Origin: Bacteroidia bacterium | GTDB lineage: Bacteria; Bacteroidota; Bacteroidia; JACCXN01 | Length of the DNA stretch: 64,000 nt | Assembly (NCBI GenBank): GCA_046299555.1 | Contig: JBKBHS010000001.1 | Location: forward strand, 928,009 to 992,008 | Reading direction: 5' to 3' | Part shown: positions 1 to 64,000 of the stretch, piece after piece | How the letters are laid out: every line of letters begins with the position of its first letter | How positions within the stretch are numbered: position 1 is the stretch's first letter | Translations under genes and position numbers: made by a program | Notes under the pieces: model-generated | Told to the model about the DNA's origin: nothing | The model's input: the letters and a program-made list of their open reading frames with translations, nothing else | Database searches by the model: none

Positions 1-230
1 GCTGCATTTTGAGCATTGCTTTTATATACTTCCTGATAAATTTCTAAGGCTCCTTTAGTATCTCCATTTAAAAACAAATGTCGCGCTTTTTGTGCTTTAA
101 TTCTATTGTTGGCATTATCAAAAAATCCAAGTGAGGTATCTTTTCCAAATGGAATATAAATATCTGCTAATAGCAGGTGTGTGTTTATAATAAAAAATAG
201 TGTAAATAATAGTTTTACAATATACTGCAT
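1..230 (-). CDS. hypothetical secreted protein, N-terminal fragment (continues past window start)
   Basis: Reverse-complement ATG at 228-230 gives MQYIVKLLFTLFFIINTHLLLA... (signal-peptide-like), open to position 1. Confidence 0.4.
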   Translation of the reverse strand, partial: MQYIVKLLFTLFFIINTHLLLADIYIPFGKDTSLGFFDNANNRIKAQKARHLFLNGDTKGALEIYQEVYKSNAQNA

Positions 231-359
231 GTTTGGTCCCTTGAAAAGTAATACTGAATTTATAAAAGTGTAAAAACAAATATATTGTTATTGACTAGTT
301 GGGTAAAACAAATACCGTTTAAGTTTTCAACAAACAAAACAACATTGTTAAAAACATGT

Positions 360-1097
360 TTAAATCTTAGAAAGAAATAGATTTAATACTTCTTGTTGCT
401 TTTTTCCAAAAGTGTAAACAATATTATTTTTTAAATAATAAGCTACATTTATTGAATATTGATTATGTAATTGATAAGCTTCTATACTTTTGTCAATATT
501 GTTGACACCATAAGCTAAAGCAATATTAAATGAGTTTATAAAGGTGATTGGAATTTTTTTATTAGCTACCCAACACGCAAAAACAAAAGGCATTCCGGTC
601 ATTTTTTTCCATTCGTGTGGCAAATCAAAAACAAAGGGGAATTTATTATTTAGTTCAAATGTTCGGTCGCCTATTACTACGGCAGCAGTTGTCCCGCTAA
701 TTTTTTCTTCAAAACCTTTTTCAGCTGAAATAAACTCAGGATTTATTTTCCAGTATTCTTTCGCCAATACCTGAACCAGTTTTACAGAGGTGCGCGATTG
801 ATAATCGAGATAAATTTTTTCTATTTTTTCAAGTGGCACTTGACTGTAAAGCATAACAGAATGTACTGCTCCGTCAGCTCCAATACAAAAATCGGAAATA
901 ATGTAATTTTCTTTTAAATGCGGAATAACAGCAACCGGAATTAAACCAATATCAACTTCATTGTGTAATAGTTTGCGAGCGCATTCAGCAGGAATATCTC
1001 TGCTTAAATTTAATTCTGAACCAATTAAACCCGATTGTTCCAGCCCATATAAAAAAGGCATAGAGTTGAGGTAGGATACAATGGAAACGTTTATCAA
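360..1097 (-). CDS. mqnA: chorismate dehydratase MqnA (futalosine-pathway menaquinone biosynthesis, MqnA/MqnD family)
   Basis: 245 aa; N-terminus MINVSIVSYLNSMPFLYGLE matches the MqnA hallmark (ISAVSYLNTKPLxYGL); length typical of family. Confidence 0.75.
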   Translation of the reverse strand: MINVSIVSYLNSMPFLYGLEQSGLIGSELNLSRDIPAECARKLLHNEVDIGLIPVAVIPHLKENYIISDFCIGADGAVHSVMLYSQVPLEKIEKIYLDYQSRTSVKLVQVLAKEYWKINPEFISAEKGFEEKISGTTAAVVIGDRTFELNNKFPFVFDLPHEWKKMTGMPFVFACWVANKKIPITFINSFNIALAYGVNNIDKSIEAYQLHNQYSINVAYYLKNNIVYTFGKKQQEVLNLFLSKI

Positions 1098-1140
1098 GGC
1101 GTATAATTTGATTGCAAAAGTACCTTTTTCGTATTAAAGT

Positions 1141-1262
1141 TTGAATGTGTTAATGTGTTAAAGTTTTTAAATTAGTTGAAATTCATTGAGATTAGTTAAG
1201 ATTGATTGAAATTAGTTGTGATTTATTATAACCCATTGATTCATTTACACATTTACAAATTT
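1141..1262. repeat. dispersed intergenic repeat copy A (gtgttaa / gagatt-gattgattgaaatt / tgattcatttacacatttaca modules)
   Basis: Shares motifs with 25779-25968, 26205-26346, 28470-28585, 29290-29462 and 32462-32575 (inverted). Confidence 0.6.
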
Positions 1263-1267
1263 GCATA

Positions 1268-2062
1268 TTATAATATTTGCCCACTGCTTTCTGTTTCCAG
1301 CTTTTTGAAAGTAACTACTGTTGCGGCTACGGTTCCATATACCGGTGCAAAAATCCAACCTATAAACGGTATTAAGAATAATGCATAAAAAATTAAACCA
1401 TTACTTATTGCCAGCGATTTATTATTTCTCATAAAGTTTAAACTTTCTTTTATCGAAAATGATTTTAGTTCCATGCTATAATCCATCATGGAAAAGCCAT
1501 AGAAATAACTTTGCACCAGAACTAAAATGATTGGTGTAAATAATCCTAAACCGGGAATGAATGAAATGATAAAGAGCAGAAGTGTTAGCAATAATTCTTT
1601 AAATAAGTTTCTCGTATTAATGCGTATGCCACGCCAGGTGTTTTTTAGAAAAATATTCCATCTGAATGTTCCTGTATTATAACCTAAATGATGAGCTGTT
1701 TTTTCTGCCAGGTATGCCATTAAAGGAGCAAGAATAATAAGCATCATGTTTCTGAAAAGCGAAAGGTAGAGGAGTAAATAAATAATTCTAATACCAATAC
1801 TTAAAACATAATAAAGGGCTTTTAGTAAGAAATTAATAAACTTAATTTCTGAGTGCTGAGGAAAAAAATGATACAACCAATCTACCAGCCATTGTAGATA
1901 CACCATAGCCAGCGAAAAGGTGCTTATAAAAAATAGCGTGGCTATAATTGAAGGATAAATTAAAAACTTCCAAAAGCCTTGCTGCCAAATAATGCTATTT
2001 GCTTCGGCATATGCTTGTATGCTTAGTTTAAAATTATCGATGATGTTTTTTAGAGAAATCAA
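1268..2062 (-). CDS. polytopic membrane protein (EI24/CysZ-like, uncertain)
   Basis: 264-aa ORF with multiple hydrophobic helices; family call is a guess. Confidence 0.55.
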   Translation of the reverse strand: MISLKNIIDNFKLSIQAYAEANSIIWQQGFWKFLIYPSIIATLFFISTFSLAMVYLQWLVDWLYHFFPQHSEIKFINFLLKALYYVLSIGIRIIYLLLYLSLFRNMMLIILAPLMAYLAEKTAHHLGYNTGTFRWNIFLKNTWRGIRINTRNLFKELLLTLLLFIISFIPGLGLFTPIILVLVQSYFYGFSMMDYSMELKSFSIKESLNFMRNNKSLAISNGLIFYALFLIPFIGWIFAPVYGTVAATVVTFKKLETESSGQIL

Positions 2063-2065
2063 TTA

Positions 2066-2836
2066 CTAAAAACGAATTTTAAAATTTTCCTTTGCTTGTT
2101 TGTTATGCAAAAAAACTATTCCCAATTGGAATAAATCAATTGTAACATTTGCCTTTGGGTGTTTGCAAATATTATTCCAGGCATCTTCCATTTCTTTCGA
2201 CCAGTGGATGTCGTCAAAAATTAAAATATCATGCTCTGTAGCATTTTTTATAATGCTTTCAAAATAGGAAATGGTAGCCTCTTTTTTATGGTTACCATCT
2301 ACATAATAAATGTTTTTCTTTCCTTTAATTTTTTCCAGTTCAGTGTTTAAACAATTATCGAATGTATCATTGATCAATTCAATGTTGGATAAATTAAGGT
2401 TTTTAAAATTTTCACGTGCTATGGAGGCAATGTTTTTACATCCTTCAATGCTAATTACATGTTTAGCAGCTAACGAAAGGTAAGCTGTGGTAATTCCAAG
2501 CGATGTACCCAATTCCAATACATTTTCTGTTTGGTGCCATTGGCAAATTCTGTAAAGCAGTTCGCAATATTTTTTAGGTTTTACAGATATGCGTGCAATG
2601 GAGGAAATGCTTCGTTTATTATTTTTATGAATTCTCGATCCTGCACCAAAATCGTTTATTTCAATTTCTGCATTACGGTGTAATAATTCATTTCGTAAGG
2701 CTTCTATTTTTTTAAAATCAGGATTTGATTGTTTGGCGTACACCACATTCTCAAGAAATGAATATACAAATGGAGAATGTGTGCCATGTAAGGTATTGGC
2801 TTGAAATAGATGTTTTATGTATGATAAAACTAGCAA
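2066..2836 (-). CDS. class I SAM-dependent methyltransferase
   Basis: 256 aa; LELGTSLGITTAYL glycine-rich SAM-binding motif and DGNH-type acidic motif. Confidence 0.65.
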   Translation of the reverse strand: MLVLSYIKHLFQANTLHGTHSPFVYSFLENVVYAKQSNPDFKKIEALRNELLHRNAEIEINDFGAGSRIHKNNKRSISSIARISVKPKKYCELLYRICQWHQTENVLELGTSLGITTAYLSLAAKHVISIEGCKNIASIARENFKNLNLSNIELINDTFDNCLNTELEKIKGKKNIYYVDGNHKKEATISYFESIIKNATEHDILIFDDIHWSKEMEDAWNNICKHPKANVTIDLFQLGIVFLHNKQAKENFKIRF

Positions 2837-2842
2837 ATAATT

Positions 2843-3766
2843 TTATTTTTTATCCTCAGGTTTATCAAACAATATATTACAGCCGGGTAGCAATATTCGC
2901 ATTATTTCAATTTGTTCTTCGCTAAAGCTATTGCCTCTAATATCTAGTTTGGCAAGGTTTCTAAAGTTTACAATATCATCGTTTAAACTGCTTAGTTGAT
3001 TATTTCTTAATGATAAAACCTTTAGTTTTCGCAGTTCATAAATGTTACGCGGAAGATTACTTATCTCGTTATTATCTAATACCAGCACTTCTAAATTTTT
3101 AAGATTGCAAATCTCATTTGGTAGTTTTTTTATTTTGTTTTTTGCAAGAACCAAACTTTTTAAATTTTTTAATTCACCTATGGAATTTGGAATTGAATCT
3201 ATGGGAGAATTATAGATAATAATGTCCTGTAAATTGGTTAAATTACCAATGCATTCGGGTAAATGCAATGTATCGGCTAAATTATTTTGAATATGAAAAA
3301 TTTTTAAGTTAGATAAATTACAAAGTTCTTTTGGAAAAGAATCGATTTTAGCTCCAATTAATTCGAGATGAATTAATAAATCCAAATTGCCAATTTCTTT
3401 TGGAAGACTTTGTAATGGGTTAAATTTGCTTGAAAAATAAATGAGGTTTGATAAATATGAAATTTCTGTTGGTAAATAGTTAATGCTATTATTCCCTATT
3501 TGAAGGGCTTGTAATTGTTCTAATTTGGATAATTTTTTTGCGTCTTTATTCCAATCAATAAATTGATCAGATAAGTCTAATTTGTAAGTATTTTTCGAAT
3601 TTTTTACTGCATCATTTAAGCTTGTATAAATTTCACTTCCATACGGCCCATATTTTTTTAGTGGAGGTAAATCATTTTGCCCAAATAGTTTAAGTATAAA
3701 TCCTCCTATCAGCAGAACAATACAAATAGCATATTTATTGGTAAAATACATGAAGCCAAAATACAA
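2843..3766 (-). CDS. leucine-rich repeat (LRR) protein
   Basis: 307 aa; many LxxLxxLxLxxNxL repeats (LSNLKIFHIQNNL, LKNLEVLVLDNNEISNLP); N-terminal hydrophobic segment. Confidence 0.8.
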   Translation of the reverse strand: MYFGFMYFTNKYAICIVLLIGGFILKLFGQNDLPPLKKYGPYGSEIYTSLNDAVKNSKNTYKLDLSDQFIDWNKDAKKLSKLEQLQALQIGNNSINYLPTEISYLSNLIYFSSKFNPLQSLPKEIGNLDLLIHLELIGAKIDSFPKELCNLSNLKIFHIQNNLADTLHLPECIGNLTNLQDIIIYNSPIDSIPNSIGELKNLKSLVLAKNKIKKLPNEICNLKNLEVLVLDNNEISNLPRNIYELRKLKVLSLRNNQLSSLNDDIVNFRNLAKLDIRGNSFSEEQIEIMRILLPGCNILFDKPEDKK

Positions 3767-3796
3767 TTTGTTTTTGGCTTTTTAAAGTCTTAAAAT

Positions 3797-4663
3797 TTAA
3801 AGCGTAAAAGTTTTTTTAAATATTAATTGGCTGCTATCTTCAAAAATTAAAATTTGATATTCTCCTTTGGGCCATCCTTTAATATTTAAATTTACATGAT
3901 ACGAGTAATTTCCCGGACCTTCTGATGAATTTTTTACTAAAGCATTCATAATTCTTCCATTTTTATCTCTAACTTGTATAGAAGTAATTCCGTTATTTTT
4001 CTTAATGTAATTAATGTCTCCTTTAAGCAAATAGTGTTTTCCGCTAAATAATGACGAAGTATCTTTTAAATAATAAATGTTATACCAAGGTAATTCAATG
4101 CCTTTAATTTCTGCCAAAGTTTTTCTTAGTTCATATACATCATCCATTTTATCAGAATGAACTGAAGCAATTTCATGATTGTTGCTCAAGACCCAAATAG
4201 CATGCTGTATAGCGTCAATTGGAAAATTATTTTTATTGATTACTTCAGCTAATTTAATCCATTCTGGCGGAGCCATTTTACCAACAGAAAAATTAATATC
4301 TTTTTGAGGAGAGCGATCGGTGCTTTCACAACAAAAAGCAAAAGCATCGTTAGTTTTTGTTTCATTAGGAGTGAGTGTAATTAATTGCTCTTTAACGATT
4401 AATAAATCTTGCATGGAGCTATCGCTGCACATAAGTCTTCTGCCATATTCTAAATGAAGTATGATTGCTTCGTTTGAAATATTTTTACTTACAATACTGG
4501 CAGAATTTCCTTTGTGTTCACCTTTACCTTTTATTTCGAGTATGATTTTATTTTTTCGAAATGCTTCTTCAATTGAAATAATTGGAGATTTAAGATGTGC
4601 ATGTGTTTTAATATACAACACGATACTTATTACTAACAGAAAATAAAATTTCACTGAAATCAT
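3797..4663 (-). CDS. hypothetical secreted protein (ORF extends to 4747; likely start MISVKF... at 4663)
   Basis: ORF with signal-peptide-like N-terminus from the internal Met; no recognisable domain. Confidence 0.5.
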   Translation of the reverse strand: MISVKFYFLLVISIVLYIKTHAHLKSPIISIEEAFRKNKIILEIKGKGEHKGNSASIVSKNISNEAIILHLEYGRRLMCSDSSMQDLLIVKEQLITLTPNETKTNDAFAFCCESTDRSPQKDINFSVGKMAPPEWIKLAEVINKNNFPIDAIQHAIWVLSNNHEIASVHSDKMDDVYELRKTLAEIKGIELPWYNIYYLKDTSSLFSGKHYLLKGDINYIKKNNGITSIQVRDKNGRIMNALVKNSSEGPGNYSYHVNLNIKGWPKGEYQILIFEDSSQLIFKKTFTL

Positions 4664-4838
4664 GATACCTCCTTTTTTAAAGTATTCCCATGGGTGTTTG
4701 AATTCCCTTTTTGCCATTGCATTTTCTAGGTGCTGCGCATGAAGCACATTGTATAATGGTAAAGGTTAGTATAATTGCTATGATAAATCTTCGACACATA
4801 CTAAATCAACGGTCGCTCTTGTCGATTTATTGTATCAT

Positions 4839-4867
4839 AAAAAAAGCCCCTGATATCAGGGGCTTTT
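4839..4867 (-). terminator. rho-independent terminator downstream of GH18 gene
   Basis: Perfect palindrome gcccctgatatcaggggc followed by T-run on minus strand. Confidence 0.8.
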
Positions 4868-4884
4868 AAAAGGTATATGAAAAT

Positions 4885-7857
4885 TTATTTTTTGATAAAT
4901 GGAAGTAGAAATCGATCATTGTCATTTTCAATCTTTATAAAATAATTTCCGCTACTTAAATGAGAAACTGAAACGTCCTTATCTTTCTCTGAACTGTTGA
5001 ATTGAAGACAAATTCTACCGTTTGAGTCAAAAATAGTTACAACATAATTATTTTTTATATTGGTTTTAATTGTTATAAAATCGCTTGCCGGATTAGGGAA
5101 AACAGACACCTTGATATTATTTTGATTATTAGCAATCCAAGTTGGATTTGTGGAAGTGGTATCAAATACAATTTGTCCGTTGCTAATAGCTGTATCGCCT
5201 ATTAAACCTGCACCATTTACAGCCCTAACTGTAAAGTAATATATTTGATTATAGTTTAAATTTAATCCTGTTTCATTTACACTAAGAGCATTGCTATTAT
5301 TACTCCAGGCTATAACATTACTATCACCGGGAGCAGTACCGATAGCATACCAATATTGACTAATTCCGGAATTGGTATCAACAGCAGCCTGCCAATTGGC
5401 AGAAAGTTGTGAGGTGCTGTAAGTTGTATCAATATCGTTTCCTGTTCCGTCATTTAATGTTGTAACAGTGGTTGGAGGTGTCCAATCTACATTAACATCT
5501 TGAGAGGCAATAGTTGATAAATTACCTGCAATATCTTGCACTATTGATTTAACTCTTCCTGCAGGTTGATTAGGAATAGGGTTTTGATAACGGATATCCT
5601 TATTATTTTGTGGTCCAACACTAATTAGAGTAGAAGGGAAGCGAGAACGATAAACTTTTAAATTATTTATCATATAATCACAATTCCCACTTCTAAATGA
5701 GATATAGTCACCACTTGCATAAGGTGATGAATCTGTCCATTGTGCAGATAACACATCGTTAATATAAACGTTAATTTTACCTAAAATTCTATCGTAAGTT
5801 ACTTTAAAATCGTACCATGTGTTGGCGGTAAAATTATAAGGAACATCAATCATCGGAGAACCAAAATTGTCGTTAATTACTTTATAAATTTGAATTTTGT
5901 CGTCATCTAATCTAAACCAAACAAAATAAGAATTACCTCTATTGGTTAATGTTGGGTTATCACAAAAGAAATGAAAACCGGCTCTTCGATTTGTTCCTGT
6001 TCCATCTATTTTTCCTGCCCAATGATATAAGTATCTATTAGATAAATCTTGTTTTAAAAATGCATAAATATTTGTGTTACCAAGAGTTTGATTTGATTGA
6101 TGTAAATATCCATTTGTAATTTGCCATGTACCTGTAACGCTTGTCCAGTCTGCATGAGGAGTTGTAGTTTGGTCAAAATTATCGCTGAAGAAACCTCTGT
6201 TGGCATTTGCTCTCCATTCTGTTCCATCAAATTCTAATACTTGATAAAAACTTTTGTCAATTCCGGTACCACCAGTGTTGTCTGCATCGGTATAATTTGC
6301 AGTAAAGTCATTAGTAATCCAACCATTTGGAACACTTACGGATGTTGTTGGTGCAATATTATCAATAATGCATTGGTAGATTGCTTGCCAACCTGATGAA
6401 GTTGTGCTGTTGTCTGATTTGAATCGAAGTGTTACATGTCCTGAATTAGTTGTAAATGTTCCGGGAGAATTATTCCCATGATAAGCACCAATAAGAGGTG
6501 CATTTGTGTTAATTCCGTTATAAATAAATAATGTGTCGTAATTGGCTTCGGTAGAGAATGAAGTAAAGTTAAGTGTTATAGCACTTGCGTTAGTTGGTGA
6601 TATGGTGTATGTATAATTTTCATTATTATAATAATTCCCCTGAGGTCCCCCCATGTCCCAAATAGTATCAGAGCATGCAACCGTTCCACAATTCGTAAAT
6701 TTTTCTTCTATTTTATTCCAAAAATCAGGGTAACCATCATCTTGACCTAAAGCCCAAATACCTACACCGGCTATATTTCGTTGTTTTACCAAATCAAATC
6801 GTTTGCCCATGGTGTATGCGTTATTTATATGGCATTGTCTCCAGTTTCCACCGCTTTGATATGCATAATAAATACTTTGGCTGCGCTGAACAAACCCCGG
6901 ATTGTTATAAATTGAAGGATTGTTTTTTACATAAGCGAATGTTCTTGCACTTTGAACATTTCCGGTTGTATTTGCGGGTATTGTGTTGGCTGTAACTTCC
7001 CATTCGCGTCCATAGAATGGTAATCCTAATACTAATTTATTAGTTGGAATTCCTTTGTTTAAATAGAAGGTTATAGAGCGTGAAAGATTGTAATCATAAG
7101 TATTGGTAAAACTATACAAAGGGTCGGTTGGGCCGGCTTGAGAGCTTCCGCTCCAATAATAATCATACCCCATTATAATGAATAAGTCAACTTGAGTCAT
7201 ATTAGCAACATCGTATGCATTGCTCCAATCTACAGCAGGTAGGGCTATTGATAGTTGTGAACCCGGTATAGCATTGTGTAATTGAGTGCCTAACGCATTC
7301 ATAAATGCAGTCATATTAGCTGATTGCGATGATGGTAACCCTTCTATATCGATATTTATACCATGCGCCCCTCTAGATTGTACAAGATTAATCAAATTAT
7401 TTATACAAGTTTGTCGGGCAGTTGCATTGCCTAAAAAAGTTGCATGATTGCTAAAAAGTGTGGCACATAAGTTTACTCTTACACCATTATTTAATGCAGC
7501 GGTTACAACACCTGCAGTTGCCCAATTATTTGTATTAACAGCGTTTCCGGTATTGGCATCAATTTCGTATGAAAAGTAAGATAGGTCTGAAAGTAAATTC
7601 CATTGATAGTTATTGTAAATGGCAGCATTGTTCATCCAATAGGGATGCCAACCAAAAACAATTTTATTTAAATTGCAATTTTGTGCGGCACGTTGATATT
7701 CAACAATTTTTTGTTGTAACATCATATTTTCATAATCTTGTGCACTTAGCCCTATGTTTTTGTGCTCTTCAAGCATTTCGTGATGAACAGAGGTGTATTG
7801 AGCAAAGCTGCTTGTAAAAGTTATAATGGTAAAAAAGATTTGAAATATTTTTTTCAT
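4885..7857 (-). CDS. GH18 family glycoside hydrolase (chitinase-like), T9SS type-A C-terminal sorting domain
   Basis: 990 aa; GH18 motifs (GWHPYW..., FIIMGYDYYW); long beta-rich central region; C-terminal ~80 aa Por secretion tail (KVSVFPNPASDFITIK...FIKIENDNDRF). Confidence 0.8.
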   Translation of the reverse strand: MKKIFQIFFTIITFTSSFAQYTSVHHEMLEEHKNIGLSAQDYENMMLQQKIVEYQRAAQNCNLNKIVFGWHPYWMNNAAIYNNYQWNLLSDLSYFSYEIDANTGNAVNTNNWATAGVVTAALNNGVRVNLCATLFSNHATFLGNATARQTCINNLINLVQSRGAHGINIDIEGLPSSQSANMTAFMNALGTQLHNAIPGSQLSIALPAVDWSNAYDVANMTQVDLFIIMGYDYYWSGSSQAGPTDPLYSFTNTYDYNLSRSITFYLNKGIPTNKLVLGLPFYGREWEVTANTIPANTTGNVQSARTFAYVKNNPSIYNNPGFVQRSQSIYYAYQSGGNWRQCHINNAYTMGKRFDLVKQRNIAGVGIWALGQDDGYPDFWNKIEEKFTNCGTVACSDTIWDMGGPQGNYYNNENYTYTISPTNASAITLNFTSFSTEANYDTLFIYNGINTNAPLIGAYHGNNSPGTFTTNSGHVTLRFKSDNSTTSSGWQAIYQCIIDNIAPTTSVSVPNGWITNDFTANYTDADNTGGTGIDKSFYQVLEFDGTEWRANANRGFFSDNFDQTTTPHADWTSVTGTWQITNGYLHQSNQTLGNTNIYAFLKQDLSNRYLYHWAGKIDGTGTNRRAGFHFFCDNPTLTNRGNSYFVWFRLDDDKIQIYKVINDNFGSPMIDVPYNFTANTWYDFKVTYDRILGKINVYINDVLSAQWTDSSPYASGDYISFRSGNCDYMINNLKVYRSRFPSTLISVGPQNNKDIRYQNPIPNQPAGRVKSIVQDIAGNLSTIASQDVNVDWTPPTTVTTLNDGTGNDIDTTYSTSQLSANWQAAVDTNSGISQYWYAIGTAPGDSNVIAWSNNSNALSVNETGLNLNYNQIYYFTVRAVNGAGLIGDTAISNGQIVFDTTSTNPTWIANNQNNIKVSVFPNPASDFITIKTNIKNNYVVTIFDSNGRICLQFNSSEKDKDVSVSHLSSGNYFIKIENDNDRFLLPFIKK

Positions 7858-7880
7858 AATCTTAAATTTAAGGTAATGTG

Positions 7881-8789
7881 TTAATTGAAAAATCGTGGTG
7901 ACTTATAGTTATATCGTTTTTTGTTTATAGTTTTAAATGTGCCCGAAATCATTATTTCGTGCGAACCACTGCTAAATGTTCTTAAGGGTTTTGCATTAAA
8001 GTCGTATGAATAACCTAATCTAAATTCATCTGTAATATTAAAACCAACTAATGCAACAAAAGATTCTTTTAAGCGGTAAGACATACCTGCATAATATTTA
8101 TTGCGATAATATACATTGGTGTTTAGTTCATATTGATTAACGTTAACTCGACTTTTCATCAAAAATGCCGGTATAACATCAATTTCTTCATTCGCTTTTA
8201 TTTTATATTTAGCATATGCAAAATAATGGCGTGGAATTCTAAAAATAGTGGCATTGTCTAATGAACGGTCAACGTGAGTGGAAGAAATACCGGCTGTAAT
8301 TTTTTCTGAATTAAATTCAAATCCAAAACCAAAATCAGGTTTAAAAGCGCTTTGCCTTCCATAAATTGCATATTGGTCACCTACTTCTTCAAATATTAAT
8401 TTGCTTCCATCTAAGCGTTTATTTATAAATCCGGCACTTAACCCCGCTGAAATTGTTGCTTTTTCTGAAAGGCGTAAATGATAGGCATAATTCAAACGAG
8501 CAGTTAATGAATTTTCAAAACCTAATTTGTCGTTTATGATAACAAGACCTAATCCGCCTCCAATTTTTTCAAGCCAAGTGTGAGCATTTAAAAATTGAGT
8601 AGATGGTGCATTTTCAACTCCCATCCACTGCTGTCTGGCTACTAAATTGGCATGAATTTTATTTGAATTCCCGGCAACGGCAGGATTGTAGATCAATTCA
8701 TTAAACATGAAATGACTAAACTGAATATCGTTTTGCGATTTTACCGCAAACGCAATCAGTGTTAAAACAATGAAAAAATATTTTTTCAT
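7881..8789 (-). CDS. PorP/SprF family T9SS outer-membrane protein (adhesin-associated paralog)
   Basis: 302 aa; signal peptide then conserved N-terminal QNDIQFSHFMFNELIYNPAVAGN...ARQQWMG typical of PorP/SprF. Confidence 0.85.
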   Translation of the reverse strand: MKKYFFIVLTLIAFAVKSQNDIQFSHFMFNELIYNPAVAGNSNKIHANLVARQQWMGVENAPSTQFLNAHTWLEKIGGGLGLVIINDKLGFENSLTARLNYAYHLRLSEKATISAGLSAGFINKRLDGSKLIFEEVGDQYAIYGRQSAFKPDFGFGFEFNSEKITAGISSTHVDRSLDNATIFRIPRHYFAYAKYKIKANEEIDVIPAFLMKSRVNVNQYELNTNVYYRNKYYAGMSYRLKESFVALVGFNITDEFRLGYSYDFNAKPLRTFSSGSHEIMISGTFKTINKKRYNYKSPRFFN

Positions 8790-8799
8790 AAATTTTATT

Positions 8800-10698
8800 T
8801 TAATAATTCGTTACTTGAAAAGTTGTTCTTCTGTTTTTGGCGTGTTCTTCTTCCGTCTTTGCGTTTTTTATAAGTGGTTGCGATTCTCCGTAACCTTTAG
8901 CTTGTAAACGTTTAGCATCAATGCCTTTTTGAATCAAATAATTTACTACGCTTTGTGAACGCTTTTCTGATAATTTCAAATTATATTCATCTGTACCTTG
9001 TTCATCGGTGTGAGAATTGATAACAATTTCTACTTGTGGTGTTTCTTGTAATATGTTAACTAATTTATCAAGTTCTTTTTTAGATTCTTCTTTTAGTTCG
9101 TATTTATCAAAATCGTAGTAAATATTCGGGATGGTAATTTCTTTCTTAGTTATTTTAAGTAATCCAAAATCTAAATCGTATCCTGTTTTTTTAGATATAA
9201 CGGTATTCTTTTTAATACCATCTGTATTAAAGTTTTTAGAATCTCCGAAATATCCTTCTTTATGTGCGCTTACTTCATACTTTACATCGGTTTTTAAATC
9301 TTTAAATGTGTAAACTCCTTTATTGTTTGTAAAAGTAGAATCAAAACTTCCATCGCTTCCTTTTAAAAATACTTGAACTTTAGAAATGGCTTTACCGGTT
9401 TCAGAATCAACAATGGTTCCGGTAGCTGAAATTTGTATATCAAGTAATTGAAATTGCCAAATATCGTCATCGCCTTTGCCTCCGTCTCTGTTGCTGCAAA
9501 ACCAACCTTGTGTATTTGATTTTAAAATAATTCCGAAATCGTCTGTATTTGAGTTAATGGGTTTTTTAAGGTTTTGTACGTTTGAAAATCCTTTATCTTT
9601 TATTGTTGCAACAAAAATATCTAATCCACCATAGCCGGGATGTCCGTTAGAAGAAAAATAAAACAAACTATCATTATATACAAATGGAAACATTTCGTCT
9701 GCTTCGGTATTAATTTTTTTTCCGGCATTTTTAGGTTTGCTCCATAAACCAAGAGCATCTTTCTGAATATACCAAATATCTTTTCCTCCTTGTCCTCCGG
9801 GCATATCGGATACAAAGTATAATGTGTTACCATTATTGGCTAATGCCGGATGGCCAACACTGTATTTTTTATCGTAATCAAATTCAAAAACTTTTCCTGC
9901 ATCCCATGTTTTAGTGGTTTCATTATAGGATGTTGTAAGAATAAAGCATGTTTCTTTTTTACCATCTTCACCATTGCATTGCATAAAATAAACGATGTTA
10001 TTTTTATCATCAAACGCAATGGTACCATCATTAAATTTTGAATTTAAGCCACCTTTGCTCTTTTGAGCATTAATAAAACGTTCTTTTTTTGAATCGTATA
10101 TGGCTTCATAATAATCAGAAAAGCCTTGTCCGGTATAGGTATCAAAACGCTTATCGTTCTCTTCAATACGAGTAGAAGCAAAAATTAATTTGTCTTTGTA
10201 AAAAGCTAATCCATACTCACTGAAAGGAGAGTTTATTACTTCTTCATTTATAATTAAATATTGTTCGTTTACTTCATTGTTTTTTTGAGCAAATATGCAG
10301 GATTCGATTTTACGTTTTAAAATTTTATCATCTTGTTTAAATTCTAAAGCCTTATTGTATGCTGCATCAGCTAAGGTATATTCGCCATTTTTTATTAAAA
10401 TGTCGCCATAGTTTACAAAAAAATCAAACGAACGTAATCCTTCATTTAAAGCAATATCATACCATTTTTTAGCTTCTTTATGATTGTTCATATAACGATA
10501 GGATTCGCCTATTAAATAGGCAACATCTTTCTTTTTTTCTTTGCTAACATCTTTCTTGAAAGATTTTTCGTACAATTTGGCAGCAACAGCATATTCCTTG
10601 TATTTAAAGGCACTGTCAGCTTTTTGTAAATTACTTTGTGCTTTAGCAAATACAGAAAAAAATAAGATTGAGAGTATGATGAATTGTTTATACTGCAT
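8800..10698 (-). CDS. OmpA family protein with TPR and WD40/TolB-like beta-propeller regions
   Basis: 632 aa; C-terminal OmpA domain (NIYYDFDKYEL...NSHTDEQGTDEYNLKLSEKRSQSVVNYL); N-terminal TPR-like helices. Confidence 0.85.
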   Translation of the reverse strand: MQYKQFIILSILFFSVFAKAQSNLQKADSAFKYKEYAVAAKLYEKSFKKDVSKEKKKDVAYLIGESYRYMNNHKEAKKWYDIALNEGLRSFDFFVNYGDILIKNGEYTLADAAYNKALEFKQDDKILKRKIESCIFAQKNNEVNEQYLIINEEVINSPFSEYGLAFYKDKLIFASTRIEENDKRFDTYTGQGFSDYYEAIYDSKKERFINAQKSKGGLNSKFNDGTIAFDDKNNIVYFMQCNGEDGKKETCFILTTSYNETTKTWDAGKVFEFDYDKKYSVGHPALANNGNTLYFVSDMPGGQGGKDIWYIQKDALGLWSKPKNAGKKINTEADEMFPFVYNDSLFYFSSNGHPGYGGLDIFVATIKDKGFSNVQNLKKPINSNTDDFGIILKSNTQGWFCSNRDGGKGDDDIWQFQLLDIQISATGTIVDSETGKAISKVQVFLKGSDGSFDSTFTNNKGVYTFKDLKTDVKYEVSAHKEGYFGDSKNFNTDGIKKNTVISKKTGYDLDFGLLKITKKEITIPNIYYDFDKYELKEESKKELDKLVNILQETPQVEIVINSHTDEQGTDEYNLKLSEKRSQSVVNYLIQKGIDAKRLQAKGYGESQPLIKNAKTEEEHAKNRRTTFQVTNY

Positions 10699-10704
10699 AA
10701 TTCT

Positions 10705-13700
10705 TTAATCTCCTACAACAGTTACAGGGCCATTTTTTACAACATCTTCTCCGTATTCGTTTTTATATTTTATGATATAATAGTAGGTGCCCGGTGCAAC
10801 TTTTTTACCATTAAAAGTACCATCCCATCCATCTGTTCCTTGATATAGTTGCTGTCCCCAACGATTAACGATAGTTAGGTCAATTCCTTTTAAAAACACA
10901 TCGTTTACTCCATCGCCATTAGGTGTAAATGCATTAGCAACAGGAATTACACGGATTACCAGCGAATCGTTTACTTCGCTCTTACATTCTCCTTCTGTAA
11001 CAATTACGTATACAACATATCCATCTTTTAGAGCTGATGTTTGGTAAATATTGCTACTGCCACTTTGAACGCTATTATTGTTTAAAAAGAATTCATAATT
11101 ATCATATCCACTTGGAGATGCGGTAAATGTTACAAGTTGGTTACTATATATGGTATTATTTATAGCATCCGAAGTTAATGTTACAACAGGCAAGGGATTT
11201 ACAATTACCGTAACCGGTATTCTTCCACCGCTGTTTATACATCCTTCAGTACTTTCTGATTCAATATAATATGTTGTAGTAGCAAATAATGCTCCGGTAT
11301 TATAAGTAGTTCCGGTGTATAATAAAACTCCTCCTGTTGCTGCGTTCCACCAATTTATTTGTGCTCCTGTAGTTGATGTGGATGCAGTTAATATGGTACT
11401 GTCTCCGGCACAGATTTCAGTATCTCCTGCAACCAGTGAAGGAGCATTTGGTAATGGATTTACAACTATTGTAACAGGAGTTCTACCACTTAAAGATGTA
11501 CATCCAAATTGATTTGATGTTTCAACATAGATTGTAGTGGTAGTTAATGCTGTAAATGAATAAGGGTTATTGCTTAATAAATTACCACCTATTGGAGCAT
11601 CATAAAATGAATATGTAACGTTTCCACCGGTAGAACCACTTGCTGTTATTGTAACATTTGTACCAAAGCAAACGGTATCACCACTTGTTGTAATTGTAGG
11701 AGGTGTTGGATTTGGTGCAACAACTATGGTTACAGGAGTTCTTGAAGTATCACTTAAACAACCGCTCGTATTGCTTACTTCTAAATAATAGGTGGTTGTT
11801 GAGGTAGGTGATACTGTTAATGGAGAATTTCCTAAAAAGTTTCCTCCGCTTGGGCTATCATAAAAAGTATAAATTATTGTTCCACCCGTAGAGCCGCTTG
11901 CTGTAATAATTGTTGATTCTCCTACACATATTGTATCATCGCTAACTGAAATAGTTGCAGGAGTTGGTGTTGGATTTACAACGATATCTACCGGAATTCT
12001 TCCTGAAGGCAATGAACATCCATCACTATTAATAACTTCTAAATAATAAGTTGTGCTCGTAGTTGGAGAAACACTCAGAGGAGAATTTCCTAAAAAATTT
12101 CCTCCGGTTAATGCGTCATAAAAGTTATAACTTATATTTCCTCCAGTTGAGCCACTTGCAGTTATGAGTGTACTGTCACCGGAACAAATGGTATCATTAC
12201 TTACAGTAATAGTTGGAGTAGTTGGTGTTGGATTAACCGTTATAGTAACAGGTTGGCGACCTCCTGTAGCAAGACACCCGCTTGTTGTGCTTACTTCCAA
12301 ATAATAAGTTGTAGTAGAAGAAGGACTTACTGTTAAAGGAGAATTTCCTAAAAAGTTTCCTCCAGTAGCTGCATCATAAAAACTATAAACAATACTTCCC
12401 CCAGTAGAACCACTGGCTGTTATTGTTGTGCTGTCTCCAGCACATATTGTATCATTTGTAGTTGTAATAGTGGCCGATGTTGGAGTGGTATTTACAGTAA
12501 TCGTATAAGGTTGTCTTCCTCCATTAGCTAAGCAACCTGAAGTATTACTTACTTCTAGATAATAGGTGGTGGTACTAGTTGGAGATACTGTTAAAGGTGA
12601 ATTTCCTAAAAAGTTTCCTCCTGTTAATGCATCATAAAATGAATAAATAATTGTTCCACCACTAGATCCGCTTGCAGTTAGCGTGGTACTTTGACCTGAA
12701 CAAATAGTGTCATTAGTTGCTGAAATTATGGCTGCTGTTGGAGTTGGATTAACAGTTATGGTTATTGGAATTCTTCCTCCTAAAGCAACACAACTATCAC
12801 TATTTATTGTTTCGATATAATAAGTTGTAGTATTGGTTGGTGATACTGTTAAAGGTGCTGATCCTAAAAAGTTACCTGCTGTAGCTGCATCATATACATT
12901 GTATATAATTCCACTTCCTCCGCTTGAACCACTTGCATTTATAGTAGTAGATTGTCCTGCACAAATAGTATTATTTGTAGCACTTACAGTAGGTGAAGTT
13001 GGAGTTGGATTTACTGATACATTCGTATAGGCAGTATCCTTACAACCGTTAGCGGCTGTTCCAATTACGCTGTATGTGGTATTGGTTGTAGGTGAGATAT
13101 TTATACTCGATGATGTTGATGAATTACTCCAAATGTAACTTGATGCTCCACTTGCTATTAGGGTAGTACTGTATCCATTGCAAACACTTACCGGATTCCC
13201 GGAATTAATTTGTACGGTTGGATTTGGTTTTACATAAATTGTTTTTGTTAAAGTTTGTTTTTTACCGCACACACCTTCTGCTAATAATACATATGTTGTT
13301 GTTGTGCTAGGAGTAACTGTTATGTTTTGCGTTGTTTGTCCACCTGGTGACCATAAATAGCTTGTCGCTCCGGCAGGACCATTTAAAACTACAGAATCGC
13401 CAAAACAAATAGAATCATTTGCAGAAGTTATTGCAGGAAATTGTATTCCTCCTGTTGCTTGTATACTATAATTACATATATCTCCTGCAAAACCATCAAT
13501 TAATAAGTAATAATCCTGACCGATTGTTAAATTATTTGCAGTAATGGTTAAAGTTGATGAACCTTCTCTAAAATCAGAAACCGGAGCAAATCCACAGCAG
13601 GGAGAGCTGGCTGTAAATATTTGCATTTGAATACCTCCTGAAGGATAATTACCTACCCAGCAATCGGTAATATTTACAGTTAATGTTATAGTTGTATTGG

Positions 13701-15291
13701 CAGCTGTAAATCTAATCCATGAATTATTATCTAATCTAACATCACATAAAGGAGCCCCTACTCCTGTATATGGAGGCGATGGTGCCACACCAAATACACT
13801 TCCTGGTTGGCATGTTCCGGGTGTGTAAGTGTAAGTTGGAGGATTATTTTGTTCTGCATTAGCGCGCATATTACATGGCCTGTCAGTAGTATAGGCTGCG
13901 CTGGTAGAACCACTGTATCCATCTAAATCACATATATATAATGCATCTGCACAATTATCGTTGGATGGAGATTGTACGCAAATTCCGAATTGTCCTGTAG
14001 TGTTTCCATTAAATGCCCAATATCTTAAATAAACAGTGCTTCCCGGTGTTAAGCCCGTAGCTTTAATAAAAGGCTTTAAATCATTTGCAGATCCTGGGTA
14101 ATTATAATCATCAGAACAAGCAATTTGGGTTAAAGATGTACAAGTGCCACTATAAAGCGCCATAGCAGCATCGTTAATTCCAAATCCCGGTTGAGGTACT
14201 ATGGTTACTATACCATTAGCGGGTACAGTTATGGCAAACCATACATCTTTGGGTTGAGGAGCAATATTAAAACCTCCTTGTTGTGGAGCAGATCCCCCAC
14301 TACAACTGGCAGGTATTGGTATTCCCGGCCCACTCGAAGTAGTAGCCCCAACGGTCGTAAATGTTAAGTAATTACACGCTGACGTTACCGGTGGTAATTG
14401 TATAGCATTACAAGGGTCATCATTTACTGGACTCGCACTTGCTGGACCTGTAACACAAATATTAAATGTACCTCCGCCATTTGAAAAATAGTAATCATAA
14501 ACTCTAACATAATAGGTATTACCGGGAATTAAACCAACTGCATTAATTACTTCATTTCCTCCCGAAAAACCATTGTCAACACAATTTAACGATATTAAAC
14601 TTCCACAAGTACCTGAAAAAAGTTGAACTACAGGGTCCATGCTACCATTAGGAGTTACTGTTATTGTTTGCACTGCGTTTGTGGCAATAAATGAAAACCA
14701 AACATCATCGTCTGCATTTCCTGTACATCCAGCTATTGATTGAGTAGCACCAACGGATGTCCCTGCTGTATTTACACATGAAGTATTAACATTTAAAGCA
14801 ATAGCTCCGCTGCAATTATCATTCGATGGAGCAGGAGGGGGATTGGTAACACATATGGTAAAATTTCCGGAACCTGAACCGGCAAAATAATGATATACTC
14901 TTATGTAATAACTTTGTCCAACGGTTAATCCGCTGGCAAATATCGTTTCGCTTTGGCCTGATAATCCATTATCTTGACATGCTAAAGTGGTTAGTCCGGA
15001 ACAAGTTCCTGAAAATAATTGAACAACAGGATCAAAAGAAGGTGAGGCTGTAACGGTTATTTGATGGCTTGTGGCAGTTGCTACAAAGCGATACCAAACA
15101 TCATCATCAGCGTTACCAACACATCCGCTCAATGTGCTTACTGTAGCACCTGTTGTTGTACCTGAATTTGGTGAAGAACAGTTTGCTGTAACACTAATTA
15201 AAGTTGCTGTAGCACAATTATCAGATTGGGCATTTGCATATAAACTCAATAAGATGCATGTAGTAAGCATCAAATAGTTAAATATTTTCAT
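10705..15291 (-). CDS. large cell-surface adhesin-like protein with T9SS type-B CTD (gliding-motility-associated C-terminal domain)
   Basis: 1528 aa; signal peptide; three N-terminal PPC-like domains (GNADDDVWYRF...YYIRVY); seven ~86-aa Ig-like tandem repeats; C-terminus ANAFTPNGDGVNDVF...RWGQQLY...WDG...GTYYYI matches type-B CTD. Confidence 0.85.
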   Translation of the reverse strand: MKIFNYLMLTTCILLSLYANAQSDNCATATLISVTANCSSPNSGTTTGATVSTLSGCVGNADDDVWYRFVATATSHQITVTASPSFDPVVQLFSGTCSGLTTLACQDNGLSGQSETIFASGLTVGQSYYIRVYHYFAGSGSGNFTICVTNPPPAPSNDNCSGAIALNVNTSCVNTAGTSVGATQSIAGCTGNADDDVWFSFIATNAVQTITVTPNGSMDPVVQLFSGTCGSLISLNCVDNGFSGGNEVINAVGLIPGNTYYVRVYDYYFSNGGGTFNICVTGPASASPVNDDPCNAIQLPPVTSACNYLTFTTVGATTSSGPGIPIPASCSGGSAPQQGGFNIAPQPKDVWFAITVPANGIVTIVPQPGFGINDAAMALYSGTCTSLTQIACSDDYNYPGSANDLKPFIKATGLTPGSTVYLRYWAFNGNTTGQFGICVQSPSNDNCADALYICDLDGYSGSTSAAYTTDRPCNMRANAEQNNPPTYTYTPGTCQPGSVFGVAPSPPYTGVGAPLCDVRLDNNSWIRFTAANTTITLTVNITDCWVGNYPSGGIQMQIFTASSPCCGFAPVSDFREGSSTLTITANNLTIGQDYYLLIDGFAGDICNYSIQATGGIQFPAITSANDSICFGDSVVLNGPAGATSYLWSPGGQTTQNITVTPSTTTTYVLLAEGVCGKKQTLTKTIYVKPNPTVQINSGNPVSVCNGYSTTLIASGASSYIWSNSSTSSSINISPTTNTTYSVIGTAANGCKDTAYTNVSVNPTPTSPTVSATNNTICAGQSTTINASGSSGGSGIIYNVYDAATAGNFLGSAPLTVSPTNTTTYYIETINSDSCVALGGRIPITITVNPTPTAAIISATNDTICSGQSTTLTASGSSGGTIIYSFYDALTGGNFLGNSPLTVSPTSTTTYYLEVSNTSGCLANGGRQPYTITVNTTPTSATITTTNDTICAGDSTTITASGSTGGSIVYSFYDAATGGNFLGNSPLTVSPSSTTTYYLEVSTTSGCLATGGRQPVTITVNPTPTTPTITVSNDTICSGDSTLITASGSTGGNISYNFYDALTGGNFLGNSPLSVSPTTSTTYYLEVINSDGCSLPSGRIPVDIVVNPTPTPATISVSDDTICVGESTIITASGSTGGTIIYTFYDSPSGGNFLGNSPLTVSPTSTTTYYLEVSNTSGCLSDTSRTPVTIVVAPNPTPPTITTSGDTVCFGTNVTITASGSTGGNVTYSFYDAPIGGNLLSNNPYSFTALTTTTIYVETSNQFGCTSLSGRTPVTIVVNPLPNAPSLVAGDTEICAGDSTILTASTSTTGAQINWWNAATGGVLLYTGTTYNTGALFATTTYYIESESTEGCINSGGRIPVTVIVNPLPVVTLTSDAINNTIYSNQLVTFTASPSGYDNYEFFLNNNSVQSGSSNIYQTSALKDGYVVYVIVTEGECKSEVNDSLVIRVIPVANAFTPNGDGVNDVFLKGIDLTIVNRWGQQLYQGTDGWDGTFNGKKVAPGTYYYIIKYKNEYGEDVVKNGPVTVVGD
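11190..13010 (-). repeat. seven tandem ~258-bp repeats (86-aa Ig-like domains) inside the adhesin gene
   Basis: Recurring DNA block ggagaatttcctaaaaagtttcctcc at ~11820, 12076, 12338, 12596 (variant at 12850); protein repeats NPTPT..TICxGxSTT..ASGS.GG...Y.FYDA.TGGNFLGNSPL.VSPT..TTYYLEV. Confidence 0.8.
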
Positions 15292-15302
15292 AGATGTAAA
15301 TT

Positions 15303-15665
15303 TTATTCTTTAACTGAAATTTCTTCTTGTTTCAGTTCAATAGGTGTAAGTTGATTTGAAATAATCAGCTTTTTTAATTGAGTAACATCAAATCCTTCTT
15401 CGCTTTCACGTTTGTTAATCTTGTCGCTAACCTCAACTATAAGTAAACCTTTACCACTATCTTTTTTGTAAATTGTTTTTACAGATAGAATGTTTTTTAA
15501 CGACTCAACATCTTTCTTTAATAAGTCTATCTGATTTTCGGAACTTATATTTTCAAAAGAGTAACTATAGCGAATAGTTTTAAAATTGCTGTTTTGGGCA
15601 TTTATTTGGAAGTAAAAAGCAATTGTAAAAAACAACAACACAAATAAACGAAACAATGTTTTCAT
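15303..15665 (-). CDS. hypothetical small secreted protein
   Basis: 120-aa ORF with signal peptide, 11 bp upstream of adhesin gene start. Confidence 0.5.
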   Translation of the reverse strand: MKTLFRLFVLLFFTIAFYFQINAQNSNFKTIRYSYSFENISSENQIDLLKKDVESLKNILSVKTIYKKDSGKGLLIVEVSDKINKRESEEGFDVTQLKKLIISNQLTPIELKQEEISVKE

Positions 15666-15764
15666 AGGCCAAGATATTTTTAAATCAATTTTTAATTAGC
15701 CTTTTTAAAAGGGATGCGAATTTAAGCCATTTGTCGATTATAAGTCAAGTTTTATATGTTAAAT

Positions 15765-16289
15765 TCAAAAACCGGTACTAAATCCCATACGAATAATAGG
15801 GTTTCTGTAAATAGAATATTCAGAATCATTTAAGTTCCACAACCCCATAATACTTAAAAAACTATTTGGTCCAAGCCTTTGCCTGTAACCACCACCAACA
15901 AAAATACTAGTAACATTTACTCTCCCTTCTAAACTGTAAGGCGATTCTCTGTTCAAAACCTCATATTCTCCATGACCAAATAAATAGTCCGTTATATTAT
16001 ATCTGGCAAACAGACGTCCACCATAAATACTAGTACTTAAATCAAAACGATTATCCTGTAAGTAAATATAGCTAATACCAGGGCCTGCAGATAACCTATC
16101 GGTAATTCTATAACCAATTAAAGGAGATAGTTCAACATAAGTAATTGTTCCAAACATCAAACCAAAGTTTCCACCATAAAAAAAACGATCTCCAATCGGT
16201 TCCTTGTTTTGAATCCCTACTTGTCCATTGCTTTCTAATGAAATTAAGATAATTAAAATTAATGTATAAATTACTTTTAGAATTTTCAT
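15765..16289 (-). CDS. outer-membrane beta-barrel (porin-family) protein
   Basis: ~174 aa from MKILKV; signal peptide; alternating hydrophobic beta-strand pattern; C-terminal aromatic (F). Confidence 0.55.
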   Translation of the reverse strand: MKILKVIYTLILIILISLESNGQVGIQNKEPIGDRFFYGGNFGLMFGTITYVELSPLIGYRITDRLSAGPGISYIYLQDNRFDLSTSIYGGRLFARYNITDYLFGHGEYEVLNRESPYSLEGRVNVTSIFVGGGYRQRLGPNSFLSIMGLWNLNDSEYSIYRNPIIRMGFSTGF

Positions 16290-16463
16290 GTTACAAAACT
16301 GTCTAAACATAGATAAAAAACGGAAGCTTGATTTGATAATCTATCTACAAATTTAAATTAAATAAACCACAATATTTATATATGCATTTAATAAAGATAT
16401 TAATAAAAATGTAAAAATATTTCCTTGTAAATCAATATAAAACAACAAAAGCTTAAAATAATA

Positions 16464-16494
16464 TTTGCAGATATTAAAACCCTTAGTACATTTG
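16464..16494 (+). promoter_or_regulatory. rRNA operon promoter P1 (Bacteroidetes sigma-A type)
   Basis: TTTG -N19- TACATTTG matches the -33 TTTG / -7 TAnnTTTG consensus with 19-nt spacing. Confidence 0.6.
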
Positions 16495-16579
16495 CAGCCC
16501 TCAAACAAAGAAATCAACAACGTTCATTTGAAAAGTTTGAGAATGAAAAATAAATAAATAAAATTTTTTTCATAAAAAG

Positions 16580-16610
16580 TTTGCAGATTTAAAAACTGTA
16601 TGTACCTTTG
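16580..16610 (+). promoter_or_regulatory. rRNA operon promoter P2
   Basis: TTTG -N19- TACCTTTG; part of a ~100-bp repeat unit (aaaagtttgcagatttaaaaa...tacctttgcagcccctta). Confidence 0.65.
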
Positions 16611-16679
16611 CAGCCCCTTAAAAATGAATGTAGAGAAATAGAGGTTTAAAAACGAAGAGAAAAATATTTTAAAAAAAAG

Positions 16680-16710
16680 TTTGCAGATTTAAAAAAGGTG
16701 TTTACCTTTG
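16680..16710 (+). promoter_or_regulatory. rRNA operon promoter P3
   Basis: TTTG -N19- TACCTTTG; near-identical repeat of P2. Confidence 0.65.
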
Positions 16711-16784
16711 CAGCCCCTTAAAAATGATTAAGGGATTAAAACTTGAAAAGTAAATCGAAACAAAAAATATTTTTTTAAAAAATA

Positions 16785-16815
16785 TTTGCAGATTTAAAAA
16801 AGGTGTTTACCTTTG
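16785..16815 (+). promoter_or_regulatory. rRNA operon promoter P4
   Basis: TTTG -N19- TACCTTTG; near-identical repeat of P2/P3. Confidence 0.65.
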
Positions 16816-16990
16816 CAGCCCCTTAAAAATGATTCCTTAAAAATGATTAAGGGTTTAAAAAGTAAATTAAAACATTTTATTATATTATTAAGTTCTTTGA
16901 AAGATTTTATTGAAGAGGTAAAGGTAGCGTAATTGAATGATCACACCCCGTGATCAATGAGCCAACTCCAAATATTTTAAAATTTTTTAC

Positions 16991-18512
<1,522 letters not shown>

Positions 18513-18643
18513 AGAGTATTTGCTCATAATTTCAATTACGTTCCTTCCTCCTTCAATAAATATCTAAAACTTTTCCCATTAAACGAGCTCAGTGATGGTT
18601 CGGCCATCAGGGCATAAGGAATTAGTCCCCATTGGGATTTTAA

Positions 18644-18717
18644 AGTCCCGTAGCTCAGTTGGTTAGAGCACTACACTGATAATGTAGGGGTCAGCAGTTC
18701 AAGTCTGCTCGGGACTA
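18644..18717 (+). tRNA. tRNA-Ile (GAT) in 16S-23S spacer
   Basis: Cloverleaf agtcccg.../...cgggact; anticodon loop ctGATaa; T-arm agcagttcaagtctgct. Confidence 0.9.
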
Positions 18718-18731
18718 CAGAAAATCGTTTT

Positions 18732-18805
18732 GGGGAATTAGCTCAGCTGGCTAGAGCACCTGCCTTGCACGCAGGGGGTCAACGGTTCGAATCCGTTATT
18801 CTCCA
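18732..18805 (+). tRNA. tRNA-Ala (TGC) in 16S-23S spacer
   Basis: ggggaattagctcagctggctagagc...; anticodon loop ttTGCac; G3:U70 wobble in acceptor stem. Confidence 0.9.
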
Positions 18806-18887
18806 CAATTAACCGCTCATATTTATATAGCGGAAAAGTTCTTTGACATGTTGAAAGAGAGTACTTCTCATTAATTTTAATAATTTT

Positions 18888-21775
<2,888 letters not shown>

Positions 21776-21844
21776 TACATACAAATTATTAAAATTTATG
21801 ATAGTACTTTCTTTCTTTATGTCATTATAAAATATTAAAGATTT

Positions 21845-21954
<110 letters not shown>

Positions 21955-21961
21955 TTTAATT

Positions 21962-21988
21962 AGCCCCGAGTTTTTCGGGGCTTTTTTA
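21962..21988 (+). terminator. rho-independent terminator of rRNA operon
   Basis: agccccga-gtttt-tcggggct stem-loop followed by TTTTTT. Confidence 0.85.
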
Positions 21989-22023
21989 TTTATTTTTATC
22001 CCATTCTATTTAAATCCTAAAGA

Positions 22024-23907
22024 ATGAGATTCTTTTTAAGTTTTATAATTATACCTTTTGTATTTCACTCTTTCTCTTTTGCATCTCATCAATTTTCTTT
22101 AAAAATTGTAAATATTAATTCTGACTCAGTCAAAGTTTCATATCCATTATATTATTCTTTTTATTTTTCTTTTTCTGACTCTACTAATTATAATATTTGG
22201 AATGATAGTTCTTTAACTTTTATACATCGTTATGCATTTCATAAATATGGTTTAGAATGGCATAATGGCAATATTGGGCTTTCTAGAAATTCAATATTTT
22301 ACACCTATACAAAACCTGATTTTGGTTTTCAAGTAGGATTAAATGGTTTTGAAAATTATTTTTTTTCTTCAGAACCATTTAAAATTTTTCAAACCAGAAG
22401 ACCATATACTGAAATTTCTGTTGTATTAGGTTCTAATAAAGAACAAATTGCACGTTTATTACATACTCAAAATGTTAATGAGCGCTGGAATATTGCTTTT
22501 AGAATGAATAGAACGACATCTGAAGGTTTTTATTCGAGACAAAATGCGAATTTTAATTCCATACAATTACAATCTAATTATACTTCGAGAAATAAAAGAT
22601 ATGCGGCTATTTTTCAATCCAATTTTAATCGAGCTAATGCTTTTGAAAATGGAGGAGTAATTGATTCTGTTGATGTGCTTAATTCGGAGGAATTTTTAAA
22701 TGCACGTGGTATTCCAATTAATTTAAACGATGCGCGCAGACGAACTTCTGAAAATTCTGTTTGGATTAAGCAGTATTTTAATATAATTCATAAAGATTCT
22801 GTTTTAACAAATGATTCATTGTTTGAACATCGTTATTTTGTTAAAGCCGGATTGTCCAATATATCAGGTGTTTCAGGAAGGTATAGTTGGTTTAAGGACG
22901 AGGAAGCTGCTTTAGGTTTTTATTCTAACTTCAGAGATTCTATAACAAATGATTCGATAAACAAATTTAGTTTATATGATGAATTTCGTGCGCATGTTTA
23001 TTTTAATGATTTTGAGTTAAATGGTGGTATAAAATATGAATGGAATAAACTTAGTATGATTAATTACGATACTTTAGCTCAAAATTTAATTACTGTAAGT
23101 AGTTTGAACTGGCAAAATAAAAAAGGTAGTAATTTAGGTATAGACGCAAATTATGTTATTGCCGGATTTAATAGAAATGACTTTCGATTAAGAGCTTTTT
23201 TAAATTATAAGTTTTCAGAAGAATGGTTCCTAAATATTAATTATTTATCAGATTACAGAACACCTACTTTGCAGAGTTTGCGATGGGTTTCCAATAATTT
23301 TGAATGGAATAATTCTTTTAAGAAGGAATTATACAATGGAGGTTCTGCTTATTTAATTAATACAGACAGAGAATTTAAAGTAGGTGGAGGAATTCATTAT
23401 TTAACAAATCCTGTTTTTTACGATTTTGTTGCCCGACCAAAGCAATCCGATGGTAGTTCACAAATTGTACAAGCTTTAGCTGAAAAAACTTTTCAGGTTG
23501 GCAAGTTTTATTTAACCAACACTTTTGCATATCAGAAATCTTCTGCTGACTCCATTTTCAGAGTGCCGGAAATTATTTCTAAAAATGCTTTTTTCTTTCA
23601 GACAGATTTATTTAAACGTGCTATGAGAATTCAGTTGGGTGTTGATTTCTATTACTTTACATCCTTTACTCCTTATGCTTATATGGCAGCAAGTAATGTG
23701 TATTATCTTCAAAATAATCGATTAAGTGGTAATTATCCTTTCTTTGATGTTTTTCTAAATTTTAAAGTTAAAACATTAAGAGGTTTTATTATGCTGGATC
23801 ATGCTAATCAGGGGTTAATTGGAAATAATCAATATTATTTTATGCCGGGATATCCTTTTCCGGGAAGAACTGTAAAGCTTGGTTTAACTTGGGTGTTTAA
23901 GGATTAG
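22024..23907 (+). CDS. hypothetical outer-membrane beta-barrel protein (putative porin-like)
   Basis: 627 aa; N-terminal hydrophobic signal; rich in Y/F/N/S alternating strands; C-terminal ...LGLTWVFKD. Confidence 0.55.
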   Translation: MRFFLSFIIIPFVFHSFSFASHQFSLKIVNINSDSVKVSYPLYYSFYFSFSDSTNYNIWNDSSLTFIHRYAFHKYGLEWHNGNIGLSRNSIFYTYTKPDFGFQVGLNGFENYFFSSEPFKIFQTRRPYTEISVVLGSNKEQIARLLHTQNVNERWNIAFRMNRTTSEGFYSRQNANFNSIQLQSNYTSRNKRYAAIFQSNFNRANAFENGGVIDSVDVLNSEEFLNARGIPINLNDARRRTSENSVWIKQYFNIIHKDSVLTNDSLFEHRYFVKAGLSNISGVSGRYSWFKDEEAALGFYSNFRDSITNDSINKFSLYDEFRAHVYFNDFELNGGIKYEWNKLSMINYDTLAQNLITVSSLNWQNKKGSNLGIDANYVIAGFNRNDFRLRAFLNYKFSEEWFLNINYLSDYRTPTLQSLRWVSNNFEWNNSFKKELYNGGSAYLINTDREFKVGGGIHYLTNPVFYDFVARPKQSDGSSQIVQALAEKTFQVGKFYLTNTFAYQKSSADSIFRVPEIISKNAFFFQTDLFKRAMRIQLGVDFYYFTSFTPYAYMAASNVYYLQNNRLSGNYPFFDVFLNFKVKTLRGFIMLDHANQGLIGNNQYYFMPGYPFPGRTVKLGLTWVFKD

Positions 23908-23914
23908 TCAAAAT

Positions 23915-23990
23915 TCATAAGTCGTAAGTTCTAAGTCGTAAGTCATAAGTTAGAGGACAGAAGTCAGAAGTCAGAAAACAGAAACAGGAA
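23915..23990. repeat. imperfect heptamer-like tandem repeats (taagtcg/a; agaagtc)
   Basis: cataagtcgtaagttctaagtcgtaagtcataagt... acagaagtcagaagtcagaaaacagaaacagg. Confidence 0.6.
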
Positions 23991-23991
23991 T

Positions 23992-25068
23992 TTATCTTTT
24001 TCGTTGATCTTTTAAAATTTGTTTGGCGGTAATTCTTATCACGGAATAAGCTGGAATCGCTATCAACATTCCCAATACTCCATAAATTGTTCCTGCGGCA
24101 ATAACTACTAAGAAAATTTCAAGTGGATGTGCTTTAATACTCCTCGAAAAAATTAGTGGCTGAAAAACAAAATTATCGAGCAATTGAGTTCCAAACATGA
24201 TGATATAAGTTTTTAAATAAATGTTTGCTAAAGAAAATTCAGGACTTAAATATGACGCTGTAACAATAAAAAATGCAAACACCATTCCCATTAGTGGACC
24301 TATATATGGAATAATATTTAAAATAGCGGAAATGGTTGCAATAAGTAATGCATTTTTTATTCCCATTGCGCTTAGCCCAATAAAATTGCAGGTAAAAATG
24401 CAAATTACCTGAATGAATAATCCTATAAAATAGCGACTAAGTGTTTCTTTGCAATTTTTAATAATGGTACTTACAGAGTGTTTTTCAGCATCGGGTATAA
24501 GTAAAAATATTTTTTCTTTTATCAGCTCTTTATCTTTTATCAAAAAGAACGATATAAATATGATAGAGAAAAGTGCAATAAAAATATTTCCTGTAAATAG
24601 CAATGTATTACTTAGGGTATCGGCAATGTTTTTTGGATTAAATATGCTTAAAATTTTTTCCTGAAAAAACTCTAATACATTTCTATGGTCGTTTGGATAT
24701 AGCGATTGAAATATTTTGTCCAGTTTGTCAATTAAATGATAGAAATTGTCTTTTAGTAAAGTAATGTCTATGTAACTTAATGAATTTATTTGTTGATTTA
24801 TTAATGGAATAAATGATAAAATTATCGCGCTAATTATAGCTAAAAAAAGTAATAAAATTAGCGTAGCACTTAATGCTCTGGGAATTTGAAGTGTACGTTT
24901 GGCAATAGTGATGTTATTAAGCTTGTTTATCAAAGGGTCACTTATAAGCATAATTACAACAGAAATAGCCACATACATGGTAATGCTGAAAAAATTATAA
25001 ACTATAGCAGTAGCTAAAGCAGCTGCTATTAACCAAAAATAAGATTGTATGGAATTTTTTTGATACAT
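23992..25068 (-). CDS. AI-2E family transporter (PerM/YdiK-like permease)
   Basis: 358 aa; eight or more TM helices; typical AI-2E topology and conserved C-terminal region. Confidence 0.75.
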   Translation of the reverse strand: MYQKNSIQSYFWLIAAALATAIVYNFFSITMYVAISVVIMLISDPLINKLNNITIAKRTLQIPRALSATLILLLFLAIISAIILSFIPLINQQINSLSYIDITLLKDNFYHLIDKLDKIFQSLYPNDHRNVLEFFQEKILSIFNPKNIADTLSNTLLFTGNIFIALFSIIFISFFLIKDKELIKEKIFLLIPDAEKHSVSTIIKNCKETLSRYFIGLFIQVICIFTCNFIGLSAMGIKNALLIATISAILNIIPYIGPLMGMVFAFFIVTASYLSPEFSLANIYLKTYIIMFGTQLLDNFVFQPLIFSRSIKAHPLEIFLVVIAAGTIYGVLGMLIAIPAYSVIRITAKQILKDQRKR

Positions 25069-25111
25069 AAATCAAAGGTAAGAATAGTTATTTTTGTATA
25101 AAAAAATAACC

Positions 25112-25777
25112 ATGTCTAAAACAGCTTTAATTGCGGGAGCCAGTGGCTTGGTGGGTTCGTATTGTTTAGAATATTTATTACAATCAAAAATACACGATAA
25201 AGTAATTTGTATTACCCGAAAAACCTTGCCTAATCAATCGCCATATTTGCAGCAGATAATAGCCGATGCCAACAATCTTGCTGAAACGTTAAGCGAACTA
25301 AAAGCTGATGATGTGTATTGTTGTATTGGTACCACTATTAACAAAGCGGGTACCCAGGAGGCGTTTAAACAAGTAGATTATACTTATGTGAAAGTGTTGG
25401 CCGAGCAATTAAAAAATAATGGTGCAACATCGTTTGCCGTTGTTTCTTCTATTGGTGCTGATGCAAAATCTTCTAACTTTTATTTGCGCATCAAAGGCGA
25501 AATGGAAAATGCCGTAAAAGCATGCAATTATACAAAAACTATTATTTTGCGACCATCCATGCTTTTAGGACCACGAAAAGAATTCAGGATGGGTGAGGCA
25601 ATAGGTAAAGTGTTTATGACTACTTTTTCATTTTTGTTTGTTGGCAAGCTTAAGCGTTACAAAGCCATTGAAGCCACTCAAGTAGCCAAAGCTTTAATAC
25701 ATTTTACGCAAGAAGATTTTAAAGGGCTAAAAGTTGTTGAGAATGAAGAGTTGTTAGAATTGAAAATTGTAAATTGA
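25112..25777 (+). CDS. NAD(P)H-binding oxidoreductase (atypical SDR/epimerase-like)
   Basis: N-terminal Rossmann motif LIAGASGLVGSY; ORF-track start at 25094 is a TTG, ATG at 25112 preferred. Confidence 0.7.
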   Translation: MSKTALIAGASGLVGSYCLEYLLQSKIHDKVICITRKTLPNQSPYLQQIIADANNLAETLSELKADDVYCCIGTTINKAGTQEAFKQVDYTYVKVLAEQLKNNGATSFAVVSSIGADAKSSNFYLRIKGEMENAVKACNYTKTIILRPSMLLGPRKEFRMGEAIGKVFMTTFSFLFVGKLKRYKAIEATQVAKALIHFTQEDFKGLKVVENEELLELKIVN

Positions 25778-25778
25778 A

Positions 25779-25968
25779 GATTACAAATTGCAGATTAGAA
25801 GATTAGAAGATTAGAAATTGAGATTGATAGAAACTAATTGAAATTAGTGGAGATTAATTGAAGAATTTCGTTAGAATGTATTAACGTTTTAACGTGTTAA
25901 AGTGTGAAAGTTGAAATGTATGGAAATTGGTTGAAACTTATTGAGATTTATTGTTTTGAATGTATACA
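25779..25968. repeat. dispersed intergenic repeat copy B1 ((agaagatt)n stutter + gagattgatagaaa/gattaattgaa + gtgttaaagt modules)
   Basis: ttgagattgatagaaactaattgaaattagtggagattaattgaag...gttagaatgtattaacg...gtgttaaagtg shared with copies A/C/D. Confidence 0.6.
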
Positions 25969-26204
25969 AATATCAAATCTTTCGAATAAAACGAATAATG
26001 AAATTTTTAATTCATAAATAATAAATAAATACACCTCGTCATTGTTCTTTTATCTTTTAGTTTGTCTTCTATTATCTGGCAACTGTAAACTGTTAACTGT
26101 CTTCTTTTATTAAACCACAGAGAACGCAAAGAATTACGCAGAGCGCCACAGAGAAATTTTTTTTATCACCCGTCCTTATTCTTTTTACTGATGGCATATT
26201 GCTT

Positions 26205-26346
26205 TAATTGCACATTGACTCATTTACACATTTATTAATAGCCAACTGCCAACTGCTAACTGCCCACTACCCACTAACGACTTACACCTGACTACTTATA
26301 CCTAAAAAACTAATGGCTAATGGCTTTTAACTAAATAACTAAAAAA
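26205..26346. repeat. dispersed intergenic repeat copy B2 (tcatttacacattta module + (gccaact)n stutter + ctaatggctaatggct...actaaataactaaaaaa module)
   Basis: 3' 40 bp nearly identical to 29427-29466; 5' module matches 1236-1256 and 29358-29380. Confidence 0.6.
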
Positions 26347-26463
26347 GCAACCTTTTTTTGCTAATACGTTGTATATGAGTAGAAAATTATTTTATTAAAT
26401 CGACCAATAGCTTTCTAAATTAGATTAAAACCTATAAAGTGCCACTAAAAACTTGTATTTCAA

Positions 26464-26494
26464 TTTGTTAAATTAATAAGATGTTATATATTTG
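26464..26494 (+). promoter_or_regulatory. promoter for the small secreted protein / T9SS cargo operon
   Basis: TTTG -N19- TATATTTG (Bacteroidetes -33/-7 consensus) ending ~23 bp before ATG at 26517. Confidence 0.5.
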
Positions 26495-26516
26495 TTAATT
26501 GAAAAATTTTAGATTC

Positions 26517-26804
26517 ATGAAAAAATATTTCTTAGTATTCGCATTGTTAATCATATCAGGAACTTTAGTTTTTGGACAAAGTAATTCTGATTGCGATTCA
26601 ACCAAATGGGCAAAAGAAGGAACATATCTTGTTAAAATAGTTGAAGGTACTGTAGAGTCTACTGATGTAAGGCCTAGGGAACTAACAAGTGATGAAAAGT
26701 GCTTTATAGAACAAAATAGACATCTTACAAATGATGTTATTTTTAGATTTGATTTATATACAGAAGTGATTATCTATTCAAAAAATAAAATCTCGGAGAA
26801 ATGA
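26517..26804 (+). CDS. small secreted hypothetical protein (95 aa), translationally coupled to downstream T9SS cargo gene
   Basis: ATG at 26517 gives MKKYFLVFALLIISGTLVFGQ signal peptide; stop overlaps next start (ATGA at 26801-26804). Confidence 0.55.
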   Translation: MKKYFLVFALLIISGTLVFGQSNSDCDSTKWAKEGTYLVKIVEGTVESTDVRPRELTSDEKCFIEQNRHLTNDVIFRFDLYTEVIIYSKNKISEK

Positions 26805-28336
26805 GAAAATTATATTTATTTACGTTTTTTACAATCTTGCTAGTTGGAAATACATATGCGCAGCCTGCAAATGATGCTTGTGCAAGTGCAACAGCATTAA
26901 CTGTTAATGGCTCTTTACTTTGTGGTCAAACAACAAATAATGCAACTACACAAACAGGAGAAGCTTGTGCAGCATCTGGAGGTGGAGTCACACCTAGAAC
27001 AGTATGGTACTCATTTACTGCAACAAGTTCTTCTATGATTTTAAATTACTTAAGAACGAATACGTCAAATTGTATAACACGATTAAGCATTTACGGACCA
27101 AATCCAACCTGTGTTCCCGGTGCCGGAGCTCAGTTATCAGGATTTGCCTGTATTGATGTATATACAGGAGATCCAGGAAAATATTTAACAATGTCTGGTT
27201 TAGTTGTTGGCGCCACTTATCTAATTCAAGTTAATGGGCAAGATTGTGGAGGTGGAAACGATAGATTTCATAATTTTTGTATAGGTGTTTATACTCCAAA
27301 TACAAATAATTCTGTATCTGCTCCATCTGTTATAACGGAATGTGGTACAACATATAATGGCTCAACACAAGGTGGGTATTCTCCCTCAGGAACTGGAGTG
27401 GGTTTTAGGAATTTAGACGGTAATAATAGTACTACTTGTCCTTCTTGTGCTACAGCAGGTGACGATGTTACTTTTGTTATAAATAACGATTCTTGGTTTT
27501 CATTTTGTACAGTTAATGCGGGTACTTGGCAAGTAACTTTTAGTGTTGGCACATGCGTATTCTCTGGAATAAATAGTGGTGCTCAAATGGCATTATTTAC
27601 TGGTAGCCCAACAGCGTTAACTTGGCATTCACAAGCTACAAATCCAACTTATGCAGGAGGATCGTGGACCTCTCCTACTATTACTTTAGCTGCTGGTGGA
27701 TGTGCATATATGGTTGTGGATGGATTTGCAGGTGATGCATGTACTTATTCTTATACAGTAACCAATCTTTCTGGTGGTTGTATTTTATTACCTATTGAAT
27801 TATTATCATTTAACTACACTAAAGAAGGAAACAATGTAAATATTCAATGGAAAACAGCCACAGAAACTAATAATGACTTCTTTACGTTAGAAAAATCAAG
27901 CGATGGAATTAATTATGAATTTTTCCAAAACATTAAAGGGGCAGGTAATTCTAATATGCCAATAGAGTATAAAACCAAAGATACTAATCCTTTTGAAGGT
28001 GTAACCTATTATCGCTTAAAACAAACGGATTATGATGGTAATTTTGAATATGTAGGAACAATTGCAGTTAAAACAAATAAAGCTGTTGAGAATATTGCAG
28101 TAATTCCCAACCCTGTTTTAAATAATGCAGAAATAAATTTCAATTCCAATTTAAATGGAGTTTCTCGCATTCAAATAATTGATATTACAGGTAAGCAAGT
28201 TTATACAGAAAGTATAAATACTAATGAAGGCCCAAACCGTTTTGTATTAAATACAGAAAATTATAATAAAGGGCTTTACTTCTTGGTTATCTCTAACGAA
28301 TTCGGTACTGAAAAATTAAAGTTTGTAAAAGAGTAA
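26801..28336 (+). CDS. secreted protein with two PPC-like domains and a T9SS type-A C-terminal sorting domain
   Basis: 511 aa; signal peptide; N-terminal domain resembles the PPC-like domains of the 1528-aa adhesin (ANDACASATAL...TVWYSFTA); C-terminal IAVIPNPVLNNAEINF...KGLYFLVISNEFGTEKLKFVKE Por secretion tail. Confidence 0.8.
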   Translation: MRKLYLFTFFTILLVGNTYAQPANDACASATALTVNGSLLCGQTTNNATTQTGEACAASGGGVTPRTVWYSFTATSSSMILNYLRTNTSNCITRLSIYGPNPTCVPGAGAQLSGFACIDVYTGDPGKYLTMSGLVVGATYLIQVNGQDCGGGNDRFHNFCIGVYTPNTNNSVSAPSVITECGTTYNGSTQGGYSPSGTGVGFRNLDGNNSTTCPSCATAGDDVTFVINNDSWFSFCTVNAGTWQVTFSVGTCVFSGINSGAQMALFTGSPTALTWHSQATNPTYAGGSWTSPTITLAAGGCAYMVVDGFAGDACTYSYTVTNLSGGCILLPIELLSFNYTKEGNNVNIQWKTATETNNDFFTLEKSSDGINYEFFQNIKGAGNSNMPIEYKTKDTNPFEGVTYYRLKQTDYDGNFEYVGTIAVKTNKAVENIAVIPNPVLNNAEINFNSNLNGVSRIQIIDITGKQVYTESINTNEGPNRFVLNTENYNKGLYFLVISNEFGTEKLKFVKE

Positions 28337-28357
28337 TCTGAGTAAATATTAAAAAAA

Positions 28358-28393
28358 TTAAGCCTGCCCTAGTGGTGGGCTTTTTTGTTTTTT
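28358..28393 (+). terminator. probable rho-independent terminator
   Basis: Weak stem aagcc...ggctt / gccc...gggc followed by ttttttgtttttt. Confidence 0.4.
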
Positions 28394-28469
28394 AGGAGTT
28401 AGGGAATAGGTGTTAGTAGTAAGTCTTAAGTTATTAGTCGCTAGGCATAAGGAGTAAGTGAAGTGGTTG

Positions 28470-28585
28470 GTGTGTGTTAAAGTTAGAACGTTAGAATGTG
28501 TTAATGTTTGAGATTAATAGAAACTCTTTGAGATTGATAGAAATTAGAGATTAATTGAAATTCTTAGAGATTGAAATAGGATATA
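28470..28585. repeat. dispersed intergenic repeat copy C
   Basis: gttagaatgtgttaatgtttgagattaatagaaactctttgagattgatagaaattagagattaattgaaattcttagagattgaaatagg; preceded by word-like stutter aggagttagggaataggtgttagtagtaagt... Confidence 0.6.
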
Positions 28586-28703
28586 TTTGTTTCAGATTAA
28601 AAGTAATTTTTTGACTTGTATTAGTAAAATAGAATTAATCCTGAATTTCAAGACAAGCAATGTTGGAATAGCTGGGGTTTTTGATGAATTCAATTATTTC
28701 TTC

Positions 28704-28979
28704 TTAGTGGGAAAGAATAATTTCTGCTAGCATGCTGGTTGATTTATTTCCTGTTCTTAGCCAAACTATTTTAGGGGGTATCCCATAAAGGTTAGATTAA
28801 TCGAAAAAATCCGCATCAAAGGTAACTATTGTGTAGTTATGATCTTTTGCAAATTTCCAAATCTGAATGTCTGTATTGTTCTCAATTCCAAGAGTTCTTA
28901 CTTGAGCAGCAAGTGGAAAATAATCCCTAATTTTTTCTACTATTCTAAAAGAAATATTTTGATCAAATAATAGTCTCAT
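28704..28979 (-). pseudogene. DUF5615 (PIN-like) toxin gene interrupted by in-frame TAA after codon 60
   Basis: 60-aa ORF MRLLFDQNISFRIVEKIRDY...TIVTFDADFFD stops at 28797-28799; same frame continues SNLYGIPPKIVWLRTGNKSTSMLAEIILSH to a stop at 28704-28706, matching the usual C-terminal half of DUF5615 proteins. Confidence 0.55.
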
Positions 28980-29203
28980 TAAGCTACTCGTAAACGGTTT
29001 TCACGGTCAGCAGCATAGGCTAAACAGGCTTGAATATCCTCTTCTGTAAGTTCCGGATAATCCAATAAGATTTCCTTTGTAGTCATTCCGGAAGCTAAAT
29101 AGCTTAAAATATCGTACTCTGAAATACGAGTATTTCTAATACATGGTTTTCCGAAGCGTTTTTCGGGGTTTATTTTAATTATAATAGAATAATCTTTCAT
29201 CAT
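28979..29203 (-). CDS. DUF433 domain protein (antitoxin-like partner of DUF5615)
   Basis: 74 aa; ...RFGKPCIRNTRISEYDILSYLASGMTTKEIL.DYPELTEEDIQACLAYA typical of DUF433; 1-nt overlap with downstream DUF5615 ORF. Confidence 0.75.
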   Translation of the reverse strand: MMKDYSIIIKINPEKRFGKPCIRNTRISEYDILSYLASGMTTKEILLDYPELTEEDIQACLAYAADRENRLRVA

Positions 29204-29289
29204 GTTGTATTGCCAAAATTTATCATTATTTAGCTAACTCAAATTTTAGCAAAAAAATATGAATGTTAAATTTTAAAGTAAATATTTAA

Positions 29290-29462
29290 AGCGTTTGAAT
29301 TAATAATAGAGACTAATTGAAACTCATAGCGATTGATAGAAATTAAAGATTAATTGTGATTCATTTACATATTTACACATTTTCACATTCTCAAATTGGC
29401 AAATCATCAAATTCTCAAATCAATATAACTAATGGCTAATGGCTTATTACTAAATAACTAAA
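29290..29462. repeat. dispersed intergenic repeat copy D (all three modules contiguous)
   Basis: gagactaattgaaactcatagcgattgatagaaattaaagattaattgtgattcatttacatatttacacatttt + caaattctcaaat stutter + aactaatggctaatggcttattactaaataactaaaaaaa. Confidence 0.65.
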
Positions 29463-29481
29463 AAAATCACTACCTTTCCCT

Positions 29482-30858
29482 GTGCAAAAAAATGATCCTA
29501 AAATTATTCGCGCATGGGCTATGTACGACTGGGCAAACTCAGTGTATCCGCTCGTAATTACTTCTACTATTTTTCCCATTTATTATACCGCTGTTACCAC
29601 ACATCAGGGTTCTGATATGGTGCAGTTTTTAGGAATGAATTTTAAGAATACCGCACTATATACCTATGCCATGGCATTTGCTTATTTATTGATTGCAGCT
29701 GTTGCTCCATTGCTTTCAGGTATTGCCGACTATGGCGGTAAGAAAAAAGGATTTATGATGTTTTTCTGCTATGTTGGTGCTATAGCTTGTTCTGCAATGG
29801 CTTTATTTACAGGACCTGAAAATTTATGGATAGGAATATTAACCATTGTTTTGGCTTGTATAGGATATTCGGGAAGTATTGTATTTTACAATGCCTATTT
29901 GCCGGAAATAGCTACACCCGATATGCAAGATAGAGTAAGTGCCAAAGGCTATTCACTGGGTTATATAGGAGGAGCAATTCTTTTAATTTTAAATTTAGTA
30001 TTGATATTAATGCCCGATTTATTTTATGATGTAGCAGGAAGAATAAACGAATTAAAGCTTGTTGAAACAACTCTTACAGATGATGAAGCCCGTGAAAAAG
30101 TGCTTTCATCTTTATCGGGTATATCCTCGCGCATTTCATTTTTTACTACCGGCATTTGGTGGATTTTATTTGCGCATTACAGTTTTTACTATTTGCCCAA
30201 AAATGTATTTAATCGCAAGCCAGAAGGAAATATATTGTTTAAAGGTTATCTGGAATTGATAAAAGTGTGGCAGGAGTTAAAATCAAACCCTACTTTAAAA
30301 AAATATCTGAGTGCATTTTTTAGCTATAATATGGGCGTGCAAACAGTAATGCTGGTAGCTACACTTTTTGGCAGTAAAGAATTGCAATTGGAATCAGGCG
30401 AATTAATAATGACCATATTAATTATTCAGTTTGTAGCTATAGGCGGTGCTTATTTGTTTTCGGGTTTATCGGGCAAATATGGCAATATTTACATTTTACG
30501 CGTTGCTACCTTGCTGTGGATAGGTATTTGTTTTATGGCCTACTTTGTTACATCAGCAGTGCAGTTTTATGTTTTAGCATTTTTTGTAGGATTGGTAATG
30601 GGAGGCATACAATCTTTATCGCGCTCTACCTATTCTAAACTTTTGCCCGAAACTATTGACCATGCCTCTTATTTTAGTTTTTATGATATTTGCGAAAAAT
30701 TGGGAATAGTGCTTGGAATGGGGCTTTTTGGAATTATAGAAGAAGTATCAGACAGTATGCGAAATTCTGTGATAGCTTTATTTCTGTTTTTCCTGATAGG
30801 TTTCTTACTTTTGTTGCGGATAAATAATAAATTGACCATCCAACAATCAAAACACTAA
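29482..30858 (+). CDS. MFS transporter, UMF1/Atg22-like family
   Basis: 458 aa; 12 predicted TM helices; N-terminal AWAMYDWANSVY motif typical of UMF1 family; start codon GTG at 29482 (alternative ATG at Met14). Confidence 0.7.
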   Translation: MQKNDPKIIRAWAMYDWANSVYPLVITSTIFPIYYTAVTTHQGSDMVQFLGMNFKNTALYTYAMAFAYLLIAAVAPLLSGIADYGGKKKGFMMFFCYVGAIACSAMALFTGPENLWIGILTIVLACIGYSGSIVFYNAYLPEIATPDMQDRVSAKGYSLGYIGGAILLILNLVLILMPDLFYDVAGRINELKLVETTLTDDEAREKVLSSLSGISSRISFFTTGIWWILFAHYSFYYLPKNVFNRKPEGNILFKGYLELIKVWQELKSNPTLKKYLSAFFSYNMGVQTVMLVATLFGSKELQLESGELIMTILIIQFVAIGGAYLFSGLSGKYGNIYILRVATLLWIGICFMAYFVTSAVQFYVLAFFVGLVMGGIQSLSRSTYSKLLPETIDHASYFSFYDICEKLGIVLGMGLFGIIEEVSDSMRNSVIALFLFFLIGFLLLLRINNKLTIQQSKH

Positions 30859-30861
30859 TTA

Positions 30862-31584
30862 ATGGTAGTAGATATTTTTATTCCCTGTTTTGTAGATCAG
30901 ATATATCCGCAAACGGGGATGAATATGGTAAAAATACTGGAGCACATAGGTTGTGGCGTAAATTATAATATAGAGCAAACCTGTTGTGGACAGCCTGCGT
31001 TTAATGCAGGTTTTTGGGATCACTGCAAAGAAATTGGAGAAAAGTTTATACGCGAATTTCCTGAAAATCGTCCTATCGTAATGCCTTCTGCTTCCTGTGC
31101 CGGCTTCGTAAAAAATGGCTATCCGGAAATGTTTCATAACTCTGTTTTGCATAATGAGTACAAGCAGGTTCGTAAAAATATTTATGAGTTTACCGATTTT
31201 TTGGTAAATGTTTTAAAGATTACCGATTTAGGAGCAAAGCTCGAAGGTAAAGCAACCTTTCATGATTCCTGTTCAGGATTACGAGAGTATGGAATAAAGC
31301 GCGAACCAAGGGTATTACTTGAAAAAGTAAAAGGGCTTGAATTTATTGAAATGAATGATTGCGAAACTTGTTGTGGTTTTGGAGGCATGTTTTCAGTAAA
31401 GTTTGAACCTATTGCAGTAGCTATGGCAGAACAGAAAGTTGAAAATGCCTTGGCAACAGGAGCAGAATATTTAATATCTACCGATTTGTCGTGTTTGATG
31501 CACATGGATGGCTATATTAAAAAGAAAAAATTACCTATAAAATGCATGCATATTATTGATGTGCTTGTAACCGGAGTTGAATAA
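30862..31584 (+). CDS. (Fe-S)-binding cysteine-rich (CCG) domain protein, LutA-like
   Basis: 240 aa; two CCG-type motifs (TCCGQPAFNAGF; CETCCGFGGMFSV); size and N-terminus (DIFIPCFVDQ) as in LutA. Confidence 0.7.
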   Translation: MVVDIFIPCFVDQIYPQTGMNMVKILEHIGCGVNYNIEQTCCGQPAFNAGFWDHCKEIGEKFIREFPENRPIVMPSASCAGFVKNGYPEMFHNSVLHNEYKQVRKNIYEFTDFLVNVLKITDLGAKLEGKATFHDSCSGLREYGIKREPRVLLEKVKGLEFIEMNDCETCCGFGGMFSVKFEPIAVAMAEQKVENALATGAEYLISTDLSCLMHMDGYIKKKKLPIKCMHIIDVLVTGVE

Positions 31585-32461
31585 TAAAAATAAAATTATG
31601 GAATTAATGTTAAAAGAAAATGCGCTGAAAGGCAAAACCATTTTAGTTACCGGAGGAGGTACAGGCCTTGGCAGATCAATGTCAGAAGCGTTTTTAAAGT
31701 TGGGTGCCAATATAGTTATATGCAGTAGAAAGCAAGATATAATTGAAAAAGCAGCCGCTGATATGATGCAGCAATATGGAGGCGAAGTATTAGGATTACC
31801 TTGTGATGTGCGAAAATATGATGAGGTAGAAAAAGTTATTGAAGCTGCATATGCAAAATTTGGCGGTATTGATGTGTTGGTAAACAATGCAGCAGGGAAT
31901 TTTATTAGCCCTACAGAACGCTTGAGCCACAAAGCTTTTGATGTAATTGTGGATATTGTTTTAAAAGGAAGTTATAACTGCACATTGGCACTTGGCAAAA
32001 AATGGATTGCAGAAAAAAGAAAAGCCAACGTATTAAGCATCGTTACTACCTATTCGTGGACAGGTTCCGGTTATGTAGTTCCATCAGCTTGCGCTAAAGC
32101 AGGTGTGTTGGCGCTTACACGCTCATTAGCTGCTGAATGGGGAAAATACGGCATTCGCTTAAATGCCATTGCTCCGGGTCCATTTCCTACAGAGGGGGCT
32201 TTTAGTCGTTTGTTTCCTGAGGCAGCAACCAAATTAATGGATCCTAAAAAACGAATTCCATTGCAGCGCTATGGCGAACATCATGAGTTAGCAAATTTGG
32301 CTTGTTACTTAGTGTCTGATTTTGCAGCCTATATAAATGGAGAAGTTGTAACTATTGATGGTGGCGAATGGTTGCATGGTGCCGGAGAGTTCAATGCCTT
32401 TGATGCTGTACCGCAAGAAATGTGGGATATTATTGAAAAACAAGTGAGGGGGAAGGGTTAA
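31577..32461 (+). CDS. SDR family oxidoreductase, 2,4-dienoyl-CoA reductase-like
   Basis: TGGGTGLG Rossmann motif, NNAAGNF, YxxxK (SACAKAG); likely true start ATG at 31598 (MELMLKE). Confidence 0.75.
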   Translation: MNNKNKIMELMLKENALKGKTILVTGGGTGLGRSMSEAFLKLGANIVICSRKQDIIEKAAADMMQQYGGEVLGLPCDVRKYDEVEKVIEAAYAKFGGIDVLVNNAAGNFISPTERLSHKAFDVIVDIVLKGSYNCTLALGKKWIAEKRKANVLSIVTTYSWTGSGYVVPSACAKAGVLALTRSLAAEWGKYGIRLNAIAPGPFPTEGAFSRLFPEAATKLMDPKKRIPLQRYGEHHELANLACYLVSDFAAYINGEVVTIDGGEWLHGAGEFNAFDAVPQEMWDIIEKQVRGKG

Positions 32462-32575
32462 TTAGCTAATTTGATGATGTGGTAATTTGATAATTTGATA
32501 ATGTGATAATAGAACAATCAGTATCTATTAGTTTCAATCTATTTCAATAAATCTCAACGTTTAAACATTAATACT
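32462..32575. repeat. dispersed intergenic repeat copy E (inverted orientation) with (gataatt)n stutter
   Basis: Reverse complement of caatcagtatctattagtttcaatctatttcaataaatctcaac = gttgagatttattgaaatagattgaaactaatagatactgattg resembles the gagatt/gattgaaa units of copies A-D. Confidence 0.5.
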
Positions 32576-32595
32576 TTCAAACTAGTCAACTAAGA

Positions 32596-33924
32596 ATGCT
32601 CGCAGAATTTCTTCGCTTTGTAAAGTTGCAGCAGCTTTTTAAACAAGGCGAACCTTTGCTGGTAGCTGTTAGCGGAGGTAAAGATTCTGTTTGTCTGGCG
32701 CATTTACTTTCATTAGCTGAATTTAATTTTTCGATAGCACATTGCAATTTTAAATTAAGAGGAAAGGAAAGCGATGAAGATGCTTATTTTGTTAAGCAAT
32801 TTGCAAAAGAGTTGGGAGTAGATTTTTATCAGAAAGATTTTGATACTGCAAATTATGCCGATGAGAAAAAAATAAGTATTCAGGAAGCTGCGCGTGAATT
32901 ACGATATGCATGGTTCAGAGAATTGAAAAAGCAAAAGGGATTTTCAAAAATTCTTACAGCACATCATCAGGATGATTCGGTTGAAACATTTTTTATTAAT
33001 CTTTTTCGCTCCAGCGGAATTTCGGGACTTACAGGTATTTCAGCAATATCTGAAGATATAGTACGACCTTTATTGTTTGCTTCGCGTAATGAAATAGACA
33101 AACATATCCAAACCTTTAATCTTGCATACCGTGAAGATAGCAGCAATGCCAGCGATGCCTATTTGCGAAATAAAATTCGCCATACGATTATTCCCCGAAT
33201 TCAAGACTTAGATAATCGTTCTTACAAAGGATTATTGCAGAGTATAGAATTTTTAAAAAGCGACTATACGCTTTTTCAATATTTGATTAACAATGAAACA
33301 GAACATTTAATTAAAAAAGATGCTGATAAAATAATAATTGATTTGCCTTTGTTAAAGCAGCATGCAATGGCAGAAGCATTGCTTTTTCAAATATTAAAAC
33401 CTTTTGGATTTCATAAGAATGAAATAATTAAGGTATTGAATTGCGAAGAAAGTGGCAAATTGTTTTATACTACATCACACAGAGCCTTAATTAATAGAAA
33501 TGAATTCATCATTTCTAAAAGAACAGAAAACGATGTTTTAACATCGACATTTATTGAAGAGGATGAAACAGAAATTTTCTATCCTATAAAATTGCGGTTT
33601 GAAAAACTTGAGAAAAAACAAGTTGAATTTTCAGCAGATAAAAATACAGTTTATTTAGATGCTGATAAATTAAAATGGCCGCTAGAATTACGCAAGTGGC
33701 AAGCGGGAGATTGTTTTGTGCCCCTTGGTATGAAAGGAAGAAAAAAAGTGAGCGATTTTTTAATTGATGAAAAAGTATCGTTGATGGATAAAGAAAGTAC
33801 TTTTGTGCTTTTATCTACTAATGAAATCGTATGTTTAATAGGGCATCGTATTAGCAATCATTATAAAATTACTGAAGACACAATAAACATACTAAAGCTT
33901 GAATTAATTCCCGAAAATATTTAG
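32596..33924 (+). CDS. tilS: tRNA(Ile)-lysidine synthetase
   Basis: 442 aa; PP-loop SGGKDS at N-terminus; TilS-like C-terminal domain. Confidence 0.85.
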   Translation: MLAEFLRFVKLQQLFKQGEPLLVAVSGGKDSVCLAHLLSLAEFNFSIAHCNFKLRGKESDEDAYFVKQFAKELGVDFYQKDFDTANYADEKKISIQEAARELRYAWFRELKKQKGFSKILTAHHQDDSVETFFINLFRSSGISGLTGISAISEDIVRPLLFASRNEIDKHIQTFNLAYREDSSNASDAYLRNKIRHTIIPRIQDLDNRSYKGLLQSIEFLKSDYTLFQYLINNETEHLIKKDADKIIIDLPLLKQHAMAEALLFQILKPFGFHKNEIIKVLNCEESGKLFYTTSHRALINRNEFIISKRTENDVLTSTFIEEDETEIFYPIKLRFEKLEKKQVEFSADKNTVYLDADKLKWPLELRKWQAGDCFVPLGMKGRKKVSDFLIDEKVSLMDKESTFVLLSTNEIVCLIGHRISNHYKITEDTINILKLELIPENI

Positions 33925-33945
33925 TTTAGCTTAAAACATTCTCTT

Positions 33946-35175
33946 TTGGTACTCAATTATATCTGGATAGCATTTTTCATTATTGCATTTGTAGTGGCAA
34001 GTGTAAAGTTGTTTTTTATGGGTGATATGGAAGTTTTTCCGGAGCTTATGAAAACAACATTTGAAACTTCTAAAACAGCCTTTGAAATTTCATTAGGATT
34101 AACAGGCGTCTTAACACTTTGGATGGGGATTATGAAAATTGGCGAAAATGCAGGAATGATAAATTTTTTGGCCCGAATTACCAATCCATTTTTAAGTCGT
34201 TTGTTTCCATCCATTCCTAAAGGCCATCCTGTAATGGGGCAAATGATGATGAATTTTTCAGCTAACATGTTGGGCTTAGATAATGCAGCTACACCAATGG
34301 GTTTAAAAGCAATGACAAGCCTACAAGAATTAAATCCGGATAAAGAGAAAGCTTCGGATGCTCAAATAATGTTTTTAGTTTTAAATACTTCCGGATTAAC
34401 CATTATTCCGGTTAGTGTAATGGTATATAGAGCACAATTAGGTGCAGCTAATCCTGCTGATGTTTTTTTGCCTATTCTGTTAGCTACATTTTTTTCTACC
34501 ATTGCAGGAATAATTACTGTTTCTATTTTTCAAAAAATTAATTTACTAAACAAATGGCTTATTGGAGGCATTGCAGGAGCAAGCTCTTTAATAGCTTTGT
34601 TTATGTATTGGCTAAATACCTTATCGCAAGAGCAAATTAATACAGTTTCTTCGGTAGGTAGTAGCTTTATATTGTTTGGAATTATCATTTCATTTATTTC
34701 CATAGCCTTTTACAAAAAGATAAACGTATATGATGCATTTATTGAAGGTGCAAAAGATGGTTTTGGTGTGGCAATAAAAATTATTCCTTATCTGGTTGCC
34801 TTTTTAGTTGCAATAGCAGTTTTTCGTACATCAGGAGCGCTTACATACATAACTGATGCTATTGCAGTTTTATTTCAATGGTTAAACATTAATACGGACT
34901 TTATTCCGGCCTTACCTACTGCCATTATGAAACCTTTAAGTGGGAGCGGAGCAAGAGGAATGATGTTAGATACTATGAATGCCTATGGTGTAGATTCATT
35001 TGCCGGTAGGTTAGCTTGCATAATGCAAGGTGCTACAGATACTACTTTTTATATTTTGGCGGTTTATTTTGGTTCAGTAAATATTAGAAATACGCGTTAT
35101 GCAGCAGGAGCAGGTATTTTGGCAGATATAGCCGGAATTATTGCAGCCATTTTTATAGCCTATATATTTTTTTAA
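33946..35175 (+). CDS. nucleoside-recognition (Gate) domain membrane protein, SpmA/SpmB-like fusion
   Basis: 409 aa polytopic membrane protein with duplicated Gate-like regions. Confidence 0.6.
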   Translation: MVLNYIWIAFFIIAFVVASVKLFFMGDMEVFPELMKTTFETSKTAFEISLGLTGVLTLWMGIMKIGENAGMINFLARITNPFLSRLFPSIPKGHPVMGQMMMNFSANMLGLDNAATPMGLKAMTSLQELNPDKEKASDAQIMFLVLNTSGLTIIPVSVMVYRAQLGAANPADVFLPILLATFFSTIAGIITVSIFQKINLLNKWLIGGIAGASSLIALFMYWLNTLSQEQINTVSSVGSSFILFGIIISFISIAFYKKINVYDAFIEGAKDGFGVAIKIIPYLVAFLVAIAVFRTSGALTYITDAIAVLFQWLNINTDFIPALPTAIMKPLSGSGARGMMLDTMNAYGVDSFAGRLACIMQGATDTTFYILAVYFGSVNIRNTRYAAGAGILADIAGIIAAIFIAYIFF

Positions 35176-35374
35176 ATTAAAATAATTTTCAGTTAATGTT
35201 GCAATTGTAAAAATATTTATAAATTTGCCTCCATGTTATTAGCACAAACATATATTGCGTTTAATCGATTTATCTTCGGTCAGTATCGAATTTACTGGCC
35301 ATGCAATATTATTTGCTAATATTTTTCTCCCTTTTTAATTCCTTTTTTTACAATCATTTTTAAAAATTTCTGCC

Positions 35375-36535
35375 ATGCAGGATTTATCTACTTATATACT
35401 CGACAAGTTAAATACGCTTGTTGTAATGCTTGACGAAAGCGGAAATGCCTCATTTGTTAGCAATGCCTCTAAAAGCATTTTAGGCTATGAGCCTAAGCAA
35501 TTGCTCGGTAAAGGCTGGTTTGATTTAACTCGTAAAAATGAAACAGACAGGAATGCAATGCGCGAATTGGTTCAAAAAGCCATTAAAAACGAAAGTGCTG
35601 AATTGATTGCTTCGGGCGAGCGTTTGCTATATTCTGCCACAGGCGCTGAGAAATGGATTTTGTGGAATACCGTTAAAGGTCCTGATAAATCGTTAATTGC
35701 AATTGGTTATGACATAACCGAGCGCAAGTCTATGGAGCAAGCGCTCGAAAAAGCCAATAATAATTTATTAAAAAAGAATAAAGAAATTATTGAAAGCATT
35801 CAGTATGCACAACGCATACAGCAAGCTATTTTGCCGGATGTTTCTCAGATTAAGAAAGCATTTGGAAATGCATTTGTATTGTACAAACCCAAAGATATTG
35901 TAAGCGGTGATTTTTACTGGTTTTTTGAAAAAGGTAATGACAAATATGTTGCAGCCGTAGATTGTACAGGACATGGTGTGCCAGGTGCGTTAATGTCGGT
36001 TGTGGCTCATTCTTTATTTAAAGAAGTATTTATAAATAAAGGCTTAACAGAGCCGGTAGAAATTTTATCTGCAATTGATTTTGAGTTGCAAAAAGAGTTG
36101 GGTAAAAATCCTGATAAAGTAAAATCGTCAGATGGAATGGATGTAGCCTTATTAAAGTATAATAGCGAAAATCGTACAATTACTTTTGCCGGTGCATTCA
36201 GGCCTTTACTTTTGGTTAGAAATAATTTTGTAGAAGAGTTAAGTGGCAGCAGATTCCCAATTGGTTTTTACAGCGATGTAATAAAAGAGTTTACACAGCA
36301 TGAAATTAACTTACAACAAGGAGATGCTGTGTATCTATTCTCTGATGGATATGTAGATCAGTTTGGAGGAGAAAAAGGTAAAAAGTTAAATAGAAAAAGA
36401 TTTAAAGAATTGCTTTTAACCATATCAGAAATGGAAACAGATGAACAAGAAGCTTTTTTGGAATACGCATTTAATAACTGGAGACAGCAAGAGGAGCAAA
36501 CAGATGATATTGTTGTAATTGGGTTAAAGTTTTAG
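35375..36535 (+). CDS. PAS domain-containing PP2C/SpoIIE-family protein phosphatase
   Basis: N-terminal PAS; C-terminal PP2C motifs (SGDFYWFF..., DCTGHGVPGALMS, DGYVDQFGG). Confidence 0.8.
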   Translation: MQDLSTYILDKLNTLVVMLDESGNASFVSNASKSILGYEPKQLLGKGWFDLTRKNETDRNAMRELVQKAIKNESAELIASGERLLYSATGAEKWILWNTVKGPDKSLIAIGYDITERKSMEQALEKANNNLLKKNKEIIESIQYAQRIQQAILPDVSQIKKAFGNAFVLYKPKDIVSGDFYWFFEKGNDKYVAAVDCTGHGVPGALMSVVAHSLFKEVFINKGLTEPVEILSAIDFELQKELGKNPDKVKSSDGMDVALLKYNSENRTITFAGAFRPLLLVRNNFVEELSGSRFPIGFYSDVIKEFTQHEINLQQGDAVYLFSDGYVDQFGGEKGKKLNRKRFKELLLTISEMETDEQEAFLEYAFNNWRQQEEQTDDIVVIGLKF

Positions 36536-37077
36536 TATTTACGTTTATAGATTACTCTATATCCATATATAAGCAGCGTAGGGAAGAGCAGTACAAAAAT
36601 AAATCCTGCTACAGGATGGTCGAAGTGTTCCCACTCTTCAAAAAATAATTGTTTTATGCCAAAATAAGCACCATAAATTGAAATAATAACAAGGATGAAA
36701 AACATAAATTTTTCCAATTGGGCAAATTGTTTTTCATCCTCTTTACTGAATGTTTGTTTCTTTTTATAGTTCTGATATTCTTCTTTAAATCGATAAGCAG
36801 TACCGTATTTTTTGTCGCGATCTTTTTGTTCTTTTTCTTGCTTTTTTTGAAGAATTTCAATGGTAATTCCTAAATCGAGGCTAAGGTCGTATTGTTTTCT
36901 TTTTGAATCGTCAATTAAGGTTTGATAAGCTTTGTTAATTAGAATAAATCTTGCATTGGCATCTTTACTTTGGTTTACATCAGGATGATACAATAATGCA
37001 AGTTTTCGATATGCTTTTTTAATATCGCTTACACTCGCATTTCTGCTAATATTCAGTATGTGATAATAGTTGTTCAA
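36532..37077 (-). CDS. J-domain (DnaJ-like) protein with C-terminal transmembrane anchor
   Basis: YYHILNISRNASVSDIKKAYRKLALLYHPDVN J-domain with HPD motif; two C-terminal TM helices. Confidence 0.75.
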   Translation of the reverse strand: MNNYYHILNISRNASVSDIKKAYRKLALLYHPDVNQSKDANARFILINKAYQTLIDDSKRKQYDLSLDLGITIEILQKKQEKEQKDRDKKYGTAYRFKEEYQNYKKKQTFSKEDEKQFAQLEKFMFFILVIISIYGAYFGIKQLFFEEWEHFDHPVAGFIFVLLFPTLLIYGYRVIYKRKY

Positions 37078-37158
37078 TTATTATTAAAGATACAAAAAAA
37101 GTGAATAAAAGTTTTTAAATTAATTTTTAATTAATTCTTAAATAGTACTTTTACGCCC

Positions 37159-39135
37159 ATGTTATTTATGCTCAAAAATATTTTTAAAAAAATTCTTTAT
37201 TCTGGTGCTCACCCCGAGTTAAGTCAGGAGGATATAAATAGAATTTGGCTTTCAAATTTTTTGGCATTAACATCCGTTTTCTTTTGTTTGTTTTATAATA
37301 TCATCTATTATTACTTTAGTTTCTATACATTATTTACAATAAATAGCATTGCTATTTTGTTTTATTTATCTGTTTTAATAATTAATAGATATAATAATCG
37401 ATTAGCTAAATTATTTTTTTATGTAAGTATTGTAAGTAATATTTTTTTAGCATCTTCATTTTTTGGTCCAAATGCTCAAATACATTTATTATTATTTCCT
37501 GTTTCGCTACTTCCTTTTTTATTAATTGATTTTAAAAATTATAAAGAACTAATCAGATATTTTGCAATTTCTTTCATAGCCTTAAGTGTTTTATATGTTA
37601 CAGATTTTAGCTTATTCTACCATAATAATTTAAGTAATGAATTTATAGGCATATTAAATGCTGCCAGTAAAATATTTTCAATATTGGGTTCTATAATAGT
37701 TTTATTTTTAATTGTTTATATTCAAAATAAGTCTCAGGTTGAAATATTAAATGTTCAGGAAAATTTGCAAAATCAACTCAAATCCATTTTTGATCATTCA
37801 TTTGATGCTATTATATTAATTGAAAAGTCAAATAGCAAAATAATTAGAGCTAATCAAAAAGCTCATCAATTATTTGAAGTTGATAATATGCAAGGACTCA
37901 TAGATTTTTCTAAAAAATTTGTTTTAAATGAAAAATTATTGTTATCGGATTTAATTACAATAAATAAAGTATTGAATGAGAAAGGTTATTGGAAATCAGA
38001 AGCACAATTTGTATCCACTAAAGGAAAAGTATTTTGGGGGGCAATATCCATTAAAAATATTACAATAGACAATAGTTTAGCACAGTTAATTAGAATTACA
38101 GATATTACTGATAAAAAAGAAATTGAAATAAAACTTAAGGAAAGTGAAGAAAAATATTCAGGAATCTTTAATTCAACACCAGATGGGGTATTCTTGATTT
38201 CAGTAAAAAACGGTAGATTTTTAATTGAAGATAATAATCCAGTTCACCACGATTTTGTTTCACCTCTTTTTGGTGATTTTAAAGGAAAATATATTGACGA
38301 AATACTTCCTCCAGAATTAAGTAAAAATCTAATAAGTAAATATTTAGAATGTTATAATACAGGAAATACCATTAAATACGAAGAGTATATTCAATTGCCC
38401 GATAATAACAATTTTTGGTTTTTTACTATTTTAACTCCTATTAAAAATGCAAATGGTGAAGTAGTTAAAATACTTGGCTCTTCAAGAGATATAACATCTT
38501 TTAAGCAAGCAGAGGAAAATCTTAAAAATGCTTTAAAAGAAAAAGAAGTTTTATTATCTGAAATTCATCATAGGGTAAAAAATAACTTAGCAATAGTATC
38601 GGGATTATTAATGTTACAATCTGAAAAGGTAAAACATCCTGAAGATTTTTATTTGTTTGATGAAAGTAGAAATAGAATTAATTCAATGGCGCTCATTCAT
38701 GAAACTTTATATAGGAATGATGACTTTTCTTTGATAGATTTTAATAAATACCTTGTTGATTTAATTAAAAATATCAAAAATTCATATCAATTAAAAAATA
38801 AAGTTTCTTTTTCATTGAATATAGAAAATGTTGTACTACCCATTGATATAGCATTGCCACTTGGATTATTAGTAAATGAAATTTTGACTAATTCATTTAA
38901 ACATGCATTTAATTTTTGTGATAATCCGGAATTAAAAATTGATTTTATAAAAGCCCAAAAAGAACATAAATTATATATTAAAGATAATGGCCCCGGATTT
39001 GATTTTGATAAGTTTAAAAATAATGATAATTCTTTAGGAGCTTCATTAATTTTTTCTTTGGCAGAACAAATTAATGCTTCAATGGAGTATGTAAATGAAA
39101 ATGGATCGGAATATCAAATAAAGTTTATTGCTTGA
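37159..39135 (+). CDS. membrane-bound sensor histidine kinase (PAS domains, HisKA_2/HWE-type)
   Basis: ~6 N-terminal TM helices; two PAS-like regions; H-box EIHHRVKNNLAIVSGLL (HisKA_2); C-terminal HATPase; no adjacent response regulator. Confidence 0.8.
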   Translation: MLFMLKNIFKKILYSGAHPELSQEDINRIWLSNFLALTSVFFCLFYNIIYYYFSFYTLFTINSIAILFYLSVLIINRYNNRLAKLFFYVSIVSNIFLASSFFGPNAQIHLLLFPVSLLPFLLIDFKNYKELIRYFAISFIALSVLYVTDFSLFYHNNLSNEFIGILNAASKIFSILGSIIVLFLIVYIQNKSQVEILNVQENLQNQLKSIFDHSFDAIILIEKSNSKIIRANQKAHQLFEVDNMQGLIDFSKKFVLNEKLLLSDLITINKVLNEKGYWKSEAQFVSTKGKVFWGAISIKNITIDNSLAQLIRITDITDKKEIEIKLKESEEKYSGIFNSTPDGVFLISVKNGRFLIEDNNPVHHDFVSPLFGDFKGKYIDEILPPELSKNLISKYLECYNTGNTIKYEEYIQLPDNNNFWFFTILTPIKNANGEVVKILGSSRDITSFKQAEENLKNALKEKEVLLSEIHHRVKNNLAIVSGLLMLQSEKVKHPEDFYLFDESRNRINSMALIHETLYRNDDFSLIDFNKYLVDLIKNIKNSYQLKNKVSFSLNIENVVLPIDIALPLGLLVNEILTNSFKHAFNFCDNPELKIDFIKAQKEHKLYIKDNGPGFDFDKFKNNDNSLGASLIFSLAEQINASMEYVNENGSEYQIKFIA

Positions 39136-40819
39136 TAATTTTTTTTCTGTATATCTGTTCGTTATTTAGTATTTCTATAATATATAAGCCGGAAGATAAA
39201 TAATTTGTTTCAATACAATTATTATTACATATTTCACTTTTTATTATTTCACCTTTGGTGTTTATAATGGCATAATAAAATGGTTTCATAACATTTTCTA
39301 CGCATATAGTATTGTGAGTTGGATTAGGATATAGTGAAATATTATTTTGTACTAAATTGTTTCTTGTAATAGTATTTATATTGCTTGTATCGGTATAAAA
39401 AATGCTTGAGTTGATAATACAAAAATAGGAGTCAACATATAAGTCTTTATTATTTTGAAAAGCATTTGCAGTAATAGGTATATTAGCACTTTCAGTAGTT
39501 CCTGTAAAAAATAATTTGCCGCTAGGTACAATTTTGAAATCATAGGCTCTGTCTATACTATTGCCACCAAAATATGCTGACCAAATAGGCACGCCACTAC
39601 TATCGAGTGTTAATATATAGGCTTTTTCAAGGTTGAGAGGGTAATTGGTAAAGATGGTATCTGCCGGTAAAGAAATTGTATCACTAAGCGTATTGATTAA
39701 TGTTGTAACATTATTGTTTTTATCAATCAATATTTTGTCTGCAAAATCATCGCCATCTCCCCCTAAATAGGTGCTCCATGCAAGTTCTCCGTTTTTACTT
39801 AATTTAAAAATACAAGCATCAACACCATTATTTTTTGAGGTTTGAAAAGCATTTGGTGTTGTTACAAAATCCACACTGGAAGTTCTACCCGCTAAATATA
39901 AGTTGCTTGAAGAATCACTATGAATTCCATAAATATCGTCATAATTGGTTCCTCCAAAATAGGTAGCCCATAATAAATTTCCAGTGGGAGAAAATTTTGC
40001 AATATAAATGTCGAAAAATCCATTGTTTAAACTTTGAAGCGCATTTGAGCTAATGGATAAATCATTACTATTAGTCATTCCTGTAATAATTATATTATTC
40101 TCAAAATCGCTGGTAATAGCATGAGCATCTTCTGTTGAAGTGCCTCCGTAACAGGTTGCCCATAATAAGTGGCCATTTTGATTAAATTTTGCAATAAAAG
40201 CATCGTTTCCTCCAAGAGGAAGTGGCTGGAAAGCTCCTGTTGTGGATGGGAAATTAGAACTATTGGTTTGTCCTCCTATAATAATATTATTGTTTAAATC
40301 GATAGAAATATCAATTCCTAATTCTCCACCAATCCCACCAAAAAGGGTTGACCACACCAGGTTTCCGCCTGTATCGATTTTTATTAAAAAAACATCATAT
40401 TGCCCAGCATTGGTTGTTTGATAGGCTCCTGATGTAGTAGGGAAGTCAATACTATTGGTATATCCTAATAAAACTAAGTAATTGTCATTTGTTGCTTTTA
40501 TACCAGAAGCTATATCTACATTTGTTCCACCGATATATGTAGTCCAAATATGATTTCCCGATGAATCGAATTTTGAAATAAAAGCATCATAGCTACCTTT
40601 TAGGGTATCTTGAAATGAGTTTGAACTAGTTGGTAGATCAGTGCTTAAGGTATAACCGAAAATATAAAAGTTGTCATCTTTGTCAATAGCAATACTTCTA
40701 GCTTCGTCACCTTCGTTACCTCCAAAATAACTACTGTAAATTATTTCAGCAGATATGTTATTTTGTGCTATAATAAAGTTTGTAATGAAAAATAATATGG
40801 ATAATAAATTAAACTTCAC
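39125..40819 (-). CDS. SBBP beta-propeller repeat protein with T9SS type-A C-terminal sorting domain
   Basis: 564 aa; repeated ...YIGGTNVDIASGI / YFGGTNYDDIYGI / YLGGDGDDFADKI motifs; C-terminal ISLYPNPTHNTICV...SGLYIIEILNNEQ tail. Confidence 0.75.
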   Translation of the reverse strand: MKFNLLSILFFITNFIIAQNNISAEIIYSSYFGGNEGDEARSIAIDKDDNFYIFGYTLSTDLPTSSNSFQDTLKGSYDAFISKFDSSGNHIWTTYIGGTNVDIASGIKATNDNYLVLLGYTNSIDFPTTSGAYQTTNAGQYDVFLIKIDTGGNLVWSTLFGGIGGELGIDISIDLNNNIIIGGQTNSSNFPSTTGAFQPLPLGGNDAFIAKFNQNGHLLWATCYGGTSTEDAHAITSDFENNIIITGMTNSNDLSISSNALQSLNNGFFDIYIAKFSPTGNLLWATYFGGTNYDDIYGIHSDSSSNLYLAGRTSSVDFVTTPNAFQTSKNNGVDACIFKLSKNGELAWSTYLGGDGDDFADKILIDKNNNVTTLINTLSDTISLPADTIFTNYPLNLEKAYILTLDSSGVPIWSAYFGGNSIDRAYDFKIVPSGKLFFTGTTESANIPITANAFQNNKDLYVDSYFCIINSSIFYTDTSNINTITRNNLVQNNISLYPNPTHNTICVENVMKPFYYAIINTKGEIIKSEICNNNCIETNYLSSGLYIIEILNNEQIYRKKIIKQ

Positions 40820-40822
40820 TCT

Positions 40823-41752
40823 TTATGGTAATGATTTAAAAAAGTTCCATATTTCTAAAGAAGCATGAAAATCATAACAAGTAAAACCTATTGATTTTTG
40901 AGGCAAATATGGCTTGCTTCCGGGCCATGCATGGCCACCACCTTTCATGATGTAGTAATGTAAAACTTGGTTGTTTGCACAGTTTTTATATACTTGTTTT
41001 GTTACTGTAATACCATCTGTTTTATCTATATCTTCCAGTTTAATTGTTTCAACAGAATCTTTAACACATTTATTGGCTGTAAGCCAAAAATTTAATGTTT
41101 GTTCTGCACTTAAACATCTACCTAAATATTTTCCATCCATTTTTACCTCTCCTCCTTTAAATGGTACTACAGGATCTTGAATTCCTAAAATGGTTAAAAT
41201 TGATATGGATGTTTTAGGATTACACTTTAAAATTAAATTTTCAGGCATGGTAGCAATAATGGGAGCTATAGCTTTAATCTTTTCAGGTACTTCACATGCT
41301 AATCGATAACACATCATTGCGCCACTTGAGGCACCAGTAACAAATATTTTCTTTTTATCTATTCCATACTCTTTATAAACTTCATCAATCATTTGTAAAA
41401 TAAATCCAACATCATCAATTTGTAAAAGTTGTGAAGGTATGCCTTCAAAATCTCTTCCGTCATTCCAATATTTCTTAAAAGCTTCGGGATAAGCACAGAT
41501 AAAATTTTCTTTTTCGGCCAGCTCGTTCATACTGGTGTAGCTCATCATCGTTTTAGAATCTGTTCCTCCCGGATGTAATAAAATAACTAATGGCAAATTT
41601 TGATTTTTCTTAAATTTTGTTGAAGTAAATACATAATATTCTCTTTCGATATCCAAATGGATAGTTGAATGTTTTTTTAATCCGGCATAAGTTGTGTTGT
41701 AAGCCAAGATTAAAGTAATTAAAACTGATTTCAAGATAATATGCACAATCAA
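40823..41752 (-). CDS. alpha/beta hydrolase, esterase/PHB-depolymerase-like family
   Basis: 309 aa; signal peptide; nucleophile elbow GASSGAMM; LPLVILLHPGG. Confidence 0.6.
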   Translation of the reverse strand: MIVHIILKSVLITLILAYNTTYAGLKKHSTIHLDIEREYYVFTSTKFKKNQNLPLVILLHPGGTDSKTMMSYTSMNELAEKENFICAYPEAFKKYWNDGRDFEGIPSQLLQIDDVGFILQMIDEVYKEYGIDKKKIFVTGASSGAMMCYRLACEVPEKIKAIAPIIATMPENLILKCNPKTSISILTILGIQDPVVPFKGGEVKMDGKYLGRCLSAEQTLNFWLTANKCVKDSVETIKLEDIDKTDGITVTKQVYKNCANNQVLHYYIMKGGGHAWPGSKPYLPQKSIGFTCYDFHASLEIWNFFKSLP

Positions 41753-41767
41753 ATATATAAAAAAATA

Positions 41768-41793
41768 AAGCCCGAAGCATTGCTTCGGGCTTT
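41768..41793 (-). terminator. rho-independent terminator of groES-groEL
   Basis: gcccgaagc-att-gcttcgggc hairpin followed by T-run on minus strand. Confidence 0.8.
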
Positions 41794-41816
41794 GAAGGTA
41801 TAAATTTTATAAATTA

Positions 41817-43454
<1,638 letters not shown>

Positions 43455-43505
43455 TTATAGAGTTTTAGAGTGGTTAAAATGAAAATATAAATAAAGTTAA
43501 GTAAA

Positions 43506-43784
43506 TTAGATAATGGCGAAAATGTCAGATTCGCGCATAATTAAATATTCTTTACCATCAATGGTAATTTCTGTACCTGCATATTTGCCATATAAAATGG
43601 TATCGCCAACTTTTACAGTTAATGGTTCATCTTTTTTTCCTGTACCAACTGCAACTACTTTTCCTCTTTGTGGTTTTTCTTTTGCAGTGTCAGGAATAAT
43701 AATTCCACTTGCAGTTTTTTCTTCAGCAGGTGCTACTTCTACTAGTACGCGATCTGCTAATGGTTTAATGTTAAGATTTGCCAT
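43506..43784 (-). CDS. groS: co-chaperonin GroES
   Basis: 92 aa; [16 protein letters not shown]...[21 protein letters not shown]. Confidence 0.95.
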
Positions 43785-43890
43785 AGTTCTTTCAATTAGG
43801 GTTTAACTTAATTAAGTTTTTATTGACGCTGTGTAGTTTGCATAATTTGTGCCAAATGAAAACAATGCATTTTTAACGCCATTTTTGCAC

Positions 43891-43937
43891 ATTGTGTAAA
43901 CAAAAAATGTCAGCATGCTGACATGCTGACATTTTTT
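43891..43937 (-). terminator. palindromic hairpin (likely secG terminator, possibly bidirectional)
   Basis: aaaaaaTGTCAGCATGCTGACAtgctgacatttttt: perfect 16-bp palindrome flanked by A-run and T-run. Confidence 0.5.
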
Positions 43938-43958
43938 GTGTTTTACTATATTTAAAGA

Positions 43959-44312
43959 TTATTTAGCGTCTTCATTAGGTGTGTTGTTCGACCCTTCAGG
44001 GGTTGGAACATTGGTTGGTAGTTGCGGAACGTCTTGTAATGGTTCGCTTTCTATTTGTTCTTTAATTTCAGATTCTTTTTCGGCTGCAACAGGCTTATCC
44101 ATGGTGCTTATCAGTAAACTCAAAACCACAATTACTGAAATTAGAACCCAGGTAGATTTTTCTAAAAAATCGGCTGTTTTTCTAACTCCCATCATTTGAG
44201 TTGAGCCGGATAAAGATGAATTAACTCCGCCTCCTTTAGGGTTTTGAACTAATATAACTAATATTAATAAAATACAAGCAATAATAATTAATATAGAAAA
44301 TAATGTTACCAT
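43959..44312 (-). CDS. secG: preprotein translocase subunit SecG
   Basis: 117 aa; two TM helices; LVQNPKGGG motif. Confidence 0.8.
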   Translation of the reverse strand: MVTLFSILIIIACILLILVILVQNPKGGGVNSSLSGSTQMMGVRKTADFLEKSTWVLISVIVVLSLLISTMDKPVAAEKESEIKEQIESEPLQDVPQLPTNVPTPEGSNNTPNEDAK

Positions 44313-44316
44313 TGTT

Positions 44317-45699
44317 TTATGATTTGTCTTTTAATTCTTTAATTTTTAAAATTTGGGCTGCAAAGTAAGCGTTTTTTTCGGGATATTTCAAAATTAAATT
44401 TTCATAAGCTTTTAAAGCTTTTGAATATTTACCTTGTTGAACATATATTTTTGCTAAGGTTTCGCTTACAAATTCTTCATCGTCAATAACGCTCATACGC
44501 GCAACATTTACAGGCGAAAAGAACTCGGCTTTTTTAGGGGTTATTTTAGGCTCTTCTCGAATAAATTTTTCAATTATATCAAATGGATTTAATGGTTTAC
44601 TTTCTTCTTTTTTAATTTCAGGTTGAGTTATTGGATTTGAATTTTCTGTTATTGTTTTGGTAGATTCAGTTGTTTTTTCGTCTGTTGTTTCAGGTACAAA
44701 GTTTTCATTTATTAATGAAGCGTTTTTGTTGGCGGCACTTAGCCAACCGGTAAATTTTTTATTGATGATAATAGTATCATCATTTTTAGTTGGAGCATTA
44801 TTATAAACACTGTTTTGAGCTTCATCTGTATTATTTTTAATGGCTTTAATTTCTTCTTCCGTTTCTTTTTCAATAGCTGCAGAAATTGCATGTGCTAAGA
44901 TTTCTTTTTCTAAAGGTAGTAATATATCATTGTCAGAAGTTTTTGTTTTGTTTACTTGATTAGCTTCATTGGCAGATTCTTCTAATGAATTGATAGTAAT
45001 AGTAGAAGAGGCTGGGTTGTTTTCAATTAAAATCTCATGTTTTTTTTCTTCTTCTGATAATGGAATGGCTTGTTTTTCGGATATTTTTAATTCTTCAGAT
45101 TTTTCAATGTCTACAGTGCTTTGATTGCTGGAAAAATTTGTATCATTAATACTTTTTGATTCTGTTAATTCCTCTTGGCTTTTTTGTGATTGCTTTTGTT
45201 TTTCAAGTTCAATTTCTTTTTTACGTTGTTCAATCTCTTTTAGTAATTCATCTACATTTATTTTATTTGTTGAATTTTCTTTCTTTAAATTGTTGATTCT
45301 GTTTAATATTTCATCGGTAGAAGATTTATTTTGATTATTAATAGTTTTATTTGAATGGTCATTAATTGTTGCTAATTCTGGTTCTTGAATATTTTTGGAA
45401 TTACTAATTTGTGCTGATGATGTTGGGCTAGAATCATTGTTAATTTCATGGATAAGTTGTTGCACTTTTTCTTTAAATAACAATTCATACAATCGTTCAC
45501 GATTTATTGCATAGGCAGCCGTTAGTTTTAAAGTAGCATCATAATATATGCTTTTTTCTTTTTGAAGCACCTTGGTATAAAGTAAGCGAGCAGAAGTAAA
45601 ATAAGGAAATTCTTCAATTATCTTTTTTAATGCAGAAATATTTTCGGCATTAATTAAATTCGGATTATCGAGTTGATTTAAAAAGGTTTCTTTATTCAT
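44317..45699 (-). CDS. hypothetical protein, low-complexity E/K/S/N-rich centre with TPR-like C-terminus
   Basis: 460-aa ORF; coiled-coil-like central region; C-terminal ...[32 protein letters not shown]. Confidence 0.5.
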
Positions 45700-45705
45700 T
45701 ATCCA

Positions 45706-46230
45706 TTACCAATTTGTAACTGCTCTATTAAAAATGTCTTGCGATAATTGCGAATTTATATCTTTAATTAACTCATTTTCTACTGAAGCTAAATTTTTCG
45801 AAGCATCAAAATCAGCAAATCGGGAGAAACTTTGTTCAAAGTTTTGTTTTTCGTCTTTTGTATTGATAAATTTTACAAGAACAGTTATGGTTAATCGGTT
45901 TAATGAAGCCGTAGAAACTTGATTTCCTTGAATGGCTACCGGAGTAACATTATAACCTGTAATTTTACCTTCAAATTGTAAGTCGCCACCTTTTTCTATT
46001 AAGGTCAAATTGGTTTGTGTAATAAAAATATCTTTTAATGATTCTGTAAAGCTTTGGCTTAGGGTAGGTTGAGCAAGAGGTGCATTATTTTGAAAAGTTT
46101 TAATAGAAACGGTTTTAATATCGGGAGAAATGGAGGCTCCGGTAAATGAATAACTTATTTTACAACTTTCAAAAAATAGTGTTGTAAAAATAAGAATGAC
46201 TGAAATGGATGTTAATTTTATTATTTTCAT
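45706..46230 (-). CDS. LptE-like LPS-assembly lipoprotein (tentative)
   Basis: 174 aa; lipoprotein signal (...LFFESC); conserved synteny sigma54 regulator - LptE - secG - groESL common in Bacteroidota. Confidence 0.5.
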   Translation of the reverse strand: MKIIKLTSISVILIFTTLFFESCKISYSFTGASISPDIKTVSIKTFQNNAPLAQPTLSQSFTESLKDIFITQTNLTLIEKGGDLQFEGKITGYNVTPVAIQGNQVSTASLNRLTITVLVKFINTKDEKQNFEQSFSRFADFDASKNLASVENELIKDINSQLSQDIFNRAVTNW

Positions 46231-47471
46231 TTTAAATCGTACTCTTTTATTTTTCTGTAAAGTGTACGTTCTGAAATTCCAAGTTCTTTGGCTGCGCTTT
46301 TTCGCTTTCCTTTATGTTTTTCTAATGCTTTTTTAATTAATTCTTTTTCGGTTTCTGAAAGCGAAAATGTTTCTTCCGTAATTTCATGTGTTTCTTGATC
46401 CTCGATATCGTGATCTATGGTGTGTAAATTACTTGCTGGCATTGGTACTGTTTGGCCAACGGGCACTACGGATTCAGGAGCAAATTCGCTATACAAACTT
46501 TTAATGATACCTGCATTTGATTCTTTAAATGATGAGCTTACTTCTCCTGTTTGTAGTATTCCTAAAACTAATTTTTTTAAATCAGTTAAATCTTTTCGCA
46601 TGTCGAAAAGTAATTTGTATAAAATTTCTCGCTCATTTAAGTCGCTTTGAGTGTCTTCTTTAATGATACTCGGAAGTTTTTGTTGATTTTCGTAATTAGG
46701 CAAATATTTAATTAGTGTTGCAACATCAATTTCGCGCGAAGGTTCAATTACCGATATTTGTTCTGCTACATTTTTTAATTGTCGAATGTTTCCCGGCCAA
46801 TAGTAATTATTAAGGGCTACAACAGCTTCGTCTGTTAATTTAATACTTGGCATTTTATATTTATCGGCAAAGTTTGAAGCGAATTTTCTAAATAATAAAT
46901 GAATATCTTCTTTGCGTTCTCTTAATGGCGGTAGGGTAATTGGAACGGTGTTTAAACGATAATACAAATCTTCTCTGAATTTGCCTTTTTGAATGGCATT
47001 GGGAATATTAACATTTGTTGCAGCAATTATTCTTACATTGGTTTTTTGAACTTTAGAAGATCCTACTCGAATGTATTCACCGGTTTCTAATACACGTAAT
47101 AGTCTTACTTGTGTTTGAATTGGTAGTTCTGCAACTTCATCTAAAAATATAGTTCCTCCATTTGCTACTTCAAAGTACCCTTTTCTTGCTTCATGTGCAC
47201 CGGTAAACGAGCCTTTTTCATGTCCAAATAATTCTGAATCAATGGTCCCTTCCGGAATTGCACCACAGTTTACTGCAATATAGGGGCCATGCTTACGGGC
47301 GCTTAGTTGATGAATAATTTGCGGCATTATTTCTTTTCCCGTGCCACTTTCACCGGTTATTAAAACCGATAAATCTGTTGGAGCTACTTGCATGGCAATA
47401 TCTATAGCTCTATTTAATAGTGGCGAATCCCCAATTATTTCAAAGCGTTGTTTTATTTGTTGAATTGTCAT
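46227..47471 (-). CDS. sigma-54-dependent Fis-family transcriptional activator (no receiver domain)
   Basis: Walker A GESGTGKE, GSFTGA motif (GAFTGA variant), ESELFGHEKG, C-terminal HTH (RKSAAKELGISERTLYRKIK). Confidence 0.85.
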   Translation of the reverse strand: MTIQQIKQRFEIIGDSPLLNRAIDIAMQVAPTDLSVLITGESGTGKEIMPQIIHQLSARKHGPYIAVNCGAIPEGTIDSELFGHEKGSFTGAHEARKGYFEVANGGTIFLDEVAELPIQTQVRLLRVLETGEYIRVGSSKVQKTNVRIIAATNVNIPNAIQKGKFREDLYYRLNTVPITLPPLRERKEDIHLLFRKFASNFADKYKMPSIKLTDEAVVALNNYYWPGNIRQLKNVAEQISVIEPSREIDVATLIKYLPNYENQQKLPSIIKEDTQSDLNEREILYKLLFDMRKDLTDLKKLVLGILQTGEVSSSFKESNAGIIKSLYSEFAPESVVPVGQTVPMPASNLHTIDHDIEDQETHEITEETFSLSETEKELIKKALEKHKGKRKSAAKELGISERTLYRKIKEYDLK

Positions 47472-47507
47472 TCTGAAATTCTTTATCTAAAAATTTTAAA
47501 AATAAAA

Positions 47508-48914
47508 CTACTTAACTATTTCTCCTATTAAAGTAGCACTTGTGCATTCTTTAACAAATACATTCACGTAATCACCGGGCTTGTAATTTTCTTTTGGGAA
47601 AACCACTACTGCATTTTGTGAATTTCTTCCGTAATAGTGTTCTTTTGATTTTTTAGAATAACCTTCAATTAATACTTTATGTATCTTGCCAACTGCTTTT
47701 TTGTTGCTTTCTAAGGAGTGTTGTACTTGTAAGGCAATTATTTCATTTAATCGTTTAGTTTTAACTTCATCAGGTACATCGTCTGCAAATTTTCTTTGTG
47801 CTAATGTTTTGGGCCTTTCTGAATATTTAAACATGTATGCAAAATCATATTTTACATATTTCATTAAACTGATAGTATCTTGATGTTGTTCTTCTGTTTC
47901 TGAACAAAATCCTGCAATAATATCGGTAGAAATTGCACAATCGGGAATTATTCGTCTTATAGCGTCAATTCTATCAATATACCATTCACGAGTGTAACCA
48001 CGATTCATTTTTTGTAAAATTTCTGTATTCCCAGATTGAACAGGCAAATGAATATATTTACATATGTTTTCATATTTAGCCATTACTTCCAACACTTCAT
48101 CTGTCATATCTTTAGGATGCGAGGTTGAAAATCGAACTCTTAAATCAGGGCTTACCAAAGCAACCATTTCCAATAATTTTGCAAAATTTATTTTTTCACT
48201 CTCGTCTTCATTTTTCCATTTATACGAATCTACATTTTGCCCGAGTAATGTTATTTCTCTATAACCTTTGTCATATAACTCTTTGGCCTCTTTAATAATC
48301 GAATAAGGGTCCCTGCTTCTTTCTCTTCCTCTTGTAAAGGGAACTACACAAAATGAACACATGTTATCGCATCCCCGCATTATTGAAATAAATGCAGTAA
48401 CTCCATTTGAGTCTAAACGAACGGGAGTAATATCTGCATACGTTTCTTCTCTTGATAATAATACATTTACTGCTTTACTTCCACCTTCGGTTTTTTCAAT
48501 TAAATTAGGTAAATCTCTATATGCATCAGGCCCTACCACTATATCTACCAACTTTTCTTCTTCCAATAATTGAGACTTTAGCCGTTCGGCCATGCATCCC
48601 ATAATACCAATAATTACATCGGGATTTTTCTTTTTTAGTAAGTTAAAATCTTTTAGGCGATTTCTAATTCTTTGTTCGGCATTATCTCTTATTGCACAAG
48701 TGTTGAGCAGAATTACATCTGATTCTTCAACATTTTTTGTGGTGGAATAACCTTTTTCAATAAGAATGGAGGCCACTATTTCACTATCAGAAAAATTCAT
48801 TTGGCAACCATAGCTCTCGAGATATAATTTTTTTCCATTATTGGAGCTTTCTATCACTAATGCTTCTCCTTGTCTTGATTCGTCAATAACTTTATTAGGA
48901 TTTTCAAATATCAT
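47508..48914 (-). CDS. miaB: tRNA-i6A37 methylthiotransferase MiaB
   Basis: [10 protein letters not shown]-terminal motif, radical-SAM [16 protein letters not shown]-terminus. Confidence 0.9.
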
Positions 48915-49224
48915 TATCTTAATTAATTTTAATTGTTAAAGACTACAAAAGTAACTAAAAAAACAGCTTCTGACAAATTGACAGTGATTAAATTCGATTA
49001 TTTTTACATTTTCATTAATAAAATTTTATAAAAATAAATCAAAGCTATGTTTTTTGTAAGCGTCAATAAATCAATAAAATATAAATGATTTTAAGGTTTT
49101 GAAAAAATATTTGTCATTCATATAAATATCATAAAGATTTGGAAAAAAATAAAGCTTTTACTTTTCTTTGCACCCGTCACCCATTCAAATATATGATATT
49201 GGGTTTTAATTAAAACATAAAAAT

Positions 49225-51624
49225 ATGGCTAAGAATTTAGTGATTGTAGAATCGCCCGCTAAAGCAAAAACTATTGAAGGATTTTTAGGAAAAGATTTTG
49301 AAGTTAAATCCAGTTATGGTCATGTAAGAGATTTAGATGAAAAGGGGCTTGCAATTGATATAGAAAATAATTTTAAGCCTCATTATCAAATAATGCCCGA
49401 TAAAGTAAAGGTAGTATCAGAGTTAAAAAAACTTGCAGATAAAGCTGAAACAGTTTGGTTAGCAACCGATGAAGACCGTGAAGGAGAAGCAATTTCATGG
49501 CATTTGTTTGAAGCTTTAAAATTAAAAGAAGAAAAAACAAAGCGAATCGTTTTTAGCGAAATTACTAAGCCTGCCATTACCAATGCTATCAAAAACCCTC
49601 GAAAAATAGACTTAAATCTTGTAGATGCACAACAAGCAAGAAGGGTGTTGGATAGGCTGGTAGGATATGAACTTTCGCCTGTTCTATGGAAAAAAGTAAA
49701 ACCTTCTTTATCGGCAGGTAGAGTTCAATCGGTTGCTGTTAGAATTATTGTTGAACGCGAACGAGAAATTATTAATTTTAAAGCCAAAGATTCATTTAAA
49801 ATATCAGCCATTTTTGAAGCGGATAAAAGTTCATTTAAAGCTGAACTCCCCAAACGTTTTGATACAGAAAAAGAAGCTTACGCTTTTTTGGAAAAATGCA
49901 ATGGCGCAACATTTAAAATTGTAGATTTAGAAACTAAACCTTCAAAAAAATCGCCTTCAGCTCCATTTACCACCTCAACTTTACAACAGGAAGCCTCTCG
50001 AAAACTTGGATTTTCGGTTGCTCAAACCATGGTAATAGCCCAACGTTTATACGAGTCAGGAAAAATCACTTATATGAGAACAGACTCAGTAAATTTATCG
50101 GAAACAGCCATGGAAGCCGCCAAAGAAGAGATTTTAAAAACCTTTGGCAAAGAGTTTTATCAAGCCCGTCAATACAAAAATAAAACAAAAGGAGCGCAAG
50201 AAGCACACGAAGCTATACGCCCAACCTATATGAATCAACATACCATTGAGGGAGATAGCGCAGAAAAGCGTTTGTACGAATTAATATGGAAGAGAACCAT
50301 TGCCTCTCAAATGAGCGATGCACAGCTTGAAAGAACAATAGCCACAATAGGTATTTCAACAACTCAAGAAAATTTTATAGCTCAAGGCGAAGTTTTACGA
50401 TTTGAAGGATTTTTAAAAGTTTATATAGAATCTACCGATGACGAAGAAGAAGAACAATCAGGAATTTTACCCCCTATTAAAAAAGGTCAAGTGTTAAACT
50501 TACAAGAAATTTCGGCTGTTCAGCGATTTACACATCATCCTCCAAGATATACAGAAGCAAGCCTTGTAAAAAGATTAGAAGAACTTGGTATAGGTCGCCC
50601 TTCAACATACGCTCCAACAATTTCAACCATTTTAAGAAGAGGCTATGTTGTAAAAGAAGACCGACCCGGAGTTGAACGGAAATATGTAAATCTGGTTTTA
50701 AAGAATGGAAAAATTAATAAAGAAATTAAAACTGAAATAACCGGAGCTGAAAAAGCAAAATTATTTCCAACCGATATAGGAATGGTTGTAAACGATTTTT
50801 TGGTAGAAAATTTCGATACCATCATGAATTATAATTTCACCGCTACGGTTGAAAAAGAATTTGACGATATAGCAGAAGGCCAACTTAAATGGAATAAAAT
50901 GATAGAAAAGTTCTACAAACAGTTTCATGCAACAGTAGAACACGCCTTAGAACACTCTGAAAGAGCAACCGGAGAACGTTTGCTTGGTAATGATCCTAAA
51001 ACAGGAAAACCCGTTTACGCCCGAATAGGTCGCTTTGGTCCAATGATACAAATTGGAAATACCGAAGACGAAGAAAAGCCTTTATTTGCAAGTTTAAGAA
51101 CCGGGCAGCGTTTGGATCAAATAACTCTCGAAGAAGCATTAGAATTATTCAAACTTCCAAGAAGTATTGGCAATTTTGAGGGAGAAGAAATAAAAGTAAA
51201 TATTGGTCGTTTCGGCCCTTATATCATGCATAAAAAATCGTTTTATTCAATCCCTAAAACAGACGACCCAATGACCATTGAGTTAAATAGGGCTATTGAG
51301 ATAATTGAAGCTAAAAGAAAAGCAGAGCGCGAAAAAGTAATTAAAACATTTGAAGAAAACGAAGCAGTTAAAATATTAAATGGAAGGTATGGACCCTATA
51401 TTGCTATTGGTAAAAACAATTATAAAATTCCAAAAGATAAAGAACCAGCTTCATTAACACTACAAGATTGTTTAAAACTGGCAGAAGAGCAAGATGCCAA
51501 TAACCCTTCAAAAACACGCTCTTCTAAAAAAAATACGAAAGAGAAAGAACAAAAATCTACTAAGAAAGATACAAGCACATCAAAGAAAAAAGCAGCATCA
51601 AAAACAACCAAAAAGAAAAAGTAA
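49225..51624 (+). CDS. topA: DNA topoisomerase I, lysine-rich C-terminal tail
   Basis: MAKNLVIVESPAKAKTIEGFLG Toprim start; 799 aa; C-terminal KK-rich tail. Confidence 0.92.
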   Translation: MAKNLVIVESPAKAKTIEGFLGKDFEVKSSYGHVRDLDEKGLAIDIENNFKPHYQIMPDKVKVVSELKKLADKAETVWLATDEDREGEAISWHLFEALKLKEEKTKRIVFSEITKPAITNAIKNPRKIDLNLVDAQQARRVLDRLVGYELSPVLWKKVKPSLSAGRVQSVAVRIIVEREREIINFKAKDSFKISAIFEADKSSFKAELPKRFDTEKEAYAFLEKCNGATFKIVDLETKPSKKSPSAPFTTSTLQQEASRKLGFSVAQTMVIAQRLYESGKITYMRTDSVNLSETAMEAAKEEILKTFGKEFYQARQYKNKTKGAQEAHEAIRPTYMNQHTIEGDSAEKRLYELIWKRTIASQMSDAQLERTIATIGISTTQENFIAQGEVLRFEGFLKVYIESTDDEEEEQSGILPPIKKGQVLNLQEISAVQRFTHHPPRYTEASLVKRLEELGIGRPSTYAPTISTILRRGYVVKEDRPGVERKYVNLVLKNGKINKEIKTEITGAEKAKLFPTDIGMVVNDFLVENFDTIMNYNFTATVEKEFDDIAEGQLKWNKMIEKFYKQFHATVEHALEHSERATGERLLGNDPKTGKPVYARIGRFGPMIQIGNTEDEEKPLFASLRTGQRLDQITLEEALELFKLPRSIGNFEGEEIKVNIGRFGPYIMHKKSFYSIPKTDDPMTIELNRAIEIIEAKRKAEREKVIKTFEENEAVKILNGRYGPYIAIGKNNYKIPKDKEPASLTLQDCLKLAEEQDANNPSKTRSSKKNTKEKEQKSTKKDTSTSKKKAASKTTKKKK

Positions 51625-51647
51625 TCCATTTTTTAAGTTAAAATCCA

Positions 51648-52814
51648 ATGCAAGATATATCCATTTTTCTAAAAAAAGTTGATTTTAAAAATGAAGATTT
51701 CCTTGATGGAATGCTTGGAAAATGGATAAATATTCACAATGTTCAAAATGATTTACCGGATTTTGATAAATGTAAAATTGCGATAATTGGAGTATGTGAA
51801 GATAGAGGAGCCATACTTAACTCAGGAAGCGCTAATGCTCCAAATGAAGTTAGAAGTTTTTTATATAAATTAAGCAATTCTGATTTCCCAAATCAAATAG
51901 CAGATCTTGGAAACATAATTTCCGGAGAAACCATTAACGATACCTATTTTGCAGTAAGCGAAGTAGTAGCCGAATTGCTAAAAAGAAACATTTTGCCTAT
52001 AATTATTGGAGGTAGTAACGATATAGCATATGCAAACTATATAGCATACAAAAAAATAGAACAAACCATAAATATTGCAGCCATCGATTCAAAATTTGAT
52101 ATAGGAGAAGCCGATGGACCAATAAATTCACAAACTTACTTGAGCCAAATAATTTTAAGTCAGCCCAATTATTTATTTAATTATTCCAATATTGCTTATC
52201 AATCTTATTTTGTTAGCAAAATAGAACTCGAACTGATAGAAAAATTGTATTTCGATGCACATAGATTAGGCATCGTTCGTTCAAATATGGCAGACATAGA
52301 GCCGGTAATTAGAAATGCCGATATGATAGCATTTGATATTTCGAGTGTTCGTCAAGCCGATGCAGCCGGTGCTGAGCATGCTTCCCCAAATGGTTTATAT
52401 GGTGAAGAAGCTTGCCAGTTAATGCGATACGCAGGTATGAGTGATAAATTAACATCTATAGGCATTTATGAAATTAACCCTTCATTTGATTTTCGAAATC
52501 AAACATCTCATTTAGCTGCGCAAATGATTTGGTATTTTTTAGATGGCTATTTTTCACGAAAAGGTGATTATCCGATAGCAGACAAATCTGAATACACAAA
52601 ATTTAGAGTAATGCTTAAGAAAAATAAGTACGAGCTAATATTTTATAAAAGTAATAAAAGCGACAGGTGGTGGATGGATGTGCCATACCCACCGGATAAA
52701 ACCTTTAAATTTGAACGACATCAGTTTGTGCCATGTACCTATAATGATTATTTAACCGCATGTAATGACGAAATGCCTGATCGTTGGTGGAACACTTATC
52801 AAAAATTAATGTAA
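51648..52814 (+). CDS. arginase-family protein (formimidoylglutamase-like)
   Basis: 388 aa; arginase-fold motifs (IIIGGSNDIAY, DAH..). Confidence 0.6.
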   Translation: MQDISIFLKKVDFKNEDFLDGMLGKWINIHNVQNDLPDFDKCKIAIIGVCEDRGAILNSGSANAPNEVRSFLYKLSNSDFPNQIADLGNIISGETINDTYFAVSEVVAELLKRNILPIIIGGSNDIAYANYIAYKKIEQTINIAAIDSKFDIGEADGPINSQTYLSQIILSQPNYLFNYSNIAYQSYFVSKIELELIEKLYFDAHRLGIVRSNMADIEPVIRNADMIAFDISSVRQADAAGAEHASPNGLYGEEACQLMRYAGMSDKLTSIGIYEINPSFDFRNQTSHLAAQMIWYFLDGYFSRKGDYPIADKSEYTKFRVMLKKNKYELIFYKSNKSDRWWMDVPYPPDKTFKFERHQFVPCTYNDYLTACNDEMPDRWWNTYQKLM

Positions 52815-52921
52815 GCGTTTTCTTAAACAATAAATTGTTGAAAAATTTTGTTTGAATAAAAAAATTACTATTTTAGCACCCTATAATCTGTTAAAAAAAG
52901 CAAAAAATTAAAATCCATAAT

Positions 52922-53899
52922 ATGAGGAAACTCTTTACACTAGCTTTATTTGCAGCTGTTACAAGCCTACATGTTAGTGCTCAACAGGATGCACAGTTTA
53001 CTCAAAACATGTATAACAAACTTACTGTTAACCCCGGATATGCCGGAAGCAGTAATGCTATTTGTGCAACCTTACTTGGGCGCCAGCAATGGACAGGTTT
53101 TACAGGTGCACCACAAAAATTTTTATTAAATTTTGATGCGCCTGTAAAAATGTTACATGGAGGTGCAGGATTGGTAGTAATGCAAGACCAGTTAGGCTTT
53201 GAAAAAACATTTATCGCACAAGGAATTTATTCCTACAGAATGCCGGTTGGTCCCGGTGAATTAGGAATTGGCGTTGGCTTAGGAATTCTTAATAAATCAA
53301 TCAATGGAAATTGGGTAGCAATTGATGATTATACATTAGATCCAAAAATTCCAAACAACGGAATAAGTACTATGACATTTGATGTTAATCTTGGTGTTTA
53401 CTATAACATTGCTGATCAATTATATTTTGGACTATCAACCACACATTTACCGGCTTCTGACTTAAAGAAATCAGCAGGTTCTGGCTCTCTTCCTAATAAT
53501 ACCGGAAATGCTTATGAGTTAAATTACTCATTAGCCAGACACTATTATATTATGGCTGGTTATAACTACAGATTAGGCGACTCACCATTAGAATTACGCC
53601 CATCTGTATTTGTTAAAACTGAAACTTCTTCCACTCAGTTAGATTTAAACTGCAACTTAATGTATAATAAAATGGTTTGGGGTGGTTTATCCTACCGTTT
53701 AAGCGATGCTGCAGCGATTCTTTTAGGTTTCCAAAAAGATATTGGAAATGGAGTTGCAAGGATTGGCTATTCTTATGACATTACTACTTCTGCTCTTAGA
53801 AAACATAGTAGTGGAAGCCATGAAATTATGGTTGGATATTGCTTTAAGCTTGCGTCACCATCTAAAGTTGAAAGACACGGTAATGTAAGATTTTTATAA
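52922..53899 (+). CDS. porP: T9SS membrane protein PorP/SprF (core paralog upstream of gldK)
   Basis: 325 aa; AQQDAQFTQNMYNKLTVNPGYAGS...LLGRQQWTGF PorP/SprF signature; position directly upstream of gldKLMN. Confidence 0.85.
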   Translation: MRKLFTLALFAAVTSLHVSAQQDAQFTQNMYNKLTVNPGYAGSSNAICATLLGRQQWTGFTGAPQKFLLNFDAPVKMLHGGAGLVVMQDQLGFEKTFIAQGIYSYRMPVGPGELGIGVGLGILNKSINGNWVAIDDYTLDPKIPNNGISTMTFDVNLGVYYNIADQLYFGLSTTHLPASDLKKSAGSGSLPNNTGNAYELNYSLARHYYIMAGYNYRLGDSPLELRPSVFVKTETSSTQLDLNCNLMYNKMVWGGLSYRLSDAAAILLGFQKDIGNGVARIGYSYDITTSALRKHSSGSHEIMVGYCFKLASPSKVERHGNVRFL

Positions 53900-53956
53900 T
53901 TTTGTAACCTTGTTAATTAAAAAATCGTTAAATCGCTTCACAATAAATTTTACAGT

Positions 53957-53985
53957 CATCATGTTTTAATAGCATGATGACTTTG
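53957..53985 (+). other. stem-loop between porP and gldK
   Basis: gtcatcatg-ttttaatag-catgatgac (9-bp stem) followed by ttt. Confidence 0.4.
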
Positions 53986-54024
53986 TAGCCTAAAATAGGC
54001 TGGTAAAAACTAAACTCGAAAATT

Positions 54025-55341
54025 ATGAAAAAGATATTATGGATATTGTTGGCCGTTCCACTAATTTACAGTTGTGGTAACAGTGGCAAGGGGCAGTTGA
54101 TAGGCGCACAAAATCGTCCAACATGGTATGATTTTGATCCATATGGAATGCTTTACATACCCATGGGTAGTTTTCAAATGGGGCCTCGCGATCAAGACAT
54201 GCCATATTCTTTAACCGCTCAAACCAAAACAGTTTCGGTACAAGCATTTTATATTGACGAAACTGAAATTACCAATAACGAGTACCGTCAATTTGTAGAA
54301 TATGTGAGGGATTCAATTGCTAGAAGAATATTAGGTGAAAATGTATCAGAAGAAGACTATTTTATTACTCAAAATGCTTTTGGAGAAGATTTAGATGAGC
54401 CGGAACTTAATTGGGATACTAAAATAAAATGGAATGCCGATGATGTTCGCGAAGCATTAGAAGAAATGTACTATCAACCAAGCGAACGATTAAATAAAAG
54501 AAAGCAATTCGATATTCGTAAATTTAATTATGAGTATTACTGGATTGATTTAAAAGAAGCGGCAAGAAAATCAGGAAAAGATTTAGATTTGGGTAATGGT
54601 ATTATGTGGCATTCCGATAGATCTAAATTCATCAAAAAAGAAGTGATAAATATTTATCCTGATACATTAGCTTGGATTAGTGATTTTACATATTCGTTCA
54701 ACGAGCCAATGACCAATATGTATTTTTGGCATCCGGCTTACGATGAATATCCTGTTGTAGGTATTACATGGAGACAGGCAAGAGCATTTTGCCGTTGGAG
54801 AACTGAATATTTAAATTCTTATATTGAAGGAAATGGAGAACCAATAGTACAAGATTTTAGATTACCATCTGAAACAGAATGGGAGTATGCCGCTTCAGGT
54901 GGGCTTGATCTATCACCATATCCTTGGGGAGGTCCATACATTAGAAATACAAGAGGATGTTTCTTGGGTAATTTTAAGCCTTTACGTGGTAATTACATTG
55001 ATGATGGAGGATTCCATACAGTTAAAGTTACATCGTATTCACCAAACGACTTTGGATTATACTGCATGGCGGGTAATGTAGCAGAATGGACAAGCAACGC
55101 ATTTGATGAATCGGCTTATAGTTTCATGCACGATTTGAATACCGATTACCAATACGAGGCTAAAGATAGCGAACCTGAAGTAATGAAAAGAAAAGTAATT
55201 CGTGGAGGTTCATGGAAAGATGTAGGCTACTATTTGCAAGTAGGTACAAGAACTTACGAGTATCAAGATACTGCAAAATGTTACATTGGTTTTCGTTGTG
55301 TTATGACATATTTAGGTCGTGCTAAAGGTGATGATATTTAA
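54025..55341 (+). CDS. gldK: gliding motility/T9SS lipoprotein GldK (PorK), FGE-sulfatase domain
   Basis: Lipoprotein signal LLAVPLIYSCG; FGE/SUMF1-like domain (RGGSW); 438 aa. Confidence 0.9.
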   Translation: MKKILWILLAVPLIYSCGNSGKGQLIGAQNRPTWYDFDPYGMLYIPMGSFQMGPRDQDMPYSLTAQTKTVSVQAFYIDETEITNNEYRQFVEYVRDSIARRILGENVSEEDYFITQNAFGEDLDEPELNWDTKIKWNADDVREALEEMYYQPSERLNKRKQFDIRKFNYEYYWIDLKEAARKSGKDLDLGNGIMWHSDRSKFIKKEVINIYPDTLAWISDFTYSFNEPMTNMYFWHPAYDEYPVVGITWRQARAFCRWRTEYLNSYIEGNGEPIVQDFRLPSETEWEYAASGGLDLSPYPWGGPYIRNTRGCFLGNFKPLRGNYIDDGGFHTVKVTSYSPNDFGLYCMAGNVAEWTSNAFDESAYSFMHDLNTDYQYEAKDSEPEVMKRKVIRGGSWKDVGYYLQVGTRTYEYQDTAKCYIGFRCVMTYLGRAKGDDI

Positions 55342-55406
55342 AATTTAATGTGTAAACCCTCTAAACTCAAATAAATCAATTTTAAACCAAATTAAACACA
55401 ATTATT

Positions 55407-56216
55407 ATGGGACTAATTTCAGCACTTCAATCAAAAAAAGGTAAAAAATTTATGGCCTACCTATACGGTTGGGGAGCCTCAATCGTAATCGTTGGTGCAA
55501 TGTTTAAAATCCAACACTGGCCAGGAGCATCTGTAATGCTTGTAGCCGGTCTGTCAATCGAAGCAATTATCTTCTTTTTCTCAGCATTTGAGCCCATCCA
55601 CGAAGAGGTTGACTGGAGTTTAGTATATCCTGAATTAAGAGGAGCTCATGGACATGGCGAACATGATGAACACCATGCCGTTAAAGAAAAGAAATCTATT
55701 ACAGAAGAATTAGATAAAATGTTAGAAGAAGCAAAAATTGAACCTGAATTATTACAAAGTTTAGGTCAAGGTTTACGTTCTTTATCAGAGCAAACCAGCA
55801 AATTAAACGATATATCTTCTGCAGCAGTTGCTACCAATGAATATGTAGCATCCGCAAAAAATGCTTCTTCTTCATTGGATAAACTTTCAGAAACTTATAT
55901 TAAAGCTTCTGAATCATTAACAGGTTTATCTATGACCAATGAAGATGGAGCTACTTATGGTGAGCAATTACAAAAAGTTTCTAAAAATTTATCTGCATTA
56001 AATGCCGTTTACGAACTTCAATTACAAGGTTCAAGCGAACATTTAAAAGCTACCAACCAACTATTCTCTAACATAGAGCAGTTAATGGCTAATTTAAGTG
56101 AATCGTTAGAAGATACTAAGCGATATAAAGAAAATATCAGCGAGTTATCTAAAAATCTTTCTGCACTTAACACCATTTACGGCAATATGTTAAATGCAAT
56201 GAATTTCAGAGGTTAA
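55407..56216 (+). CDS. gldL: gliding motility/T9SS protein GldL (PorL)
   Basis: 269 aa; two N-terminal TM helices (YLYGWGASIVIVGAMFKIQHWPGA), coiled-coil C-terminus. Confidence 0.85.
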   Translation: MGLISALQSKKGKKFMAYLYGWGASIVIVGAMFKIQHWPGASVMLVAGLSIEAIIFFFSAFEPIHEEVDWSLVYPELRGAHGHGEHDEHHAVKEKKSITEELDKMLEEAKIEPELLQSLGQGLRSLSEQTSKLNDISSAAVATNEYVASAKNASSSLDKLSETYIKASESLTGLSMTNEDGATYGEQLQKVSKNLSALNAVYELQLQGSSEHLKATNQLFSNIEQLMANLSESLEDTKRYKENISELSKNLSALNTIYGNMLNAMNFRG

Positions 56217-56273
56217 TATCTGAGGCTAATTAAATTAAATTAAATGTTTAACCATTAAAAACTCTGAAATAAA

Positions 56274-57923
56274 ATGGGTGGCGGCAAATTACCTCCTAGA
56301 CAGAAGATGATTGGTATGATGTACTTAGTACTTACCGCACTTCTGGCAATGAACGTTTCGAAAGATGTATTAAATGCATTTGTTGTAGTAAATACTTCGT
56401 TGGTTTCTACTAACCGAGTTCTTGATGAAAAAAACAATGCAACTATGGCTGACTTTGAGAAAGCCAATCAAAAAGATCCCGGGAAAGTAGGATTTTACTA
56501 CAATAAAGCGGTTGAAGCGCAAAAAATGTCAAAAGAAGTTACCGATTATATTGAGGCTTTAAAAGCTAATCTAATTATGATTACCGATAAAAAGCCTCAA
56601 GAAGCAGCAGATTCTTTAAAAGAAAAATTGCAATATGTTGATAGCAAAGACAATTATGATGAACCTACTCGCATCATGATTGGTGATGATGCTGCAAATC
56701 CTAAAGATGGAGAATTTACTGCTAAAGAATTGCGCGCTAAAATTGAAGGTCTAAGAGATGGATTAATAAAATTGTTCTCTCCTGAAGACAAATTCAGACC
56801 GGATGTAAGAAAGAATATTATTGAAAATATACAAAAATCCTTAACTCCACCTGAAAAGATAGTTATTGCAGCTGATGGTACTCAAGAACCTTGGGAGTTA
56901 GCAAACTTTTACCATTTACCTTTGGCAGCTGTAATTACAAACCTTTCAAAAATTCAAACTGATATTAGAAACATAGAAGCTGATGTAATTAGAGCTTTAA
57001 AAAGTGCAGTAACCGAGTTAGATTTTACATTTGACCAATTATCTGCTAAAGTAATTGCACCTTCAAGTTATATTTTAGCCGGTGATGAATACAAAGCAGA
57101 TGTTTTATTAGTTGCATCAAATTCAAGTTCAAAGCCTAAAATTATTGTTGGTGACATTGATACAACCGGTGGTCAAGTAACCATTAAACAAGAAAAAGGT
57201 GTGTTGGAGGTTGAAGGAGGCATGGGGAAATATTCTGTAAAAACTTCCGGTGAAGGTTTGCAAAAATGGGCTGGAGTAATCCAAGTTGAAAAACCGGGCG
57301 GAGGAGTTGATAATTATCCTTTCTTTGCAGAATATATGGTTGCTAAACCTGCTGCTGCGGTATCGCCAGATGCGATGAATGTATTTTACATAGGTATAGA
57401 TAATCCTGTTTCAGTTAGTGCAGCCGGTGTAGCTCCTGAAAACTTGGTAGTAACAATGAATGGTGGTACAATTACCGGTTCTAAAGGTAAATATACGGTT
57501 CGTGTATCTGGCGGAACAGAAGCTACCATAAACGTTGCAGCAAAAATGGGAGATAAAAATCAACCCATGGGAAGCTTTAAGTTTCGTGTTAAGCGTATTC
57601 CTGACCCGGTTGCAAAATTTAGTGGTAAAAAAGGTACTGCTAATATTTCTAAAAATGATTTATTAAGTGCTGCAGGTATCGTTGCTGAAATGGAGAACTT
57701 TGATTTTGACGTTAAAGTTGTTGTACAAAGTTTTGATATTTCAGCAAATATCGGTGGATTCTTAAGTACAAAATCTTCAAACAGTAATAAAGTTACTCCG
57801 GAACAAAAAGCAATGTTACAAACTGTTAAACCTGGTTCAAGAGTGTATATTGAAAATATTAAGGTGAAAATGCCTGATGGAACGGTAAGGGATATTGCTC
57901 CGGTAAATTTAAAAGTTAACTAA
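56274..57923 (+). CDS. gldM: gliding motility/T9SS protein GldM (PorM)
   Basis: MGGGKLPPRQKMIGMMYLVLTALLAMNVSKDVLNAF N-terminus characteristic of GldM; 549 aa. Confidence 0.9.
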   Translation: MGGGKLPPRQKMIGMMYLVLTALLAMNVSKDVLNAFVVVNTSLVSTNRVLDEKNNATMADFEKANQKDPGKVGFYYNKAVEAQKMSKEVTDYIEALKANLIMITDKKPQEAADSLKEKLQYVDSKDNYDEPTRIMIGDDAANPKDGEFTAKELRAKIEGLRDGLIKLFSPEDKFRPDVRKNIIENIQKSLTPPEKIVIAADGTQEPWELANFYHLPLAAVITNLSKIQTDIRNIEADVIRALKSAVTELDFTFDQLSAKVIAPSSYILAGDEYKADVLLVASNSSSKPKIIVGDIDTTGGQVTIKQEKGVLEVEGGMGKYSVKTSGEGLQKWAGVIQVEKPGGGVDNYPFFAEYMVAKPAAAVSPDAMNVFYIGIDNPVSVSAAGVAPENLVVTMNGGTITGSKGKYTVRVSGGTEATINVAAKMGDKNQPMGSFKFRVKRIPDPVAKFSGKKGTANISKNDLLSAAGIVAEMENFDFDVKVVVQSFDISANIGGFLSTKSSNSNKVTPEQKAMLQTVKPGSRVYIENIKVKMPDGTVRDIAPVNLKVN

Positions 57924-57942
57924 TTTTTTAAACTTTGAGTGT

Positions 57943-58782
57943 ATGAAAAAGCTTGGGTTAGTATTCTTTAGTGCAATGTTGCTATTTCAATTTAGCAATA
58001 TCTTTGCACAGAATGTATTAGATGGGTTATATGTTCCTCAACATACACCTGATCGTAAAGTAATACCTTACAGCCCATTAAGAAATGCAGATGTAATGTG
58101 GCAAAAGCGTATTTGGAGAGTAATTGATTTAAGAGAAAAAATCAATCATCCTTTATATTATCCAACTCAGCCTACAAACAATAGAAAGGCTATGTATGAA
58201 TGGATAAAAGATGCTTTAGTTGTTGATGGAACTTTAGTAGCTTTTTCAGACAATTTTGATGATTTTAAAGTTCAGTTAACTAGAGCTGAAGTAATGCAGG
58301 TTATCGAAAAACCAGTCGAAAAAACGCAAGAAGACCCAGATAATCCTGGAACATATTATCAAGTGTTTGATACCATTCGTGTAGAGGCAAGGCAATTAGC
58401 ATCATACATGCTTAAAGAAGACTGGTTTTTTGAAAAACAACGTTCCGTAATGGATGTGAGAATTTTAGGAATCGCGCCTATAATAAACGTGTTTGATGAA
58501 GAAGGTGCTTTAAAAGGTAAACAACGTTTATTTTGGTTATATTATCCATTCTGTAGAGAGTTGTTTGCAAAAGCTGAAACTTTTAATCGTTTTAACGATG
58601 CTGAAAGAAGAACAATAGAAGACATAATTTGGAAAAGAATGTTTTCAAGCTACATTTTTAAAGAATCAAATGTGTATGATCGTCAGATTGATGAGTACAT
58701 GGCAGGAATGGATATACTTTTAGAAGGCGAGAAAATTAAAGAAGACATATTTAGTTTTGAACAAGATATGTGGCATTACTAA
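57943..58782 (+). CDS. gldN: gliding motility/T9SS protein GldN (PorN)
   Basis: 279 aa; signal peptide; last gene of porP-gldKLMN cluster. Confidence 0.85.
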   Translation: MKKLGLVFFSAMLLFQFSNIFAQNVLDGLYVPQHTPDRKVIPYSPLRNADVMWQKRIWRVIDLREKINHPLYYPTQPTNNRKAMYEWIKDALVVDGTLVAFSDNFDDFKVQLTRAEVMQVIEKPVEKTQEDPDNPGTYYQVFDTIRVEARQLASYMLKEDWFFEKQRSVMDVRILGIAPIINVFDEEGALKGKQRLFWLYYPFCRELFAKAETFNRFNDAERRTIEDIIWKRMFSSYIFKESNVYDRQIDEYMAGMDILLEGEKIKEDIFSFEQDMWHY

Positions 58783-58805
58783 CCTATTGCAAATAATTTT
58801 AAAAA

Positions 58806-58832
58806 AGGCAGCCAATTTGGCTGCCTTTTTTA
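58806..58832 (+). terminator. rho-independent terminator after gldN
   Basis: aggcagccaa-t-ttggctgcct hairpin + TTTTTT. Confidence 0.85.
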
Positions 58833-58929
58833 GTGGCCTTTTTTTGAACAAAAAACAAAGTGATAAAACTTTATTTGTCCGCTTAAATCAACTATTTTTG
58901 CAAACTTCATATTATTTATACAAAAAAGC

Positions 58930-61900
58930 ATGATTAATTCAATCCTAAAAAAAATTTTTGGCTCAAAGTCAGAAAGAGACTTAAAAGAAATAAATCCTTA
59001 TATACAAAAAATCAAAGAAATATATCCTACAATAGAAAGATTAAGCAATGATGAATTAAGAGCCAAAACATCGGAGCTTAGAAAAAAAATAGCTGATTTT
59101 ATAAATCCCGAGCAATCAGAAATAAACGAAATAAAGAAAAAAATTGAGTTAAGCCAAAATCCGGCCGAGACAGAAAATTTATATTCCAAAATTGATGAAA
59201 TAGAAAAAAATATTACTAAAAAGATTGAAGAAAAATTAAACGATATACTTCCTGAGGCTTTCGCAATTGTTAAAGAAACTGCCAAACGTTTTGCACAGCA
59301 TGATGAGATTGAAGTTACTGCTACGGAATATGATAAATATTTAGCCACTAAAAAATCTCATATTCGAATAGATGGAGATAAAGCTTATTGGGCAAATACA
59401 TGGATTGCTGCTGATAATCCTGTTAAATGGGATATGGTACATTATGATGTACAGCTAATTGGCGGGGTAGTTTTACACCAAGGTAAAATTGCTGAAATGG
59501 CTACCGGTGAAGGAAAAACATTGGTAGCAACTTTACCTGTTTTTTTAAATGCCTTACCCGGCAGAGGAGTGCATGTAGTTACTGTAAACAACTACTTAGC
59601 AAAACGTGACTCCGAGTGGATGGGACCTTTATATGAATTTCATGGATTAACGGTTGATTGCATAGATAAACATGAACCAAATTCAGAAGCACGAAGAAAT
59701 GCCTACTTGGCTGATATAACCTATGGCACAAATAATGAATTTGGCTTTGATTATTTAAGAGATAATATGGCGCGTCATCCACAAGATTTAGTTCAGCGTA
59801 AATTGAATTTTGCCATTGTAGACGAGGTTGACTCAGTTTTAATTGACGATGCAAGAACACCATTAATTATTTCCGGTCCTACACAGCAAGAAGATCGTCA
59901 TGAATTTAATGAATTAAAACCTAAAGTAGAAAAGTTAGTTAATGCTCAAAAAAGTTTTGTAAATATATGCTTAGCGGATGCTAAAAAACATATAGCAGCT
60001 AACAATGAAAAAGAAGGAGGACTTGCACTTTTACGAGCCTATAGAGGATTGCCCAAAAACAAAGCATTAATAAAATATTTAAGCGAACCCGGAATAAAGC
60101 AATTATTGCAAAAAACTGAAGGGTATTACATGCAAGATCAAAATAAAGAAATGCACAAAGTAGATGCAGAACTTTATTTTGTAATTGATGAAAGAAATAA
60201 TAGTATTGAATTAACCGAGAAAGGTATTGATTTAATAACTGGAGCTACCGATGATCCAAAGTTTTTCGTATTGCCGGATGTAGGATCGGAAATAGCCGAA
60301 ATCGAAAAATCAAATTTAACCGCACAAGAAAAGCTTCAACGTAAAGAAGCATTAATGCGTGATTTTTCAATCAAATCAGAAAGAATTCATACCATTAATC
60401 AATTACTAAGAGCATATACACTTTATGAACGAGATGTTGAATATGTATTAATGGATGGCAAGGTAAAAATTGTAGATGAACAAACAGGCCGTATTTTAGA
60501 AGGAAGAAGATATTCTGATGGATTACATCAGGCTATTGAAGCAAAAGAAAATGTTAGAATTGAAGCTTCAACACAAACCTATGCTACCATTACCTTACAA
60601 AACTATTTCCGAATGTATAATAAATTGGCGGGAATGACTGGTACAGCAGAAACAGAAGCCGGTGAATTTTGGGATATATATAAATTAGATGTAGTTGTAA
60701 TACCCACCAATAAACCAATTGCAAGAAAAGATAAAGAAGATTTAGTTTATAAAACAAAACGCGAAAAATATAATGCCGTAATAGAAGAAATTGAAAGGCT
60801 TAATAAAGAGGGAAGACCTGTACTCGTTGGTACAACATCGGTTGAAATATCAGAGTTGCTAAGTCGTATGCTTAAAATGAAAAATATTAAGCATAATGTG
60901 TTAAATGCCAAATTGCACCAAAAAGAAGCAGAAATAGTTGCAGAAGCAGGTAAAAAAGGTGCAGTAACTATTGCTACCAACATGGCGGGACGTGGAACAG
61001 ATATTAAACTTACTCCTGAAACAAAAGAATTAGGTGGATTGGCTATAATTGGTACAGAACGTCATGAATCAAGACGCGTAGATCGTCAGTTGCGTGGTAG
61101 AGCCGGCCGCCAAGGAGATCCCGGAACATCACAATTTTTTGTATCGCTCGAAGATGATTTAATGCGATTATTTGGTTCGGATAGAATTGCCAAATTAATG
61201 GATAGAATGGGATTAGAAGAAGGTGAAGTTATTCAGCATTCTATGATTACCAAGTCTATCGAAAGAGCTCAAAAAAAAGTTGAAGAAAATAACTTTGGTA
61301 TTCGTAAACGTTTATTGGAATATGATGACGTAATGAACTCACAGCGCGAGGTGATATATACTAAACGCAGACACGCATTATTTGGAGAGCGTTTAGATGT
61401 GGATATAAACAATATGATTTACGATGTATGTGAGCATATCGTTTCACAATTTCAAGAAGAAAGAGATTATGAGGGATTTAAATTAGAATTAATCAAAGTA
61501 TTTGCTGTTGAAACATCAATTTCAGAACAAGATTTTTTAAAGAAAGATATTTCTGAGCTTACTAATAATCTACATGATTTCGTAATGCAACAATATCAAT
61601 CTAAATCTGCATATATAGCTCAGAATATTTTCCCTGTAATTAAAAATGTGTTCGAAACGCAGGGGCATATGTACGAAAACATCTTAATACCTTTTACAGA
61701 TGGCTTTAAAGGATTGCAGATTTCTTGTAATTTAAAAAGAGCCTACGAAACAGAAGGAAGAGAAGCCGTTAAAACGCTTGAAAAAACAGTTATTTTAATG
61801 CATATTGATGATGCTTGGAAAGAGCATTTAAGAGAAATGGATGATTTAAAACAATCTGTTCAAAATGCAGTATATGAACAAAAAGATCCATTGTTGATTT

Positions 61901-62226
61901 ATAAGTTTGAATCGTTTGAACTATTTAAACAAGTATTACAAAAAATTAATAAAGAATCTGTAACATTCTTATTTAAAGCTTCATTACCGGTTGGGAATAC
62001 AGCTCAAACAGCTCAAGCACAACAAGCACCTAAAGTACAACCTAAAGTAAATTTCCAAACAAGTCGCAGCGAAACTCCTAAGTTTTCTCAAGGGCATACT
62101 ACTAATGGGGAAGAAAAGGCAAAACCACAACCTGTAAGAGTAGAACAAAAAATTGGTCGCAATGACCCTTGTCCCTGTGGCAGCGGGAAAAAATATAAAC
62201 AATGTCACGGTAAAGATGCATTATAG
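58930..62226 (+). CDS. secA: preprotein translocase ATPase SecA
   Basis: 1098 aa; [20 protein letters not shown]; DEAD-like motor; C-terminal zinc finger [14 protein letters not shown]. Confidence 0.95.
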
Positions 62227-62255
62227 AAAAAGCCCCGTTTTTCGGGGCTTTTTCT
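62227..62255. terminator. bidirectional rho-independent terminator (secA / convergent minus-strand gene)
   Basis: aaaaagccccg-ttttt-cggggcttttt; stop codon of minus-strand ORF at 62254-62256. Confidence 0.85.
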
Positions 62256-62976
62256 ATTGTAAACTAATTTGTATTCCCACAATTAATCTTGGAAGTTCAG
62301 GATATGCAGCAATTTTTCCATTAAAAAGATTTGATATGCGATAGTTGCCAAAAAATACTAAGCGATTAAACCCTAAACGAGCATTGGCACCATAATTAAA
62401 ATCACTAACATAAATTAAACCTTTATTAGTAACAGTAGTATTGCTTGCATTGGCATTGTTGGCAACTGTAAAATTATCATAAAAATTATGCGAAGCGCCA
62501 ACTACCCAGGTCCCATATCCTCCAATATCTATAAAATTGCCTGTTCTACTTCCTCTTTTCCCGAAATTAAAACGATTATATAAGCTAATTCCTAATTCGT
62601 TGGTTCGAAAATTTTCACGAACATGTAAAAAAGAATTTGGAAAAATTTTAAAAGAATCTTGTTTAATACTAAAAGTACTAACGGTATAAAATAACTCATA
62701 TCCTACTGCGTAAAAATTGGATAGTTTTCTTTTATATCTTAAACCGATATTCCAAGCACCGGATTTCCCATAGTTTATTGCTGCACCGGCACCTTCAGTA
62801 GCACCAAGTATTAAACCATAACCCATAAAAGCATGTAAAAAAGATTTTTGATTGGGTCCTTTCTTATCATCTTCTAATCTCTGAGGAACAGTTTCTTCAA
62901 AAACCGGATTTTGTGCCATTAAAAAGCTTGAAACGCTTATTGAAATTAAAAGGATAATTGATTTAAATTTATTCAT
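62254..62976 (-). CDS. hypothetical outer-membrane beta-barrel protein
   Basis: 240 aa; signal peptide; alternating beta-strand pattern. Confidence 0.55.
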   Translation of the reverse strand: MNKFKSIILLISISVSSFLMAQNPVFEETVPQRLEDDKKGPNQKSFLHAFMGYGLILGATEGAGAAINYGKSGAWNIGLRYKRKLSNFYAVGYELFYTVSTFSIKQDSFKIFPNSFLHVRENFRTNELGISLYNRFNFGKRGSRTGNFIDIGGYGTWVVGASHNFYDNFTVANNANASNTTVTNKGLIYVSDFNYGANARLGFNRLVFFGNYRISNLFNGKIAAYPELPRLIVGIQISLQ

Positions 62977-62988
62977 AAATATTCGGTG

Positions 62989-64000
62989 TTAGTTAACTTG
63001 TGTGCTATAAGTATATCCTTTAAAATGAAATCGAATAGTGCTGCCTTTACTGTAATCTTTTTTATAAAGTTGTAAAATATTTTCGTTTTCTACATTTATA
63101 ACGGCATATTTTTCAAGATGTCCGTTTGTATTTTCTATGTGATAATAAAAGTATTCTTTAGTATAAGGCTTATCAGGAGCCACTTTCGTGAATTCCGGTT
63201 TTAAGTATACGTTTATATATGGTCCATCATCAATTACTTTAAATGTTGCTTCAATAGTAGATTTTCCATTATTAATAAAATAATTCGCCTGAGGAATGCC
63301 ATATCCATGAACATAATCGAAATATGGATATAAAGTTGATGAACGTTCTATCTCCTGAAATAATTCCATGTTTTTTAAATTGGGTTTAGCTTGTAATGCA
63401 CAAGCTGCAAACCCTGCTACTAAAGGCGATGCAAACGATGTGCCTTGTGTTTTAGTAAAACCGTTTTTACTCTCTGCAATTACATAGCCATAAGCTGAAA
63501 CATTTGGTTTTAAACGTTTATCAGCAGTTGGTCCGTAAGAACTAAATACGGCATGCAAATCTGTTTTTGGGTCTATTGCTCCTACGCTTAATACACTATC
63601 GGCATCAGCCGGTGTTCCAATGTATTTCCATTTGCTGTTTCCTTCGTTTCCGGCCGCATTAACTACCAATATGCCTTTAGAAGCTGCCATGTTTGCTGCA
63701 CGGGCAACAAAACTTTTTTTACCATCCATATCGCTTACAAAATAGCGATGATGAGTATATCCTAGAGAACTATTTATGATGTGGGCTCCATGTTTATCAG
63801 CCCATTCTGCTGCAGCCAGCCAATTTTCTTCTTCTGAAAATGGTTCTCTCCAGCCAATTTCCGTGCGAGCTAATAAAAATTCTGCATCAGTAGCCAAGCC
63901 TAGTTTTTTGCCTTCAAACATTCCTGCAATACATGAAAGCACGTTTGTTCCATGTGCTGCATAAGCGTAAACAAATTCTTTATTTCTAACAAAGTCAAAG
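62989..64000 (-). CDS. S8 family (subtilisin-like) serine peptidase, 5' end beyond window
   Basis: Ser motif GTSFASPLVAG; in-frame translation beyond the ORF-track GTG start gives ...AAHGTNVLSCIAG (His motif); track ORF 62989-63942 is a truncated view. Confidence 0.8.
   Translation of the reverse strand, partial: FDFVRNKEFVYAYAAHGTNVLSCIAGMFEGKKLGLATDAEFLLARTEIGWREPFSEEENWLAAAEWADKHGAHIINSSLGYTHHRYFVSDMDGKKSFVARAANMAASKGILVVNAAGNEGNSKWKYIGTPADADSVLSVGAIDPKTDLHAVFSSYGPTADKRLKPNVSAYGYVIAESKNGFTKTQGTSFASPLVAGFAACALQAKPNLKNMELFQEIERSSTLYPYFDYVHGYGIPQANYFINNGKSTIEATFKVIDDGPYINVYLKPEFTKVAPDKPYTKEYFYYHIENTNGHLEKYAVINVENENILQLYKKDYSKGSTIRFHFKGYTYSTQVN

Follow-up and report, generated by a model that had tools for sequence, protein, structure and literature searches.

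In Flavobacterium johnsoniae, five or six operons combine a cargo protein bearing a type B CTD with a PorP-like and a PorE-like protein, and such cassettes have been modelled or predicted as static, wall-anchored adhesin complexes (PMC9143113, PMC12618676). Type-B cargo is served by cognate PorP/SprF shuttles, PorE-like genes being found in the static-adhesin operons; the F. johnsoniae PorP/SprF-like proteins are reported to be specific to type B CTDs, which are secreted without dependence on PorV, while type A CTDs are recognised by PorV (PMC12618676). PG1035 is anchored via PorP and PorE, and the same source names anionic LPS as the anchor of type-A cargo (PMC9143113). Another report describes the core PorE of P. 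gingivalis as required for secretion of type-A cargo, the gingipains, and some cargo as secreted independently of PorE (PMC12773672). [quoted passage not shown] As judged from its genes, the core of the cluster described here is a T9SS cassette of this known kind, in which genes for a PorE-like protein and a PorP/SprF paralogue accompany that of a type-B-CTD cargo; it lies in the window, that is, the whole stretch of 64,000 nucleotides from an uncultured Bacteroidia bacterium that was analysed.

Organisation of the cluster

The ORF scan yielded a run of five minus-strand genes at 15303-15665, 10705-15291, 8800-10698, 7881-8789 and 4885-7857, whose products have 120, 1528, 632, 302 and 990 aa and whose successive spacings are 11, 6, 10 and 23 bp, in agreement with the 6-23-bp gaps given in a preliminary description of this DNA; the domain calls made there were also recovered as Pfam and NCBIfam matches. 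The identical gene set and order was found on independent metagenome contigs. A pattern scan detected no minus-strand terminator-like site within the five-gene cluster, while an intrinsic terminator-like hairpin (4842-4867, minus strand; 11-bp stem with 6 G-C pairs, and a T-run) begins 18 bp past the stop codon of the last gene, at 4867-4842, where the unit is predicted to end. Because the gaps are tiny, internal terminator-like sites are absent and the terminator at the end is strong, the single transcription unit proposed earlier is plausible, as far as spacing and pattern scans can indicate; a promoter may also be located within the PorP-like gene.

The first gene of the unit is probably omp181 (15765-16310, minus strand), which precedes the run of five and brings the total to six. 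It codes for a 181-aa product that carries a signal peptide and shows weak similarity to outer-membrane beta-barrels (Pfam OMP_b-brl, E=0.003, under the cut-off). Its homologues (42-47% identical) lie directly 5' of an Amidase_2 type-A gene in two other loci, L016 and L033, and omp181 can thus be assigned to a hydrolase locus. A strict TAnnTTTG box, TAAATTTG (16348-16355, minus strand), stands 38 nt upstream of the omp181 start; this candidate Bacteroidetes-type -7 promoter box, identified by consensus match only, is the sole strict -7 match just 5' of any start codon in 2800-16990.

The first gene of the run of five, p120 (15303-15665, minus strand), encodes a small, signal-peptide-bearing protein, for which no family match was obtained in Pfam or NCBIfam. 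Its AF2 model (pLDDT 85.6) has a ferredoxin-like beta-alpha-beta-beta-alpha-beta fold, and Foldseek returned generic alpha/beta-sandwich matches only. A word-index search found 17 close homologues, each at least 59% identical, and a profile search 113 remote representatives, almost all of 100-130 aa; none of ten sampled from the latter carried a Pfam family. p120 is not present in orthologous cassettes beyond the clade of the window.

The type-B-CTD protein and its partners

The cargo of the cassette is a 1528-aa surface protein with a signal peptide (10705-15291, minus strand), whose Pfam and NCBIfam matches above cut-off outline galactose-binding-like head domains, an Ig_7 stalk and a CHU_C/type B CTD, with seven Ig_7 stretches and two GBD_T9SS_assoc stretches. 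The stalk contains tandem 86-aa Ig_7 repeats (residues 760-1363; 11203-13014, minus strand), with units starting at residues 760-1277, which also show up in the DNA, where a tandem array with a 258-bp unit was picked up over 12025-12894. The CTD (residues 1450-1515; 10747-10944, minus strand) is matched by PF13585 CHU_C with 49.8 bits (cut-off 27) and by TIGR04131 with 41.9 bits (cut-off 35). The CTD motifs NAFTPNGDG, NRWG, GWDG and GTYYY are kept across orthologous cassettes, and no conservation of the N-terminal head was seen among the same orthologues. Of the "giant" type-B adhesin announced earlier, the CTD type stands; the size is only relative, at 1528 aa.

The second gene of the cassette (8800-10698, minus strand) encodes a 632-aa PorE-like, predicted periplasmic protein with TPR, beta-propeller (PD40), carboxypeptidase-regulatory-like (CarboxypepD_reg) and peptidoglycan-binding OmpA_C domains in Pfam. 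It matches the NCBIfam PorE model over its full length with 464 bits, under the cut-off of 600, and its best NCBIfam match is CHU_0125, end-to-end with 471 bits, under the equivalog cut-off of 620. Its signal peptide is of type I and, like those of nine orthologues, contains no Cys; the protein is not a lipoprotein. The top PDB match of its OmpA domain is 6TOP, annotated as "OmpA family protein" (1.5e-24), which we take to be the C-terminal domain of P. gingivalis PorE with a peptidoglycan fragment; PorE-like proteins from a third clade of cassettes carry an additional SPOR peptidoglycan-binding domain. An OmpA-family gene in this setting had been called less documented; since published T9SS cassettes include a PorE-like protein beside cargo and PorP-like genes (PMC9143113, PMC12618676), it is not unusual. 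Likewise, the earlier choice between a mobile and an anchored adhesin narrows to the anchored form, as operons with PorE-like genes are modelled as static wall-anchored complexes.

The 302-aa PorP/SprF-like outer-membrane protein (7881-8789, minus strand) matches PF11751 PorP_SprF with 243 bits and TIGR03519 with 256.7 bits, its family membership thus exceeding the curated cut-offs, and is predicted to shuttle its cognate type-B cargo and to anchor it. It is a true paralogue, as had been proposed: a second, separate PorP gene in the window (52922-53899), 32% identical, heads a core porP-gldK-gldL-gldM-gldN operon. Orthologues of the 302-aa protein, 44-62% identical, come after the PorE-like gene in nine other loci.

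The GH18 protein

The last gene (4885-7857, minus strand) encodes a predicted secreted enzyme of 990 aa, identified in Pfam and NCBIfam by Glyco_hydro_18 (117 bits), CUB and type A CTD matches (PF18962, 54.7 bits; TIGR04183, 50.1 bits). Its AF2 model (pLDDT 83.4) comprises a TIM barrel (60-388), CUB (395-498), Ig (503-545), beta-sandwich (555-740), a further Ig (742-790), FN3-like (800-897) and CTD (917-990) as predicted domains. More than 100 full-length homologues with 50-57% identity place it, by sequence, in a conserved family whose members have about 1000 aa. They share the motif G-[VI]-N-I-D-[FI]-E, with N168, D170 and E172 invariant in 121 sequences; the codons of N168-I-D170-I-E172, the GH18 catalytic D-x-E, lie at 7342-7356 (minus strand), and an invariant Asn takes the place where the upstream Asp would be.

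Although D-x-E is retained, the label "chitinase" used in the preliminary description is unproven, because sequence and fold searches matched chitinases and spore-cortex hydrolases about equally. The best single-sequence PDB match is YdhD (1.6e-19), the leading fold matches include SleL, and homologues bear the JGI label "spore germination protein YaaH"; in the profile search a nematode chitinase ranked first among the GH18 chains with YdhD close behind, so the protein is assignable to neither subgroup. Pfam and NCBIfam searches brought up neither a chitin-binding module nor a gene for chitin utilisation. The enzyme probably cleaves GlcNAc-containing polymers, peptidoglycan being a somewhat more likely substrate than chitin.

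Conservation of the cassette and of the hydrolase locus

The order cargo, PorE-like, PorP-like is kept in nine orthologous loci, including L007, L023, L024, L028, L029, L030, L031 and L032. The GH18 gene had been regarded as part of the same module, yet no orthologous cassette outside the clade of the window was found to have GH18 downstream, and the genes 3' of the PorP-like gene vary (MORN, cupin, MTHFR, M20 peptidase, ribosomal protein S1, TMEM260-like). GH18 orthologues in five other lineages retain the full architecture and have no adjoining cassette, their neighbours being an amidase paralogue, an LRR gene, both or none. Four GH18 lineages have Amidase_2-CUB-CTD, GH18-CUB-CTD and LRR genes arranged in this order, some with an additional gene before GH18 and two of the four with an omp181 homologue upstream. 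The hydrolase pair occurs without a cassette between or beside its genes in L016, L018, L021 and L033, and GH18 is cassette-free in L020 and L022. LRR homologues (36-46% identical) follow the GH18 gene by 0-20 bp in L016, L018, L021, L022 and L033; in the window the terminator and an extra gene (3797-4747) stand between GH18 and the gene for a 307-aa LRR protein (2843-3766, minus strand; Pfam LRR_14/LRR_8).

A link between the cassette and type-A-CTD hydrolases does recur: in the sister clade all three informative loci (L029, L030, L032) have an Amidase_2 gene with a type A CTD in front of the orthologous cassette, at a distance of 15-40 bp. This amidase is orthologous to that of the GH18 loci (53% identical N-terminally, 44-52% in the C-terminal module), the amidase paralogue and the GH18 protein having a common C-terminal CUB/beta-sandwich/FN3 module, and it carries Ig_7 domains of the kind found in the adhesin stalk. 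On the plus strand of L030 no terminator-like site was found from the amidase start up to a weak match (5-bp stem) within the PorP-like gene, which is closely followed by a hairpin called on the minus strand. The identity matrix of the PorE-like proteins places the clade of the window next to the amidase-linked clade, at about 51% identity. Cassettes of the third clade (L031, L024, L027, L026) have no adjoining hydrolase where flanks are visible. Thus, with the amidase paralogue directly upstream of the sister-clade cassette, the cassette is linked to one hydrolase family in two clades; across the only four informative hydrolase-linked cassette lineages, this recurrence fits selection for the linkage as well as plain inheritance.

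Interpretation of the linkage

We regard it as probable that a single unit ending at 4867-4842 contains a static T9SS cassette and a separate GH18 cargo, co-expressed neighbours that were inherited together. The 1528-aa protein would be exported via its type B CTD, received from the translocon by the PorP/SprF-like barrel and retained by it on the surface; the PorE-like protein would bind this barrel in the periplasm and tie it to peptidoglycan through OmpA_C. These wall-anchoring steps, modelled on Fjoh_3952/3951/3950 and on PG1035/PorP/PorE, would leave the protein static on the surface and anchored to the wall, displaying a variable head that resembles sugar-binding domains. The GH18 protein would follow the general PorV/PorU route by its type A CTD to the surface or the medium. 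The cassette sits within the hydrolase locus, and the sister-clade cassette sits directly behind an amidase paralogue; given this position and the pairing of amidase and GH18 families, adhesin and hydrolase are best seen as adjacent T9SS cargo genes that are expressed together and descend from a common ancestor, with no dedicated tether. The pairing of cassette and secreted hydrolase is mostly ordinary, a similar tie to a cell-wall-cutting enzyme existing in related bacteria.

A possible, though less favoured, explanation is a neutral neighbourhood, in which the cassette was inserted once, in an ancestor, into or beside a hydrolase operon, the adjacency is a functionless leftover and GH18, expressed by read-through or from a promoter of its own, acts independently of the adhesin. 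The cassette-free hydrolase pairs and GH18 genes, the hydrolase-free flanks of the third clade, the wide variety of genes downstream of the PorP-like gene and the unconserved heads of the type-B proteins all agree with it. Conversely, the link persists in two clades that share only about 51% identity in their PorE-like proteins and that differ in the hydrolase paralogue, the gaps being 15-40 bp, and unrelated neighbour genes usually separate sooner.

The dedicated attachment module of the preliminary description, in which the PorP-like/PorE-like pair or the adhesin physically tethers the GH18 "chitinase", appears very unlikely. The single strand, the 23-bp gap without a terminator-like site, the type-A hydrolase paralogue beside the sister-clade cassette and its stalk-like Ig_7 domains would suit it; however, full-architecture GH18 orthologues occur in five lineages without an adjoining cassette, and chitin-related modules or genes were not found in the Pfam and NCBIfam searches. 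Furthermore, no tether is needed, since type A CTDs are recognised by PorV, on which type-B secretion does not depend (PMC12618676), and type-A cargo is anchored by anionic LPS (PMC9143113). Hardly credible is a specialised export site for type-B cargo and type-A hydrolase, in which the paralogues replace core PorP and PorE in some translocons: they do carry full PorP and PorE architectures, and PMC12773672 reports a need for core PorE in gingipain secretion by P. gingivalis, but also PorE-independent secretion of some cargo, while F. johnsoniae PorP/SprF-like proteins are reported as type-B-CTD-specific (PMC12618676), the window holds a core porP-gldKLMN operon and the GH18 family is widespread without such paralogues alongside.

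Comparison with known systems

The GH18 protein resembles Bacillus YdhD, YaaH and SleL and the small bacterial and plant GH18 chitinases in its TIM barrel and retained D-x-E; it differs from this group in having no LysM domains and in possessing a signal peptide, CUB, beta-sandwich, FN3 and a T9SS type A CTD. Nor does it match F. johnsoniae ChiA, an enzyme with two GH18 domains and an atypical CTD. SprB of the same species is, as predicted for the 1528-aa protein, a type-B-CTD adhesin reliant on an adjacent PorP/SprF-family protein, but it is several times larger. In addition, sprB and sprF are not accompanied by a porE-like gene, and SprB moves (PMC9143113); the PorE-like gene of the present cluster predicts the opposite, a static protein. 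CHU_0125 of C. hutchinsonii, the best NCBIfam match of the 632-aa protein, is likewise an OmpA-like, PorE-family outer-membrane integrity protein; the cited papers do not place it in a type-B cassette (PMC5891637, PMC11611037).

In P. gingivalis, as proposed here, type-B cargo (PG1035) sits on PorP, and PorP on a four-domain PorE whose OmpA_C binds peptidoglycan. However, PorP and PorE are single, essential core proteins in that species, whereas the pair described here consists of paralogues beside a core PorP; the papers cited here do not describe the PG1035, PorP and PorE genes as a cassette, and P. gingivalis PorE is described as a lipoprotein, whereas a lipobox Cys is missing from the 632-aa protein and from its orthologues. 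The closest likeness is to Fjoh_3952/3951/3950, a predicted static wall-anchored adhesin made of the same three kinds of protein, adjacent and on one strand. The analogy with these genes and with PorE may be inexact, because the order there is cargo, PorP-like, PorE-like and here cargo, PorE-like, PorP-like, and because the 632-aa protein scores under the PorE cut-off and is not a lipoprotein. Compared with Fjoh_3952-3950, the present cluster adds p120 upstream and a type-A GH18 protein downstream, and its cassette is embedded in a hydrolase locus.

Organization of the cluster

An ORF scan recovered five consecutive genes on the minus strand, at exactly the coordinates of the preliminary description: p120 (15303-15665, 120 aa), the cargo or adhesin with a type-B T9SS C-terminal secretion domain (CTD) (10705-15291, 1528 aa), a PorE-like protein (8800-10698, 632 aa), a PorP/SprF-like protein (7881-8789, 302 aa, MFN4233940.1) and a GH18 protein with a type-A CTD (4885-7857, 990 aa, MFN4233939.1). 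The intergenic gaps are 11, 6, 10 and 23 bp, as had been claimed, and all the domain calls were upheld by Pfam and NCBIfam. An identical gene string is present on independent metagenome contigs. No minus-strand terminator-like site was found inside the cluster by the terminator scan, and a terminator-like hairpin, with an 11-bp stem and a T-run, is located directly past the GH18 stop (4867-4842); Rfam revealed no RNA families in the cluster.

The beta-barrel-like gene omp181 (15765-16310, minus strand, 181 aa) lies 99 bp upstream of p120, and the scan identified no terminator-like site between the two. A strict Bacteroidetes -7 box, TAAATTTG, is found 38 nt upstream of omp181; it is the only sensibly placed strict match, and no strict TAnnTTTG box was detected by the pattern search upstream of GH18 or p120. 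A scan for sigma-70-type promoters was uninformative, since it gave fewer sites in the real sequence than in shuffles. The transcription unit probably starts one gene before p120, at omp181, and adhesin and hydrolase are likely co-expressed.

An rRNA operon containing 16S, two tRNAs, 23S and 5S is found at 16989-21955. Its 16S gene is preceded by a tandem array (16546-16882, plus strand) in which a 105-bp unit is repeated about 3.2 times; on inspection of the sequence, a fourth copy that has diverged further may be present near 16470-16510. The motif TTTGCAGATTT...TACCTTTGCAG occurs in every unit and agrees with the TTG / TAnnTTTG pattern of Bacteroidetes promoters; the repeats look like stacked rRNA promoters.

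The type-B cargo and p120

The CTD of the cargo scores 41.9 bits with TIGR04131 (cut-off 35) and 49.8 bits with PF13585 (cut-off 27), which places it in type B. The protein starts with a Sec signal peptide, MKIFNYLMLTTCILLSLYANAQ, read directly from the sequence, followed by two galactose-binding-like GBD_T9SS_assoc stretches, seven Ig_7 stretches and the CHU_C/TIGR04131 CTD. The type-B CTD motifs align with those of 8 orthologues; among orthologous cassettes these motifs are kept and the N-terminal heads vary. The 86-aa Ig_7 units of the stalk are specified by a 258-bp tandem DNA repeat (12025-12894, minus strand) present in about 3.4 copies with 71% matches, which is a likely place for both length variation and assembly error.

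Close homologues of p120 are limited to the window clade (17 proteins, each at least 59% identical); a profile search retrieved remote relatives of similar size (about 100-130 aa), which make up an uncharacterised family of about 110 representative clusters, and no Pfam family was found in the ten that were sampled. An AF2 model searched with Foldseek gave just a generic ferredoxin-like fold, and no function was assigned to p120 on this basis.

The PorP-like and PorE-like proteins

The PorP-like protein matches PF11751 (243 bits) and TIGR03519 (256.7 bits) over its full length. The proposal that the adhesin has its own PorP/SprF paralog was borne out, the protein being 32% identical to a separate core PorP (52922-53899), which heads the gldKLMN operon. 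This core operon, porP-gldK-gldL-gldM-gldN (52922-58782, plus strand), is followed by secA, and all of these genes (52922-62226, plus strand) score above the NCBIfam equivalog cut-offs, indicating that the genome has a complete set of T9SS motor and ring components.

The protein encoded between cargo and PorP-like has the four-domain architecture of PorE in Pfam, with TPR, PD40 (beta-propeller), CarboxypepD_reg and OmpA domains. The alignment with the NCBIfam PorE model spans residues 6-618; the scores are 464 bits for PorE (cut-off 600) and 471 bits for CHU_0125 (cut-off 620), both below the equivalog cut-off, and for this reason the protein is filed as PorE-like and not as PorE. For its OmpA domain the nearest PDB entry is 6TOP (1.5e-24), which we take to be the C-terminal domain of P. 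gingivalis PorE, solved with a peptidoglycan fragment. The end-to-end alignment with PorE and CHU_0125, together with this nearest structure, identifies the protein as PorE-like. No lipobox Cys was found in its type I signal peptide, MQYKQFIILSILFFSVFAKAQ, nor in those of 9 orthologues.

In the most distant clade of cassettes, the third described below, the PorE-like proteins of L027 (7777-9948) and L031 (7578-9947) carry an added C-terminal SPOR domain after OmpA, a second peptidoglycan-binding module that is consistent with a wall-binding role. In three lineages (L015, 16789-18492; L027, 3692-5419; L031, 1-938) a gene within a few kb of the cassette codes for a TPR and PD40 protein of about 570 aa that resembles the N-terminal two-thirds of PorE and in which no OmpA domain was detected; its counterpart in the window would fall just past the left edge.

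The GH18 protein and its substrate

The CTD of the GH18 protein is of type A (TIGR04183, 50.1 bits, cut-off 23; PF18962, 54.7 bits, cut-off 27) and is modelled by AF2 as a beta-sandwich at residues 917-990, behind a low-confidence linker; the N-terminus is a signal peptide, MKKIFQIFFTIITFTSSFAQ. The catalytic domain scores 117 bits in Pfam. Its motif reads H-G-I-N-I-D-I-E, as against the classical DxxDxDxE: in 121 family members D170 and E172 are invariant, the second Asp is replaced by an invariant Asn and the first one by H or K.

A single-sequence search of the PDB gave B. subtilis YdhD as best match, with SleL and YaaH also matching; the profile search gave scores within a few orders of magnitude for a nematode chitinase, YdhD and other chitinases, and with the AF2 model (pLDDT 83.4) Foldseek returned 4wiw, SleL, ChiW and many chitinases as approximately equal matches, SleL ranking 3-4. 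Since chitinases and spore-cortex hydrolases came up together in all three types of search, neither "chitinase", the term used in the preliminary description and hence unproven, nor "peptidoglycan hydrolase" was retained as a firm label. YaaH and SleL carry LysM peptidoglycan-binding domains; Pfam found no LysM domain in the GH18 protein and no chitin-binding module either, just CUB, a weak FN3 match and the CTD. No chitin-utilisation genes were found near GH18, the neighbours being T9SS and LRR genes and, elsewhere, Amidase_2 and transglycosylase genes. Peptidoglycan is suggested solely by the close and repeated pairing of GH18 with a paralogue, an N-acetylmuramoyl-L-alanine amidase having the same non-catalytic module; on the strength of this pairing, we somewhat favour peptidoglycan above chitin as the substrate.

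The cassette in other genomes

Relatives of the cassette, i.e. cargo, PorE-like and PorP-like, were gathered by a genome scan, a metagenome scan and look-ups of PorP-like homologues. The scan of the genome collection with PorE-like returned 8 loci, among which L007 is the sole close relative; the metagenome scan with the PorP-like alignment returned 6 loci, several of them too short for flanks to be seen. The order cargo, PorE-like, PorP-like was found by tblastn in L007, L023, L024, L028, L029, L030, L031 and L032; L026 has no PorE-like gene and is the sole locus where the cargo is directly followed by PorP-like, and L027 has no cargo gene.

Three clades were drawn from the PorE-like identity matrix. 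The window clade comprises the window and L015 (PorE-like 84% identical to that of the window), with GH18 3' of PorP-like; in L015 GH18 is 79% identical and the same eight-gene synteny is present. The sister clade (L007, L029, L030, L032; 48-53%) has an amidase 5' of the cargo in all three informative loci, and the third one (L024, L027, L028, L031; about 45%) has no hydrolase where flanks are visible. The genes 3' of PorP-like elsewhere are variable, coding for a MORN protein, a cupin, MTHFR, an M20 peptidase, ribosomal protein S1 or a TMEM260-like protein, and the idea that GH18 is a regular partner of the cassette did not survive this synteny comparison, GH18 being found 3' of it solely in the window's own clade. 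The MORN-repeat protein is small (115-117 aa, 45% identical) and is encoded directly 3' of PorP-like in L007 (6111-6458) and L032 (10873-11226).

Hydrolase loci with GH18

The GH18 family gave more than 100 matches at 50-57% identity across the full 990 aa. In five more distant lineages the cassette is absent beside GH18. In L016/L017 (GH18 55% identical) the genes are an omp181 homologue, an Amidase_2-CUB-CTD protein, a 421-aa BNR/sortilin-like type-A protein, GH18 and LRR; L033 (57%) has the same series, with a 412-aa homologue of the BNR/sortilin-like protein of L016. Amidase_2-CUB-CTD, GH18 and LRR are found in L018/L019 (57%) and L021 (53%), a weak Amidase_3 protein, GH18 and LRR in L022 (50%), and GH18 with neither a hydrolase nor an LRR neighbour in L020 (56%). 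The gaps flanking GH18 in the distant loci are 0-20 bp. Their LRR proteins are 36-46% identical to that of the window (307 aa, 2843-3766), and the amidase is about 50% identical to GH18 residues 395-990, a module made of CUB, beta-sandwich, FN3 and CTD. The window looks like a hydrolase locus with the order omp181 ... GH18 ... LRR, having p120 and the cassette at the usual place of the amidase.

In the window GH18 and LRR are separated by a terminator and an additional gene. This gene, a 316-aa ORF (3797-4747, minus strand) called as 288 aa on other contigs, has no family match, is restricted to the window clade (71% identical in L015) and sits past the terminator; it looks like a lineage-specific insertion.

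The Amidase_2/GH18 pair, whose two type-A members each have about 1000 aa (L016, 5589-13896; L018, 6927-13945; L021, 6916-13895; L033, 836-9193), is conserved and unstudied, and the next gene codes for a signal-peptide-bearing LRR protein, for which a role as inhibitor or immunity factor is a speculation. Within one genome the shared modules of amidase and GH18 are 58-60% identical, approximately as much as GH18 orthologues of different genomes, a likeness that may reflect strong constraint or gene conversion.

PorP_SprF genes also occur near GH18 in L016, L018, L021 and L033. As orthologues of the window PorP-like they would suggest an inversion; this was rejected, because they are just 26-31% identical and paired with small CHU_C proteins, and so are different paralogues. 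These CHU_C proteins of 189-265 aa, which have a type-B CTD and in some cases an SprB repeat, and their PorP/SprF paralogue are encoded on the opposite strand, 1-8 kb from GH18 (L016, 20230-21974; L018, 17266-18790; L021, 14736-16255; L033, 15358-17102). The distance from the pair to a monofunctional transglycosylase gene is about 0.5 kb or less in L018 and L021 and at least 3 kb in L016 and L033.

The link between cassette and hydrolases

In the sister clade an Amidase_2 gene with a type-A CTD (about 1235 aa) is located 15 bp (L030) and 30 bp (L032) upstream of the cargo gene, and in L029 a C-terminal amidase fragment lies 40 bp upstream of the cargo, at the contig start. The sister-clade amidases are orthologues of the ones in the GH18 loci, sharing 53% identity over the N-terminal half and 44-52% over the C-terminal module; Ig_7 domains take the place of CUB in them. 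On the plus strand of L030 no terminator-like site is found from the amidase start to a weak match with a 5-bp stem within the PorP-like gene. Just 3' of PorP-like the scan called a hairpin on the minus strand. The cassette is therefore embedded in a conserved type-A hydrolase locus in two clades, with different paralogues, and is itself of a known kind; no description of a link between cassette and type-A hydrolases was found in the literature.

This two-clade link may be the result of plain inheritance rather than of selection. The presence of a Paa gene cluster beside L016 as well as L032 suggests a single ancestral neighbourhood; in the simplest history, amidase, cassette, GH18 and LRR would have stood side by side in an ancestor, and different losses would have come later.

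It is improbable, in our estimate, that the cassette, the Amidase_2/GH18 paralogues with their common CUB/beta-sandwich/FN3 module, LRR and omp181 derive from one ancestral T9SS locus that functions to "hold and digest". In such a locus the wall-anchored adhesin would hold foreign cells or cell-wall debris, the surface-attached amidase and N-acetylglucosaminidase would strip the peptidoglycan from these, and the LRR protein, which has a signal peptide, would shield the producer's own wall while the enzymes pass through the periplasm. Some genomes should then retain the order amidase, type-B cargo, PorE-like, PorP-like, GH18, LRR; the full order amidase, cassette, GH18, LRR is present in none of the loci examined. 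If functional, the link would be the first case of a static type-B cassette co-inherited with type-A hydrolases of the cell-wall type, and would suggest that poorly known environmental Bacteroidia digest peptidoglycan, or some other GlcNAc polymer, in a contact-dependent way. The locus gives the widespread and unstudied GH18-CUB-CTD and Amidase_2-CUB-CTD families a context that can be tested.

Should the link be an inherited neighbourhood only, the window would represent one more instance of the cassette described in Flavobacterium, and the analysis would be of value mainly for what it corrects, namely the "OmpA protein", which is PorE-like, the behaviour of the adhesin, for which a static state is predicted, and the "chitinase" label, which is unproven.

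Comparison with known systems

A cassette of type-B cargo, PorP-like and PorE-like has already been described in F. johnsoniae (PMC9143113, PMC12618676), so the statement that an OmpA-domain protein in this setting is less documented does not hold. Following the published models, the PorP-like barrel would collect and hold the type-B protein, the PorE-like protein would tie the adhesin so held to peptidoglycan, making it static, and GH18 would be exported via PorV/PorU as other type-A cargo. The preliminary description had envisaged a mobile or anchored adhesin, with the chitinase possibly tethered to it; anchoring agrees with the models of PorE-like cassettes, which predict a static adhesin and not a mobile one, and a physical tether between enzyme and adhesin is unsupported. 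On the whole, the observation stands and its interpretation does so in part.

As in F. johnsoniae, the three genes are adjacent and on one strand, with gaps here of 6 and 10 bp, and this adjacency is kept in 9 orthologous loci. Differently from F. johnsoniae, PorP-like is not directly 3' of the cargo, since PorE-like intervenes, as it does in every orthologue having a PorE-like gene. Moreover, PorE is a lipoprotein associated with the outer membrane (PMC9143113), whereas the PorE-like protein of the window has a type I signal peptide devoid of the lipobox Cys. These departures from the Flavobacterium example, in gene order and in signal peptide type, are small.

Follow-up and report, generated by a model that had tools for sequence, protein, structure and literature searches.

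A non-coding spacer of short tandem repeats and duplicated modules between an epimerase gene and a T9SS cassette in a Bacteroidia bacterium

In the window (the whole 64,000-nt, or 64-kb, stretch of DNA that was analyzed), an epimerase gene with its stop codon at 25775-25777 is separated from a two-gene T9SS cassette, which encodes a 95-aa signal-peptide protein and a 511-aa T9SS cargo protein, by a region of 721 nt (25778-26498), or 739 nt when measured up to the real ATG of the cassette at 26517. An earlier sequence-only reading described this region as about 720 bp free of ORFs and as the longest gene-free stretch outside the rRNA leader. Both descriptions hold: the region is the longest gene-free stretch of the window, the rRNA leader measures 678 nt, and the interval 28337-29481 is not a longer rival, as it contains two small TA genes. 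The repeat words, three modules and promoter listed in that reading were likewise all found where it had placed them. No ORF of at least 60 aa is present within 25778-26498, and the largest, at 40 aa, is not credible. The small minus-strand ORFs (34 aa and 40 aa) are not conserved; a hydrophobic 34-aa minus-strand protein at 26093-26197 was rejected based on a 2-nt indel and the loss of the ATG in the relative L057 (epimerase 88% identical at the amino acid level). A coding role for the G-poor half was also discarded, as the frame that is stop-free for 87 codons in L057 has stops and a frameshift in the window. Searches of proteins against the region with tblastn gave no match besides its own frames and the stop-free frames of the orthologous spacer of L057, and a decayed gene was rejected since ORFs of at least 50 aa from the relatives and the window matched only the spacer's own frames. 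The region is an intergenic spacer that does not code for protein. That it is neither an RNA gene nor a mobile element is considered probable, a grade that applies jointly to the whole of the preferred explanation: a slippage-built spacer, its paralogy, its promoter and a Rho step. Of these elements, the lack of coding, the slippage, the paralogy, the deletion junction and the conservation of the promoter are shown, and the Rho step and any function of module 1 are inferred.

The spacer is rich in tandem direct repeats of 5-11-nt units, above the level expected by chance. TRF arrays cover 203 of the 721 nt, compared with 12.4 ± 18 nt (maximum 88) in 200 dinucleotide shuffles, and are distributed over 14 rows with periods of 7-21; all are imperfect, with 72-92% matches. 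The first stutter block (25732-25825) is C-poor and, as identified by TRF, is composed of a 17-nt AGTTGTTAGAATTGAAG array, AATTGAA heptamers and GAAGATTA octamers, the last repeated 5.4 times at 25776-25816. This block begins within the upstream gene, the last 15 codons of which already contain the start of the first stutter, and the clade I epimerase protein has a C-terminus that is 4 aa longer. Further TRF-detected octamer stutters lie at 25874-25916 (TTAACGTG/GTGTGAAA at 25881-25916). Here the window has one 7-nt unit more than L057, and the words gttagaatgt and gtgttaaagt recur at 1131-1165 and 28489-28509. The central block, which extends from module 1 to module 2 (25962-26205), contains an A/T-rich stretch, an (AACTGTA)3 array (2.9 copies at 26081-26100), a T-poor block and a T8 run. 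The first part of this block has a homologue in a second relative, L061. The T-poor block, CCACAGAGAA-N21-CCACAGAGAAA at 26115-26156, is confined to the window and L057 and is absent from the other loci; the central block shares with L057 a 58-nt perfect match inside about 160 nt at about 93% identity. To the right of these features are four copies of GCCAACT at 26241-26268 and 2.3 copies of CTAATGG at 26310-26325. The final AT-rich stretch (26363-26455) is free of repeats and poorly conserved, and shows the lowest identity of the alignment between the window and L057 (columns about 710-785).

These repeats are laid out with a pronounced strand asymmetry. In the left part (25720-25960), C accounts for only 2-5% of the bases, and in the right part (25960-26350), G accounts for about 7-13%, giving a purine-rich, C-poor half, the module 1 decamer array, and then a pyrimidine-rich, G-poor half. 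The same order of C-poor sequence, module 1 and G-poor sequence is observed at all 11 module-1 copies in the lineage. The order of C-poor followed by G-poor sequence holds for stutter spacers and for 24 of the 36 lineage spacers of at least 100 nt, a fraction that led to the rejection of a universal rule for spacers. Deamination of C to T on the non-template strand was also rejected as the cause of the bias, as the C-poor half is enriched in A, not in T. Neither the base-skewed halves nor the start of the stutter inside the upstream gene was described in the earlier reading.

Module 1 is an array of decamers with the consensus GARAYTNRTW and is present on the plus strand in two copies. Copy a (25811-25873) belongs to repeat family D6 and is matched at 25816-25860 with an nhmmer E-value of 2e-6. 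Copy b (25903-25961) is the orthologous, conserved array (E = 5e-11), is located at the switch from C-poor to G-poor sequence, and contains a G every 10 nt that is invariant across eight aligned sequences. The profile was built from other genomes only, without the window, and gives seven matches in the 64-kb window, two in the region and five elsewhere, all of them intergenic. Relative to the clade II copies, module 1 is 81-85% identical, compared with 56-68% for third codon positions between the clades. Judged from these alignments, the array is much more strongly conserved than neutral sites and is probably bound by some factor. This conservation beyond third positions, together with the recurrence at other loci, indicates that pure slippage is insufficient to account for module 1. 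The significance of module 1 is expressed by the nhmmer E-values, because the shuffle control of identity, run with free end gaps, gave short alignments and was uninformative. Intrinsic curvature due to the 10-nt period of AAATT-like tracts was rejected, subject to the choice of model parameters. In a wedge model with Bolshoy parameters, the copies have means of 4-14 degrees, most lie below the window mean of 10.4, and the top peaks are ordinary phased A-tracts.

Modules 2 and 3 lie in the right half of the spacer, both on the plus strand. Module 2 (26206-26239; families D8 and D9) is CATTGAYTCATTTACACATTTA, a stutter of the octamer CATTTACA; its segment 26213-26234 matches 1234-1255 at 95% over 22 nt with a marginal score of 36.2 bits, and module 2 also occurs at 29354-29400. 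Module 3 (26295-26346), (CTAATGG)2-CTTTTAACTAAATAACTAAAAAA, which was aligned with its counterparts in L057 and in a third relative, L063, is paralogous to the sequence that immediately precedes the MFS gene promoter: 26308-26346 is 95% identical to 29427-29465 over 39 nt, with a score of 61.9 bits, whereas shuffles reach 34.2 at most. At 26341-26362 on the plus strand, AAAAAAGCAACCTTTTTTTGC, which is conserved in the window, L057 and L061, marks the point of divergence from the MFS-proximal copy and could either represent a remnant of the MFS promoter segment or form a weak A/T hairpin.

The region has its counterpart in the spacer that precedes the MFS gene (29290-29481, plus strand), in which module 1, module 2, a G-poor stutter, module 3 and the MFS promoter segment follow one another. 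The left part of this T9SS-to-MFS spacer (28396-28600, plus strand) contains a C-poor stutter and module 1, and is separated from 29290-29481 by the TA gene pair. The two spacer copies, 3 kb apart, bracket the T9SS cassette, which is present in both clades of relatives. Based on the spacers of the relatives, modules 1-3 are paralogues of the MFS-upstream spacer; the two spacers are old paralogues, and this is why modules 1, 2 and 3 each exist twice. In L063, a 75% relative, the T9SS cassette is missing and a single hybrid spacer of 257 bp is found, which contains the module 1, G-poor stutter and module 3 of the region and changes to MFS-type sequence right after ACTAAATAACTAAAAAA. The cassette-less arrangement of L063 is explained by recombination within module 3, as an exchange between the two module-3 copies would delete the cassette. 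The locus thereby offers a clean case of duplicated spacer modules around a gene cassette for which the cassette-less recombination product is present in a relative. Two orders of events are compatible with this arrangement: the cassette was inserted with duplication of the spacer, or the paralogues predate the cassette. The sequence-only reading had suggested a composite element split by insertion or decay. This suggestion is correct in part, as the modules are contiguous at 29300-29465 and split here; part of the split is due to extra lineage-specific sequence, namely the T-poor CCACAGAGAA block of the window and L057. For the MFS-CCG-SDR block, which lies between module-1 copies, a recent horizontal transfer was rejected, since the proteins are 94-98% identical and the third codon positions 56-70%, which points to constraint and not to transfer.

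The spacer was compared with the orthologous regions of the relatives. In L057, the spacer aligns end to end with 84% column identity, a divergence about equal to that of the third codon positions of the flanking genes (76-85% identical). The larger indels between the window and L057 sit in the repeat arrays. The window is longer by 46 nt in the first stutter block (GAAGATTA and module-1 words) and by 7 nt in a TTAACG stutter, and L057 is longer by 21 nt, corresponding to three 7-nt units of the GCCCACT type in the G-poor array; further indels comprise 10 nt of ATAA-type sequence, 7 nt in the AACTGT array and 8 nt. Such changes in unit number between relatives are the signature of slippage, and the mosaic of imperfect 7-, 8- and 10-nt tandem repeats arises and changes by replication slippage. 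This slippage is slow rather than hypermutable, as in four assemblies of the same strain the region is 100% identical, with no length variation. In L058 (78% at the amino acid level), the gene order is the same and the spacer is 202 bp long, lacks the stutter and retains only the promoter. Comparison with relatives in this way tells the constrained parts (promoter and decamer array) apart from the fluid ones.

At the right end of the region, a Bacteroidota-type promoter, TTTG-N19-TATATTTG, is present on the plus strand at 26464-26494, with the -33 TTTG at 26464 and TATATTTG at 26487-26494. The match to the consensus (TTTG at -33 and TAnnTTTG at -7, about 19 nt apart) is exact. It is one of eight full matches in the 64 kb, a number reached in 22 of 100 shuffles, and four of the eight are rRNA promoters. 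L057, L058 and L061 retain both boxes, giving conservation in four genomes. The promoter proposed for the downstream operon in the earlier reading is in this respect confirmed, and the right end of the region is the predicted promoter of the T9SS cassette. An invertible promoter was rejected: only 13-20-nt inverted pairs (75-92%) are found, they do not enclose the promoter, and a single orientation is seen in the four assemblies.

No intrinsic terminator is predicted in the region or after the epimerase gene. Upstream of the promoter, the G-poor, C-rich heptamer array of GCCAACT, GCTAACT and GCCCACT units (26226-26303, plus strand), which has three extra 7-nt units in L057, contains 27 C and 6 G residues (C/G 4.5) and ranks first among all 78-nt plus-strand C>G tracts in the 64 kb. 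Rho utilization (rut) sites are described as unstructured 78-nt C>G tracts with termination usually 10-100 nt downstream (PMC6407284). The array is an unstructured C>G tract of at least 78 nt, and the 10-100-nt rule would place termination before 26464. From its composition, 26226-26303 probably serves as a Rho loading site, which would stop read-through from the epimerase gene ahead of the promoter. The likeness to rut sites includes the length, the C>>G bias, the lack of structure, and the position after a hairpin-less gene and before the next promoter. In contrast, rut sites are not normally built of tandem heptamers, and the likeness drawn here is one of composition, by rules that come from E. 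coli, Salmonella and Bacillus and not from Bacteroidota. A literature search on Rho in Bacteroidetes and on Bacteroidetes low-complexity intergenic repeats returned nothing specific. In addition, the T9SS operon is followed by an intrinsic terminator as well as by a stutter spacer, which indicates that the stutter does not simply substitute for hairpin terminators.

The most serious alternative is that all of the region except the promoter is functionless slippage and duplication DNA, with the biased halves as a side effect of amplifying biased units. Several of the above observations fit such a neutral by-product: divergence from L057 is at about the third-position level, L058 dispenses with the region, the imperfect arrays differ between clades, and short AT-rich units often miss one base by chance. 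It would not, however, account for the conservation of module 1 in both position and sequence across clades (E = 5e-11; 81-85% versus 56-68%), for the constant order of C-poor sequence, module 1 and G-poor sequence at 11 of 11 copies, or for the 74% alignment of the T9SS-to-MFS and SDR-to-TilS spacers between clades. This alternative is considered unlikely, although it deserves more weight than any of those that follow.

A more far-reaching proposal, which is regarded as speculative and somewhat less likely again, is that (GARAYTNRTW)4-7 is a functional, undescribed intergenic element at the purine-to-pyrimidine switch, acting with the flanking biased tracts as a bidirectional insulator and additionally as a recombination substrate for cassette gain and loss. 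If the insulator reading were true, any transcript crossing the spacer, or leaving it from a start within, would gain a G-poor, C-rich Rho-loading tract; if the recombination reading were true, the T9SS pair and the TA pair would be gained or lost at module 1. Similar decamer arrays in many metagenomic lineages would then represent a widespread unannotated class. As insulator or Rho-loading signals, the decamers and the ordering of the base bias would carry more weight, since termination signals of Bacteroidota are poorly defined.

The sequence-only reading regarded the region as a good candidate for a non-coding RNA locus, a proposal that was not borne out by the Rfam scan, the folding or the promoter content. 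A small or long regulatory RNA would be in keeping with the long stretch without ORFs, with the 58-nt block that is identical in L057 within about 160 nt of about 93% identity, and with the T8 run after this block. The Rfam scan, in contrast, gives no match at the gathering score and, at E<=10, only chance-level E-values of 3.6-9.9. Both strands fold more weakly than shuffles (z = +0.52 and +2.68 for the whole region, +0.73 and +1.68 for the conserved core at 26020-26200), and stable helices are prevented by the three-letter composition of each half, each of which lacks one G-C partner. The sole TAnnTTTG box belongs to the downstream operon, with no second one in the region on either strand. 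Moreover, there is no hairpin ahead of the T-run, terminator prediction yields no site, clade II does not have the conserved block, and the region as a whole is missing from L058. An RNA gene is therefore held to be very improbable. Word-like, ORF-free stretches of AT-rich Bacteroidota genomes should accordingly not be taken for RNA genes by default, as they may be slippage-built spacers.

Slightly less probable still is a mobile element, such as a MITE or IS, that has decayed or been split. The earlier reading had named a known IS or MITE as the outcome that would count against it; such an element was looked for and is not supported. The recurrence of the modules at no fewer than four intergenic sites of the 64 kb, the flanking of the T9SS pair and the TA pair each by module-1 copies, and the contig breaks that occur here in three relatives would be in keeping with a mobile element. 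However, neither terminal inverted repeats nor a target-site duplication is found. The best inverted pair is 13 nt long and its right arm is the -33 region of the promoter, which L058 keeps without the rest of the supposed element. There is no transposase remnant (ORFs of at most 40 aa without homologues) and no similarity to plasmid, phage and viral collections. Within the 64 kb, the copies share only 20-60-nt modules at 80-95% and no full-length unit, and copies are located at orthologous positions in distant relatives, which argues for vertical descent. Comparison with known modular repeats leads to the same view. REP/BIME sequences of enterobacteria and pseudomonads are, like the modules, extragenic, short, variously combined, often located at gene 3' ends and present at multiple loci, but they are hairpin palindromes associated with a RAYT transposase, whereas the region contains no palindromic units and its modules are strand-asymmetric and fold worse than random. 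Pneumococcal BOX elements are modular, with internal tandem units, defined ends and a stable secondary structure. The BrickBuilt MITE of Porphyromonas gingivalis is also modular, with tandem units, terminal inverted repeats and defined ends (PMC4596501). The region resembles both in being an intergenic composite of modules with variable internal tandem units, and BrickBuilt is found in the same phylum; it differs in having neither the terminal inverted repeats of BrickBuilt nor the stable structure of BOX.

No better placed is a regulatory repeat array of the T9SS cassette, either a phase-variable contingency locus or a set of transcription-factor sites tuning the promoter: the repeats do lie upstream of an operon for secreted or surface proteins, the 10-nt period of module 1 would put sites on one helix face and unit numbers vary between relatives, but more than 115 nt separate the arrays from the -33 box downstream, with no perfect tract between the boxes, in the 5' UTR or in an ORF, the repeats are imperfect (72-92% matches), the four same-strain assemblies show no length heterogeneity, the same modules are found beside unrelated genes in both orientations, and L058 drives the same operon without them.

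In its overall character, the slippage-built spacer matches a known kind of bacterial simple-sequence DNA, as exemplified by the heptamer-repeat assemblages of Bacteroidetes and Cyanobacteria. The STRR heptamers of cyanobacteria are related intergenic short tandem repeats. Long simple sequence repeats with 5-11-nt units have been described (Mrazek 2007, as cited in PMC4679880), and TAACTGA direct repeats with accompanying heptamer arrays are known from Bacteroidetes, Cyanobacteria and Beggiatoaceae (MacGregor 2015, PMC4679880). For the Bacteroidetes assemblages, relatives with shorter, repeat-free spacers and contigs that end within the repeats have been noted (PMC4679880). The region shares with them the intergenic arrays of the 7-nt type, several units per spacer, a short repeat-free spacer in a same-order relative (L058), assembly breaks in the repeats, and a suggested link to gene rearrangement, which is supported by the recombination product in L063. 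TAACTGT/TAACTGC-type units are also present, and tandem heptamers of the TAACTGN type occur within the window only in this region; exact tandem TAACTGA of at least two units is absent, with one-mismatch variants at 26087 (AAACTGTTAACTG) and 26250 (CAACTGCTAACTG). The differences lie in the short, imperfect arrays, in the ordered layout of C-poor sequence, decamers and G-poor sequence, and in the complex conserved and duplicated modules 1-3, which are not described in PMC4679880. Finally, the contigs of three relatives (L056, L007 and L062) stop inside this spacer, and its repeats also account for the assembly breaks at such spacers in these lineages.

The spacer at 25778-26498, between the epimerase gene and the T9SS gene pair, lies in an AT-rich window (34% G+C) from an uncultured Bacteroidia bacterium and is 100% identical in four Logan assemblies. 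On its left are genes for Porin_10 (22024-23907, plus strand), an AI-2E transporter (23992-25068, minus) and, directly upstream, an NAD-dependent epimerase family protein (25112-25777, plus). Directly downstream is a 95-aa signal-peptide protein (26517-26804, plus), which forms the T9SS cassette with a 511-aa protein carrying a T9SS sorting domain (26801-28336, plus); a DUF5615/DUF433 toxin-antitoxin pair (28797-29203, minus) and an MFS transporter (29482-30858, plus) follow. The sequence-only reading had described the spacer as ORF-free and packed with repeats, and this observation is confirmed. The largest ORF is 40 aa, no longer gene-free stretch exists in the whole window, and each quoted stutter word is found where that reading placed it. 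TRF repeats cover 203 of 721 nt, compared with 12.4 ± 18 nt in 200 dinucleotide shuffles. The three repeat modules are real: module 3 (26308-26346) has a 39-nt counterpart with 95% identity at 29427-29465 (61.9 bits; shuffle maximum, 34.2), and module 2 has a marginal one of 22 nt, also at 95%, at 1234-1255. Two features go beyond the sequence-only reading. C content is 2-5% in the left part of the spacer, and G content is about 7-13% in the right part. In addition, the first stutter begins before the epimerase gene ends, in its final codons. A stutter with a 17-nt period (25732-25777) contains the last 15 codons, and the protein ends in ...ENEELLELKIVN in clade I, the clade of the window, where it exceeds the clade II protein by 4 aa. 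Because the clade I epimerase is longer and ends in stutter, the repeat seems to have grown into the coding sequence.

The results speak against reading the spacer as a gene for an RNA or a protein, or as a transposon. An IS or MITE is not borne out, as the spacer has no terminal inverted repeats and nothing similar to it turned up in collections of plasmids, phages and viruses. A coding frame in the G-poor half, suggested by a long stop-free frame in the relative L057, is rejected because that frame is broken in the window, and two minus-strand ORFs (34 and 40 aa) are rejected as genes because they are broken in the nearest relative. Proteins of the relatives and of the window gave no match to the spacer beyond spacer-derived frames, namely the stop-free frames of the orthologous L057 spacer and the spacer's own frames. 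The proposed non-coding RNA locus is likewise not supported. The Rfam scan suggested as a check on it had no match at the gathering scores, and its matches at E ≤ 10 were all at chance level. Folding is no better than in shuffles for the whole spacer (z = +0.52 on the plus and +2.68 on the minus strand) or for its best-conserved core (z = +0.73 and +1.68), because each half lacks one G-C pair partner. No terminator-like hairpin is predicted in the spacer, and the only TAnnTTTG box on either strand is that of the downstream operon.

Syntenic contigs were collected through epimerase homologues (92, 88, 79, 78, 78, 76, 75 and 75% aa identity). These form two clades: clade I (window, L056 and L057) and clade II (L058, L059, L061, L062, L063 and L007). 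Alignment of the orthologous spacers, the comparison that had been recommended, reveals a conserved promoter and module 1, the spacer as a whole being approximately neutral on average with slippage indels. The 695-bp counterpart in L057 aligns end to end with the window at 84% column identity, compared with 76-85% at third codon positions of the genes on either side. On average, therefore, the spacer drifts at a roughly neutral rate. Its larger indels fall in repeat arrays. The window has an excess of 46 nt of GAAGATTA and module-1 words, one unit of the TTAACG stutter, one unit of the AACTGT array and 10 nt of ATAA-type sequence, and L057 has an excess of three GCCCACT-type heptamers and an 8-nt duplication. 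Such repeat-array indels are the signature of replication slippage, and change by slippage is shown for the spacer by these alignments. In L058, the same genes enclose a spacer of only 202 bp, free of stutter and with the promoter retained (TTTGTTAAATTAATAAAATGTTTTAAATTTG). Three relatives, L056, L007 and L062, have contigs that stop within the spacer, as expected if its words are multi-copy. The interval between modules 1 and 2 is old in part, since L061 has a counterpart of its first portion; another part belongs to clade I alone, as a T-poor block, CCACAGAGAA-N21-CCACAGAGAAA, occurs only in the window and L057. This block has a 58-nt perfect identity between these two genomes, which extends to no other genome and by a rough estimate is somewhat above neutral expectation (p about 0.01).

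The split arrangement had also been read as a composite element, and this part of the proposal stands; the non-coding RNA reading is not supported. In L063, which lacks the T9SS pair, only one spacer, 257 bp long, separates the epimerase gene from the MFS gene. This spacer contains module 1, a G-poor stutter of the type seen in the epimerase-T9SS spacer and module 3, and immediately beyond ACTAAATAACTAAAAAA it switches to the stretch found in front of the MFS gene in the window (ATCACTACCTTTCCCTGTGCAAAAAAATG). Both clades have members that carry the T9SS pair (window, L057, L058 and L061). Given the hybrid spacer and the cassette in both clades, the simplest history would be that the cassette lies between two old paralogues, the epimerase-T9SS spacer and the MFS-proximal spacer (28396-28600 plus 29290-29481), and that L063 lost it through recombination between the two copies of module 3. 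Besides slippage, recombination between paralogous modules is thus shown as a way in which the spacer changes. In L061, module 1 is found on each side of the cassette. In the window, the T9SS-to-MFS spacer is interrupted in its middle by the inserted toxin-antitoxin pair, and the module-1 copies around this pair (28501-28563 and 29300-29362) are 83% identical over 63 nt; in L058 and L061 this spacer is uninterrupted and has one module 1. As a separate observation, L063 (2139-5025) is a mosaic, with an AI-2E transporter 87-90% identical to clade I, an epimerase only 75% identical and two extra small genes between them.

Module 1 is an array of 4-7 units of 10 nt (GARAYTNRTW), in which a G every 10 columns is invariant in eight aligned sequences. 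A search profile made from other genomes only has seven matches in the window. Each of them is intergenic: 25903-25961 (E = 5e-11), 32562-32511 (minus strand, 7.6e-7), 25816-25860, 28528-28591, 1169-1197, 29306-29336 and 28509-28536. Module 1 is under constraint, being 81-85% identical between clades versus 56-68% at third codon positions. Both clades have it at orthologous positions: downstream of the epimerase gene, upstream of the MFS gene and, in reverse orientation, between the SDR and TilS genes. The occurrence of both orientations relative to neighbouring genes argues for a role at the DNA level. All 11 copies in the lineage have G>C in the 80 nt upstream and a lower skew in the 80 nt downstream. 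Module 1 therefore marks a switch from C-poor to G-poor sequence, an order that is the same after reverse complementation. It has no hairpin and no predicted curvature. The SDR-to-TilS spacer is laid out alike in the window (32462-32595), L063 (8263-8397) and L058 (9087-9216): a C-poor TAATTTGA/GATAAT stutter, then a reversed G-poor module 1, ending ~34 nt before the TilS start codon. Similar decamer arrays, nearly always intergenic, are common in metagenomes of other taxa, although the pattern is of low complexity and does not imply homology. An intergenic element that matches no Rfam family recurs in such contigs (L110, L116, L121, L134 and L137; also L068, L071 and L114), with a direct GAAATTNNTN decamer array, TGCTCGCTTCGCTCGCGA, an inverted decamer array and a GCAGCCGAAGGCTGC hairpin in that order.

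The right end of the spacer is shown to be the promoter of the T9SS pair. The promoter assigned to the downstream operon at 26464-26494 exactly matches TTTG-N19-TAnnTTTG, which has only eight full matches in 64 kb, four of them tandem rRNA promoters, and it is kept in all four cassette-bearing genomes. The rRNA promoters (16426-16832), each TTTG-N19-TAccTTTG, lie in a ~105-nt repeat upstream of the 16S gene and confirm the promoter consensus of the host. The epimerase gene has no hairpin terminator of the kind used elsewhere by the host. The strongest 78-nt C>G tract of plus-strand RNA in the 64 kb (26226-26303; C = 27, G = 6) is located 160 nt upstream of the promoter, and by published compositional rules for Rho loading sites, epimerase read-through may end before the promoter is reached. 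On minus-strand RNA, the tracts that rank highest (28395-28472 and 32422-32499) also lie in stutter spacers. These positions fit the hypothesis that any transcript leaving a stutter spacer, in either direction, would carry a Rho-loading tract. That the decamer array is a functional element organising both a bidirectional insulator and a cassette-exchange site is considered improbable.

Intergenic assemblages of heptamers and similar repeats are known from a few Bacteroidetes, many Cyanobacteria and some Beggiatoaceae; there, relatives have short repeat-free spacers, contigs end in repeats and a part in rearrangement has been suggested (PMC4679880). The present spacer resembles them in its short repeat-free counterparts and in the contig ends within repeats. 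A general survey of long simple sequence repeats, as cited in that paper, has heptamers as the prevailing unit and proposes that they arise by slippage. In contrast to the TAACTGA repeats of PMC4679880, the spacer has TAACTGT/TAACTGC-type heptamers and no exact TAACTGA tandem. REP/BIME, BOX and BrickBuilt MITE elements share its modular, extragenic character but, unlike it, have palindromes or inverted ends. The spacer is therefore assigned to the known repeat-assemblage kind, with an ordered layout and conserved decamer array that go beyond earlier descriptions.

Elsewhere in the window, an (AGTCATA)n/(AAGTCAG)n heptamer stutter (23906-23987) starts at the stop codon and fills the 84 nt that separate the convergent genes for Porin_10 and the AI-2E transporter. 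Three-letter alphabets occur in two short spacers, 43452-43512 (0 C in 61 nt) and 55342-55406 (2 G in 65 nt). The MFS, CCG-domain and SDR proteins (29482-32461, compared with L058 and L063) are 94-98% identical between clades, and the proteins neighbouring this block are 64-80% identical. Third codon positions in the block are 56-70% identical, diverged as elsewhere, which rejects a recent transfer; the protein identity is read as strong constraint. Finally, a minus-strand ORF of 1528 aa (10705-15291) contains about five tandem 258-nt (86-aa) repeats at 11622-13019 with 65-80% identity, and probably encodes a large repetitive surface protein.

What the first reader, a model, noticed from the sequence alone, without database searches (positions are those of the whole stretch)
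28440..29462. TA-like DUF433/DUF5615 cassette bracketed by two same-orientation copies of the intergenic repeat
Copy C (28470-28585) and copy D (29290-29462) of the repeat family flank the two-gene cassette 28704-29203 in direct orientation. Flanking by related repeats is what one expects for a cassette mobilised by, or inserted into, a repeat element. It also creates direct repeats that could delete the cassette by recombination.
Basis: inference. Interest (0 to 1): 0.55.

Follow-up and report, generated by a model that had tools for sequence, protein, structure and literature searches.

The report
Decaying toxin-antitoxin cassette inside intergenic repeat
A small toxin-antitoxin gene pair whose toxin gene is already broken sits in the middle of one lineage-specific intergenic repeat element. 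Close relatives have a different toxin-antitoxin pair or nothing at the same spot, so the repeat acts as a recurrent landing site for small accessory cassettes.

Summary
The cassette is real: an intact DUF433 antitoxin gene (28979-29203, minus strand) and a DUF5615 PIN-like toxin pseudogene (28635-28979) with two in-frame TAA codons.

The flanking direct repeat is real but short, and C and D are not two copies of an element.
- It covers 63 nt (28501-28563 and 29300-29362), far above chance (0 of 500 shuffles).
- C and D are the two halves of one composite element: a G/T-rich arm, a roughly 10-bp-periodic GAGATTAATWGAAA array, then a C/A-rich arm.
- Only the central array is duplicated. Removing 28564-29362 restores an element collinear with the intact copy at 1144-1262.

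Relatives were found through the adjacent MFS gene.
- One at 95% amino-acid identity lacks the cassette.
- One at 93% carries an unrelated MntA/HepT pair in the same bracket, with its own 73-nt array duplication.
- In each strain the two flanking arrays are each other's closest relatives, so the insertions were independent.

No recombinase gene is in the window, and the closest DUF433 cassettes in other hosts lack these arrays.

Verdict: insertion into a repeat element is supported. The mechanism, array-mediated recombination, is inferred. This is a new variant of a known kind and of moderate interest.

The parts
28360..28392 (+). Intrinsic-terminator-like hairpin plus T run that ends the upstream T9SS-sorted protein gene (26801-28336). 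The repeat element starts right after it.
   Evidence: 9-bp stem with 5 GC pairs, then TTTTTGTTTTT
28393..28500 (+). Left, G/T-rich arm of the composite repeat, made of degenerate 7-8-nt units such as AATGTGTT and GTTAAAG (G 32%, C 4%).
   Evidence: Collinear with the left flank of the L096 cassette (window 28443-28561 vs L096 7-138, 72% over 133 nt, E=1e-14) and with the left arm of the intact element at 1144-1161.
28501..28563 (+). Left copy of the duplicated central array, built of roughly 10-bp-periodic units (GAGATTAATA GAAACTCTTT GAGATTGATA GAAATTA GAGATTAATT GAAATTC). Degenerate units continue to about 28575.
28576..28634 (.). Non-repeat spacer between the left array and the 3' end of the toxin pseudogene. 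It is part of the inserted segment.
28635..28979 (-). DUF5615 (COG4634-type, Mut7-C-group PIN-like) toxin pseudogene. It has 114 codons with in-frame TAA at codon 61 (28797-28799) and codon 92 (28704-28706).
   Evidence: The same 60-aa truncated gene call appears in all independent assemblies that cover the gene.
28979..29203 (-). Intact DUF433 (COG2442) antitoxin gene of 74 aa. Its stop overlaps the toxin start (ATGA).
   Evidence: The next-closest homologue in 5.8 billion proteins is 84% identical.
29204..29299 (-). Upstream region of the cassette, presumably promoter and operator. It contains a 22-nt inverted repeat (29200-29221 / 29241-29262, 82% complementary) that spans the start codon.
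   Evidence: I2; promoter-like hexamers, not above chance. The function is inferred.
29300..29362 (+). Right copy of the duplicated central array, running directly into the C/A-rich arm as in intact elements.
29363..29472 (+). Right, C/A-rich arm (CATTTACA, CAAATCAT and CTAATGG units; G 5%, C 18%). It is conserved upstream of the MFS gene in relatives. Collinearity with L092 and L096 begins at 29372-29378.
29427..29465 (+). 39-nt module (CTAATGGCTAATGGCTT..ACTAAATAACTAAAAAA) repeated in direct orientation at 26308-26346 (95%). Together the two copies bracket the 3.1-kb block orf101 - T9SS protein - TA cassette.
   Evidence: Relative L095 has the B-type arm fused to the MFS-proximal sequence.
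1144..1262 (+). Uninterrupted member of the same repeat family (G/T arm, three 20-nt central units, C/A arm). It serves as the reference for the empty architecture.
25778..26498 (+). Its modules recur in the same order at a non-orthologous intergenic region of an 84% relative (L093 15609-15975).

Best explanation
What it is (shown). The genome is an uncultured Bacteroidia MAG of 34% GC. It carries a dispersed family of composite intergenic repeats with three parts: a G/T-rich arm of degenerate 7-8-nt units, a central array of roughly 10-bp-periodic GAGATTAATW/GAAAYTnnTW units, and a C/A-rich arm that mirrors the first in composition. The copy upstream of the MFS/ATG22-type transporter gene (29482) has been split by a 736-nt segment (28564-29299). 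That segment carries a type II toxin-antitoxin operon of the DUF433 (COG2442) / PIN-like DUF5615 (COG4634) kind. The 63-nt central array is present on both sides of the insert. The toxin gene has since acquired two nonsense codons, so what remains is an orphan antitoxin gene and a decaying toxin gene.

Why the site matters (shown). The same position is a recurrent docking point. A sister lineage has MntA/HepT there, with an independent duplication of its own array, and other sister lineages have no cassette.

How it most likely arose (inferred). Incoming or intragenomic DNA carrying a copy of the array recombined with the resident array. This could have been a Campbell-type single crossover of a circular intermediate, or an equivalent homology-assisted event. 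Such an event places the cargo between two direct copies of the array, and the reverse event would excise it. The same repeat vocabulary, dispersed across loci and across related species, supplies portable homology for gain, swap and loss of small cassettes without a linked recombinase.
For: - Identity of the genes. The family is a predicted TA system: PMC2701414 (COG2442/DUF433-PIN) and PMC5499597 (COG4634, Mut7-C group).
- The direct repeat is non-random.
- One element was split. The intact copy is at 1144-1262. After removing 28564-29362, the result aligns collinearly with it over about 140 nt. The array-to-C/A-arm junction in D matches the junctions in A, L094 and both L096 flanks.
- Presence/absence and replacement in relatives that are 86-89% identical at the nucleotide level.
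- The two flanking arrays are reciprocal best partners within each strain (C-D 71; L096 left-right 111; cross-strain 47-68). This indicates separate local duplications rather than inherited left and right arrays.
- The arrays belong to the host. The closest DUF433 cassettes in other bacteria (79-84% identity) sit between unrelated housekeeping genes without these arrays. The motif occurs in 5 of 18 longer intergenic regions of the window. It is kept at orthologous intergenic positions in relatives and at a non-orthologous one in L093.
- No integrase or transposase domain occurs in any ORF of at least 100 aa in the 64-kb window.
- The arrangement is not an assembly artefact. The same sequence appears in three independent Logan assemblies (window 28300-29500 is 100% identical in L001-L003), and a DUF433 protein identical to the window's is on record from an NCBI MAG.
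Against: - No circular intermediate, no excised (single-array) allele and no donor locus was seen.
- Sixty-three nucleotides at 83% identity is marginal homology for RecA-type recombination.
- The high similarity of each flanking pair could instead come from gene conversion between neighbouring arrays after insertion.
- No relative was found in which the upstream T9SS gene is adjacent to the MFS gene. The best T9SS homologue is only 62% identical. The true pre-insertion state in this lineage is therefore reconstructed, not observed.
- The left ends of the L094, L095 and L096 contigs are cut inside or near the repeats.
- The cassette has host-like GC content (32-35% against 34% for the window), so the insertion is not recent and its junctions may have drifted.
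Confidence: 0.65

Rival explanations
1. The repeats are ordinary gene-boundary sequences of this lineage, with a terminator-side G/T arm, a bent-DNA array and a promoter-side C/A arm. They play no part in cassette movement. Under this reading the cassettes were gained and swapped by ordinary homologous recombination in the flanking genes after DNA uptake, as in Neisseria 'minimal mobile elements'. Neighbouring arrays look alike because of local gene conversion.
For: - Family members occupy conserved intergenic positions without any cargo (SDR-TilS, porin-AI-2E and VitK2-EI24 regions) and evolve in place by unit gain and loss.
- The same arm/array/arm layout occurs between housekeeping genes in unrelated metagenomic organisms (pgk-eno in L115, grpE-dnaK in L104).
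- The C/A arm lies just upstream of a near-consensus TAnnTTTG-like box of the MFS gene and is conserved in all relatives.
Against: - In both cassette-bearing strains the array is duplicated in register on the two sides (63 nt and 73 nt), and each pair is its own best partner. That is not expected if each side merely carries its own boundary element.
- The arms are not duplicated.
- The left neighbour gene differs between relatives (the T9SS gene here, the AI-2E gene in L092), so flank-gene homology was not available on that side.
Confidence: 0.2
2. The arrays are attachment sites of a dedicated site-specific recombination system that acts in trans, comparable to integron attC/attI sites or Xer-dependent dif modules. 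The TA pairs would then be true gene cassettes of that system.
For: - Breakpoints recur at the same junction (window 29372-29378) in two relatives.
- Two unrelated TA cassettes occupy the same bracket.
- L106, from an unidentified metagenomic organism with a higher GC content (0.47), holds an array of small cassettes (23S_rRNA_IVP, DUF4160/DUF2442, DUF2281, HicB-like, DUF4258). They are separated by three same-orientation repeats that are 70-76% alike and contain the same core motif.
- A different 47-nt, 94% direct repeat brackets a DUF433/DUF5615 cassette in L120.
Against: - No recombinase gene is in the 64-kb window.
- The arrays are degenerate and variable in length, with no conserved core site identified.
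- The two cassettes have opposite orientations relative to the arrays.
- The repeat pattern has no match in viral contigs and no Rfam or structural signal.
Confidence: 0.12
3. The cassette is ancestral at this locus. Relatives lost it by deletion between the direct repeats, so no insertion occurred in this lineage.
For: - Direct repeats of 63 nt can mediate deletion.
- The cassette has host-like composition and a decayed toxin gene, so it is old.
- L095 suggests a repeat-bounded deletion or insertion of the larger block.
Against: - L096 carries a different TA pair at the same place with its own array duplication. This requires at least one gain or swap.
- L092 and L093 show no remnant of either cassette.
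- The within-strain similarity of each flanking pair points to separate events.
Confidence: 0.08
4. The flank similarity is a chance product of low-complexity, AT-rich sequence or of misassembly.
For: Both flanks are AT-rich tandem arrays, and contigs in several assemblies break inside these repeats.
Against: - Zero of 500 dinucleotide shuffles reach the observed score (74 against a maximum of 38).
- The match is in register across three unlike units.
- The same sequence was recovered in independent assemblies.
Confidence: 0.02

Closest known systems
DUF433 (COG2442) antitoxin / COG4634-DUF5615 PIN-like (Mut7-C group) toxin, a predicted type II TA family (Makarova et al. 2009, PMC2701414; Matelska et al. 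2017, PMC5499597)
   Same: Two small adjacent genes with the DUF433 gene first and a 4-nt ATGA overlap. Domain matches are strong. Homologous pairs are scattered between unrelated genes in other Bacteroidota.
   Different: The toxin gene here has two nonsense codons, so the module is no longer a complete TA system.
E. coli folA-apaH variable intergenic region carrying ccdO157, with REP sequences (Mine et al. 2009, as summarised in Delihas 2011, PMC3184786)
   Same: A chromosomal TA pair lies in one intergenic region that is intact, defective or empty depending on the strain, and an intergenic repeat is present at the site.
   Different: Here the site holds alternative, unrelated TA families. 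The repeat is a long composite low-complexity element whose centre is duplicated around each cargo.
Small variable segments flanked by direct repeats (Touzain et al. 2010, PMC2884548)
   Same: A strain-variable segment of less than 1 kb lies between conserved flanks and is bounded by direct repeats. That paper reports 10-18% of such segments flanked by repeats and proposes deletion between them.
   Different: That work concerns within-species microdiversity in cultured species. Here the repeat is a member of a dispersed family and the site is reused by different cargo.
Integron gene cassettes with attC sites, including TA cassettes in chromosomal integrons (own knowledge)
   Same: Small promoter-poor or self-contained cassettes, often TA pairs, are bracketed by same-orientation imperfect repeats. 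Different cassettes occupy equivalent slots.
   Different: There is no intI, attI or Pc nearby. The arrays lack the attC R/L box palindrome, cassette orientation is not fixed, and the site holds a single cassette rather than an array.
Neisseria minimal mobile elements (Saunders and Snyder; own knowledge, term seen in PMC8627216)
   Same: Alternative gene cassettes lie between conserved chromosomal flanks in related strains, and exchange occurs without dedicated mobility genes.
   Different: In those elements the homology lies in the flanking genes. Here only the right flank gene is conserved, and the repeated arrays appear to provide the homology.
MITEs and composite intergenic repeats such as BIMEs/REP clusters and cyanobacterial STRR heptamer runs (Delihas 2011, PMC3184786; own knowledge for STRR)
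   Same: A dispersed, intergenic, non-coding, roughly palindromic element built from short degenerate units. It is present at orthologous and non-orthologous sites in relatives.
   Different: There are no sharp terminal inverted repeats, no short target duplication and no partner transposase. The arms are mirror-composition microsatellite-like runs rather than defined termini.

Membership tests
Type II TA, DUF433 (COG2442) / PIN-like COG4634 (DUF5615) | Antitoxin protein carries the DUF433 domain | tested here: met
   PF04255, E=1.3e-25, 89 bits against a cut-off of 23.6; covers profile positions 1-56 of 56
Type II TA, DUF433 (COG2442) / PIN-like COG4634 (DUF5615) | Adjacent, co-oriented toxin gene with the DUF5615 / PIN-like domain | tested here: met
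   PF18480, E=1.7e-20 (60 aa) and E=4e-31 (read-through); ATGA overlap with the DUF433 stop
Type II TA, DUF433 (COG2442) / PIN-like COG4634 (DUF5615) | Intact toxin reading frame | tested here: not met
   In-frame TAA at codons 61 and 92. The frame is otherwise collinear with intact 114-116 aa homologues. The same truncation appears in all assemblies that cover the gene.
Type II TA, DUF433 (COG2442) / PIN-like COG4634 (DUF5615) | Toxicity of the toxin and its neutralisation by the antitoxin | not testable with these tools
   Requires expression experiments. The family itself is only predicted to be a TA system (PMC2701414, PMC5499597).
MITE | Defined terminal inverted repeats | tested here: inconclusive
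   The arms mirror each other in composition, but complementarity is weak (score 22 vs 17.0 +/- 2.5; 23 of 500 shuffles). RNA folds of intact copies are no more stable than shuffles (z between -1.2 and +0.6).
MITE | Short target-site duplication at element ends | not tested
   Element ends are diffuse, and no clean filled/empty pair for the element itself was available.
MITE | Multiple dispersed copies, including non-orthologous sites | tested here: met
   The decamer motif occurs in 5 intergenic regions of the window: 18 matches against 5.5 +/- 2.0 expected. Modules of B recur collinearly in a non-orthologous intergenic region of L093.
Integron gene cassette | Linked intI integrase with attI and Pc | tested here: not met
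   No integrase or recombinase Pfam domain in any ORF of at least 100 aa in the 64-kb window
Integron gene cassette | attC site: an imperfect palindrome with R''/L''-L'/R' boxes at the cassette's 3' end | tested here: not met
   The flanking sequence is a direct tandem array of 10-nt units with no palindromic core. No structured RNA or DNA signal.
Integron gene cassette | Different cassettes occupy the same slot in related genomes | tested here: met
   DUF433/DUF5615 here and MntA/HepT in L096, with collinear flanks
Minimal mobile element / small variable segment | Alternative or absent gene content between conserved flanks in close relatives | tested here: met
   The right flank (C/A arm plus MFS gene) is conserved at 86-89% nucleotide identity. 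The left flank is conserved only as the repeat.
Minimal mobile element / small variable segment | No mobility genes within or beside the segment | tested here: met
   The insert holds only the two TA genes, and the window has no recombinase.

The most novel reading that the evidence does not exclude
The decamer-array composite repeats may be the attachment sites of an undescribed cassette-capture system that works in trans, or a purely repeat-homology-driven one. It would shuttle TA pairs and other very small genes into and out of intergenic regions in uncultured Bacteroidia. Judging from the L106 cassette array, something similar may occur in other organisms, giving an integron-like gene-cassette economy without a linked integrase.
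Probability: 0.15. Interest if true: 0.8.

Novelty: new variant of a known kind. Interest (0 to 1): 0.5.

Why it matters
Chromosomal TA modules are known to be patchily distributed, but how a two-gene cassette without mobility genes gets into a chromosome is rarely visible.

This locus shows three states of one site: one TA family, another TA family, and a third relative with no cassette between the neighbouring genes. In each filled state the centre of a host repeat is duplicated around the cargo.

- That points to dispersed low-complexity intergenic repeats as portable homology, or possibly as attachment sites, for cassette gain, swap and loss.
- If the pattern is general, it would explain part of the small-scale accessory-gene turnover seen in MAG-only lineages.
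- The locus also gives a concrete, testable junction for read-level searches.
- It documents an orphan antitoxin left behind by toxin decay.

Tried and rejected
- Genome collection (one genome per species): the best MFS match was only 64% identical. None of 80 loci showed upstream synteny or a DUF433/DUF5615 pair, so they were too distant for an empty-site test.
- Homologues of the upstream T9SS-sorted protein: the best non-self hit was 62% identical, so no relative with T9SS-MFS adjacency could be examined.
- Exact-protein look-ups of the window's MFS and DUF433 proteins returned only the same strain, all with the cassette. Contig breaks 46-73 nt upstream of the MFS gene fall inside k-mer repeats and are not evidence of heterogeneity.
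- A long RNA hairpin formed by the arms: folds of intact elements on both strands are not better than shuffles (z from -1.2 to +0.6). Rejected as a demonstrated feature.
- A known RNA family: none reached the gathering threshold in the repeats, and only two chance-level hits appeared at E<1.
- Phage origin of the repeat: 0 matches in viral contigs.
- The cassette carrying the repeat with it: the closest DUF433 cassettes in other hosts (L120-L126) have no such arrays. L121 and L123 have no flanking direct repeat, and L120 has an unrelated 47-nt one.
- Compositional evidence of recent transfer: cassette GC and GC3 values are host-like.
- A linked recombinase: none in the window.
- Sigma-70 promoter scan: not above chance, and Bacteroidota promoters are not covered by that tool.
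- Literature searches for this repeat type or for TA cassettes inside such repeats found only general parallels.
Full report
**1. What is at the coordinates**

The interval between the T9SS-sorted protein gene (26801-28336, plus strand) and the MFS/ATG22-type transporter gene (29482-30858, plus strand) holds two small minus-strand genes.

- The first, 28979-29203, is a 74-aa DUF433 protein (PF04255, E=1.3e-25).
- The second starts at 28979 with an ATGA overlap and matches DUF5615 (PF18480).
- The second gene is interrupted. Translation of 28620-28979 gives a 114-codon frame with TAA at codon 61 (28797-28799) and codon 92 (28704-28706).
- Apart from the stops it is collinear to the last residues with intact 114-116 aa homologues from other Bacteroidota.

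The cassette therefore spans 28635-29203, not 28704-29203, and the toxin gene is a pseudogene. DUF433/COG2442 paired with PIN-like COG4634 is a predicted type II TA family (PMC2701414; PMC5499597).

**2. The repeat**

- A same-orientation repeat exists: 28501-28563 vs 29300-29362, 63 nt at 83% without gaps. Its core is 48 nt at 87.5%.
- The local alignment score of the whole flanks is 74 against 20.9 +/- 3.0 for dinucleotide shuffles, and 0 of 500 shuffles reach it.
- The repeat is a tandem array with an underlying period of about 10 nt: GAGATTAATA GAAACTCTTT GAGATTGATA GAAATTA GAGATTAATT GAAATTC.
- Outside it the two flanks are not direct repeats (score 12 vs 12.0 +/- 1.6).
- The left part, 28393-28500, is G/T-rich (G 32%, C 4%). 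The right part, 29363-29472, is C/A-rich (G 5%, C 18%). They are mirror images in composition with only weak complementarity.

An uninterrupted family member at 1144-1262 shows the full layout: AATGTGTT units, then three 20-nt central units, then CATTTACA units. Deleting 28564-29362 from the window gives a sequence collinear with that element over about 140 nt.

**3. The family in the window and in relatives**

- The decamer motif occurs 18 times at up to 2 mismatches against 5.5 +/- 2.0 expected.
- The matches are concentrated in 5 of 18 intergenic regions of at least 70 nt.
- At conserved intergenic positions (SDR-TilS, porin-AI-2E) relatives keep an element of the same type, but with different unit numbers and sequences.
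- The large copy B (25778-26498) shares several collinear modules with an intergenic region of an 84% relative at a different locus: L093 15609-15975, with segments of 80 nt at 81%, 102 nt at 72% and 33 nt at 91%.

The family is dispersed, not merely local simple sequence.

**4. Comparative test of the interpretation**

The window's strain recurs identically in several Logan assemblies, and a DUF433 protein identical to the window's is on record from an NCBI Bacteroidia MAG. Species-level genomes were too distant to help, at 64% amino-acid identity or less and with no synteny. Homologues of the MFS protein gave five closer relatives.

- **L092 (95% aa; about 89% nt).** Collinearity with the window stops at 25096 and resumes at 29372. 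The 4.3 kb between them (epimerase, repeat B, orf101, T9SS gene, TA cassette) is replaced by 283 nt.
- **L093 (84%).** An OmpA-domain gene ends 78 nt upstream of the MFS gene.
- **L094 (93%).** It has a GTTAAAG-type arm motif, one central unit and the C/A arm within 142 nt. There is no room for a cassette, but the contig is cut there.
- **L095 (95%).** The arm upstream of the MFS gene is of the B type and is fused to the MFS-proximal sequence. This implies an indel bounded by the 39-nt, 95% repeat shared by B and D (26308-26346 / 29427-29465).
- **L096 (93%).** A different TA pair, MntA (PF01909, E=9e-15) and HepT (PF01934, E=2e-18), sits on the plus strand in the same place.
  - Its left flank is collinear with the window's left flank (72% over 133 nt, E=1e-14).
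  - Its right flank is collinear with the window's right flank (78% over 173 nt, E=4e-32; 89% from window 29378).
  - Its own central array is duplicated on both sides (73 nt at 86%).

The window has no MntA/HepT homologue.

**5. Independent duplications**

In a matrix of local alignment scores among ten arrays, C and D are reciprocal best partners (71). The two L096 arrays are reciprocal best partners (111). Cross-strain scores are lower (C-L096 left 68, D-L096 right 49). Truly orthologous arrays of the SDR-TilS region pair with each other (121, 76).

If left and right arrays had been inherited as such, C should pair with L096-left and D with L096-right. The pattern instead indicates that each insertion came with its own duplication of the resident array, or that neighbouring arrays are homogenised by conversion.

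**6. Whose repeat is it?**

- The closest DUF433 homologues outside this strain are 79-84% identical.
- They lie between unrelated housekeeping genes in other, mostly higher-GC, organisms and have none of these arrays.
- L121 and L123 have no flanking repeat. L120 has an unrelated 47-nt, 94% direct repeat around the cassette.

The arrays belong to the host lineage, and the cassette is a guest. Its GC content (32-35%) and GC3 (25-27%) match the host, so the event is not recent. That fits the two nonsense mutations.

**7. Mechanism**

Shown:
- insertion of about 736 nt of cargo into the centre of one element, with the 63-nt array on both sides;
- recurrence at the same junction with different cargo;
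- absence in other relatives;
- no recombinase or transposase domain in any ORF of at least 100 aa of the window, which is core chromosome (rRNA operon, groEL, secA, topA, gldLMN).

Inferred:
- Recombination occurred through the array. This was either a Campbell-type crossover of a circular intermediate carrying an array copy or another homology-assisted event. The same repeats could drive loss.
- A duplication of 63-110 nt is too long for ordinary transposase target duplications (own knowledge). It resembles the direct repeats left by integration through shared att-like sequence.

Rivals, in order of weight:
1. boundary sequences with no role in movement, plus gene conversion;
2. a trans-acting site-specific system;
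3. ancestral presence with differential loss.

None is excluded, and the confidences are given in the structured fields.

**8. Comparison with known systems and novelty**

- The gene pair is a known predicted TA family, here degraded.
- A strain-variable TA slot associated with an intergenic repeat has a precedent in E. coli folA-apaH/ccdO157 (PMC3184786).
- Small variable segments bounded by direct repeats are documented (PMC2884548).
- The composite low-complexity element, the in-register duplication of its centre around two unrelated TA cassettes, and the reuse of one junction were not found described in the searches.

I rate this a new variant of a known kind with interest 0.5.

The more novel reading is that the arrays are attachment sites of a cassette-capture system. 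It gets some support from L106, an unrelated metagenomic contig in which 23S_rRNA_IVP, DUF4160/DUF2442, DUF2281, HicB-like and DUF4258 cassettes are separated by three same-orientation repeats containing the same core motif. It remains unproven (probability about 0.15).

Noticed in passing
window 25097-29371: The whole 4.3-kb stretch (NAD-binding epimerase-like gene, repeat B, orf101, T9SS-sorted 511-aa protein, TA cassette) is missing from relative L092, which has a 95% identical MFS protein. There it is replaced by 283 unrelated bases between the AI-2E transporter and MFS genes. The variable region is much larger than the TA cassette and is subdivided by repeat-family members.
   Followed up: partly
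window 26308-26346 and 29427-29465; L095 1-108: A 39-nt, 95% direct repeat (CTAATGGCTAATGGCTT..ACTAAATAACTAAAAAA) brackets the block orf101 - T9SS protein - TA cassette. Relative L095 has the B-type arm joined directly to the MFS-proximal sequence, as expected for an indel through this repeat.
   Followed up: partly
window 25960-26200; L093 15795-15889: The centre of repeat B holds about 250 nt of non-coding sequence. It includes CCACAGAGAACGCAAAGAATTACGCAGAGCGCCACAGAG and has no ORF or Rfam match. Part of it recurs (72% over 102 nt) at a non-orthologous intergenic region of an 84% relative, so it may be a separate small dispersed element or sRNA gene.
   Followed up: partly
L106 1500-6100 (JGI contig Ga0315533_1000101; the same sequence around the repeat match recurs in L101, L103, L105 and L108): In an unrelated organism of higher GC content, an epimerase gene is followed by a run of tiny cassettes: 23S_rRNA_IVP four-helix-bundle, DUF4160/DUF2442, DUF2281, a Phd/RelE-like pair, a truncated second 23S_rRNA_IVP, HicB-like, DUF4258/DUF2283-like and HicA/HicB. 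Three same-orientation repeats separate them (2002-2102, 2704-2804, 3931-4031; 70-76% alike). Each has heptamer runs around the reverse complement of the GAGATTGATAGAAA core.
   Followed up: partly
L120 3900-3946 and 4867-4913: Another DUF433/DUF5615 cassette (82% DUF433 identity, intact 116-aa toxin) in a different metagenomic organism is bracketed by an unrelated 47-nt direct repeat at 94% identity. The repeat encloses the cassette plus about 300 nt.
   Followed up: no
L115 2190-3870: A low-GC metagenomic contig has the same arm/array/arm layout between pgk and eno: AGAGATTA x12, GAGATTGATAGAAA units, then CTAAAAT/CATAAAT runs just before the eno start. It also has odd lysine-rich low-complexity insertions (KIKNKKLK) inside pgk and gpmI whose DNA resembles the intergenic repeat units.
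   Followed up: no
window 16546-16882: A tandem repeat with a 105-nt period (3.2 copies, 72% matches) lies just upstream of the 16S rRNA gene (16989). Each unit contains TTTGCAG...TACCTTTGCAG, which resembles Bacteroidota -33/-7 promoter boxes and may represent stacked rRNA promoters.
   Followed up: no
window 23906-23987; L092 about 985-1055: The convergent porin / AI-2E intergenic region is filled with 7-nt units (AGTCATA/AGTCGTA, then AGTCAGA/AACAGAA). The orthologous region in L092 has the same unit types in different numbers, which looks like microsatellite-like turnover in place.
   Followed up: partly
window 12025-12894: A 258-nt-period repeat (about 3.4 copies, 71-72% matches) lies inside the 1528-aa minus-strand gene. 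It corresponds to tandem Ig_7 (CHU_C-associated) domains of a T9SS-secreted protein, so it is an ordinary coding repeat.
   Followed up: partly
window 29200-29262: A 22-nt inverted repeat (82% complementary, 19-nt spacer) overlaps the DUF433 start codon and upstream region. It is a plausible autoregulatory operator for the antitoxin.
   Followed up: no

What the first reader, a model, noticed from the sequence alone, without database searches (positions are those of the whole stretch)
28704..28979. PIN-like DUF5615 toxin inactivated by a single in-frame TAA, while the DUF433 partner is intact
The 60-aa ORF ends FDADFFD-TAA. The same frame continues SNLYGIPPKIVWLRTGNKSTSMLAEIILSH, which looks like the normal C-terminal half of DUF5615 proteins (hydrophobic-I/V-W-L-R motif). 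This is therefore a nonsense-mutated toxin gene next to an intact 74-aa DUF433 antitoxin-like gene. It could be a recently inactivated toxin-antitoxin module, or a case of stop-codon readthrough or recoding.
Basis: partly seen in the sequence, partly recalled or inferred. Interest (0 to 1): 0.55.

Follow-up and report, generated by a model that had tools for sequence, protein, structure and literature searches.

The report
Dead toxin gene beside surviving antitoxin
A small toxin-antitoxin gene pair in an uncultured Bacteroidia genome has lost its toxin to two premature stop codons, not one, while the antitoxin reading frame stays open; this is a common, already described way for such selfish modules to decay.

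Summary
On the minus strand, a 74-codon DUF433 antitoxin gene (28979-29203) overlaps by one base the start of a DUF5615 (COG4634, PIN-like) toxin gene. The toxin frame runs 114 codons to its natural TAA (28635-28637). It holds two in-frame TAA codons: codon 61 (28797-28799) and codon 92 (28704-28706).

All 120 closest homologues are 111-119 aa, and none stops at either position. Both stops are one base change from common family residues. The DNA is identical in assemblies of at least nine sequencing runs and in an NCBI MAG, so this is not a sequencing error. TAA is the genome's main true stop codon, and no relative shares these stops, so recoding is very unlikely.

No decay is detectable beyond the two stops, so the inactivation looks recent. 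The antitoxin frame is open but carries Glu at a site that is Val in 119 of 119 homologues.

Toxin-first erosion is common in this family: 51 of 80 DUF433 loci surveyed keep an intact partner. The pair sits in a variable region. One relative holds an unrelated MNT/HepT pair at the same site, and another lacks the whole 4.3-kb segment.

Verdict: an ordinary eroding toxin-antitoxin module, of low interest.

The parts
28979..29203 (-). DUF433 (COG2442) antitoxin gene: 74 codons plus TAA. Homologues and the NCBI record start at the second ATG (73 aa). The reading frame is open.
   Evidence: ORF list. Pfam PF04255 at 1.3e-25, 89.4 bits. 100% identical to NCBI MFN4233951.1. Nearest other homologues are 82-84% identical.
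29117..29119 (-). Antitoxin codon 29, GAG (Glu), at a position that is Val in all close homologues. It is one T-to-A step from GTG.
   Evidence: Val in 119 of 119 homologues. Val in all 17 antitoxins beside disrupted toxins. Val at the aligned position of PDB 2GA1. Codon read.
28635..28979 (-). DUF5615 (COG4634, Mut7-C-like PIN) toxin pseudogene. Full extent is 114 codons plus the natural TAA. Its start ATG overlaps the antitoxin stop (TAATG).
   Evidence: Translation. Pfam PF18480 positions 1-107 of 110, 1.1e-32. Alignment to 113-114-aa homologues. AlphaFold2 model of the stop-bridged sequence, pLDDT 94.5.
28797..28799 (-). Premature TAA number 1 at codon 61. The family residue here is Leu 81, Ile 30, Met 8, Phe 1 of 120, so TTA to TAA is a single step.
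28704..28706 (-). Premature TAA number 2 at codon 92, a variable position (Asn, Ser, Lys and others). One step from AAA, TCA or CAA.
28635..28637 (-). Natural stop codon (TAA) of the toxin gene, at the position where homologues end (...CLEIxx).
28443..28575 (+). Left flank of the cassette: an array of short motifs (GTTARAGT-type units, then three or four GAGATTRATWGAAA units of 17-20 nt period). It contains the 63-nt direct repeat 28501-28563.
   Evidence: Homologous to the left flank of the MNT/HepT cassette in L179.
29300..29397 (+). Right flank of the cassette: the second copy of the 63-nt direct repeat (29300-29362, 83% identical to 28501-28563), followed by CATTTACA-type units.
   Evidence: Aligns with the L179 right flank.
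25085..29371 (.). A 4.29-kb variable segment that is absent from a related genome (L175). It holds an epimerase-like gene, a 101-aa ORF, a 511-aa T9SS-tail protein gene and the toxin-antitoxin pair.
   Evidence: blastn of L175 against the window: 22920-25084 and 29372-34542 align at 85-89% and nothing aligns in between.

Best explanation
This is a chromosomal type II toxin-antitoxin module of the PIN-COG2442 (VapBC-like) kind, caught in the act of eroding. It has a DUF433 DNA-binding antitoxin upstream and a DUF5615/COG4634 PIN-like putative nuclease toxin downstream.

The toxin gene has taken two single-base nonsense substitutions. Codon 61 most likely changed from TTA (Leu) to TAA. Codon 92 changed from AAA, TCA or CAA to TAA.

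Translation coupled to the antitoxin now ends after 60 residues. The product keeps the first two strands and the FDADF motif. It lacks the strand at 71-75 (PPKIVWLR), two helices and the last strand (CLEI), so it cannot form the alpha/beta core. This loss of activity is inferred, not shown. There is no in-frame start before Met83, and the second stop blocks any rescue.

The pair is an accessory cassette in a variable region, so nothing in the host needs the toxin. Losing it is neutral or advantageous. The antitoxin frame persists because the event is recent, or because an antitoxin alone is harmless and may still act as a regulator or anti-addiction factor. Its unique V29E change suggests it may be drifting as well.

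Shown: the gene anatomy, the family membership, the two stops, their reality in the assemblies, their absence from homologues, and the accessory location. Inferred: the toxicity of the ancestral protein, the loss of function, the order of the mutations and the selective forces.
For: Two in-frame TAA codons lie within a frame that matches PF18480 over positions 1-107 of 110.

The 120 best homologues are 111-119 aa long, and none ends at codon 60 or 91.

The nearest antitoxin relatives have uninterrupted toxins: 116 aa in L013, and open to the contig end at 91 aa in L014.

The DNA is 100% identical in contigs assembled from at least nine SRA runs and in the NCBI MAG.

Of the toxin positions conserved in at least 90% of homologues, 45 of 46 are kept, and the one change is I72V, which occurs in the family.

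The segments downstream of the stops are no more diverged than the family norm. The ratio of downstream to upstream identity is 0.80, against 0.83 +/- 0.06 for homologues.

The gap between antitoxin identity and toxin identity is typical: 0.145 here, against 0.157 +/- 0.067 among intact pairs.

The AlphaFold2 model (pLDDT 94.5) places strands at 71-75 and 109-113 and helices at 81-90 and 94-100, all after the first stop.

The family-wide survey shows the same pattern. Of 80 DUF433 loci in species-representative genomes, 51 have an intact DUF5615 partner, 17 a disrupted one, about 9 none or only a remnant, and 3 cannot be judged. The antitoxin frame is open in 16 of the 17 disrupted cases.

In 80 toxin-selected metagenome loci, 4 toxins are broken beside open antitoxins, and only 1 antitoxin is broken beside an open toxin.

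The location is accessory. The segment is absent in L175, and the same site holds an MNT/HepT pair in L179.

The literature agrees. In Photorhabdus, toxin-only pseudogenisation (185 copies) far outnumbers antitoxin-only loss (8), and modules are acquired repeatedly at the same site (PMC13617665). Orphan antitoxins are abundant in Klebsiella (PMC7192599). A PIN-COG2442 pair, VapBC10, has been validated as a toxin-antitoxin system (PMC3834315).
Against: No close orthologue with an intact toxin was found. The best toxin match is 69% identical, so the ancestral codons are inferred from family consensus and the age of the event is only loosely bounded.

The tests for decay have low power against about 30% background divergence. 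A neutral model gives P of about 0.1-0.2 for seeing so little damage before a second nonsense hit (my calculation from the 4.0% nonsense fraction). Continued constraint on the downstream frame is therefore not formally excluded.

No DUF5615 protein of this subfamily was shown here or in the papers read to be toxic.

All supporting assemblies are clonal (100% identical over 10 kb). They exclude error but add no evolutionary depth.
Confidence: 0.9

Rival explanations
1. Programmed stop-codon readthrough or recoding. The two TAA codons would be decoded at some frequency, giving low, regulated amounts of full-length toxin.
For: All family-conserved residues downstream of both stops are preserved, and there is no frameshift. 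A simple neutral model is only weakly compatible with this (P about 0.1-0.2, my calculation).
Against: TAA terminates 27 of 37 long frames in the window, and it ends both the antitoxin gene and the toxin gene itself. None of the 120 homologous proteins, 69 genome loci or 80 metagenome loci has a stop at codon 61 or 92; their stops fall at other codons. Two independent readthrough events would be needed. From general knowledge, TAA is read by both release factors and is the least leaky stop in bacteria. No RNA family match or structure was found near the stops.
Confidence: 0.02
2. Sequencing or assembly artefact: the real gene is intact.
For: The source is a metagenome-assembled genome, a data type in which consensus errors occur.
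Against: The identical sequence, including both TAA codons, occurs in contigs assembled separately from at least nine SRA runs (16 contigs on record) and in the NCBI record. Both lesions are substitutions, not the homopolymer indels typical of assembly error.
Confidence: 0.01
3. The 60-residue N-terminal fragment is itself functional, for example as a decoy that binds the antitoxin or as a regulatory mini-protein, and is maintained as such. NCBI annotates it as a protein.
For: The stub is still translationally coupled to the antitoxin, and it scores 73 bits against PF18480. NCBI lists it as MFN4233950.1. Two other loci (L016, L068) also end near residue 57.
Against: No natural family member among the 120 best hits is that short. 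The fragment lacks two of the core strands in the model. The truncations in other loci occur at scattered positions and by different lesions, as expected for decay rather than a conserved short form. The intact-looking downstream frame argues that the truncation is too recent to have been selected as a new gene.
Confidence: 0.04
4. Adaptive rather than neutral loss (a variant of the best explanation, not exclusive of it). The antitoxin was first weakened by V29E, or the toxin was costly, so toxin knock-outs were selected. The open antitoxin is then kept as an anti-addiction or immunity gene, or as a transcription factor.
For: V29E is unique at an invariant site. There are two nonsense hits with no other visible damage. 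Antitoxins beside broken toxins score no worse against the family profile than those beside intact toxins (Mann-Whitney p = 0.85). The site is one where toxin-antitoxin cassettes come and go. The anti-addiction idea is discussed in PMC7192599.
Against: All of this is equally expected if the disruptions are simply recent. No paralogous DUF5615 toxin occurs in the window for the antitoxin to neutralise. The order of the mutations is unknown.
Confidence: 0.25

Closest known systems
VapBC10 (ssr2962/slr1767) of Synechocystis PCC 6803, the experimentally validated PIN-COG2442 toxin-antitoxin pair (PMC3834315)
   Same: It is a two-gene operon with a COG2442/DUF433 antitoxin upstream of a PIN-type toxin. 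There, the antitoxin binds its own promoter and neutralises the toxin by forming a complex.
   Different: The toxin here cannot be made full-length. Whether slr1767 belongs to the same PIN subgroup (COG4634/DUF5615) was not tested. No experiment exists for this locus.
COG4634 / Pfam DUF5615 (PF18480), in the Mut7-C-like group of the PIN-like superfamily (PMC5499597)
   Same: The stop-bridged translation matches the Pfam model nearly end to end. It keeps all residues that are invariant in close homologues. Like that group, it has no detectable solved structural relative.
   Different: It is interrupted by two nonsense codons. The family's toxicity is described only as 'potential' in that classification.
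VapBC45 (Rv2018/Rv2019) of Mycobacterium tuberculosis: a DUF433-containing antitoxin with a PIN_10 toxin (PMC2701414, PMC5499597)
   Same: A DUF433 domain antitoxin is paired with a Mut7-C-like PIN toxin.
   Different: The antitoxin here is a stand-alone 73-74-aa DUF433 protein without the extra winged-helix fusion. The toxin belongs to the COG4634 cluster, not PIN_10.
Eroded chromosomal toxin-antitoxin systems and orphan antitoxins (Photorhabdus, PMC13617665; Klebsiella, PMC7192599)
   Same: The toxin is pseudogenised while the antitoxin stays open. The module lies in a high-turnover spot, and different modules occupy the same site in relatives (compared).
   Different: The phylum is different (Bacteroidota) and so is the toxin-antitoxin family. 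Here the cassette is bracketed by lineage-specific short-motif arrays, not by recognisable transposase or integrase genes in the sequence available.

Membership tests
DUF5615 / COG4634 PIN-like toxin (PF18480) | The sequence matches the Pfam model above its gathering score over most of the model. | tested here: met
   112.6 bits against a cut-off of 23.8, model positions 1-107 of 110, for the stop-bridged translation. The 60-aa stub scores 73.4 bits.
DUF5615 / COG4634 PIN-like toxin (PF18480) | An uninterrupted reading frame of about 110-119 codons. | tested here: not met
   Two in-frame TAA codons at positions 61 and 92. Homologues are 111-119 aa. The locus is a pseudogene of the family, not a working member.
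DUF5615 / COG4634 PIN-like toxin (PF18480) | The family-invariant residues are kept, including the acidic residues of the putative active site (D6, D37, D55, D57 and others). | tested here: met
   All 33 columns invariant across 24 homologues are kept. 45 of 46 positions conserved in at least 90% of 120 homologues are kept.
DUF5615 / COG4634 PIN-like toxin (PF18480) | A PIN-like fold and nuclease activity. | tested here: inconclusive
DUF433 / COG2442 antitoxin (PF04255) | The sequence matches the Pfam model above its gathering score, as a ~70-80-aa stand-alone protein. | tested here: met
   89.4 bits against a cut-off of 23.6, model positions 1-56 of 56. The alignment profile hits PDB 2GA1 at 4.8e-09.
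DUF433 / COG2442 antitoxin (PF04255) | The invariant core residues are kept. | tested here: inconclusive
   37 of 40 positions conserved in at least 90% of homologues are kept. V29E sits at a site that is Val in 119 of 119 homologues and in 2GA1. Its functional effect is unknown.
Type II toxin-antitoxin module of the PIN-COG2442 (VapBC-like) kind | An adjacent, co-oriented two-gene arrangement with the antitoxin first and overlapping or abutting reading frames. | tested here: met
   The antitoxin stop and the toxin start overlap (TAATG at 28979). The same arrangement is seen in the homologous loci surveyed: 69 of 80 genome loci and about 75 of 80 metagenome loci.
Type II toxin-antitoxin module of the PIN-COG2442 (VapBC-like) kind | The toxin inhibits growth and is neutralised by the cognate antitoxin. 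| not testable with these tools
   This needs a kill-rescue assay. It has been shown only for VapBC10 of Synechocystis (PMC3834315).
Programmed stop-codon readthrough or recoding | The in-frame stop is conserved at the same position in orthologues or homologues. | tested here: not met
   No stop at codon 61 or 92 in 120 proteins, 69 genome loci or 80 metagenome loci. Stops elsewhere are scattered, at codons 19, 25, 26, 39 and 96.
Programmed stop-codon readthrough or recoding | The stop codon concerned is reassigned or leaky in this genome. | tested here: not met
   TAA ends 27 of 37 stop-to-stop frames of at least 200 codons, and it ends both genes of this module. Actual readthrough levels were not measured.

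The most novel reading that the evidence does not exclude
The intergenic site upstream of the MFS gene may be a cassette-exchange hotspot, in which lineage-specific arrays of about 20-nt motifs (GAGATTRATWGAAA...) serve as the recombination substrates that bracket and swap toxin-antitoxin pairs. The window holds DUF433/DUF5615, L179 holds MNT/HepT in the opposite orientation, and L175 is empty. On this reading, knocking out the toxin twice turns an addictive cassette into an antitoxin-only immunity gene that is then kept. That would be an integrase-independent, repeat-mediated way of capturing toxin-antitoxin cassettes in Bacteroidota.
Probability: 0.1. Interest if true: 0.5.

Novelty: new member of a known kind. 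Interest (0 to 1): 0.17.

Why it matters
The practical value is mostly in annotation. The public record lists the 60-aa stub as a 'DUF5615 family PIN-like protein', when it is the first third of a pseudogene with two nonsense codons.

Biologically, the locus adds a clean Bacteroidota example to the known pattern that chromosomal toxin-antitoxin modules erode toxin first. The survey made here gives a rough rate for this family: about one third of DUF433 genes in species-representative genomes lack an intact DUF5615 partner.

The one lead that might repay more work is the cassette-like setting. Two unrelated toxin-antitoxin pairs occupy the same site in related genomes, and both are bracketed by the same lineage-specific motif arrays.

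Tried and rejected
- **Exact look-up of the 73-aa NCBI antitoxin (P0121).** It is not on record in the contig index. The 74-aa form worked.
- **Source genome in the genome collection.** It is not there; the best antitoxin match in the scan was 78%. No intact orthologous allele was found: the best toxin match among the protein database searched was 69%. The ancestral codons are therefore inferred from family consensus.
- **Tests for excess divergence.** I tried segment identities, the gap between antitoxin and toxin identity, and hits at conserved sites. All were negative, but their power is low.
- **Flanking 63-nt direct repeats as the ends of a mobile element carried with the cassette.** Rejected. 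The motif occurs in other intergenic regions of the window. Among 179 loci it occurs only in this strain and its relative L179, and in none of the other toxin-antitoxin loci. It is a host-lineage repeat.
- **The match of the first stop's surroundings to that motif (28794-28806).** Judged a coincidence. About 1.9 such one-mismatch matches are expected by chance in the window.
- **Promoter, terminator and RNA scans.** The sigma-70-type promoter scan found no more sites than shuffled sequence, and it is the wrong model for Bacteroidota. No Rfam family is present in the region.
- **Reinitiation after the first stop.** Excluded. The next in-frame start is Met83, nine codons before the second stop.

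Full report
**Anatomy**

Both genes lie on the minus strand. A 74-codon ORF (28979-29203) matches Pfam DUF433 (PF04255) at 89.4 bits. Its stop overlaps the ATG of the next ORF (TAATG at 28979). That next ORF (28797-28979) encodes 60 residues ending FDADFFD-TAA and matches the first 60 positions of DUF5615 (PF18480) at 73.4 bits.

Reading the same frame onward gives SNLYGIPPKIVWLRTGNKSTSMLAEIILSH, then a second TAA (28704-28706), then EEIIEFIKNPSYSNIACLEIQD, then a third TAA (28635-28637). With both internal stops bridged, the 114-residue translation matches PF18480 over model positions 1-107 of 110 at 112.6 bits.

The stop it took for the natural end is in fact a second premature stop, and the gene extends 69 bp further.

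**Comparison with homologues**

A search of 5.8 billion protein clusters found 1045 relatives. The best 120 are 111-119 aa long (113 aa in 90 of them, 114 aa in 23), are at most 69% identical, and align end to end.

- Codon 61 corresponds to Leu in 81, Ile in 30, Met in 8 and Phe in 1 of the 120. TTA to TAA is therefore the obvious one-step origin.
- Codon 92 is a variable position (Asn 31, Ser 28, Lys 27 and others). It is one step from AAA, TCA or CAA.
- No homologue ends at either position.
- The antitoxin's nearest relatives (82-84% identical) sit next to uninterrupted toxins: 116 aa in L013, and open through residue 91 at the contig end in L014.

**Is it real?**

The exact 60-aa and 74-aa products are on record on 16 and 12 contigs respectively. 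The contigs retrieved come from nine different SRA runs. All are 100% identical to the window over up to 10 kb, including both TAA codons. The same proteins are in an NCBI Bacteroidia MAG with a 1.70-Mb contig. There the 60-aa stub is annotated as a protein (MFN4233950.1), not as a pseudogene.

This excludes sequencing error. Because the assemblies are clonal, they carry no evolutionary information.

**Recoding?**

The window has 33.8% G+C. TAA ends 27 of 37 stop-to-stop frames of at least 200 codons, and it ends both the antitoxin gene and the toxin gene itself.

None of the 120 proteins, the 69 toxin-bearing genome loci or the 80 metagenome loci has a stop at codon 61 or 92. In-frame stops in other loci fall at codons 19, 25, 26, 39 and 96. 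No Rfam family lies near the stops. A full-length product would need two TAA readthroughs. After the first stop, the next in-frame start is Met83, nine codons before the second stop. I put recoding at about 2%.

**How old is the lesion?**

Beyond the two stops I can detect no decay.

- 45 of 46 toxin positions conserved in at least 90% of homologues are kept. The one change, I72V, occurs in the family.
- The ratio of downstream to upstream identity is 0.80, against 0.83 +/- 0.06 for family members.
- The antitoxin-minus-toxin identity gap is 0.145, against 0.157 +/- 0.067 among intact pairs.
- Only 4.0% of possible single-base changes in this gene create a stop. From that figure I calculate that, under pure drift after a first stop, the chance of so little conserved-site damage before a second stop is roughly 0.1-0.2. 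That is unremarkable.

The lesion therefore looks recent, but these tests are weak against a 30% background divergence. The order of the two mutations is unknown.

**What is lost**

An AlphaFold2 model of the stop-bridged protein is confident (pLDDT 94.5). It has strands at 2-5, 49-53, 71-75 and 109-113, and helices at 13-17, 37-46, 56-59, 81-90 and 94-100. The 60-residue product therefore lacks two of the four long strands and the two C-terminal helices. I infer that it cannot fold into the nuclease core.

The model has no significant Foldseek match in the PDB. This fits the published statement that the Mut7-C-like group containing COG4634 has no solved structure (PMC5499597).

**The antitoxin**

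The antitoxin frame is open and scores well against its family profile. It has Glu (GAG, 29117-29119) where 119 of 119 close homologues, all 17 antitoxins beside disrupted toxins, and the distant solved structure 2GA1 have Val.

Three deviations at highly conserved sites put it at the upper edge of the family range; 11 of 119 members have as many. It may be starting to drift. Alternatively, a weakened antitoxin may have favoured loss of the toxin. I cannot tell which.

**How common is this?**

I fetched 80 loci from species-representative genomes chosen only by similarity to the antitoxin, then scored the downstream DNA with a toxin profile in all frames.

| Partner state | Loci |
|---|---|
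| Intact DUF5615 partner | 51 |
| Disrupted partner | 17 |
| No partner, or only a short remnant | about 9 |
| Undeterminable (contig end) | 3 |

- The 17 disrupted partners include three pure nonsense cases, one of them in the isolate Belliella aquatica. The rest are frameshifts, truncations and an internal deletion.
- The remnants include, for example, MRLLFDQNI... in L042 and ...YKELACIEIDN in L018.
- The antitoxin frame is open in 16 of the 17 disrupted cases.
- Antitoxin profile scores do not differ from those beside intact toxins (Mann-Whitney p = 0.85).

In the converse sample of 80 metagenome loci chosen by similarity to the toxin, four toxins are still broken beside open antitoxins. 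Only one antitoxin (L145, a frameshift) is broken beside an open toxin. Assembly errors in MAGs may inflate the frameshift counts.

This asymmetry is what toxin-antitoxin biology predicts. It matches published counts in Photorhabdus: toxin-only pseudogenes 185, antitoxin-only 8 (PMC13617665). It also fits the abundance of orphan antitoxins in Klebsiella (PMC7192599).

**Genomic setting**

Relatives were found through the neighbouring MFS transporter gene, at 84-95% protein identity.

- **L175** (85-89% nucleotide identity) aligns to window 22920-25084 and 29372-34542. It lacks the 4.29 kb in between, which in the window holds an epimerase-like gene, a T9SS-tail protein gene and the toxin-antitoxin pair.
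- **L179** (about 87% identity) has at the same place, just upstream of the MFS gene, an unrelated pair in the opposite orientation: a nucleotidyltransferase (MNT) gene and a HepT-like gene.

Both cassettes are bracketed by homologous arrays of short motifs. In the window, a 63-nt stretch of GAGATTRATWGAAA units is repeated directly on both sides at 83% identity (28501-28563 and 29300-29362).

The motif also occurs in other intergenic regions of the window. Among 179 fetched loci it occurs only in this strain and L179. It is therefore a repeat family of the host lineage, not part of a travelling toxin-antitoxin element.

The module is thus an accessory cassette at a high-turnover site. This again agrees with the published picture of repeated toxin-antitoxin acquisition at the same location.

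**Comparison with known systems**

The locus works like, or rather used to work like, a PIN-COG2442 VapBC-type module. That type was predicted by Makarova and colleagues (PMC2701414) and validated for VapBC10 of Synechocystis (PMC3834315). By sequence it belongs to DUF433 and DUF5615/COG4634. It fails the requirement of an uninterrupted toxin frame, so it is a pseudogene member. Toxicity and neutralisation could not be tested.

**Verdict**

This is a genuine, well-supported, ordinary case of toxin-first erosion of a chromosomal toxin-antitoxin module. The public annotation should mark the toxin as a pseudogene. Interest is low. The only lead with some novelty is the repeat-bracketed cassette exchange at this site.

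Noticed in passing
window 1143-1262, 23906-23987, 25732-25953, 26211-26343, 28443-28575, 29300-29444, 32459-32510: Many intergenic regions are built from concatenated micro-arrays of short motifs: AATGTGTT, GAGATTRATWGAAA with a 17-20 nt period, CATTTACA, AGTCATA, CTAATGG. The 13-mer AGATTRATWGAAA occurs 5 times exactly against 0.03 expected. Among 179 fetched loci it is found only in this strain and the related L179. No Rfam family matches. Its function is unknown.
   Followed up: partly
L179 247-892, compared with window 28576-29299: In a related genome (about 87% nucleotide identity in the flanks), the same site upstream of the MFS gene holds an unrelated MNT (NTP_transf_2) / HepT-like pair in the opposite orientation, between homologous motif arrays. 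This looks like a cassette replacement at a hotspot.
   Followed up: partly
window 25085-29371, compared with L175 2151-2444: A 4.29-kb segment (epimerase-like gene, 101-aa ORF, 511-aa Por_Secre_tail protein gene, toxin-antitoxin pair) is absent from a relative that is otherwise collinear at 85-89% identity. The relative has 294 bp of unrelated sequence there.
   Followed up: partly
window 28794-28806 (+): The plus-strand sequence around the first premature stop, AGATTAATCGAAA, is a one-mismatch match to the intergenic motif AGATTRATWGAAA, and the inferred TTA-to-TAA change improves the match. About 1.9 such matches are expected by chance in the window, so I treat it as a coincidence.
   Followed up: partly
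window 28797-28979 (-); NCBI MFN4233950.1: The public MAG annotation lists the 60-aa stub as a 'DUF5615 family PIN-like protein' rather than flagging a pseudogene with internal stops.
   Followed up: yes
L026 (Belliella aquatica) about 3339-3341, and L105 about 1615-1617: Two unrelated DUF5615 genes both carry an in-frame TAA at codon 39, where many of the aligned homologues have Gln (DxQIW) (GACAAATAAATTTGG and GACAGATAAATTTGG). This is probably independent CAA-to-TAA change at a codon one step from a stop.
   Followed up: no
window 12025-12894 (inside the 1528-aa ORF 10705-15291, minus strand): A 258-bp tandem repeat of about 3.4 copies at about 71% identity lies inside a very large ORF. It presumably encodes repeated protein domains.
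   Followed up: no
window 16546-16882, upstream of the rRNA operon 16989-21955: An A/T-rich 105-bp tandem repeat (3.2 copies, 72% matches) lies directly upstream of the 16S rRNA gene. It could be reiterated rRNA promoter or UP-element-like units.
   Followed up: no
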